From the NCBI GenBank assembly GCA_045612165.1, contig JAZKYM010000094.1, positions 1 through 14,963 of the forward strand: a stretch of DNA of 14,963 nucleotides, written 5' to 3'. The stretch is from Vescimonas sp. (GTDB taxonomy: Bacteria > Bacillota > Clostridia > Oscillospirales > Oscillospiraceae). The notes under the pieces are model-generated. The model saw only the letters and a list, made by a program, of their open reading frames with translations. It ran no database searches and was not told where the DNA came from. The position numbers and the translations under genes are program-made. Numbering within the stretch: the first letter of the stretch is position 1; the number at the start of each line of letters is the position of its first letter. Positions 1 through 14,963 of this stretch are shown piece by piece.

Positions 1-20
1 AAAGGGGCGGAGGGAGTGTT

Positions 21-533
21 TTATTGTTTTGACTTCTTTTGTTGAACGAGGGGGATCAGGTTAATTGCGCCCCAGAGGACAATGCCATAGACGATGATGC
101 CGAGGGAACGATTGGCTACATTTCGCTTGTGCATGAAATGAAGCATATCATCAAGAGACAACAAAGTTTCGTTTTCAGTCGCAAAACTGACAATTTCATT
201 ACTACCAGGGTAAAGCAGAAGCGAGATATTTGCGCGTTCGGGCAATGCAGCTACTCCGGAGCGCAGTTTGTCATGAGCTGTCCATTTGATGTAGTATTGC
301 TTGCTGTTTGTGCAGTTGATAAAAATGTATCGAAGACTGCTTCCGTGCCAATCCTCTTCGTAAGAGAGAAACTCGGTTTCGATAAAAGTGCAATCCTCTT
401 TTGCAATTTTCGCGTTCGGGTATGGTTTGTGAAGGATAAGAAAAGTACCCAAAACAGCGAAGAGGAGCAGAGCAGTAAGTTGCGATGCGGTGGACGGGGG
501 ATTTTTCTTCACTCCGTGGAGCTTAATAGCCAT
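21..533 (-). CDS. Hypothetical membrane protein (170 aa) with hydrophobic segments near both termini; lower G+C than neighbouring housekeeping genes
   Basis: The ORF is complete: ATG at 533, stop at 21-23. On the minus strand GGAGG lies 8 nt upstream of the ATG (aattGGAGGtgtctgtATG). The N-terminus (LTALLLFAVLGTFLIL) and C-terminus (LGIIVYGIVLWGAINLIPLV) are predicted TM helices. The antisense + ORF 39-593 has no comparable signals. Confidence 0.5.
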   Translation of the reverse strand: MAIKLHGVKKNPPSTASQLTALLLFAVLGTFLILHKPYPNAKIAKEDCTFIETEFLSYEEDWHGSSLRYIFINCTNSKQYYIKWTAHDKLRSGVAALPERANISLLLYPGSNEIVSFATENETLLSLDDMLHFMHKRNVANRSLGIIVYGIVLWGAINLIPLVQQKKSKQ

Positions 534-556
534 ACAGACACCTCCAATTTGAGCAA

Positions 557-586
557 ATTATATCACAAAATAGGTGTGTTTGTAAA
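557..586 (-). promoter_or_regulatory. Sigma70-like promoter for the 21-533 gene (-35 TTACAA, 17-bp spacer, extended -10 TGaTATAAT)
   Basis: The minus strand reads ...tTTACAAacacacctattttgTGaTATAATttgctcaaattGGAGGtgtctgtATG. The -10 lies at 557-562, TG at 563-565 and the -35 at 580-586. Confidence 0.45.
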
Positions 587-669
587 TAAGTGACGCAGCT
601 ACACTGTGATAGGCGAAGTCTGCATCACACAGGTCTTGTGCATCGCGTTTCGACAGGAAAGCAGCATTC

Positions 670-708
670 AAAAAGGCTCTTTTGTCTACTGGACAAAAGA
701 GCCTTTTT
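670..708 (-). terminator. Perfect bidirectional Rho-independent terminator directly downstream of tRNA-Gly
   Basis: A 12-bp perfect stem ggctcttttgtc (675-686) / gacaaaagagcc (692-703) with loop tactg is flanked by AAAAA (670-674) and TTTTT (704-708). It works as hairpin plus U-tract on either strand. Confidence 0.75.
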
Positions 709-710
709 CG

Positions 711-784
711 TGGAGCGGGGTACGGGAATCGAACCCGCCTATGCAGCTTGGGAAGCTGCCGTTCTACCGATGAACTAACCCCGC
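711..784 (-). tRNA. tRNA-Gly (anticodon CCC), 74 nt including encoded CCA
   Basis: The reverse complement reads GCGGGGT-TA-GTTCatcggtaGAAC-G-GCAGC-TTCCCAA-GCTGC-ATAG-GCGGGTTCGATTCCCGT-ACCCCGC-T-CCA. A clean cloverleaf results: 7-bp acceptor, D arm, anticodon loop TTCCCAA and T arm GGTTCGATTCC. Confidence 0.85.
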
Positions 785-802
785 AGATGCAGTTACTGTG
801 CC

Positions 803-831
803 ATTATAACAGCCGCGCTGTGGATTTGCAA
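803..831 (-). promoter_or_regulatory. Sigma70-like promoter for tRNA-Gly (-35 TTGCAA, 17-bp spacer, -10 TATAAT)
   Basis: The minus strand reads cgccTTGCAAatccacagcgcggctgtTATAATggcacagtaactgcatct-GCGGGG(tRNA). The -10 hexamer ends about 18 nt before the mature 5' end of the tRNA. Confidence 0.5.
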
Positions 832-907
832 GGCGAAAAATGTCGCCCCCGGCATGAATTGCCGCGTCGGCGCATAAGGTGAGAAAAATGCTGTGGAGGG
901 AACGCGG

Positions 908-2041
908 ATGAAGCGATGTATTGTTCTTGCGCTGCTCTTTTTGTGCCTGTGGCCGGCTTCGGCATGGGCGGTAGAGCTGGAGATCGAGGCGCCGGCGGCG
1001 CTTTTGATGGAAAAGACCACGGGGCAGATTCTGTACGCCCAAAACGAACATCAGAAGCTGGAGCCTGCCAGCGTCACCAAGGTGATGACGCTGCTTTTGA
1101 CCATGGAGGCCATTGAAAAAGGTGCTATCGGCTATGATGACGTGGTGACAGTCAGCGCCTACGCCGCCTCCATGGGCGGCAGCAACGTGTATCTGGCTGA
1201 GGGAGAGAAAATCACGGTGGAGGAGCTGCTGAAAGCGGTCTGTGTGGCGTCGGGCAACGATGCGGCGGTGGCGCTGGCTGAGCATGTGTCCGGTGTAACG
1301 GAGTTGTTTGTGGCAGAGATGAACAACCGCGCCAAAGAGCTGGGCATGAGGGACACCCACTTTGTCAACTGCCACGGCCTGCCGGCAGAGGGGCATGTAA
1401 CCAGTGCGGCGGACATCGCCATCATGAGCCGTGAACTGATTTTGAGCCATCCGGATTTGCGGCGCTTTACCACCATCTGGATGGACTCGCTGCGAGGGGG
1501 CGCCTTTGAGCTGGCCAACACCAACAAGCTGATCCGTTTTTATGAAGGGGCGACAGGACTGAAGACCGGCTCCACCAGCTCTGCCGGCTACTGCATCAGC
1601 GCCACCGCCGAGCGCGACGGCATGGAACTGATCGCTGTGGTGCTCAAGGGCGGCACATCGCAGCAGCGTTTCGAGGATGCCAAAACTATGCTCAACTACG
1701 GGTTTTCCACCTATGCGCTGCATGCGGTGGAACTTGCCGAGCCGCTGATGCCGCTGCCGGTGCACTTGGGTATGCAGGAGACGGTGGCGTTGATGCTGCC
1801 TGAGGCGGGACGGCAGGTGCTGGTAAAAAAGGCGCAGGTATCCGGCCTGACGCAGGAAGTGACGCTGCCGGAAGAGGTGGAGGCGCCGGTGGCACAGAGG
1901 CAGCAGCTGGGTACGCTGACCGTTCGTGATGGCGAGACAGTGGTGCTGGAGGTACCCGTTCAGGCAGCGGAAGCGGTGGAAAAGCTGACGTGGTGGGAGA
2001 TGTACCGCCGGATGCTGGGGGAGTTATGTTTTCGGGCGTAA
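908..2041 (+). CDS. Serine-type D-Ala-D-Ala carboxypeptidase (PBP5/6, peptidase S11 family) with N-terminal signal peptide
   Basis: The product carries the penicillin-binding motifs SVTK (SxxK), SGN (SxN) and KTGST (KTG). It has a signal peptide MKRCIVLALLFLCLWPASAWA and a C-terminal PBP5-type domain. GGAGGG precedes the ATG at 908; the ATG at 893 in the track lies upstream of the SD and is less likely. Confidence 0.85.
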   Translation: MKRCIVLALLFLCLWPASAWAVELEIEAPAALLMEKTTGQILYAQNEHQKLEPASVTKVMTLLLTMEAIEKGAIGYDDVVTVSAYAASMGGSNVYLAEGEKITVEELLKAVCVASGNDAAVALAEHVSGVTELFVAEMNNRAKELGMRDTHFVNCHGLPAEGHVTSAADIAIMSRELILSHPDLRRFTTIWMDSLRGGAFELANTNKLIRFYEGATGLKTGSTSSAGYCISATAERDGMELIAVVLKGGTSQQRFEDAKTMLNYGFSTYALHAVELAEPLMPLPVHLGMQETVALMLPEAGRQVLVKKAQVSGLTQEVTLPEEVEAPVAQRQQLGTLTVRDGETVVLEVPVQAAEAVEKLTWWEMYRRMLGELCFRA

Positions 2042-2071
2042 AAAGAGACGGCGTGAGCCGTCTCTTTTTTC
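2041..2071 (+). terminator. Rho-independent terminator of the carboxypeptidase gene
   Basis: Stem agagacggc / gccgtctct with a GTGA loop, followed by TTTTT(T) at 2066-2070, immediately after the stop codon. Confidence 0.8.
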
Positions 2072-2100
2072 TTGTAATTTGCGCTGCAGCGTTGTAAAAT
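2072..2100 (+). promoter_or_regulatory. Sigma70-like promoter for pgi (-35 TTGTAA, 17-bp spacer, -10 TAAAAT)
   Basis: cTTGTAAtttgcgctgcagcgttgTAAAATaat, then an AT-rich leader and AGGAGG 9 nt upstream of the ATG at 2148. Confidence 0.5.
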
Positions 2101-2147
2101 AATAAAATAAGGAAATATCACCAACTTTCATACAGGAGGAAATATAT

Positions 2148-3485
2148 ATGATTCAGGTCAATCTGACCAACATTCAGTCTTTTGTGACCCCTAATTATGA
2201 GGCAGAACTGGCTGAGCGTGTTCGTGACGCCCACGACAAGCTGCAGCTGGGCACCGGCGCCGGCAGTGACTTTATCGGCTGGGTGCGGCTGCCTGCCGAC
2301 TACGATAAAGAAGAATTTGCCCGTATCAAGGCTGCTGCCGAGAAGATCAAGAGCGACAGTAAGGCGTTGGTGGTGGTAGGCATCGGCGGCTCCTATCTGG
2401 GTGCCCGTGGTGTTATCGAGTGCCTGTGCTCTGCCAACTACAACCTGAAGAAGAAGGATACGCCCAACATCTACTTTGCCGGTAACGGTCTCTCTTCCGA
2501 TCAGCTGAGCGAAGTGGTGGAGCTGCTGGGTGACGACGACTTTTCCGTTAATGTCATCTCCAAGTCCGGCACTACCACCGAGCCTGCCGTGGCTTTCCGC
2601 TTTTTCCGCAAGCTGCTGGAGGACAAGTACGGCGAGGAAGAAGCTGCTCGCCGCATCTATGCCACCACTGACCGCGCTCGCGGCGCGCTGAAGACGCTGG
2701 CAGATGAGGCCGGCTATGAATCCTTCGTGGTGCCGGATGATGTGGGTGGCCGTTACAGTGTGCTGACCGCCGTGGGTCTGCTGCCCATCGCCGTGGCCGG
2801 TGTGGACATTGACGCGCTGATGGCCGGTGCTGCCGATATGATGGAAAGCTGTGCCAAGCCCGAACTGGAGACCAATCCTGCATGGCAGTACGGTGCTGCC
2901 CGTTACGAGCTGTACCGCACCGGCAAGAAGATCGAGATTCTGGCTGCCTATGAGCCTAATTTCCGATTCATGTGCGAGTGGTGGAAGCAGCTCTACGGTG
3001 AGAGCGAGGGAAAAGAGAACAAGGGTCTGTTCCCTGCCAGCGTGGAATTTACCGCAGACCTGCACTCCATGGGTCAGTACATTCAGGAGGGTGAGCGCCA
3101 CATCTTTGAGACGGTGGTGCGTCTGGGCAAATCCGCCACGACGAATTGCGTGCCCTTTGACAAGGTCAATGGCGATGGCCTGAACTTCCTGGCCGGTAAG
3201 GATATGGACTTCATCCGCCAGCAGGCCATGGACGGTACGCTGCTGGCCCATGTGGAGGGCGGTGTGCCCAACATCATCGTGGGTCTGGAAAAGCTGGATG
3301 CGTATTCTCTGGGCGAATTGATTTATTTCTTTGAGTATGCCTGCGGCATCAGCGGTTATCTGCTGGATGTGAATCCCTTTGATCAGCCCGGTGTGGAGGC
3401 CTATAAGAAGAACATGTTCGCGCTGTTGGGCAAGCCCGGCTATGAGGAGCTGCGCCGGGAACTGTTGGCCAAGCTGGATCAGTAA
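2148..3485 (+). CDS. pgi: Glucose-6-phosphate isomerase (445-aa Firmicutes-type PGI)
   Basis: The length, the overall sequence and the conserved [14 protein letters not shown] sis-domain motif are typical of bacillus/clostridial Pgi. A strong SD (acAGGAGGaaatatatATG) precedes the start. Confidence 0.9.
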
Positions 3486-3609
3486 CGATTGTTCGTTTCT
3501 ACAAAAAAAGAGTGTATAATTTCTCATTGCTATTTTCGCGACAATGTGGTATCGTATAGTTAAATATAGGAACCACTGGTTGCTGTATATTCTGAAGGAG
3601 TGATTTCTT

Positions 3610-4020
3610 ATGGTTAGATTGATTATGGGTGCCGCCGGTGCCGGCAAGACCAAGCAGCTGATCGACCTGATCCACGCCAGCGTGGAAGCCGAAAAGGGCA
3701 GTGTTGTATGCATTGAGCCCGGCGCAGATATGACTTATGACGTGAGCCACAGCGTGCGTCTGGTCAACGCCGGCGAGTATGATCTGGATTCTTTTGAGTG
3801 CCTGCGCGGCTTTGTCAGCGGTCTGTATGCAGGCAATTACGATATCTCTCATGTCTACGTGGACAATCTGTGCAAGATTACCCGTAACAACGACGTGCGT
3901 GAGACGGAGAAGTTCCTCAACTGGCTGGAGCGCTTCAGCGAGAAGAACATGGTGAAGTTCACCGTGACCCTCAGCGCTGATGTGGGTACCGCTACGGATG
4001 GTATGCGTCAGTTCATGTAA
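3610..4020 (+). CDS. Small P-loop (Walker-A-like GAAGAGKT) hypothetical protein, 136 aa
   Basis: AAGGAG lies 9 nt upstream of ATG 3610. The product starts MVRLIMGAAGAGKTKQLIDL... G+C resembles the backbone and a clean terminator follows. I cannot assign a family beyond the P-loop-like motif. Confidence 0.6.
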   Translation: MVRLIMGAAGAGKTKQLIDLIHASVEAEKGSVVCIEPGADMTYDVSHSVRLVNAGEYDLDSFECLRGFVSGLYAGNYDISHVYVDNLCKITRNNDVRETEKFLNWLERFSEKNMVKFTVTLSADVGTATDGMRQFM

Positions 4021-4028
4021 GTCCATAG

Positions 4029-4060
4029 AAGAGCCGCGATCACGGTCGCGGCTCTTTTTC
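4029..4060 (+). terminator. Rho-independent terminator
   Basis: A 10-bp perfect stem agagccgcga (4030-4039) / tcgcggctct (4046-4055) is followed by TTTT at 4056-4059. Confidence 0.75.
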
Positions 4061-4073
4061 GCTCATAAGCCTC

Positions 4074-4102
4074 TTGTGAAACAGGTGGCGGCGTGATACA
4101 AT
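4074..4102 (+). promoter_or_regulatory. Sigma70-like promoter upstream of the tRNA-Leu locus (-35 TTGTGA, 17-bp spacer, -10 TACAAT)
   Basis: cTTGTGAaacaggtggcggcgtgaTACAATaagcaagtgtctat-GCGGGTA... The -10 lies about 15 nt upstream of the tRNA-like 5' end at 4117. Confidence 0.5.
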
Positions 4103-4116
4103 AAGCAAGTGTCTAT

Positions 4117-4160
4117 GCGGGTATGGCGGAATTGGCAGACGCGCAGGATTTAGGTGCTGT
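4117..4160 (+). pseudogene. Truncated/degenerate tRNA-Leu-like 5' half (acceptor 5' strand, D arm, anticodon region TAG) lacking T arm and acceptor 3' strand
   Basis: GCGGGTA-TG-GCG-gaattggcaga-CGC-G-CAGGA-TTTAGG-TGCTG matches the tRNA-Leu 5' half up to the anticodon stem, which has one mismatch and a 6-nt loop. The downstream sequence ggtgaaggttttccggttccccttgatttcccg has no GGTTCGA-type T arm and no strand complementary to GCGGGTA. Confidence 0.4.
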
Positions 4161-4220
4161 CACCTTGGTGAAGGTTTTCCGGTTCCCCTTGATTTCCCGT
4201 AAAGGATCTTATAAAATAAA

Positions 4221-4250
4221 TAACAGCCGGAAATGCTCTCCGGCTGTTCA
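4221..4250 (-). other. GC-rich hairpin (aacagccgg/ccggctgtt) with a T-tract on the minus strand; terminator-like in minus orientation
   Basis: The stem aacagccgg (4221-4229) / ccggctgtt (4240-4248) has loop aaatgctctc. It is preceded on the plus strand by ataaaataaataa, which reads as a U-tract on the minus strand, and lies between the tRNA fragment and the intact tRNA-Leu. Confidence 0.3.
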
Positions 4251-4253
4251 TAT

Positions 4254-4336
4254 GCGGATGTGGCGAAACTGGTATACGCGATAGATTTAGGCTCTATTGG
4301 GCGACCGTGCAGGTTCGAGTCCTGTCATCCGCACCA
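4254..4336 (+). tRNA. tRNA-Leu (anticodon TAG), 83 nt, type-II long variable arm, encoded CCA
   Basis: GCGGATG-TG-GCG-aaactggtata-CGC-G-ATAGA-TTTAGGC-TCTAT-tgggcgaccgtgc-AGGTTCGAGTCCTG-TCATCCGC-A-CCA. The acceptor, anticodon and T stems all pair. Confidence 0.85.
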
Positions 4337-4337
4337 C

Positions 4338-4378
4338 AAAAACACCGGGTTTCTTTTTGGGAATCCGGTGTTTTTCTA
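4338..4378 (+). terminator. Rho-independent terminator after tRNA-Leu
   Basis: Stem aaaacaccgg (4339-4348) / ccggtgtttt (4365-4374) followed by a T-rich tttttct. Confidence 0.65.
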
Positions 4379-4464
4379 ACTTTTTATAAGATTTGTGAGC
4401 TTAGGAAACACTCTGTGCGCGAATTCATAAGTTTCGTTATGTTTTGTAATGTCACAAAATTATA

Positions 4465-4493
4465 TTGACACATAGCAAAACTTGTGATATGTT
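4465..4493 (+). promoter_or_regulatory. Strong sigma70-like promoter of the cassette operon (-35 TTGACA, 17-bp spacer, extended -10 TGaTATGTT)
   Basis: tataTTGACAcatagcaaaacttgTGaTATGTTaaatgcagatcatAGGAGGtgctgttATG. A perfect -35 and a TGn-extended -10 sit 27 nt upstream of the start of gene A. The inverted repeat TTTTGT-N6-ACAAAA at 4442-4459 lies just upstream. Confidence 0.55.
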
Positions 4494-4519
4494 AAATGCA
4501 GATCATAGGAGGTGCTGTT

Positions 4520-5272
4520 ATGGATTACGATAAAATTATCATTGACCTATTGAATCGCATTGTTACATTGGAAGAACGAGTGGCCAAGCTGGAAAGTGGA
4601 AGCACGAATGTGCCTCAGGAGAGCCCTGAGTTGCCTGCTGGAAGTAAAAAATATCGTTTCCTCTCTGATTATCTCTACGAAAGCAACCAAGCACGGGTCA
4701 AGCTGACCTATGTCGAAATTGAGAACATCCTGAAATTTAAGCTTCCGGATTCCGCGGCCACCCATCGTGCGTTTTGGGCAAACACAACCAGCCACTCCAT
4801 TGCGCTTAGTTGGCTCAGCGTAAATTACTCTGTTGTGGAAGTTAATCTTGAAAATAAGTACATTGTTTTTGAGAAAATGAGGGATTTTGATACGATGAAA
4901 ACGGGAAGAAAAACAGCTACAACCGAAGAAAAGTATCTGAGCGTTTGCAAAAATTATGACATGATGGCTCTTTATCAGAAGCTGAGAGCGGCATTGTTCG
5001 ATGCGTTTGAAGGTGCTGGTACTGGCGCAACTGCTGACTATATTAGTTGGAATGTAAATGGCAAACGGCAGTTTGCTAACTTCTATATTCAGAAAAAGAA
5101 GATCCGCATTTTGACACTCACTCCGAGAAACAGCCACAGCGTGGGAGAGACTGTGCCGGACACACATCTGTGGACGTTAAACTATCAAACAGATATTTCT
5201 ACGGATGCGGATATTGAAAAAGTAAAAGACATTCTGCTTGATTCTTACTCTCAAATTAAACTGTCTATTTAA
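4520..5272 (+). CDS. Hypothetical protein (250 aa) with N-terminal coiled-coil segment; no recognisable catalytic motif
   Basis: AGGAGG lies 7 nt upstream of ATG 4520; the 4496 start in the track would contain the SD inside the ORF. The product starts MDYDKIIIDLLNRIVTLEERVAKLESG..., with a conserved-looking block LPDSAATHRAFWANTTSHSIALSWL. This is the first gene of the low-G+C operon. Confidence 0.6.
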   Translation: MDYDKIIIDLLNRIVTLEERVAKLESGSTNVPQESPELPAGSKKYRFLSDYLYESNQARVKLTYVEIENILKFKLPDSAATHRAFWANTTSHSIALSWLSVNYSVVEVNLENKYIVFEKMRDFDTMKTGRKTATTEEKYLSVCKNYDMMALYQKLRAALFDAFEGAGTGATADYISWNVNGKRQFANFYIQKKKIRILTLTPRNSHSVGETVPDTHLWTLNYQTDISTDADIEKVKDILLDSYSQIKLSI

Positions 5273-5302
5273 GGTATTCATTTAGGGCTCGAGGTGCTCG
5301 CT

Positions 5303-5848
5303 ATGGCAAGAAAACGCATTACAAACAGACCCGGGTTGTTTGGCACCGTTTACCACTATGACGAGAATGGAAATCCCGTCGGAAAGAGTCGCCCTGGTTT
5401 GATTGAGGGAACCAGAGTGTATACCGACCAAGACGGTCGATACGCTGGAAAAAGCCGCCCGGGTTTTCTTGCAAAGGAAGTATTTGCGGATGCAGATCAC
5501 AATTATATTTCCTCCTATGAAGGCCTCTGCGGTGATGTTCACTTTCAAAATGGTGTACCTATAGGCCATACAAGACCGGGGTTCTTCGATTCGATATATA
5601 CCACTTTAGAAACAGAGGATGACCTTCCCGAAGAAGAGTATTGCGAGGAAGACTACTTTGAAGAAGAGTGGACAGAAGATCAAGAGAATTGTACTGGCAT
5701 CGCAGATGAAGCTGAATCCACAAATTGTGAGGAGCACCTTCCCCAAATTTCTCAGCATCCCGTGGTAAAGAATCTTCAACTGTTCGTACTATGCCTTGTG
5801 ATCTGTACGGTCATTGCCTGCGTTTATGCGATTATTCATTTGGATTAA
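5303..5848 (+). CDS. Small tail-anchored membrane protein (181 aa) with four YD-like repeats, an acidic linker and a C-terminal TM helix
   Basis: GAGG lies 8 nt upstream of ATG 5303; the track start at 5294 is a GTG upstream of the SD. Four tandem about 22-aa repeats occur: NRPGLFGTVYHYDENGNPVG, KSRPGLIEGTRVYTDQDGRYAG, KSRPGFLAKEVF...GVPIG and HTRPGFFDSIYT. Then follow an acidic stretch EEEYCEEDYFEEEWTEDQE and a C-terminal hydrophobic helix LFVLCLVICTVIACVYAII. Confidence 0.55.
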   Translation: MARKRITNRPGLFGTVYHYDENGNPVGKSRPGLIEGTRVYTDQDGRYAGKSRPGFLAKEVFADADHNYISSYEGLCGDVHFQNGVPIGHTRPGFFDSIYTTLETEDDLPEEEYCEEDYFEEEWTEDQENCTGIADEAESTNCEEHLPQISQHPVVKNLQLFVLCLVICTVIACVYAIIHLD

Positions 5849-5873
5849 TTTGAGATAGCAACTGTTCTTTTGC

Positions 5874-5897
5874 TATCATTCTATCGAACAAAAAGTT
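5874..5897 (+). other. Intra-operon hairpin (gatagcaa/ttgctatc) without a U-tract, between genes B and C
   Basis: An 8-bp perfect stem (5874-5881 / 5890-5897) with loop ctgttctt, followed by attctatcg rather than a T run. Confidence 0.3.
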
Positions 5898-5980
5898 TGC
5901 ATGTAGTTGGTTATATAAAAAGAACAGGTAGGAAGAAGAAATGTTGATTTTATTTAAATCAAGTTAGAAGGTGCTAATGT

Positions 5981-7147
5981 ATGAATAAATCTCAAAAGAT
6001 CGCACTGCTCAGAACACTAAGCAGTAACCGGGTATTGCGTACAGAATTATTTTATGACATTCTTGAAAAATGCGGAGATTTAAAGCTAAATTACACTGAT
6101 TATTCCTCCACACATCCCATTGATTGCGAAAAAGAAATGCTGCGGCTGCCTACCGCAGATTACGATATGTGTTGTGCGTTAGTCACTATGCTTCTTCGGG
6201 AGGATCATTTTTCTAACGGCAGTTTTGAGGAGCGCCAGCGTGCTGGTCAAGTAAAACCCATCATAGATAGAATGATTTTACTGTTAGAATATGAGAATAA
6301 CCCAGGAGGTCAAACTATGAAGAAAATCCTTCTCGAGGATTTGCTACATATCCCTGCAGAAATGGCAAGTGATGTAAAGGTCAAGTTCAACCAGCACGAT
6401 GGTGACAATGATCCTATGGAGCTGTATTTGCGTGAGCCGGAGATCGTGAATACACAATGGCTGTTTTGGCGCAACAAGCAGCGATATTTCTCCATTGGGC
6501 AAATTGCAATCTGCCTTTTGAAGCTTTCTAATGACACTTGGCTATTGACCACCATCAAGCGTGTTACCAAAGAATTGGGCGTGCTGGATGGCATCAATTA
6601 CGAAGGTGAAGAACTCGAAGAATACCGCCAGTATTACGGCCGCGTAATCATCAAGTACCACAAAACAGCACAAACCCAAGGTATGTACTACCCCACCGTG
6701 TGCAATGATTTGGAAGTGTTACAGCTGCTTCCTACCACATTTGATGGAGATGAATTTCCAGGCTATGATAATGTCAGATTGTCCTACATGCAACTAGCCT
6801 CCATTTTGGAGCGGAGAAAGCAAAGCTGGGTTGCTGCGCTTGAGAACCAAAAAGCAGTGTATTTAATTACTGATACATGCAATGGAAAATTGTATGTAGG
6901 GTCTGCTACCAGCGAGAAGGGTATGCTCTTGCAACGATGGAGCAACTATGTAGATAACGGACACGGCGGAAACAAAGAACTGCTCGCATTGGTGAAAGAA
7001 AAAGGGTTCGACTATGTGAAACAGTATTTTCAATACTCAATTTTGGAAAACTACAACGCAAAAATTGATGACCATGTTGTCCTGAAGCGAGAGTCCTGGT
7101 GGAAGGATGCCTTGCAAAGCAGGCGTTTTGGATATAATAGCAATTAA
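5981..7147 (+). CDS. Two-domain protein (388 aa): unknown N-terminal region plus C-terminal GIY-YIG nuclease domain
   Basis: The C-terminal about 100 aa, AVYLITDTCNGKLYVGSATSEKGMLLQRWSNYVDNGHGG...ESWWKDALQSRRFGYNSN, fits the GIY-YIG pattern (VYxI...GKxYVGSA...R...H/N...E...N). The SD aAGAAGGtg lies upstream of ATG 5981. An in-frame internal AGGAGG+7nt+ATG occurs at 6304-6319. Confidence 0.65.
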   Translation: MNKSQKIALLRTLSSNRVLRTELFYDILEKCGDLKLNYTDYSSTHPIDCEKEMLRLPTADYDMCCALVTMLLREDHFSNGSFEERQRAGQVKPIIDRMILLLEYENNPGGQTMKKILLEDLLHIPAEMASDVKVKFNQHDGDNDPMELYLREPEIVNTQWLFWRNKQRYFSIGQIAICLLKLSNDTWLLTTIKRVTKELGVLDGINYEGEELEEYRQYYGRVIIKYHKTAQTQGMYYPTVCNDLEVLQLLPTTFDGDEFPGYDNVRLSYMQLASILERRKQSWVAALENQKAVYLITDTCNGKLYVGSATSEKGMLLQRWSNYVDNGHGGNKELLALVKEKGFDYVKQYFQYSILENYNAKIDDHVVLKRESWWKDALQSRRFGYNSN

Positions 7148-7219
7148 ATGTTGCTGCATGTAAAATGACATCACAAGATAAGCGAAGATAACGAGTATCG
7201 TACGGAAGGAGTGTGAAAT

Positions 7220-8479
7220 ATGTCCTCATACAATGAACTTATTAAAAACTTTGAGAAGATCAGAGCCTACATGCGAGAGTTCTATGTCTACGGGTTCAAA
7301 AGCCGTGACGACTACCAGAAGAAGAGCGCCCGTTCCTATGATGACGAGCGGCGTCGCCTGGAAAGCTGGCTTGGGGATCACATGAGCTTCGTGCGCACTC
7401 CTGAAGGCAAAAATGTTTTCATCTCCATCGATAGTCGCACCATCCGGCATAACCCACTGTACAATGCCTGGAAAGCGAAGAGTTTTACCGATGGCGACAT
7501 TACTCTGCATTTCATTCTCTTTGACATTCTCCATGACCCTGGCGTGAAGCGAACCATTGCCGAGCTCATGGAAGAAATGGATACGAAATATCTGTCGGGA
7601 TTTGAAATGCCCATGATGTTCGACGAATCCACTGTTCGAAAAAAGCTCAAGGAATACTGCGAGGCCGGCATCATCACTCAGGAAAAAGAAGGCCGCAAGA
7701 TATATTACCGAAGAACAGATAGCGCCGATATTTCCGATTTGAACGATGTCCTGCATTATTTTTCGGAGGTTGCGCCCTGCGGTGTCATCGGCTCTTACAT
7801 ACTGGATAGAGAAGATACGGACACCGATGCGTTTACATTCAAGCATCATTACATAACCGGCGCCATTGATAGCGGTGTTCTTGCCTCGCTGTTCACGGCC
7901 ATGCGAGAAAAACGGGCTGTCACAGTCACGAATATGAGTCGACGCAAAGACATTCCCAGACGCAATCGTGTTGTTCCGCTTCGTATTTTTATCAGCGCGC
8001 AAAGCGGTCGTCAGCATCTGTTTGTTTACATGCCTGACTTTAATTCGTTTAATTCTTTACGCGTAGATTATCTTTCCAATGTTAAACTGGAAGATCCCAC
8101 GCCCCGCTTTGACGAACTCCGAGCAGAACTCGACCGAATGCAAAGCAAAATGTGGGGTGTCAGCGTAAAGCGAAACAAGTGGGGCAACGAGCATCTTGAG
8201 CATGTAGAGTTCACAATAAAGGTTGAAGATAATGAGGAATATATTGTCAAGCGCCTGGAACGTGAGAAACGCATTGGCACGGTGGAAAAGCTTGACGAGC
8301 ATACCTACCGTTTTTCGGCGGATGTCTATGATACCAGCGAGATGATCCCCTGGATCCGAACCTTTATTTGCCGCATCGATAAGATGAATTTCTCCAATCG
8401 CACCATTGAGAATCAATTCAAGAAGGATCTGGAAGCCATGTATCGGATGTATGGTATCAGACAGGAGGTGGGCGAATGA
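7220..8479 (+). CDS. WYL-domain family protein (419 aa; wHTH - WYL - C-terminal WCX-like domain), PafB/BrxR-like putative regulator
   Basis: GGAAGGAG lies 8 nt upstream of ATG 7220. A central winged-HTH-like segment reads KRTIAELMEEMDTKYLSGFEMPMMFDESTVRKKLKEYCEAGIITQEKEGRKIYYR. A WYL-like core reads RQHLFVYMPDFNSFNSLRVDYLSNVKL. A C-terminal ...MIPWIRTFICRI... block is typical of WCX extensions. Confidence 0.5.
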   Translation: MSSYNELIKNFEKIRAYMREFYVYGFKSRDDYQKKSARSYDDERRRLESWLGDHMSFVRTPEGKNVFISIDSRTIRHNPLYNAWKAKSFTDGDITLHFILFDILHDPGVKRTIAELMEEMDTKYLSGFEMPMMFDESTVRKKLKEYCEAGIITQEKEGRKIYYRRTDSADISDLNDVLHYFSEVAPCGVIGSYILDREDTDTDAFTFKHHYITGAIDSGVLASLFTAMREKRAVTVTNMSRRKDIPRRNRVVPLRIFISAQSGRQHLFVYMPDFNSFNSLRVDYLSNVKLEDPTPRFDELRAELDRMQSKMWGVSVKRNKWGNEHLEHVEFTIKVEDNEEYIVKRLEREKRIGTVEKLDEHTYRFSADVYDTSEMIPWIRTFICRIDKMNFSNRTIENQFKKDLEAMYRMYGIRQEVGE

Positions 8480-9387
8480 TATTCAGTGAGCTTTACTCTG
8501 CCTATTACAATACGGTTGCCGCCATTCTTTCCGCTATCCTCGACGGTGAGCACTCCGAACAGGAATTGCAAAAGATCGTAGCGGATTACGCATTTGGCGA
8601 GAGTGTGCTGACCATTATGCCCTCCCTCAAAAGCGAAAAGTGGCAGCTGGTGCATTCCGATATGACCACCCCATTGGAACACAAGCCCACAATACCGCTG
8701 ACGACCCTTCAAAAGCGGTGGCTCAAGGCAATTTCTCTGGACCCCCGTGTGAAGCTGTTTGGTGTGGATTTTCCCGATCTTGAAGATGTGGAGCCCTTGT
8801 TCACATTTGCGGATTATTACATTTACGATCAATATAATGACGGCGATCCCTTTGAGGATGAGCAGTACATAAGAAATTTTAGAATCATTTTGGATGCTAT
8901 CCGCAAGGGTGCGCAGATCAAATTTGACATGACAAACCGTAAAGGCAATATGATGTTTGTCCGATGCCGTCCTTTGCGCCTGGAATATTCCGAAAAGGAT
9001 GATAAATTCCGAGTGGTTACGGCGGGCTGGCGGGCGGTTTCTACGGTTAACCTTGCCAAAATCAGAAGCTGCGCCTATGATATCGGTTATCGGCGAGTGA
9101 GCGGTCGGGAGAGAACGGTGGTTTACGACACTGTCACCGTTAAGATCCGCGACGAGCGAAACGCCATGGAACGCTTCATGCTTCATTTCGCCCATTTTGA
9201 AAAGCAAGCCGAGAAACTTGATAAGAAGCATTACCTCGTAAAAATCAAATATGCTCACGATGATGAATCGGAAATGGTGATCCGGATCCTTTCCTTTGGC
9301 CCTATGATTGAGGTCATGGAACCGGAGGCTTTCAGAAAATTAGTCATTGAAAAGCTAGAAAAACAGCTAAGCTGCGGACTCAAATAA
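8476..9387 (+). CDS. Second WYL-domain family protein (303 aa), translationally coupled to the upstream WYL gene (ATGA overlap), PafC-like partner
   Basis: The start ATG overlaps the stop of the upstream gene (8476-8479 ATGA). A WYL-like core reads NMMFVRCRPLRLEYSEKDDKFRVVTAGWR. The C-terminal VIRILSFGPMIEVMEPEAFRKLVIEKLEKQ matches the characteristic ...G..veVleP..lr... WCX signature of WYL/PafBC-type proteins. Confidence 0.5.
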   Translation: MIFSELYSAYYNTVAAILSAILDGEHSEQELQKIVADYAFGESVLTIMPSLKSEKWQLVHSDMTTPLEHKPTIPLTTLQKRWLKAISLDPRVKLFGVDFPDLEDVEPLFTFADYYIYDQYNDGDPFEDEQYIRNFRIILDAIRKGAQIKFDMTNRKGNMMFVRCRPLRLEYSEKDDKFRVVTAGWRAVSTVNLAKIRSCAYDIGYRRVSGRERTVVYDTVTVKIRDERNAMERFMLHFAHFEKQAEKLDKKHYLVKIKYAHDDESEMVIRILSFGPMIEVMEPEAFRKLVIEKLEKQLSCGLK

Positions 9388-9408
9388 GAGTTCGCAGCTT
9401 TTTTTCCG
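9369..9408 (+). terminator. Rho-independent terminator closing the cassette operon
   Basis: A 9-bp stem aagctgcgg (9369-9377) / tcgcagctt (9392-9400) with one G-U pair has the stop codon in its loop and is followed by TTTTTTT (9400-9406). Confidence 0.7.
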
Positions 9409-9438
9409 TGAAAAACGGTATGCGGATTGGTAAAATAT

Positions 9439-9459
9439 GCTTGCAAGGTACCTTCAAGC
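9439..9459 (+). promoter_or_regulatory. Near-perfect inverted repeat gcttgcaagg-ta-ccttcaagc just downstream of a TAAAAT -10-like hexamer (9431-9436): candidate operator
   Basis: The reverse complement of gcttgcaagg is ccttgcaagc, and the second arm ccttcaagc differs from it at one position. It lies in the long leader upstream of the SPFH-RtcB genes. Confidence 0.25.
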
Positions 9460-9558
9460 CAGTGTTTGAGTTGATCCTTCACAGCGGTGCACCAGGATGT
9501 TCCAAAGTGTATGCCAGAAGAATCCTTGCTCCTTATGAGCCTGTTCAGCTCGGATTTC

Positions 9559-9584
9559 GCGGGTTCGAATCCCGCCGTGCGCCA
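9559..9584 (+). other. Orphan tRNA 3'-end-like fragment (T arm GCGGG-TTCGAAT-CCCGC plus 3' acceptor strand ...CGTGCGCCA) with no matching 5' half
   Basis: ttcGCGGGTTCGAATCCCGCCGTGCGCCAaaag has the canonical T-loop TTCGAAT and a 5-bp T stem. No complementary acceptor 5' strand, D arm or anticodon arm lies within 120 nt upstream. It is not a copy of the tRNA-Leu or tRNA-Gly 3' ends in this window. Confidence 0.35.
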
Positions 9585-9882
9585 AAAGCGTATCGCCAGT
9601 GGTTTGGATTTGTCCTACGGGACGCAAAAACGGTACACTTAACTGTGTGCGAGAACGTTTTATTCTAAGATTCGTTATCATTCGGCAAAGAGAGAAATGC
9701 CCCCGGTAGATTTCTCGGCGCAATGCAAAGCGAGCCTTGCCTGGAAGCGGATACCGTGTTATCCCAATCGGTGCCAAAAGAGTGCTTTCCGCACCGTGCC
9801 GGAAATACTTAAGCTTTCAGCCGCTGCTTTTGCATGAATGATAGCGAGATCGCATTACTACCTTTCAGGAGGATTACATACT

Positions 9883-10986
9883 ATGAAAAAGATGATTATC
9901 AATGAAAATCAAAAGGGCTTTCTCTTCAAAAACGGCAAGTATATCAAGCTGCTGGATGCCGGCAAATATCATCTGTTTGGCGGCAAGGAGATCGTAATCT
10001 CCAATCTAGACCAGCCCATCGCCTGCAGCAAGTGTGCCCTGGAAACCTTGCTTGCCGATAAGTCTGTGTCCGAGCGTGTGACGGTGGTTGAGGTGGGCGA
10101 CGAGGAACTGGCGCTGCACTATGTGAACGGCAAGTTCTCCTCTGTGCTTCGCCACGGCAAACACGCGTTTTGGTCTGTGGTGGATCAGCATGAATTCAAA
10201 ATCGTAGATATCTCCACACCCGAAGTGGATGCATCTATCCCTGTGTACATCTTCTCCAAGATTCCTCAGATCTACTACACCAAAATCGAAGTTGCAGAGT
10301 ATCAGAAGGGCAGACTCTATTTCGATCAGAAGCTGGTGCGCATTTTGGATGCAGGCACCTATTACTTCTGGAAAACATCCACGAAGGTGGATGTAGGATT
10401 TGTGGACACCCGTTTGACGCAAATGAACATCACCGGTCAGGAGATTTTGACGGCAGATAAGGTATCCTTGCGCATCAACTTCGTCTGCAACTATCGTGTG
10501 ACCGACTACGTCAAGATTCTGACCGAGATCGATGATTTCGCAGAACAAATGCATGTGGCGGCACAGCTGGCTCTCCGGGAATATGTTGGCAAACACAAGC
10601 TGGATGAAATCCTGGAAAACAAGGATCAAATGTCCCAGTTTGTGTTCGCAAAGCTGAAGTCCAAGGAGAAGGATTTGTTCGTGGAAATTACGGATGCCGG
10701 TGTGAAGGATATTATCCTGCCCGGTGAGATCCGGGAAATCATGAACACCGTCTTGGTGGCTGAAAAGCGCGCGCAGGCCAATGTCATCACCCGCCGTGAG
10801 GAGGTAGCCTCCACTCGTTCTCTACTGAATACTGCAAAGCTGATGGACGAGAACCAGACCCTTTACAAGCTGAAGGAGCTGGAGTATGTGGAGCGCATTT
10901 GCGAGAATGTTGGCAACATTTCCTTAAATGGCAATGGCAACATCCTCTCCCAGCTGACAGCAATTCTGAAGGTCAACGACGTCTGA
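9883..10986 (+). CDS. SPFH/band-7 (stomatin/prohibitin/flotillin/HflKC) domain protein, 367 aa
   Basis: AGGAGG lies 10 nt upstream of ATG 9883; the track ORF start at 9838 lies upstream of the SD. The core NITGQEILTADKVSLRINFVCNYRVTDYVKI...LALREYVGKHKLDEIL...AGVKDIILPGEIREIMN...AEKRAQANVITRREE is typical of SPFH domains. No obvious N-terminal TM helix. Confidence 0.75.
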   Translation: MKKMIINENQKGFLFKNGKYIKLLDAGKYHLFGGKEIVISNLDQPIACSKCALETLLADKSVSERVTVVEVGDEELALHYVNGKFSSVLRHGKHAFWSVVDQHEFKIVDISTPEVDASIPVYIFSKIPQIYYTKIEVAEYQKGRLYFDQKLVRILDAGTYYFWKTSTKVDVGFVDTRLTQMNITGQEILTADKVSLRINFVCNYRVTDYVKILTEIDDFAEQMHVAAQLALREYVGKHKLDEILENKDQMSQFVFAKLKSKEKDLFVEITDAGVKDIILPGEIREIMNTVLVAEKRAQANVITRREEVASTRSLLNTAKLMDENQTLYKLKELEYVERICENVGNISLNGNGNILSQLTAILKVNDV

Positions 10987-11062
10987 TCCCGATACGGTCG
11001 GACACGTTGTAGCTGTGCATCATAAATAAAAGCCCGATCGTACCATAGGAAAGGAGAATGAC

Positions 11063-12271
11063 ATGATTGAGATTATAGGAAACTTTAACACCGCCCGTGT
11101 ATTTGCCACCACCCTGGACGATGGCGCGCGAGAGCAGATCAAGACGGTATGTGATACTGAGGCCTTTGCCTCTTCGAAGATCCGGATCATGCCCGATGTT
11201 CACGCAGGAAAGGGTTGCACCATTGGTACCACCATGACCATCACGGATAAGATCGTTCCCGCGATGGTTGGTGTGGATATCGGCTGCGGCATGTACACCG
11301 TATACCTTGGCAACATCGATATCGACTTTGAGAAGGTAGACGAGGCGGCACACTTCATCCCTTGCGGCAGAAATGTTTGGGAGGGCAGACAGGAGCGGTT
11401 CGACCTGACTCAGCTGCGTTGCTACCGGTCCCTCCGGGATACCAAGCGTCTTGAGCGATCCTTAGGCACTCTGGGTGGCGGTAATCACTTCATAGAGATC
11501 GATGCGGACGAGAACGGCGGCAAGTACCTGGTGATTCACTCGGGAAGCCGCAATCTCGGCACCCAGGTGGCCGAATTTTATCAGCAGCTGGCTGTGGATC
11601 TGAATGTAGGCAAGGAGGAGTATTTCAAGCAGCGTGAGGAGATCATCCGCACCTACAAGGAACAAGGCAGACGCGCCGAGATCCAGACAACGCTGAAGGC
11701 GTTGGATAAGGATTTTCAAGCTAAGAATCCTACGCTCCCCCGTGATCTTTGCTTCCTCTATGGTTCCTTTATGGCCGACTACCTCCACGATGTGGATATC
11801 TGCCAGAAGTTTGCGGAGAGAAATCGCGCGAAGATGGCAGAAATTATCCTTGATCGCTGCGGCTGGACTGCCCTGGAGACCTTCCAGACCATTCATAACT
11901 ACATTGATGTGAATGAGATGGTGCTCCGCAAGGGTGCTGTATCTGCCAAGGCAGGCGAGAAACTGCTGGTTCCCATCAATATGCGTGATGGCTCGCTGAT
12001 CTGCATTGCCAAGGGTAACCAGGATTGGCACTGTTCCGCACCTCACGGTGCCGGACGGCTGATGTCCCGTTCTGCTGCCTTCGAGCGGCTGACCATGGCT
12101 GAGTATGAGGCCGAGATGGCAGGTATCTATTCCACCTGCGTTGTCCCCGACACCCTCGACGAGTCCCCTATGGCTTACAAGAGCATGGATGAAATCGTAG
12201 AGAACATCGAGCCTACTGCCGAAATTCTTTGCAGAATAAAGCCCATTTACAATTTTAAGGCTGCAGAATAA
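11063..12271 (+). CDS. rtcB: RtcB-family RNA ligase (3'-phosphate/5'-hydroxyl nucleic-acid ligase), 402 aa
   Basis: AAGGAG lies 6 nt upstream of ATG 11063. RtcB hallmark motifs are present: MPDVHAGKGCTIGT, VGVDIGCGM, GTLGGGNHFIEI and SAPHGAGR. The gene is 76 nt downstream of the SPFH gene on the same strand. Confidence 0.85.
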   Translation: MIEIIGNFNTARVFATTLDDGAREQIKTVCDTEAFASSKIRIMPDVHAGKGCTIGTTMTITDKIVPAMVGVDIGCGMYTVYLGNIDIDFEKVDEAAHFIPCGRNVWEGRQERFDLTQLRCYRSLRDTKRLERSLGTLGGGNHFIEIDADENGGKYLVIHSGSRNLGTQVAEFYQQLAVDLNVGKEEYFKQREEIIRTYKEQGRRAEIQTTLKALDKDFQAKNPTLPRDLCFLYGSFMADYLHDVDICQKFAERNRAKMAEIILDRCGWTALETFQTIHNYIDVNEMVLRKGAVSAKAGEKLLVPINMRDGSLICIAKGNQDWHCSAPHGAGRLMSRSAAFERLTMAEYEAEMAGIYSTCVVPDTLDESPMAYKSMDEIVENIEPTAEILCRIKPIYNFKAAE

Positions 12272-12365
12272 AAAAGATGTCACTTTTTACCGCCTCTATA
12301 CATATACATCATAGAGGTGGTATATCGTGTCACTGTTGATGGAACCCTGCGAAAACAAAGAGATA

Positions 12366-12438
12366 ATATGATATAATCTCTACTAAGAAAGGTCATCATG
12401 TTCGTTATAGTAGGACTCGGTGACCTTTTACTTTTTAG
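12366..12438 (+). promoter_or_regulatory. Compact unit: extended -10 (TGaTATAAT, 12369-12377) embedded in an AGAGAT/ATCTCT inverted repeat, followed about 10 nt later by a hairpin (aaaggtca/tgaccttt, 12388-12428) and T-rich tract; candidate small transcript or regulatory element
   Basis: aaAGAGATaatatGaTATAATCTCTactaagAAAGGTCAtcatgttcgttatagtaggactcggTGACCTTTtactttttag. Only a 5-codon ORF is possible here. Confidence 0.2.
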
Positions 12439-12520
12439 CAGGTCGTGTTTTAAAAATCTCCATAATTTGTAACTTTCTTTCGGCTCTAGAGCTGGGAAAG
12501 TGGGGAAGTTTTCAGCCAGA

Positions 12521-12556
12521 AAATGTGCGGACGATAGGTTGATCGTCCGCACTATT
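12521..12556 (-). terminator. Bidirectional hairpin terminator between convergent rtcB and recombinase genes
   Basis: Stem tgcggacgat / atcgtccgca with loop aggttg, flanked by aaaa on the + upstream side and tattttt on the + downstream side. It lies 24 nt beyond the recombinase stop codon (12578) in minus-strand direction. Confidence 0.6.
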
Positions 12557-12577
12557 TTTGTTGGTTACAAAGGCAAA

Positions 12578-13828
12578 TCACTTATTCGTCTGTATGCGCA
12601 GGAGCAGAAGCTCATCGATTTCTTCCTCCAGGGCTTGCACTTCCTGATGGAGCTGGTGCAGTTTTGCGAGGATTGCTGGGCATTTTCTCTCCCGCAGGCA
12701 TTTGCGCTGACGGAGCTCGGCTTGCTCTGCCAGCAGCTGATCTCGTAGCTTTTCTGCGTACCGCTGCACCCTAGCATCCAGCTCGGATTCCCGGATGCGG
12801 TGAGAGGGACAGACTTCTTTTCCATGGCGCATATAGCTTCTGCACAGATATTCCACCCGGCGGTTGCCGTTCCAACACCGGATCCTGGGTACGAAGGTGC
12901 TGCCGCAATCGCCGCAAGCCAGCAATCCCGCATAGCGGTGACAGGCGGTATTGCCCCGGTAAGGCTTGGCATTGGCTTTCAGCAGTGCTTGCGCCTGCTC
13001 CCATTCCTCCCGGGCAACGATGGCCGGATAGAAATCCGTATGGCGGAATTGCTCAGCTTCCGGCACGGCGGTGACGGTGCGCCCGTGGGTCTCTGTCTGA
13101 TGATTGATCAGCAGGCCGGTGTAGCTCTCGTCGGCTAATACATTTTTGACGCTCTGATAGGTCCAACGGTAGCACTTGCCCTCGGCTTTTCCATGGCGTT
13201 CATCCTGGAGCTGCCGGGGCGTTTTTCGCTCCATGGCATTGAGCCTGCGGGTGATCTCCTTTTGCCCCAGGCCCTCGCAGTAAAGTTCATAAATCAAGCG
13301 CACCGTCAGCGCCGCTTCCGGGTGGAGGCGGATACTGTTGGTGTTTTTATCTTTCCAGTAACCGAAGGGAGGCGTGACCACAATGCCTTTCTTTTGTTTC
13401 TCGCGATAACCATGACGGATCTTGTTGCCGATGTCCTTGGCGTAGTAATCGTTCATCAGTTGGGTGATGCCGATGGCAAGTTCGTCCTCGTCATCCATGG
13501 TGCTCAGCCCTTCGGTAGCAGACAAAACTGCCACGCCTTGATGGCGCAAATAATCTATGAATAGAGAGGTCTGCGTCCGGTGGCGTCCCAGCCGGGACAT
13601 ATCTTTTACGATTACCGCATCGATCTGTCTCTTTTCTGCCGCTGCAGACAGCCTCTCCAAGCCTTTGCGGTCGAAGCGCATGCCGGAAGAGTTGTCATCG
13701 TAAGACTCTCCCACCACCGTATAGCCATGCTCCCGGGCATAGTCCCGGATGATCTGCAGCTGATTCTCCAGGGAGTTCATTTCTACATCATCGTCATTGG
13801 ATAGCCTCCCATACAGCCATACTCTCAT
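12578..13828 (-). CDS. Large serine recombinase (resolvase/invertase N-terminal catalytic domain + recombinase domain + zinc ribbon with short coiled coil), 416 aa
   Basis: The N-terminus MRVWLYGRLSNDD...ENQ has the catalytic Ser at position 10, followed by DAVIVKDMSRLGR. A zinc-ribbon CGDCGSTF...C..HGKEVCPSH is followed by a coiled coil. GGAGG lies 7 nt upstream of the ATG, and the start overlaps the upstream recombinase stop (ATGA). Confidence 0.85.
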   Translation of the reverse strand: MRVWLYGRLSNDDDVEMNSLENQLQIIRDYAREHGYTVVGESYDDNSSGMRFDRKGLERLSAAAEKRQIDAVIVKDMSRLGRHRTQTSLFIDYLRHQGVAVLSATEGLSTMDDEDELAIGITQLMNDYYAKDIGNKIRHGYREKQKKGIVVTPPFGYWKDKNTNSIRLHPEAALTVRLIYELYCEGLGQKEITRRLNAMERKTPRQLQDERHGKAEGKCYRWTYQSVKNVLADESYTGLLINHQTETHGRTVTAVPEAEQFRHTDFYPAIVAREEWEQAQALLKANAKPYRGNTACHRYAGLLACGDCGSTFVPRIRCWNGNRRVEYLCRSYMRHGKEVCPSHRIRESELDARVQRYAEKLRDQLLAEQAELRQRKCLRERKCPAILAKLHQLHQEVQALEEEIDELLLLRIQTNK

Positions 13829-14963
13829 GCGCTCACCTCCTCGATAATCTCGGCCAGTTCGCTGGTGGTCAGCACACCGTTTTCGTAAGTCTCGGTGTGG
13901 TCACGGAAAGGCGCTTTCAGCTTGATATCCAGGCTGATACCTTCCTCGGATTCGTACACATAAATCTTCTCAATCAGCAGTCGCAGGTGTGCCTCGGTCA
14001 TACATCCATCAGCCAGGATCTGATCGATGAGGCTGATGTCTTTCTTTAGTTTCGCCTGTCGGCTGCGAATGGTCTGATCCAAGTTTTCCAGCTCTGCGAT
14101 CTTTTTCTTGGCCTGGGCAATCTGTTCTTCCCGTTTGGCAATCATGCGGTCATACCGGGCGGCGTTGGCCTTATCTCGTATTCTCTCCATGAGAATATCC
14201 TCCATTTCTTCTTCCATGGTGTCGATCTGCTGGTGAAGTTTCTTCAGTTGCGCCAGGGTGTTGGTGACCTTGGGGGTCCATCGATCCACCGTGTCCTGCA
14301 TGGCATCCCATATTTGCAGGTACTGATCTTTGGTGCGGAGCAGCTCCGTACGGATGATCTCATCCAGGTATTCCTCCCGAATAGCGTGGGAGGAGCAATG
14401 CTCCTTGCCATAGCGGAAGTAGGTGCTGCACCAATATTCCACCCGGCTGGCAGCCTTATTTTTGATGGTCTTACCAGTGAAGGATCTACCGCAATCGCCG
14501 CAGGTGACCAACCCGGAGTAGCGGTGGATGGTGCTCCCCGGACCGGCTCGGACATTGTTTTGCTTTCGTGCAGCCAGCAGATCCTGCACCTGCAGCCACA
14601 GTTCTTTGGTGACGATCACCGGCAGGAAGTTTTCATGCCGGAACTGTTCGCTTGCTTCTGTGAAGCGGAAGGTTCGGTTGATTTTGTTCTGCTCGCTCTT
14701 ATGACAGATGAGGGTGCCGGTGTAGGTTTCGTCCTGCAGAATGCGACTGACCATTGTGGCGTTCCAAAGATACTTTTTCTTCACGTCCCTCTCCAAATGC
14801 TCCGGCATTCGCTTGCCAATCAGCTCCAGCTGCATCTGCGCTGGGGTCTTTCGCTTTTCTTCATTGAGTAGTCTGGCGATGGCCTTGAGACCCATGCCAC
14901 TGATATAGGACGAAAAAATCAGGTGGACCGTTTCCGCAGCTTCCGGAACGATCTCCACCTGAT
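13825..14963 (-). CDS. Second large serine recombinase, partial (N-terminal catalytic domain lies beyond the window edge); recombinase domain + zinc ribbon + long coiled coil present
   Basis: The reading frame is open to the window end; the track's 'M' at 14958 is a GTG inside the ORF, preceded by an in-frame Gln codon. Zinc ribbon CGDCGRSF...C..YGKEHCSSH and an extended coiled coil are present. The stop TGA overlaps the downstream recombinase ATG by 4 bp. Confidence 0.8.
   Translation of the reverse strand, partial: QVEIVPEAAETVHLIFSSYISGMGLKAIARLLNEEKRKTPAQMQLELIGKRMPEHLERDVKKKYLWNATMVSRILQDETYTGTLICHKSEQNKINRTFRFTEASEQFRHENFLPVIVTKELWLQVQDLLAARKQNNVRAGPGSTIHRYSGLVTCGDCGRSFTGKTIKNKAASRVEYWCSTYFRYGKEHCSSHAIREEYLDEIIRTELLRTKDQYLQIWDAMQDTVDRWTPKVTNTLAQLKKLHQQIDTMEEEMEDILMERIRDKANAARYDRMIAKREEQIAQAKKKIAELENLDQTIRSRQAKLKKDISLIDQILADGCMTEAHLRLLIEKIYVYESEEGISLDIKLKAPFRDHTETYENGVLTTSELAEIIEEVSA

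Follow-up and report, generated by a model that had tools for sequence, protein, structure and literature searches.

A low-G+C block beside tRNA-Leu in Vescimonas sp. is most likely a mosaic of three separable modules, including a putative Uzume-type nuclease gene and a WYL/WCX gene pair at the head of a predicted RNA-repair unit

The low-G+C block at 4380-9410 of the window (the whole 14,963-nt stretch of Vescimonas sp. DNA analysed here) is, with high probability, a chance head-to-tail mosaic of three separable modules: an A-B cassette, a gene C encoding a nuclease, and a D-E gene pair (Table 1). The best reading is a WYL-controlled RNA-repair unit next to which a mosaic of defence-island type has been inserted. 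When about 125 related loci are compared, the block breaks at 7148: homology with all C loci stops at 7145-7148, and homology with most D loci begins at about 7206 (earliest, 7162). Of the 59 D-E loci whose sequence extends 3 kb or more upstream, 0 have A, B or C there, and 0 of the 31 other C loci have D or E. At the left junction, blastn homology with loci L003, L126 and L006 begins at 4430, 4426 and 4431, respectively, and the sequences to the left of it are mutually unrelated in the three. These results do not support the proposal of a preliminary description that the block is one undescribed five-gene system: the comparison splits the block, the counts separate A, B and C from D and E, and gene C is placed by PADLOC in a named defence system, Uzume (UzuA).

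Other elements of that description were confirmed: five co-directional ORFs, genes A-E, span 4520-9387; the block begins at the terminator of tRNA-Leu(UAG); the promoter of gene A is near consensus; and the terminator after gene E is clean. The gene A promoter is kept in three related loci. The onset of the drop in G+C coincides with the tRNA-Leu terminator hairpin, and the tRNA-Leu gene is the left neighbour, outside the cassette. The block has 44.1% G+C, compared with 53.8% in the left flank (56.2% in its genes), 49.6% in 9388-12552 and 54.3% in the recombinase genes, so that the drop is 10-14 points rather than the approximately 20 points first given, and it is stepped, from 41.9% in A-B-C to 47.0% in D-E to about 50% downstream. 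A sequence scan detected no strong terminator between genes A, B, C, D and E; read-through could join A-E into one transcript in this strain. Two serine recombinase genes sit 5 kb further on, past the end of the block, and no related locus has them.

Table 1. Coordinates of features in and around the block
Feature	Position	Strand	Description
tRNA-Leu (anticodon UAG)	4254-4336	+	ARAGORN; Rfam tRNA 57.8 bits
Terminator hairpin of tRNA-Leu gene	4338-4375	+	stem of 17 pairs
Left junction, A-B(-C) module	4426-4430	.	blastn; differing leftward sequence per locus
A-B cassette (module 1)	4426-5848		two genes, own conserved promoter
Gene A promoter	4465-4493	+	TTGACA-17-TATGTT, TG upstream, 10/12 match
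Gene A, 250 aa	4520-5272	+	N-terminal helix, DUF7662, DUF5655-like C-terminal domain
Gene B, 181 aa	5303-5848	+	four RPG/YxDxxG repeats, acidic linker, C-terminal membrane anchor
Promoter-like site, B-C spacer	5850-5879	+	TTGAGA-18-TATCAT with TG, 10/12 match
Gene C (module 2)	5981-7147	+	DUF6508-like N-terminus plus complete UzuA
Gene C residues 1-112	5981-6316	+	helical DUF6508-like N-terminal extension; Pfam DUF6508 8e-5
Gene C residues 113-388	6317-7147	+	complete UzuA (Uzume); PADLOC UzuA 1.6e-49
Gene C residues 291-388	6851-7147	+	GIY-YIG nuclease domain; I-TevI catalytic domain match 3.7e-4
Junction, C module/D-E module	7148-7205	.	homology limits
D-E pair (module 3)	7220-9387	+	WYL/WCX genes
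Gene D, 419 aa	7220-8479	+	winged helix ~100-180, WYL 220-289, weak WCX
Gene E, 303 aa	8476-9387	+	WYL-like region plus WCX (220-296)
D-E terminator	9369-9400	+	13-pair stem plus T7
Invariant box TTCGCAGCTTTTTTTCCGTGA	9391-9411	+	followed by ~17-nt spacer and TGGTAAAAT at 9428-9436
Structured non-coding RNA or long leader	9440-9860	+	tRNA-like module; conservation, covariation
SPFH/Band-7 gene	9838-10986	+	Pfam Band_7 2.8e-28
RtcB RNA ligase	11063-12271	+	Pfam RtcB 1.6e-56; phrog_1075 1.5e-124

The uncharacterised part of the block is the A-B cassette only. Gene A starts at MDYDK rather than at the raw ORF start, as do all homologues, and the −35 element and TG-extended −10 element of its promoter are kept in L003 and L126. 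The coiled-coil character first ascribed to its product is confined to about the first 25 residues; the remainder is DUF7662 (Pfam, 1.1e-12) plus a DUF5655-like domain (4e-4), and this C-terminal domain, which in the structure model bears a weak likeness to YdhG/YjbR, is replaced by DUF7225 in relatives. Gene B (ATG start, differing from the raw ORF) does encode a repeat protein with a tail anchor: there are four repeats (RPG...Y.D..G...GKS) and a C-terminal hydrophobic segment (Kyte-Doolittle 19-residue maximum of 3.06 at residue 160 of 181). As to the YD-like character proposed earlier, Pfam at E<=10 gave no match to gene B, YD/RHS included, and a Pfam domain was present in 0 of 193 clusters of B homologues.

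A and B occur jointly, separately and at times with C, in varying defence-island contexts. In L006 and L007, A-B is found without C, as part of the accessory gene content of an integrase/excisionase/DUF927 element; relatives of A have different partner genes in L008, L089 and L092; and B occurs without A in L119-L125, in L119 within long arrays of small unknown genes with Macro and ADP-ribosylglycohydrolase domains, in L122 adjoining Bunzi BnzB (2e-103) and PDC-M09A (1e-72), and in L122-L125 with a stand-alone DUF6508 gene directly 3' of it. Because of this company, we infer that A-B, which moves between genomic contexts, may be an accessory defence or conflict cassette. Gene A would supply the soluble component, whose C-terminal domain can be exchanged, and gene B its membrane-anchored partner. 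That A-B is instead an addiction module (membrane toxin B, partner A), anti-defence or other accessory mobile-element cargo is possible, if rather unlikely. The small size and membrane tail anchor of B, the position among accessory genes in L006 and L007, and the Macro and ADP-ribosylglycohydrolase domains of L119, as possible counter-defence functions, are consistent with cargo of this kind, but searches of Pfam, NCBIfam, PHROGs and PADLOC matched A-B to no family of toxin-antitoxin or anti-defence genes, 2.9 million viral contigs yielded no relatives, and the neighbours in L003 and L122 are defence-type genes (PbeA/type IV restriction-like helicase, BnzB, PDC-M09A).

For gene C, the GIY-YIG domain seen previously stands, and the N-terminal region called unknown resolves into a DUF6508-like extension and the first part of UzuA. 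Relatives of 276 aa begin at M113 and span positions 5-278 of the 278-position UzuA model, which the short form P0101 (276 aa) matches end to end. The catalytic GIY-YIG residues are all present (Y294, Y305, R319, H328, E371 and N386, invariant). A sister group of 413-aa forms bears full-length DUF6508; elsewhere DUF6508 is mostly stand-alone, and otherwise fused to Macro, UDG, DUF1643, PD-(D/E)XK or GIY-YIG. In the structure model, the N-terminal part has pLDDT of ~85-90, and the model is poor outside that domain (pLDDT 52). Uzume is described as a single-gene anti-phage system with GIY-YIG homology (Millman et al. 2022, cited in PMC12926258, bioRxiv 10.1101/2024.10.26.620412). Gene C is like it in containing a complete UzuA with an intact active site and in having relatives that are solitary genes in varied neighbourhoods (L001, L002, L005 and 26 metagenome loci), and differs in its extra 112 residues, which would make it a putative variant. 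We conclude that, as judged from sequence, gene C is probably a self-sufficient, DUF6508-extended Uzume-type defence nuclease, predicted to cut nucleic acid. The DUF6508-like domain may serve in targeting or sensing, since elsewhere it is attached to enzymes that act on modified or damaged DNA.

It is improbable, in our estimation, that A-B-C (4426-7148) makes up a single Uzume-type system of three genes, separate from an RNA-repair regulator D-E, in which A and the membrane protein B sense infection or restrain the DUF6508-UzuA nuclease. The order and orientation A...B...C are common to the window, L003 and L126, despite a differing A C-terminal domain in L126; a DUF6508 gene directly follows B in L122-L125; and a 344/352-aa gene family adjoins both the A relative of L008 and the B-DUF6508 pair of L122. 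However, the three A-B-C instances are 70-90% identical, so that shared descent accounts for them; among the 31 other C loci, A-B is present in two arrangements only (L003/L004 and L126), B and C being separated in L003 by 5 kb of other, opposite-strand cargo and in L126 by two small genes; close relatives of C (86% and 81% identity) are solitary in L001 and L005, as are all 276-aa forms examined; and A-B without C and B without A both occur. The B-C spacer has a G+C content of 29.5%. The three arrangements with A...B...C order, together with B-DUF6508 in L122-L125, leave room for a functional tie: the DUF6508 part of C may be linked to A-B or to B by itself.

The view of the block as a mobile defence-type island was borne out for its left half, the evidence supporting horizontally mobile, defence-island-type DNA that contains a defence nuclease. 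The block resembles defence islands, and the hotspots for accessory genes in integrative elements, in its variable content between conserved anchors and low G+C, and its related loci resemble them in their BnzB, PDC-M09A and PbeA/type IV restriction-like helicase neighbours; it differs in that an integrase beside tRNA-Leu is absent. A search for direct repeats flanking the block found none.

The D-E module has a different set of constant neighbours. Gene D matches WYL (Pfam 3.2e-5, past the cut-off; PADLOC 1.6e-11), with weak ArsR/PaaX-type HTH matches, and has at least 493 relatives at species level. Gene E was also described as a WYL protein; it has a WCX domain (Pfam, 1.3e-5) and a WYL-like region (PADLOC WYL, 1.9e-10), and no HTH was detectable in it. 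The translational coupling of the two was correctly noted (ATGA overlap), and E lies directly 3' of D in 78 of 78 loci. D showed no clear promoter of its own. The genes 5' of D are unrelated between species, the largest cluster comprising 4 loci; RtcB and/or SPFH lie 3' of D-E in 27 of the 33 loci whose sequence extends 6 kb or more downstream. The constant partners of D-E are an invariant promoter/operator, a structured RNA, SPFH and RtcB, all of which lie downstream of the pair, rather than the nuclease whose sensor the pair had been supposed to be. It is very improbable that all five genes form one undescribed defence/toxin system with D/E as sensor/regulator of nuclease and membrane components: the genes are co-directional and closely packed, flanked by one promoter and one terminator, both strong, WYL regulators are known beside defence systems and the PADLOC WYL model matches both D and E, but the zero counts in both directions, the clean homology break at 7148-7206, the downstream position of the conserved D-E partners and the assignment of C to a named single-gene system argue against it.

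Known WYL-domain proteins that regulate operons for DNA damage or defence include PafBC, BrxR and CapW. Gene D is like them in its HTH-WYL-WCX layout but has an extra N-terminus of ~100 residues; gene E differs in its lack of a detectable HTH; and the predicted target of D-E is an RNA-repair unit instead of a DNA-damage regulon or defence system. We take D-E to resemble PafB/PafC in being a two-gene pair with overlapping genes. D and E gave no sequence-level match to solved WYL proteins.

Directly downstream, the TTCGCAGCTTTTTTTCCGTGA box plus TGGTAAAAT recurs, identical or nearly so, in 69 D loci regardless of the preceding sequence, and there is a promoter-like match at 9408-9436; 9391-9436 is a candidate for both the D/E operator and the promoter of the unit that lies downstream. 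The structured RNA (67-86% identity, at least 24 species) has 82 predicted pairs, 39 with compensatory changes, and two mutually exclusive foldings, both kept. It matches no Rfam family, ARAGORN does not identify it as a tRNA, and it is tRNA-like only in an anticodon-arm-like hairpin, a canonical T-arm (9559-9575) and a possible acceptor helix. The true start of the SPFH/Band-7 gene is probably ATG 9884, preceded by AGGAGG.

This unit matches an RNA-repair module that Burroughs and Aravind 2016 predicted, as far as the passage quoted in bioRxiv 10.1101/312249 describes it: RtcB, Band-7 and a "band-7-associated tRNA", here side by side as RtcB, SPFH/Band-7 and a tRNA-like RNA. Relative to that passage, the window differs in the length of the RNA (~400 nt) and in being headed by the WYL pair and the invariant promoter box. 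The Salmonella rsr-yrlBA-rtcBA operon is under RtcR, a CARF-domain activator sensing damaged tRNA (PMC7790460), and by analogy the two would share a logic: a ligand-sensing transcription factor, an RNA ligase and an adjoining tRNA-mimicking non-coding RNA. RtcR is a sigma-54 CARF activator, whereas the window has a WYL/WCX pair and a promoter that appears sigma-70-type; Salmonella has Ro60/Rsr where the window has SPFH, and has RtcA, which the window unit lacks. WYL and CARF transcription factors have been proposed as sensors of cyclic-phosphate RNA ends and regulators of RNA-repair pathways (PMC9503650). D-E is probably a heteromeric WYL/WCX transcription-factor pair with which a widely conserved RNA-repair unit begins: the two proteins would bind the candidate operator box directly past their own terminator and would control the promoter from which the tRNA-like RNA and the genes for SPFH/Band-7 and the RNA ligase RtcB are expressed, a control that would probably respond to damaged RNA ends.

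The block at 4380-9410 was described in the preliminary description as five co-directional genes (A-E) with a promoter and a strong terminator at its ends and a tRNA-Leu gene alongside, and this physical description is correct (see table). The G+C drop that was claimed with it is real, in that the block (44.1%) is lower than both its left flank (53.8%) and its right flank (about 50-54%), but the figure of 20 points was too large. Within the block, G+C content is stepped, at 41.9% for A-B-C and 47.0% for D-E, giving a first hint of mixed origin. The window is itself one complete contig of 14,963 bp, and its nearest relatives are gut Clostridia metagenome-assembled genomes labelled Eubacteriales or Oscillospiraceae. 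In the high-G+C left flank, a 531-aa ORF (2118-3713, minus strand), unmatched in Pfam and NCBIfam, overlaps an opposite-strand 445-aa ORF (2148-3485, plus strand).

Features of the block and its left border
Feature	Position	Remark
tRNA-Leu(UAG)	4254-4336	left neighbour
hairpin terminator after tRNA-Leu	4338-4375	
TG-extended promoter TTGACA-17-TATGTT	4465-4493	
gene A	4520-5272	
gene B	5303-5848	
gene C	5981-7147	
gene D	7220-8479	
gene E	8476-9387	ATGA overlap with D
strong terminator	9369-9400	

The block does not look like a genomic island integrated at the tRNA: no integrase gene lies between 4336 and 12500, no copy of the tRNA end was found at the far border, a repeat search returned no att-like repeats around the block, and in the related loci L003 and L126 the A-B(-C) cassette lies behind non-tRNA sequences. 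The minus strand at 12578-14958 carries a tandem of two large serine recombinase genes (Resolvase, Recombinase and Zn ribbon domains), the second truncated by the contig end; because these genes are present in none of the 80 related D-E loci, they are probably part of another mobile element.

Co-occurrence counts and homology breakpoints split the block cleanly. We fetched 80 species-level D-E loci, out of at least 493 matches. E directly follows D in all 78 loci with downstream sequence, and RtcB and/or SPFH genes lie downstream of D-E in 27 of the 33 loci with at least 6 kb of downstream sequence. The upstream neighbours of D vary between species, and A, B or C lies upstream of D-E in none of the 59 loci with at least 3 kb of upstream sequence. 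In 26 additional metagenome loci, relatives of C are solitary, with no A, B, D or E beside them. At the DNA level, every C locus ceases to be homologous at 7145-7148, and D loci become homologous from about 7206; at the left edge, homology to A loci starts at 4426-4431, and the sequences that precede this point are of three different kinds, just one of them a tRNA. The five genes do not travel together. The observation is largely confirmed, but not its reading as a single five-gene system that had gone undescribed. We conclude that the block is an island-type insertion, comprising an uncharacterised A-B cassette and a DUF6508-UzuA variant (gene C), that abuts an RNA-repair unit, putatively controlled by its WYL pair, of a type that comparative genomics had already predicted.

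Gene C, which had been counted as part of an undescribed system, belongs by its best matches to a named one, Uzume. C matches two PADLOC UzuA profiles at 1.6e-49 and 1.9e-47, the first of these (PDLC03973) over model positions 59-278 of 278. Many relatives of C are 276 aa long and begin at the position of M113, with 80% identity to residues 113-388, and one such relative spans model positions 5-278 of 278; on the strength of these short forms, C is, as judged from sequence, a complete UzuA carrying a 112-residue DUF6508-like extension. The GIY-YIG nuclease domain that had been recognised in C is upheld: the Pfam GIY-YIG match (5e-4) falls under the gathering cut-off, residues 291-386 match the I-TevI catalytic domain (3.7e-4) in a search against solved structures by sequence, and the catalytic residues Y294, Y305, R319, H328, E371 and N386 do not vary among 25 sequences. 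The likeness of C to Uzume thus consists in a UzuA match over most of the profile length together with the GIY-YIG catalytic residues. In the literature (reviews; PMC12926258, bioRxiv 10.1101/2024.10.26.620412), Uzume is listed as a single-gene system with GIY-YIG homology whose mechanism is not known. Relatives of C are found solitary amid housekeeping genes in L001 (86% identity), L005 (81%) and L002 (79%), and the subgroup to which C belongs is nonetheless found with A-B in three arrangements (the window, L003 and L126). The solitary homologue in L001, itself 388 aa long, lies just downstream of a tRNA-Arg ACG gene (6364-6440). An exact-sequence look-up of C returned no match, scans of viral contigs returned no relatives of C or of A, and the structure model of C (pLDDT 52) was too poor for a fold search.

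When residues 1-112 of C, the DUF6508 domain, were searched exhaustively, 191 representatives were returned, most of them stand-alone proteins of about 100-145 aa, and some fused to Macro, LEM-3-type GIY-YIG, PD-(D/E)XK nuclease, UDG or DUF1643 domains (P0366, P0367, P0369, P0381, P0389). This domain company suggests that DUF6508 may be a targeting or sensing domain common to enzymes whose substrate is modified or damaged DNA. Macro and DUF1643 genes also adjoin A or B relatives (L119, L006). The literature search found no mention of DUF6508 or of DUF7662, the family of A.

The characterisation of A as an uncharacterised coiled-coil protein applies to a coiled-coil-type helix in its first ~25 residues only; the protein otherwise matches DUF7662 (1.1e-12) and, weakly, DUF5655. 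A has no match among solved structures by sequence, and in its structure model (pLDDT 74) the C-terminal domain is only weakly YdhG/YjbR-like (E about 0.08), a likeness that carries no functional inference. Relatives of A exchange both this domain and their downstream partners: in L089 (7001-8125) and L126 (210-950), a near-identical N-terminal half is followed by DUF7225 in place of the C-terminal DUF5655, and in L089 the DUF5655 part is a stand-alone gene just downstream. B, which had been called a YD-like-repeat tail-anchored protein, does have a C-terminal hydrophobic anchor and a short repeated YxDxxG-like motif (four RPG...YxDxxG...GKS repeats, followed through the protein by an acidic stretch and the anchor), but RHS/YD profiles are unmatched; no family was found for B in Pfam at E<=10, nor in NCBIfam, PHROGs or PADLOC. 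A-B without C is found inside an integrase/excisionase/DUF927 element (L006, L007). B without A is found in long gene arrays of two kinds, and one kind adjoins homologues of Bunzi BnzB (2e-103) and PDC-M09A (1e-72): in L122 (3440-5988), the B homologue directly follows these two genes and is itself followed by a stand-alone DUF6508 gene and then a 344-aa gene, whose family also occurs downstream of an A relative in L008. Among the unknown neighbours in the L119 and L122 arrays, BnzB and PDC-M09A were the only ones to be matched in Pfam and PADLOC scans. The contexts of A and B are typical of defence islands, and A-B is a compact mobile two-gene cassette of gut Clostridia with no assigned function.

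A link between A-B and C is kept open by two observations. The order A...B...C is common to the window, to L003, where 5 kb of other cargo has been inserted, and to L126, where the insert is two small genes; and a stand-alone DUF6508 gene directly follows B in L122-L125. According to the hypothesis that A-B-C (4426-7148) is a functional unit, it would be a form of Uzume with three components that has not been described before. Its membrane-anchored repeat protein (B) and its DUF7662 protein (A) would use the DUF6508 domain to sense infection or to restrain the GIY-YIG nuclease. If so, DUF6508 would be a general adaptor, coupling an A/B sensing pair to nucleases, glycosylases and Macro domains. 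We consider this hypothesis improbable, since the instances are closely related and each part is also found alone.

The RNA-repair unit that the insertion abuts starts with D and E. That D and E are two translationally coupled WYL-type proteins is borne out by their overlap, by matches of both to the PADLOC WYL model (D, 1.6e-11; E, 1.9e-10) and by a match of D to Pfam WYL (PF13280; 24.3 bits, cut-off 21.8). E matches WCX (PF25583) with 25.9 bits (cut-off 23.9), and D with only 13.6 bits. Residues 100-180 of D give sub-threshold matches to PaaX, ArsR and Penicillinase_R, a weak winged-helix signal; searches with E returned no helix-turn-helix match. Among solved structures, searched by sequence, D has a weak ArsR match only and E has none, and D and E show no pairwise sequence similarity to each other. 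With WYL transcription factors of the PafBC/BrxR/CapW type, D shares the WYL domain and E the C-terminal WCX domain.

Directly after E, at 9391-9436 of the window, lies a 21-nt box, TTCGCAGCTTTTTTTCCGTGA, followed after ~17 nt by a -10 element, TGGTAAAAT. The same arrangement, identical or nearly so, directly follows E in 69 loci of different species; the box is kept whatever DNA lies before it, and is present twice in L013, L032 and L060. This region is a candidate for the operator and promoter on which the WYL pair acts: D/E may bind the invariant box and thereby control the downstream RNA/SPFH/RtcB unit. Where a D-E locus has no SPFH gene, the same box is followed by another conserved leader, GAGGTCACGAAAGGCGCAGACAGCAA. 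In the window, the SPFH/Band-7 gene (Band_7, 2.8e-28) and the RtcB gene (1.6e-56) are separated by 76 bp. The listed SPFH ORF begins at ATG 9838, and a second ATG, at 9884 (MKKMIIN...), is preceded at 9 nt by AGGAGG; given this AGGAGG and the conservation of the DNA to ~9840 as part of the RNA, the true SPFH start is probably 9884.

E and the SPFH gene are separated by 450 bp of non-coding DNA, which at least 24 species share at 67-86% identity. Of the 82 pairs that RNAalifold predicts, 39 show compensatory changes, and the ~400-nt conserved stretch, window 9440-9860, matches no Rfam family. A canonical tRNA T-arm (9559-9575) and an anticodon-arm-like hairpin are present, and an acceptor-type helix (9507-9513 with 9576-9582) is paired in 98.9% of cells. 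Each strand of this helix has an alternative partner in an adjacent segment; the resulting hairpins are paired in 98.5% and 97.3% of cells, with compensatory changes, and this competing fold is equally well kept. Because every substitution preserves both folds, the RNA looks two-state. A cloverleaf acceptor stem at 9486-9492 was considered and dropped; the alignment pairs 9486-9492 with 9507-9514 instead. At the corresponding position, ARAGORN reports a tRNA-Asp in L057 and L076 but no tRNA in the window. In ten D-E loci without SPFH (L017, L026, L045, L047, L051, L054, L060, L066, L085, L086), one to three ARAGORN tRNA-like genes lie between E and RtcB, ~1-3 kb downstream of E, some with anticodons unusual for bacteria (Phe-AAA, Tyr-AUA, Ile-AAU).

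Burroughs and Aravind, quoted in bioRxiv 10.1101/312249, predicted a system of RtcB, Band-7 and a 'band-7-associated tRNA', and the window resembles it in having adjacent RtcB and Band-7/SPFH genes. WYL and CARF transcription factors have been proposed to sense cyclic-phosphate RNA ends and to regulate RNA-repair pathways (PMC9503650). The D-E module fits both published ideas. What is new here is limited to the Uzume fusion variant, the uncharacterised A-B cassette and some features of the RNA-repair unit, namely the invariant box and the apparently two-state RNA, which lie mostly outside 4380-9410.

For annotation, the locus is a caution that tightly packed co-directional genes do not have to form one system, even when a single promoter and a single terminator flank them. 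For defence, it points to a variant of Uzume with a DUF6508 domain, a domain elsewhere joined to enzymes that work on modified or damaged DNA. The unit of WYL pair, box, tRNA-like RNA of two-state appearance, SPFH and RtcB is found in hundreds of gut Clostridia species, and might reveal how RNA damage is sensed in bacteria that have no RtcR.

Follow-up and report, generated by a model that had tools for sequence, protein, structure and literature searches.

A gene fusion in Vescimonas sp. retains an internal start that probably yields long and short forms of an Uzume-like GIY-YIG protein

Does a single open reading frame of Vescimonas sp. give rise to one protein or to two? The question is posed by a gene on contig JAZKYM010000094.1 (assembly GCA_045612165.1), of which the whole analysed stretch of 14,963 nucleotides is referred to here as the window. 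An original prediction, made from the DNA letters, described a 388-residue protein with GIY-YIG-like motifs at its C-terminus and, inside its reading frame, a consensus ribosome-binding site from which a 276-residue product could start. Translation bears out the reading frame, and the AGGAGG, the spacer and the in-frame ATG all lie at the positions and in the frame described (Table 1). The architecture is common to about 70 protein clusters (387-399 residues, 70-90% identity). The balance of the evidence leans towards a gene fusion that has kept a working internal start and gives long and short isoforms, with a core that would act as a modification-dependent, type IV-like nuclease.

Table 1. 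Features of the fused gene and its upstream region, in window coordinates
Feature	Position	Strand	Basis
Promoter-like site TTGAGA, 18 nt, TG-TATCAT	5850..5879	+	consensus scan
SD-like GAAGGTG of the long-form start, 7 nt upstream of ATG 5981	5967..5973	+	sequence
ORF, 388 aa, DUF6508-like domain fused to Uzume (UzuA)-like core	5981..7147	+	ORF translation
N-terminal accessory domain, residues 1-106, all-helical, short DUF6508 form	5981..6298	+	Pfam, AlphaFold
Inter-domain linker, residues 107-114, predicted disordered, holding the internal SD and start	6299..6322	+	pLDDT <50
Internal Shine-Dalgarno (SD) AGGAGG	6304..6309	+	sequence
Spacer TCAAACT, 7 nt	6310..6316	+	sequence
In-frame ATG (Met113), homologous to the stand-alone core start	6317..6319	+	homologue alignment
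Putative short isoform, 276 aa, a complete UzuA-like enzyme	6317..7147	+	ORF, UzuA profile
Middle domain, residues 115-280, PUA-like beta-barrel, putative modified-base reader	6323..6820	+	
GIY-YIG nuclease domain, residues 291-386	6851..7138	+	Pfam, TIGR01453, PDB profile search, Foldseek

The gene lies in a low-GC island that adjoins serine recombinases and a tRNA gene. The promoter-like site, a pattern match only (10 of 12 consensus positions plus an extended TG), sits in the AT-rich gap upstream of it. A scan of the window ORFs between 3610 and 13828 turned up no methyltransferase. WYL genes were considered as part of the system and rejected, not being kept beside homologues, and opposite-strand ORFs within the gene (6310-6597 and others) were unsupported and set aside. 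Neighbours differ at every homologous locus examined (one, L095, has a Zorya-like neighbour), and the lack of any conserved neighbour gene fits a single-gene system.

For the C-terminal GIY-YIG domain, profile, structure and catalytic-residue evidence agree. HMM searches run as a check returned Pfam GIY-YIG on residues 291-386 with E=5e-4 (20.7 bits, just under the gathering cut-off of 22.6) and TIGR01453 with E=4e-8 (33.6 bits, under the curated cut-off of 56). A family profile searched against PDB sequences found the I-TevI catalytic domain (E=1e-4), and I-TevI is also the top Foldseek match (probability 0.99). The catalytic residues Y294, Y305, R319, H328, E371 and N386, together with G307, do not vary in any of 27 homologues and align with the I-TevI motifs GIY, YVG, R, E75 and N90.

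Such a domain could also mean that the protein is not a defence nuclease but a selfish homing endonuclease carried by a mobile element. The PADLOC 'HEase' profile, TIGR01453 (group I intron endonuclease) and phrog_314 (homing endonuclease) all match residues 291-386, and the position of the gene beside serine recombinases in a low-GC island points the same way. These matches, however, are weak and cover the catalytic domain only, whereas the match to UzuA (below) is much stronger. Enzymes of the I-TevI type, found in introns or free-standing in phage genomes, carry the GIY-YIG domain at the N-terminus and a DNA-binding domain at the C-terminus, the reverse of the order seen here. Relatives occur in 422 plasmid records but in only 3 from phages, and in every case the gene is intact and free-standing; all 25 plasmid records listed call it a 'GIY-YIG nuclease family protein', and intron or intein context was seen at none of the loci examined. 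We regard a homing endonuclease as very improbable.

The roughly 270 residues that precede the nuclease domain had been described as one region matching nothing recognisable, perhaps a targeting or sensor domain. This description does not hold, as the region comprises two domains, one DUF6508-like and helical, the other a PUA-like barrel, putatively of reader type. From Met113 to the C-terminus, the core of the protein appears by profile comparison to be related to UzuA of the single-gene Uzume system. Residues 174-388 match the PADLOC profile PDLC03973 over positions 59-278 of 278 (E=1.6e-49), and a second UzuA profile, PDLC03974, over positions 128-310 of 310 (E=1.9e-47); coverage of the profiles is partial (79% and 59%), and the unaligned first ~58-127 profile positions make the window protein a diverged relative. 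The PDLC03973 alignment puts the start of the profile near residue 116, and phrog_26160 (278 positions) matches in the same manner. Core and UzuA are alike in length (276 residues against 278 profile positions) and in being single genes with a C-terminal GIY-YIG domain; the window gene differs in adding the DUF6508-like domain and the internal start. The core therefore reads as a complete enzyme, a PUA-like beta-barrel followed by the nuclease, and the point at which the two predicted isoforms diverge coincides with the boundary between the accessory module and this Uzume-like enzyme. Modified-base readers of PUA-like kind include EVE, SRA, YTH and ASCH domains.

The N-terminal domain is DUF6508-like (PF20118, matching residues 37-98 in Pfam with E=8e-5). 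In the window protein the match reaches 22.9 bits, just short of the gathering cut-off of 23.6; close relatives score above it (29 bits for P0145, 52.9 bits for L004), and PF20118 is precomputed for most homologues. The domain aligns with the C-terminal two thirds of the profile and is shortened, at about 105 residues against 129 profile positions; it carries the motif RLPTADYDxCCALxTMLLREDHFSNGSF and is modelled by AlphaFold at a pLDDT of 83-94. Its relatives form 191 clusters at 50% identity, mostly stand-alone proteins of 100-140 residues. The partners observed for DUF6508 are Macro, NADAR, UDG, DUF1643, PD-(D/E)XK and two kinds of GIY-YIG domain, with an HNH and a deaminase gene as neighbours. 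Its gene may stand apart from that of the core, on either the upstream or the downstream side, or be fused to the core's N-terminus, and at least three versions of the fusion exist. This pattern of linkage, together with the ties to ADP-ribose- and base-processing enzymes, marks DUF6508 as a functional partner; no mention of it was found in the literature searched. Apparent split variants also exist, such as P0124, whose N-domain ends in ...EIEGG within the linker. In L100, where the N-domain gene stands alone, the gene before it encodes a 196-residue protein; this was discarded as a candidate relative, having weak HNH matches only and no similarity to the window protein.

The N-terminal domain also bears on whether the long form is made at all. 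Gene callers give either 388 or 276 residues for near-identical sequences, leaving annotation in this family inconsistent; the 276-residue P0192 and P0194 lie inside a 90%-identity cluster. Such calls, and a 5' SD weaker than the internal one, would agree with only the 276-residue frame being real and the upstream 112 codons being an untranslated or decaying remnant, in frame by chance. Against this, the N-domain protein is 65-78% identical across homologues with near-saturated synonymous sites, it folds with high predicted confidence, and its family has stand-alone members of its own. An SD-like site and ATG are found at the same place in eight of nine fused homologues (-3.5 to -11.5 kcal/mol; in the ninth, L091, the scored coordinate was off the start codon). 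That the 388-residue frame is not a gene is hardly credible.

Where does the internal start come from? Some 90 stand-alone core genes of 276 residues start at the site homologous to the internal ATG, each with its own SD. All 37 of the 276-residue homologues start at the Met113 position with MKKILL(D/N)DLL, and most stand-alone core loci start at the Met113 codon or at most two codons away. In a census of 122 loci the core stood alone at 94 and was fused at 15, and the N-domain was a separate gene upstream at one locus (L004) and downstream at two (L037 and L113, the latter with a 22-nt gap). Of 112 core loci, 94 had no DUF6508 gene in the available flanks (up to 3-6 kb, often less), and a genome-collection scan with a single protein returned four loci, all stand-alone cores. 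An independently fused class of 413 residues likewise keeps an SD and start, for example GGAGG, 8 nt and GTG in L010. The internal site is therefore best understood as the retained start of the fused gene, and not as a newly evolved internal start.

In the window itself no other SD-like site in the ORF is as strong as the internal SD (-11.0 kcal/mol), compared with an average of -7.4 +/- 1.6 kcal/mol for the real SDs of stand-alone core genes. The pattern AGGAGG-N5-9-ATG occurs five times in the window against 0.66 expected, a count reached in none of 200 shuffles. The other four sites all lie at gene starts (2148, 4520, 8476 and, on the minus strand, 13828), so in this DNA the pattern marks real translation starts specifically. 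The idea that a promoter inside the gene drives its own short transcript was rejected, the candidates at 6063 and 6244 (9 of 12 consensus positions) being no better than chance.

A consensus motif over glycine codons may nevertheless be coincidental, as the original prediction itself allowed, and comparison at the nucleotide level was its own proposed check. Run on ten window-type fused genes, the check was positive: SD and start codon are kept beyond what the protein requires. Identity to the window at four-fold sites is 0.28-0.47 in these genes, against a random expectation of 0.25, and across this near-saturated synonymous divergence an SD-like purine block persists 7-9 nt upstream of the junction NTG. 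There are seven distinct linker sequences, and in six of them the SD is at least as strong as -5.9 kcal/mol; at a background rate of 9.2% this gives a binomial tail of 4e-6, a value which, like the counts, overstates independence because the sequences are related. Eight of the ten genes have a junction NTG codon behind such an SD, as do only 12 of 3648 other codon positions (0.3%). Internal SD strength matches that of the real SDs of stand-alone cores and equals or exceeds that of the 5' SD in eight of the nine fused genes with both scored. Of 14 genes, five have their strongest SD-like site at the junction, and mRNA structure at the internal site is weaker than the gene mean in nine of ten. 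Coincidence does retain a part in this: when the linker was recoded with synonymous codons, 3-40% of trials gave an SD of equal strength, so that part of the signal comes from the amino acids.

The codons and residues of the linker allow two further readings to be weighed. One holds that the purine-rich Gly-Gly patch serves as a flexible hinge, or as an SD-like pause that aids folding of the N-domain, and is not a start. The motif does fall exactly within the predicted disordered linker, and positions 109 and 110 are most often occupied by glycine. A hinge, however, would not explain why the -4 codon is GGA in all five glycine cases when GGA makes up 30% of Gly codons, nor the replacement of glycine by E, R or K: the codon is AGA in both arginine cases and otherwise GAA or GAG, and all but one of 33 non-redundant proteins have G, E, R or K at residue 109, the flanking linker columns being far more variable. 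Column entropy is 1.9-3.3 bits over residues 104-112, lower at 109 and 110 (1.5-1.6 bits) and 0.9 bits at Met113. Nor would a hinge account for the conserved NTG codon just downstream, or for the use of this position as a true start by the stand-alone genes. We consider it improbable.

The other reading is that SD and ATG are a scar of the fusion, with only the 388-residue protein of any consequence and initiation at 6317 incidental and unselected. There is no doubt that the site descends from the stand-alone gene, and SD strength is due in part to the Gly, Glu and Arg of the linker. The site is moreover degraded in two of the ten fused genes (L091, with an ATA codon, and L093, with a weak SD), and both the NTG codon and a good SD are missing from another fusion type, L018, which is more diverged; the internal start is therefore dispensable and can decay. 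What speaks against a scar is the persistence of the purine block at near-saturated synonymous sites, the exclusive use of GGA with replacement by E, R or K and not by A or V, and the retention of SD and start in the second fusion class. Met113 is also kept inside a disordered linker, position 113 being M in 28, V in two, and L, I and F in one each of the 33 proteins. We did not count its replacement by V or L as a sign of start-codon selection, because GTG and TTG are the sole single-step routes from ATG to those conservative residues and the pattern is not discriminating. On this evidence an unselected scar seems possible, but rather unlikely.

We therefore return to a selected internal start. 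As we read it, a short DUF6508-type helical domain has been joined through a disordered eight-residue linker to a complete nuclease of the UzuA kind, and the motif in the linker would be the original ribosome-binding site and start of the core gene, which selection would have maintained since the fusion. Two products should then arise from one mRNA, a 388-residue form from the weaker 5' SD (anti-SD duplex -4.6 kcal/mol) and a 276-residue form, identical to the stand-alone core enzyme, from the stronger internal one. Judged from the sequence comparisons, both proteins are probably made.

What the two forms might do can be approached through known systems. Uzume has been validated as an anti-phage system; reviews list its mechanism as unknown (PMC12926258), and the literature searched gives for it only 'GIY-YIG, probably nucleic-acid degradation'. 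On sequence grounds the window branch is a putative anti-phage nuclease, a role for which the low-GC island beside a tRNA gene, the plasmid-borne relatives and the Zorya-like neighbour in L095 supply context only. CMoRE (PD-T4-3) is a 5hmC/5ghmC-dependent GIY-YIG type IV restriction enzyme with a GIYxY motif and an acidic inhibitory loop (PMC12923530; PDB 9U75). It combines a GIY-YIG nuclease and a base-reading domain in a single-protein defence system, as the core with its putative reader would do, but with the nuclease N-terminal and the sensor C-terminal, an order reversed in the core; no significant sequence similarity was found between CMoRE and the window protein. The EVE/PUA-nuclease type IV enzymes (such as the EVE-HNH enzyme VcaM4I, PDB 6yex) differ in their nuclease, which in the window protein is GIY-YIG and not HNH or PD-(D/E)XK. 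The apparent reader-plus-GIY-YIG make-up of the core and its apparent fold relationship to 5hmC-specific CMoRE suggest, by analogy, modification-dependent restriction. The core is thus probably a modification-dependent, type IV-like nuclease, in which the PUA-like domain would detect modified bases of invading DNA and the GIY-YIG domain would make the cut.

A precedent for the paired isoforms is McrBC of E. coli, a type IV restriction system in which an in-frame internal start gives McrB-L and McrB-S (PMC3874153). McrB-S lacks the N-terminal domain and modulates the complex, and the short form of the window protein would likewise be without its N-terminal domain. McrB, however, is an AAA+ GTPase and McrB-S has lost the DNA-binding domain, whereas the short form here would keep both the putative reader and the nuclease and lack the accessory domain only; in the window gene, unlike in McrB, the internal start is demonstrably that of an ancestral separate gene. 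By this analogy the long form may add a targeting or regulatory module and, if the enzyme oligomerises, a mixture of long and short subunits could control how much of that module is present, in the manner of McrB-L and McrB-S.

A bolder extension, which we offer tentatively and regard as unlikely rather than probable, is that DUF6508 is a portable sensor or regulator on enzymes that act on modified or damaged DNA, and that the dual start evolved to give a fixed mix of sensor-bearing and sensor-less subunits in a hetero-oligomeric, modification-dependent Uzume nuclease. If true, this would explain how Uzume works, and DUF6508 would represent a new class of accessory module for defence systems. 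DUF6508 itself is a previously undescribed small domain linked to the Uzume-like core. With their putative short form, the fused genes would show cleanly, in a natural setting, that a fusion can go on expressing the product of the unfused gene, and retention of a partner's ribosome-binding site may be a simple route to long and short isoform pairs in defence genes.

The window ORF at 5981-7147 (+) encodes 388 amino acids and, as the original prediction correctly described, carries an in-frame internal start signal, with AGGAGG at 6304-6309 followed after a 7-nt spacer by ATG at 6317; translation from this codon would give 276 aa. Five copies of AGGAGG-N5-9-ATG are present in the 15 kb of the window, where 0.66 would be expected, and 0 of 200 shuffles gave five. 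As the remaining four copies are gene starts (2148, 4520, 8476 and 13828(-)), the motif is a specific signature of genuine starts in this DNA.

Pfam places DUF6508 on residues 37-98 (E=8e-5) and GIY-YIG on residues 291-386 (E=5e-4), both slightly below the gathering score. PADLOC assigns residues 174-388 to UzuA, the single-gene Uzume defence protein (E=1.6e-49, profile positions 59-278 of 278), so that the profile start would fall near residue 116; phrog_26160 (278 positions) aligns in the same way. The earlier impression that the first ~270 residues match nothing is corrected by the DUF6508 and UzuA matches, while the proposed C-terminal GIY-YIG domain is borne out. Run against PDB sequences, a profile built from 27 homologues hit the catalytic domain of I-TevI (E=1e-4), Foldseek ranked I-TevI first (probability 0.99), and the aligned catalytic residues (VY294 for GIY, Y305-V-G307 for YVG, then R319, E371 and N386) are invariant across the family. 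AlphaFold predicts a helical N-domain (residues 1-106, pLDDT 83-94), a disordered linker (residues 107-114, pLDDT <50), a beta-rich middle domain (residues 115-250, pLDDT mostly 75-93) and, with lower confidence, the GIY-YIG domain. On these predicted limits, the internal SD and ATG sit precisely within the inter-domain linker.

Among 120 close homologues, fused forms of 387-399 aa account for ~70 clusters and 276-aa proteins for 37, all of the latter beginning MKKILL(D/N)DLL, which corresponds to Met113. In the DNA census the UzuA-like core stands alone as its own gene in 94 of 122 loci; such genes occur in unrelated contexts and usually start at the Met113 codon or no more than two codons away, with their own SD. 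A separate DUF6508 gene lies upstream of the core at locus L004 (gap ~100 nt), and DUF6508-type genes lie downstream of it at L037 (857-2144, gap ~150 nt) and on the IMG/VR contig L113 (4536-5690, gap 22 nt). N-terminal DUF6508 fusions exist in at least three versions, namely that of the window, a 413-aa one carrying full-length DUF6508, and that of L018. This is a classic fusion/fission pattern, which links the DUF6508 protein and the core functionally and marks the internal site as the original start of the core gene. In one 90%-identity cluster (P0192 and P0194 versus P0189-P0196), near-identical proteins are annotated in public gene calls with lengths of 276, 388, 393 or 439 aa; start annotation is inconsistent in this gene family.

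Retention of the site after fusion was assessed in the DNA of ten distinct window-type fused genes. Their four-fold degenerate sites are 0.28-0.47 identical to the window gene against a random expectation of 0.25, so neutral positions are almost scrambled, and their linker residues vary (NNPGGQT, ETGRGNT, EIEGVYA, NCKGSPA, ESGEFLN, AHEETRP, THTEVQP). An SD-like block (AGGAGG, GGAGGA, AGAGGT, GAAGGAG, GGGGAG, GAGGAG or AAGGAAG) stands 7-9 nt 5' of codon 113 in nine of the ten, and codon 113 is ATG in seven and TTG, GTG and ATA in one each. The -4 codon is GGA in 5/5 glycine cases (in these genes GGA accounts for only 30% of all glycine codons, and in L090 for 2 of 22), AGA in 2/2 arginine cases, and otherwise GAA or GAG. 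Six of seven distinct linker solutions retain an SD at least as strong as -5.9 kcal/mol, against a background of 9.2% of in-gene positions (binomial tail 4e-6). NTG preceded by an SD of that strength is found at the junction in 8/10 genes versus 12 of 3648 other codon positions. As the sequences are related, these statistics overstate independence. Conservation of the SD and ATG beyond amino-acid need, the check proposed with the original prediction, is therefore seen, with L091, L093 and L018 as exceptions.

Across 33 non-redundant fused proteins, linker columns 104-112 have entropies of 1.9-3.3 bits, with 109 and 110 lower (1.5-1.6 bits); 32 of the 33 have G, E, R or K at residue 109, all purine-only codon families, and position 113 has 0.9 bits (M 28, V 2, L 1, I 1, F 1). 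In the 413-aa class, L010 retains GGAGG-8nt-GTG and L011 AGAGGG...ATG. Internal SD energies, except in L093, range from -5.9 to -11.0, comparable to those of stand-alone core genes (-7.4 +/- 1.6), and equal or exceed the 5' start SD in strength in eight of the nine fused genes with both scorable. The junction is the gene's single strongest SD-like site in 5 of 14 fused genes, and in 9 of 10 genes the mRNA around it is less structured than the gene average. The main rival, a fusion scar in which the internal site is merely tolerated, seems to us rather unlikely. Two caveats apply to the retention signal. When the linker is recoded synonymously, 3-40% of trials yield an SD of equal strength, and part of the signal therefore comes from the amino acids. 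The site can also be lost: L091 has ATA at the start codon position, L093 has a weak internal SD, and the third, more diverged DUF6508-like/core fusion (L018, 78-1178) is a counter-example to retention, its junction (CAA AGA GAA ACA GTA ATT AAA) having no NTG codon and at best a weak SD.

For residues 1-112, clusters at 50% identity include 191 relatives, most of them stand-alone proteins of 100-140 aa, which share the strongly conserved motif RLPxADYxxCxALLTMLLREDHFxNGxF. Longer relatives carry Macro, NADAR, UDG, DUF1643, PD-(D/E)XK (PDDEXK_4) or LEM-3-like GIY-YIG domains (P0260, P0263, P0275, P0283, P0345, P0261, P0257), all partners whose substrates are DNA, its bases or ADP-ribose adducts. 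Ten metagenomic contigs (L098-L107) share a block of a 196-aa weak-HNH gene, a DUF6508-like gene and a deaminase gene, adjoining an opposite-strand gene for a >2000-aa protein; in L100 (830-2152) the stand-alone 104-aa DUF6508-like gene overlaps the end of the weak-HNH gene by 8 nt, and a 131-aa dCMP/cytidine deaminase gene follows after 30 nt. A fold search with the domain returned generic helical bundles only, and the literature searched contained no mention of DUF6508. Most core genes lack the domain, as judged from the flanking DNA covered (up to 3-6 kb, often less), so it is not an antitoxin essential to the nuclease; at most, a role in targeting or regulation can be proposed.

The gene sits in a low-GC stretch (within 4000-10000; 41-47% GC versus 55-60% around pgi) that starts directly past a tRNA-Leu(tag) gene (4254-4336, +), and two adjacent large serine recombinase genes (12578-14958, -) lie further downstream. 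Together these features suggest a genomic island integrated at the tRNA-Leu gene and carrying the nuclease. Names within the pgi protein cluster point to a member of the Oscillospiraceae as the probable host. The neighbouring WYL/WCX pair is not conserved beside fused homologues elsewhere and is thus probably a separate module. AGGAGG-N7-ATG at 4507-4522 suggests that the DUF7662/DUF5655 ORF truly starts at ATG 4520 and not at 4496; the 184-aa protein gave no family match. At other fused homologues, ZorA-like and OmpA-domain (Zorya-like) genes a few genes upstream (L095, 1-2592) and a TIR_2-domain protein ~5.7 kb downstream (L089, 13432-14643) hint at defence-island contexts.

Other features of the window
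Feature	Position	Strand	Remarks
tRNA-Gly(ccc) gene	711-784	-	near left end of window
ORF with DUF7662 and DUF5655 domains	4496-5272	+	
184-aa protein	5294-5848	+	repeated G-K-S-R-P-G-like motifs, acidic middle, hydrophobic C-terminal segment
Hairpin gatagcaa...ttgctatc	~5854-5877		3' of 184-aa gene
Tandem WYL/WCX-domain proteins	7220-8479 and 8476-9387	+	4-nt overlap; HTH-like region in first; PafBC-like arrangement
SPFH/Band-7 protein	9838-10986		after WYL/WCX pair
RtcB RNA ligase	11063-12271		after SPFH/Band-7 gene

The closest family is Uzume: the UzuA profile and the single-gene organisation both fit the window gene, for which an anti-phage role is putative. As working analogues, CMoRE and EVE-nuclease type IV enzymes come nearest. 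The search query excluded GIY-YIG, so the CMoRE match must involve that enzyme's other domain, which binds 5hm-dCTP (PMC12923530); the domain order of CMoRE is opposite to that of the window protein. With an intact GIY-YIG domain and no methyltransferase near the gene (window ORFs scanned, 3610-13828), the best-supported mechanism would be type IV-like and modification-dependent. Core relatives occur in 422 plasmid records (those listed being named 'GIY-YIG nuclease family protein') but in hardly any phage genomes (3 records), a distribution that counts against a homing endonuclease.

Within the reach of sequence analysis, the two-isoform interpretation is supported, and we consider it reasonably probable that the short isoform is made and functionally relevant. 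A direct precedent from the same functional class is mcrB, which yields McrB-L and, via an in-frame internal start, McrB-S, the short form modulating McrBC (PMC3874153). New here are the DUF6508 fusion, an internal start that demonstrably began as that of a formerly independent gene, and the retention of this start after fusion.

Follow-up and report, generated by a model that had tools for sequence, protein, structure and literature searches.

Paired Serine Recombinase Genes and a Split tRNA-Leu(UAG) Gene with an Element-Borne Replacement: A Candidate Integration Module of Gut Clostridia

The Recombinase Gene Pair

The stretch of DNA analysed, here called the window, comprises 14,963 nucleotides of contig JAZKYM010000094.1 from Vescimonas sp. 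and ends within a pair of large serine recombinase (LSR) genes on the minus strand. The short downstream paralogue LSR-B (12578–13828) is complete and encodes 416 amino acids, with its ATG at 13828–13826, the catalytic residues R8 and S10, and a terminal helix. The long upstream paralogue LSR-A (13825–14963) runs to the window edge, leaving the C-terminal 378 of about 542 amino acids visible, the full length being judged from relatives. As an earlier note on this DNA had described, the two genes overlap by the stop/start tetranucleotide ATGA (13825–13828; no stop interrupts the LSR-A frame between the window edge and its TGA at 13827–13825), and a Shine-Dalgarno sequence GGAGG for LSR-B is present inside the LSR-A reading frame at 13840–13836, 7 nucleotides before the ATG. 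The pair forms a tight operon and is probably co-translated; translational coupling would be expected from this arrangement. A hairpin terminator of the operon (12525–12552, minus strand) marks the point where the conserved backbone ends and a cargo slot begins.

LSR-B has the composition which defines a large serine recombinase in Pfam, namely a Resolvase domain with the nucleophilic serine (E 1e-27), a Recombinase domain (2e-21), and a zinc ribbon (Zn_ribbon_recom, 1e-11). The visible part of LSR-A contains Recombinase and Zn_ribbon_recom domains, with DUF4368 below threshold. LSR-A also fits the class, its catalytic domain being seen only in the 95–97% identical proxies L011 (95% at the amino acid level) and L001 (96–97%), both of which have R8 and S10. 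The contig of L011, 94% identical to the window at the DNA level, continues the gene to a 542 amino acid protein starting with MRAWLYYRLSRDED, so that the catalytic domain indeed lies beyond the window, as had been supposed. A and B are paralogues of about 49% identity. The possibility that LSR-B is a pseudogene fragment is ruled out by its best 120 listed homologues, nearly all of which have 410–416 amino acids. An exact-sequence look-up of LSR-B, Pgi, and RtcB returned no matching record. The G+C content of the recombinase genes (0.50–0.59) resembles that of the left flank (0.55–0.62) rather than that of the cassette (0.38–0.50), again in agreement with the earlier note.

A short coiled coil in B and a long one in A had also been proposed. 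An AlphaFold2 model of LSR-B yielded a single terminal helix at residues 347–414 (local pLDDT 72–94, overall 63.8), and a single-sequence model of LSR-A suggested long helices, one of about 67 and one of about 55 amino acids, which points weakly to the proposed difference. The LSR-A model was poor overall (pLDDT 42.9) and was dropped as a basis for domain conclusions.

Neither protein belongs to the Ccr or XisF families. The NCBIfam models for CcrA, CcrB, and CcrC gave 91–92, 64–72, and 42–72 bits against cut-offs of 700, 900, and 900, respectively, and XisF, the fdxN element excisase, gave 92 and 96 bits against an equivalog cut-off of 375. The nearest solved relative is the catalytic domain of TnpX (2mhc), with E values of 5e-19 for A and 4e-16 for B. 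No description of this paired-LSR family was found in open-access literature text.

The Split tRNA Gene and Its Replacement

The far side of the cargo slot holds a block of tRNA features on the plus strand (4074–4375). It starts with a promoter-like sequence of the host tRNA gene, TTGTGA-17-TACAAT (4074–4102), at the position of which the related locus L010 has TTGACA-17-TAAAAT, and continues with the 5' half of a disrupted host tRNA-Leu(UAG) gene (4117–4155), which stops at the anticodon loop. Taken alone, 4117–4155 does not score as a tRNA; the half shows 100% identity over 42 nucleotides with the 5' part of a tRNA-Leu from Flavonifractor porci. Its last six nucleotides, TTAGGT (4150–4155; tRNA nucleotides 33–38), form a common core, outside which the host tRNA and the element arms share no identity. 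The TT at 4150–4151, which occupies the centre of the dyad in the reconstructed attP, is most likely the exact crossover dinucleotide. Adjacent to the core lies the P' arm of the element attachment site, GCTGTCACCTTGGTGAAGGTTTT (4156–4178), which is the end of the element and recurs in about 30 loci. A spacer conserved with L001 and L010 (4189–4248) contains a promoter-like TTGATT-17-TAAAAT (4189–4217) and a hairpin (4222–4248) which is terminator-like when read on the minus strand. This spacer precedes a complete, element-borne replacement tRNA-Leu(UAG) (4254–4336; detected by ARAGORN, Rfam score 57.8 bits), past which a further terminator-like hairpin is found (4338–4375). The half gene and the replacement tRNA, both missed by the earlier note, are the most informative features of the window.

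The junction lies at 4117–4178. The far-end arm of L010, L015, L019, and L043 mirrors the P' arm, and the reconstructed attP of 56 bp consists of a 21-bp near-perfect inverted repeat AAAACCTTCACTNAGGTGACA flanking a 14-bp spacer. Symmetric arms of this kind would suit a homodimer, too. In attB the mean pairwise identity is 73% on the 5' side versus 56% on the 3' side. The att site had been expected within 12272–12577; this region, 8.4 kb away from the junction, holds only the operon terminator hairpin and no att-like repeat. A second pair of att sites was looked for and not found.

Two other explanations of the block were tried and rejected. The stretch 4114–4336 had been considered as a repeated recombination site or a small RNA, and was resolved into a tRNA and a tRNA half. 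A classical arrangement, with the intact tRNA made up of a host 5' half and an element 3' half, was rejected: conservation across hosts links the spacer and the entire tRNA to the element, the 5' fragment has host-type sequence, and far ends hold the matching 3' halves.

Related Loci

The A+B pair is found in its order, with gaps of -4 to +12 nucleotides, in more than 25 intact loci from Lawsonibacter, Flavonifractor, Bengtsoniella, and uncultured Oscillospiraceae, and recurs in more than 30 Oscillospiraceae loci. Each intact locus has exactly two neighbouring LSR paralogues, most related loci carry a G-rich Shine-Dalgarno-like motif ahead of the B start, and R8/S10 are retained in all 21 A and in 27 of 28 B proteins. 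A and B diverge together (pairwise identities correlate with r=0.90 over 153 pairs), B evolving faster with a mean identity of 61.6% versus 71.7% for A. The decayed loci L015 and L043 have kept B without an intact A.

Of 30 loci scanned, 24 have a single tRNA-Leu(UAG) on the opposite strand downstream of B. Beyond the element tRNA one to five 5'-half fragments occur, all ending in ...GATTTAGGT and followed by G[CA]TGTCACCT.... At the far end the junction reads CACYMAGGTGACAT-NNCCN-TTAGGT and passes into the tRNA 3' half in L010, L015, L019, and L043, and is degenerate in L039. In L010 and L015, where the island lies between a 5' half and a 3' half (the window shows only the 5'-half junction), rejoining the separated halves in silico gave a valid tRNA-Leu(UAG) whose acceptor and anticodon stems match. 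For the comparison with an empty site, which had been suggested earlier, L088 was used; it comes from a different species with a flank of 78% DNA identity, and the tRNA-Leu(UAG) in its syntenic position is unbroken. Most metagenomic relatives of the flanking P-loop gene (76% amino acid identity) have no tRNA-Leu next to it, and L088 was the sole usable empty site. A pattern search of IMG/VR and of the fetched loci for an attP or excised-circle junction gave no hit.

Cargo and Backbone

Since the split tRNA halves at the junctions of L010 and L015 rejoin into a valid tRNA, the element is taken to extend from about 4150 to the window end. Its variable slot (4337–12524, annotated with Pfam and PADLOC) contains a DUF7662/DUF5655 gene (4496–5272), an open reading frame of 184 amino acids (5294–5848), a UzuA-like GIY-YIG gene of Uzume-like type (5981–7147), a WYL gene (7220–8479), a WCX gene (8476–9387), an SPFH gene (9838–10986), and an RtcB gene (11063–12271). 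The slot measures 8241 nucleotides here and 44–4408 nucleotides in 24 relatives, and its contents differ between them. Homology of the window with L001 covers the recombinases and the tRNA/junction block and not the intervening DNA, ending at window position 12549. Judged from this pattern the rtcB, SPFH, and defence genes are cargo of a mobile element of gut Clostridia. The earlier note had taken the recombinases to mark a mobile element with its cargo either on this low-G+C side or on the unseen side, and the first of these options is thereby supported.

Upstream of A, outside the window, relatives carry an AAA_25/DnaB_C gene and small open reading frames, with iteron-like repeats in L172. 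A PF03432 relaxase gene and a NikA-like gene occur in L002, L003, and L006 and are absent from L001, which is the closest relative, and from L010 and L172. An integrative mobilizable element (IME) would be expected to combine its own integrase with a relaxase/oriT and to have no conjugation pore. The host genes next to the element vary, being pgi and the P-loop gene here, YitT in L001 and L172, and SpoIIP in L002. The element is probably small, integrative, plasmid-like, and mobilizable, and the copy in the window may still be mobile today.

Proposed Mechanism and Alternatives

We regard it as probable that the A+B operon is an integration and excision module which splits a host tRNA-Leu(UAG) gene, that the element supplies a replacement, and that the neighbouring genes ride as cargo. 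The attB would be the anticodon stem-loop of the chromosomal tRNA-Leu(UAG), with crossover at the TT of tRNA positions 33–34 within the shared TTAGGT. Integration would leave the 5' half at 4117–4155 and carry the 3' half to the far, off-window end, predicted to lie several kb further on and to read on the plus strand ...AAAACCTTCACYNAGGTGACAT-NNCCN-TTAGGT, then TCCTG..., a T arm, and TACCCGC-ACCA, as a 3' half complementary to 4117–4149. The broken host gene would not be rebuilt, a whole tRNA-Leu(UAG) being carried about 100 nucleotides inside the element end (4254–4336) instead, and the genes between LSR-B and this tRNA would be exchangeable. By analogy with CcrA/CcrB the two proteins may act together as a heteromer, for which the combination of symmetric attP arms with an attB conserved on its 5' side and variable on its 3' side offers a possible reason. 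That the pair represents an undescribed family of heteromeric serine integrases with a tRNA gene as natural target and a disrupt-and-replace strategy is put forward tentatively, with slightly less than even confidence.

One of the two enzymes, probably the long A, might instead integrate by itself, the other regulating it or setting its direction, resolving multimers of the replicating circle, or serving excision specifically. The near-perfect inverted-repeat arms could be bound by a homodimer, B evolves faster than A, its C-terminus is truncated and closes with one helix, and the backbone with its AAA_25 gene and iteron-like repeats looks replicative. B nevertheless keeps all three DNA-binding and catalytic LSR domains and, with one exception, R8/S10; an obligate partnership would likewise agree with the operon spacing and the co-divergence, and no second pair of sites was found. 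Such a division of labour is unlikely, but has to be reckoned with. Rather unlikely, too, is that the window copy is a fixed relic which has lost its far end, is immobile, and has left its cargo as chromosomal genes. In the clade of the window (L001, L002, and L172, with A at least 80% identical) the far-end junction was not found within about 8 kb upstream of A, and complete elements were seen only in more distant relatives in which B is about 57–61% identical; decayed derivatives exist (L015, L043, and L024), and arrays of old junction scars show erosion of the site. Against a relic stand two intact reading frames with their catalytic residues, a P' arm agreeing with the family consensus, and the different host genes which related elements adjoin.

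The remaining alternatives concern the kind of element. That the recombinases integrate a temperate phage is very improbable: three relatives lie within IMG/VR contigs and L173 has a weak phage-capsid fragment nearby, but the backbones have AAA_25, NikA-like, and relaxase genes and lack virion genes, and the complete element L010 has only 8.2 kb. Hardly credible is either a true ccrAB module of SCC type or a nesting of two unrelated elements, each with its own LSR. A two-gene LSR operon with variable cargo is found in SCC and in the Enterococcus cassette chromosome (PMC6222049), but the low CcrA/B/C scores, the tRNA target, rather than rlmH, and the co-divergence of the paralogues together with a single set of att arms speak against these readings.

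Implications

Genome engineering relies mainly on serine integrases among the recombinases, and in nature these enzymes nearly always target protein-coding genes or intergenic DNA. If the proposed mechanism is true, the present enzymes would be the first well-supported serine integrases using tDNA. Only the universally conserved anticodon loop would then have to match, allowing entry into hosts with differing tRNA-Leu stems, and a 6-bp core in this loop would constitute a natural broad-host landing site. Each resident element would present a new attB, accounting for the arrays of 5'-half scars, and the slot between integrase and tRNA would be a point of exchange for defence genes, that is, a defence-gene hotspot in abundant gut Clostridia. 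The system would be the second, independent of CcrAB, in which att-site recognition is shared by two LSR paralogues, and a clear example of an element replacing, not repairing, the essential gene broken by its integration. It also delimits an 8.2-kb cargo island with Uzume-like, WYL/WCX, SPFH, and RtcB genes as putative mobile DNA.

Comparison with Known Systems

In SCCmec and the Enterococcus cassette chromosome (ECC) the ccrA and ccrB genes are bicistronic, and both proteins insert and excise a cassette of variable cargo at one conserved site (PMC6222049; CcrA/CcrB recombination is also mentioned in PMC3783163). The present locus likewise combines a bicistronic two-LSR unit with highly variable cargo and one conserved chromosomal site. 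It differs in LSR lineage, in gene order, which is long-then-short and so opposite to that of ccrA-ccrB (NCBIfam model lengths 442 and 542), in the target, which is the anticodon loop of tRNA-Leu(UAG) versus the 3' end of rlmH (orfX), in the fate of this target, destroyed and replaced here and preserved in SCC, and in a backbone which includes a replication gene, joined in relatives by a relaxase. The junction sits in tRNA-Leu(UAG), and no rlmH was noted there. The Ccr-like identity considered in the earlier note was thus not confirmed, and its analogy with multi-LSR modules is valid in the functional sense.

Triplet serine-integrase modules of streptococcal ICEs from the Tn5252/Tn1549 superfamily target mutT, traG, and hsdM, dispensable protein genes for which no replacement copy is brought (Ambroset et al. 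2016, PMC4701971). Shared with them are neighbouring LSR paralogues of duplication origin that are passed on together, site-specificity with very short repeats, disruption of the target gene, and the possible presence of genes between integrases and target. The triplets have an external, a middle, and an internal LSR whereas two are found here, and here the target is a tRNA gene which the element replaces by its own copy. TnpX and TndX of Tn4451 and Tn5397 are single LSRs of low target specificity (PMC5704250). They are linked to the present pair by the TnpX catalytic domain as nearest solved relative, by the DUF4368-like hint at the C-terminus of A, and by the context of clostridial mobilizable elements (PMC5704250), and are set apart by the two LSRs and the one strict target seen here.

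The Islander authors stated that no serine integrase was known to use a tRNA gene as its target (PMC4383910); in the TIGER study 14/297 were candidates, for which proof was requested (PMC7192596). The class 'A' islands of Islander (PMC4383910) resemble the present elements in the crossover at the anticodon loop, in the signature of a tRNA together with a tRNA fragment, and in the repeated use of the site. The integrase is a tyrosine recombinase there and a serine recombinase here, where the identity is limited to 6 bp and the fragment beside the intact gene is a 5' half. By the Islander definition a tDNA-targeting island lies between a tRNA gene and a displaced fragment of this gene; here the intact tRNA is an extra gene within the island and is not regenerated, function being restored by this separate whole gene and not by a 3' segment borne on attP.

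The Recombinase Gene Pair

Reading frames and Pfam domains agree with the two tandem, overlapping large serine recombinase (LSR) genes on the minus strand described in the earlier note. The downstream gene, LSR-B (12578–13828, minus strand), encodes 416 amino acids with Pfam Resolvase, Recombinase, and Zn_ribbon_recom domains. The upstream gene, LSR-A, enters the window on the same strand and stops at a TGA (13827–13825), which shares bases with the LSR-B ATG (13828–13826) in the sequence ATGA. Its visible 378 amino acids contain Pfam Recombinase and Zn_ribbon_recom domains and a sub-threshold match to DUF4368. As the note had supposed, LSR-A continues past the window; the related contig L011, 94% identical to the window-edge DNA, extends it to 542 amino acids with the catalytic motif YYRLS. 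The GGAGG proposed for LSR-B is present within the LSR-A reading frame (13840–13836, minus strand), 7 nt 5' of the LSR-B ATG, and translation of LSR-B is probably coupled to that of LSR-A. LSR-B is a whole gene and not the pseudogene fragment considered in the note, since almost all of its homologues, among the best 120 matches listed, have 410–416 amino acids. AF2 models, of low overall confidence for both proteins, suggest that LSR-B ends in a single C-terminal helix of 68 residues whereas LSR-A has two long helices.

Relatives were gathered by exact-match and translated searches. The same arrangement was found in more than 30 loci, all from Oscillospiraceae hosts (Lawsonibacter, Flavonifractor, Bengtsoniella, and many uncultured genomes). 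In every intact locus LSR-A (524–559 amino acids) is followed by LSR-B (402–444 amino acids) with a gap of −4 to +12 nt, and most related loci carry a G-rich Shine-Dalgarno-like motif 5' of the LSR-B start. Being approximately 49% identical to each other, the two proteins are paralogues. Divergence of LSR-A between loci tracks that of LSR-B (r = 0.90, 153 pairs), with LSR-B evolving somewhat faster (mean identity between loci 61.6% versus 71.7% for LSR-A). Arg8 and Ser10 are kept in 21 of 21 LSR-A and 27 of 28 LSR-B sequences. Such conservation is what an obligate module of two genes would show; it does not agree with a pair of nested elements or with a gene and its decaying duplicate.

Several relatives depart from the intact form. 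The loci L015 (9027–12583) and L043 (132–1280) are decayed derivatives in which LSR-A and the backbone are mostly or wholly deleted; LSR-B is a full 434-amino-acid reading frame in L015, which still has the replacement tRNA and both junctions, and is broken after about 214 residues in L043. In the IMG/VR contig L168 (2313–9099) LSR-A is truncated N-terminally to residues 75–529 and preceded by three consecutive, distantly related LSR genes (25–29% identity), which suggests insertion of a triple-LSR element into the LSR-A gene. Locus L173 (4295–7353) contains an unrelated adjacent LSR pair (530 and 487 amino acids) on the opposite strand downstream of an 83% identical LSR-B, with a weak phage-capsid match beside this second pair; no tRNA-Leu lies within 10 kb.

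Junctions at tRNA-Leu(UAG)

Outside the recombinase genes, the window shares only positions 4114–4336 with related loci. This region contains a complete, element-borne tRNA-Leu(UAG) (4254–4336) and a second, partial tRNA-Leu, of which only the first 39 nt are present (4117–4155), 98 nt upstream of the complete one. The partial tRNA matches the 5' portion of a Flavonifractor porci tRNA-Leu (100% identity over 42 nt), ends right after the anticodon loop (...CAGGATTTAGGT), and is followed by GCTGTCACCTTGGTGAAGGTTTT where the anticodon stem would otherwise be closed by its 3' strand; by itself it yields no valid tRNA. Twenty-four of 30 scanned loci have one intact tRNA-Leu(UAG) after LSR-B on the opposite strand, and next to it one to five 5' halves fused to the same arm. 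The spacer holding the element-borne tRNA is conserved among elements of different hosts, and this tRNA is preceded by a promoter-like TTGATT-17-TAAAAT; it may also be reachable from the promoter-like TTGTGA-17-TACAAT of the host tRNA (4074–4102).

The opposite end was found in the related loci L010, L015, L019, and L043 as ...AAAAYCYTYCACYMAGGTGACAT-NNCCN-TTAGGT, directly followed by the 3' half of tRNA-Leu, and in degenerate form in L039. The near-end and far-end arms are reverse complements of each other. Joining both arms reconstructs an attachment site (attP) of 21-bp near-perfect inverted repeats around a 14-bp spacer. The TT of TTAGGT, which corresponds to tRNA positions 33-34, forms the dyad centre of this spacer. 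TTAGGT is the only sequence common to host and element. The tRNA halves of L010, 8.2 kb apart, give a valid tRNA-Leu(UAG) when joined in silico, without a mismatch in either the acceptor or the anticodon stem, and so do those of L015. Within the chromosomal target (attB) mean pairwise identity is 73% on the 5' side (D arm) versus 56% on the 3' side (variable arm). Complete bounded elements were seen only in relatives with about 57–61% LSR-B identity; in the clade of the window (L001, L002, L172) no far-end junction was found within about 8 kb upstream of LSR-A. A search of IMG/VR and the fetched loci found no circular attP junction. The stretch 12272–12577, where the att site had been expected, holds only a terminator hairpin (12525–12552) and no att-like repeats.

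The metagenomic contig L088 shares 78% DNA identity with the left flank of the window through pgi and the P-loop gene, and its tRNA-Leu(UAG) at the syntenic position is uninterrupted; this empty site belongs to another species, and the far end of the window copy lies off-window. The host flank consists of tRNA-Gly(CCC) (711–784) and, at 893–4020, a D-Ala-D-Ala carboxypeptidase-like gene (called from reading of the translation alone), pgi, and a 136-amino-acid P-loop protein. The same gene order recurs in many contigs from human-gut metagenomes (P-loop protein about 76% identical in amino acids) that have no tRNA-Leu downstream.

Proposed Mechanism

Sequence comparison establishes what the target is, that there are two types of junction, that the element carries a replacement tRNA and a cargo slot, and that the recombinase pair is conserved. 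Integration splits the host tRNA-Leu within its anticodon loop, as its halves rejoin in silico and the tRNA of L088 is uninterrupted, with crossover presumably at the TT. The intact tRNA at 4254–4336 is a separate gene brought by the element, its spacer being conserved in different hosts. The junctions and the conserved unit bear out the idea that the pair is the integrase of a mobile element. Both proteins may work jointly as a heteromer, for which the symmetric attP arms versus the asymmetric attB provide one possible rationale.

Arrays of two to five 5' halves, each with the element arm, occur in L028 (11468–12600), L029 (11393–12859), L034 (9292–9716), L038 (13039–14431), and L172 (11509–12784). 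These scar arrays are regularly spaced at about 104, 137, or 215 nt. Each newcomer would use the tRNA of the resident element as a fresh attB, and the arrays would then record serial integrations into successive element-borne tRNAs. The element tRNA in the clade of the window (4287–4292; also L001 and L025) has the anticodon loop TTTAGGC instead of TTTAGGT, a change in the last position of the 6-bp core, which might reduce its reuse as attB or be neutral.

Comparison with Known Systems

The kinship to Ccr recombinases suggested in the earlier note was not borne out, both proteins falling far below the NCBIfam equivalog cut-offs for CcrA, CcrB, and CcrC, and also for XisF. The nearest solved relative of both is the TnpX catalytic domain. 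The ccrAB genes of SCC and ECC are bicistronic and target rlmH (PMC6222049), and LSR triplets of streptococcal ICEs disrupt mutT, traG, or hsdM (PMC4701971). As multi-LSR modules are already known, the tandem arrangement alone is not without precedent; it is the target and strategy which are unusual. According to the Islander authors, no serine integrases were known to use tRNA genes as targets (PMC4383910). The TIGER study gave only 14/297 candidate cases and regarded tDNA use by a serine integrase as unreported and in need of proof (PMC7192596). No earlier description of the family or of whole-tRNA replacement was found in open-access text. Among multi-LSR modules the system is best regarded as a variant in which a paired serine integrase targets the tRNA-Leu(UAG) anticodon loop and the element supplies a substitute tRNA and a slot for defence cargo.

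Cargo Slot and Backbone

From about 4150 onward the whole window lies within the element. The earlier note had left open on which side the cargo lies; it is found on the rtcB side, and the contrast in G+C between the LSR genes and the cassette is real. The slot, bounded by the LSR terminator on one side and the element tRNA on the other, measures 44–162 nt in nine relatives, 0.75–4.4 kb in fifteen, and 8.2 kb in the window, where it contains a UzuA (Uzume)-like GIY-YIG gene, a WYL/WCX pair, SPFH, and RtcB. The UzuA-like protein (388 amino acids, 5981–7147) matches PADLOC UzuA (Uzume defence) models with E 1.6e-49; its gene sits in the part of the cargo with the lowest G+C, and its region is adjoined by a DUF7662/DUF5655 protein (4496–5272) and an acidic 184-amino-acid reading frame (5294–5848). 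WYL- and WCX-domain genes, overlapping by 4 nt (8476–8479), are followed by SPFH/Band-7 and RtcB RNA ligase genes, all on the plus strand (7220–12271), and may form a WYL-regulated RNA-repair or stress module aboard the tRNA-replacing element. In other family members the slot is occupied by an SMODS/AGS_C CBASS cyclase, a reverse transcriptase, a weakly AbiGii-like protein, HTH-Peptidase_M78 with DUF5986, or FRG, DUF3800, and DUF2806 proteins.

Upstream of LSR-A the conserved backbone contains an AAA_25/DnaB_C gene, accompanied in some relatives by a NikA-like gene and a PF03432 relaxase; no virion genes were seen in the backbones. The label that suits it best is that of a small, integrative, plasmid-like element which is probably mobilizable. 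In L172 an iteron-like repeat (CTCCTTATTTGGCAA) occurs in three to four copies upstream of the AAA_25 gene (approximately 6050–6350, minus strand), which suggests a plasmid-type replication origin. The slot of the closest relative, L001, contains at 13900–14018 what is left of an LSR-B 3' end and terminator, 74% identical to window 12525–12644, which hints at cargo growth through recombination between related elements.
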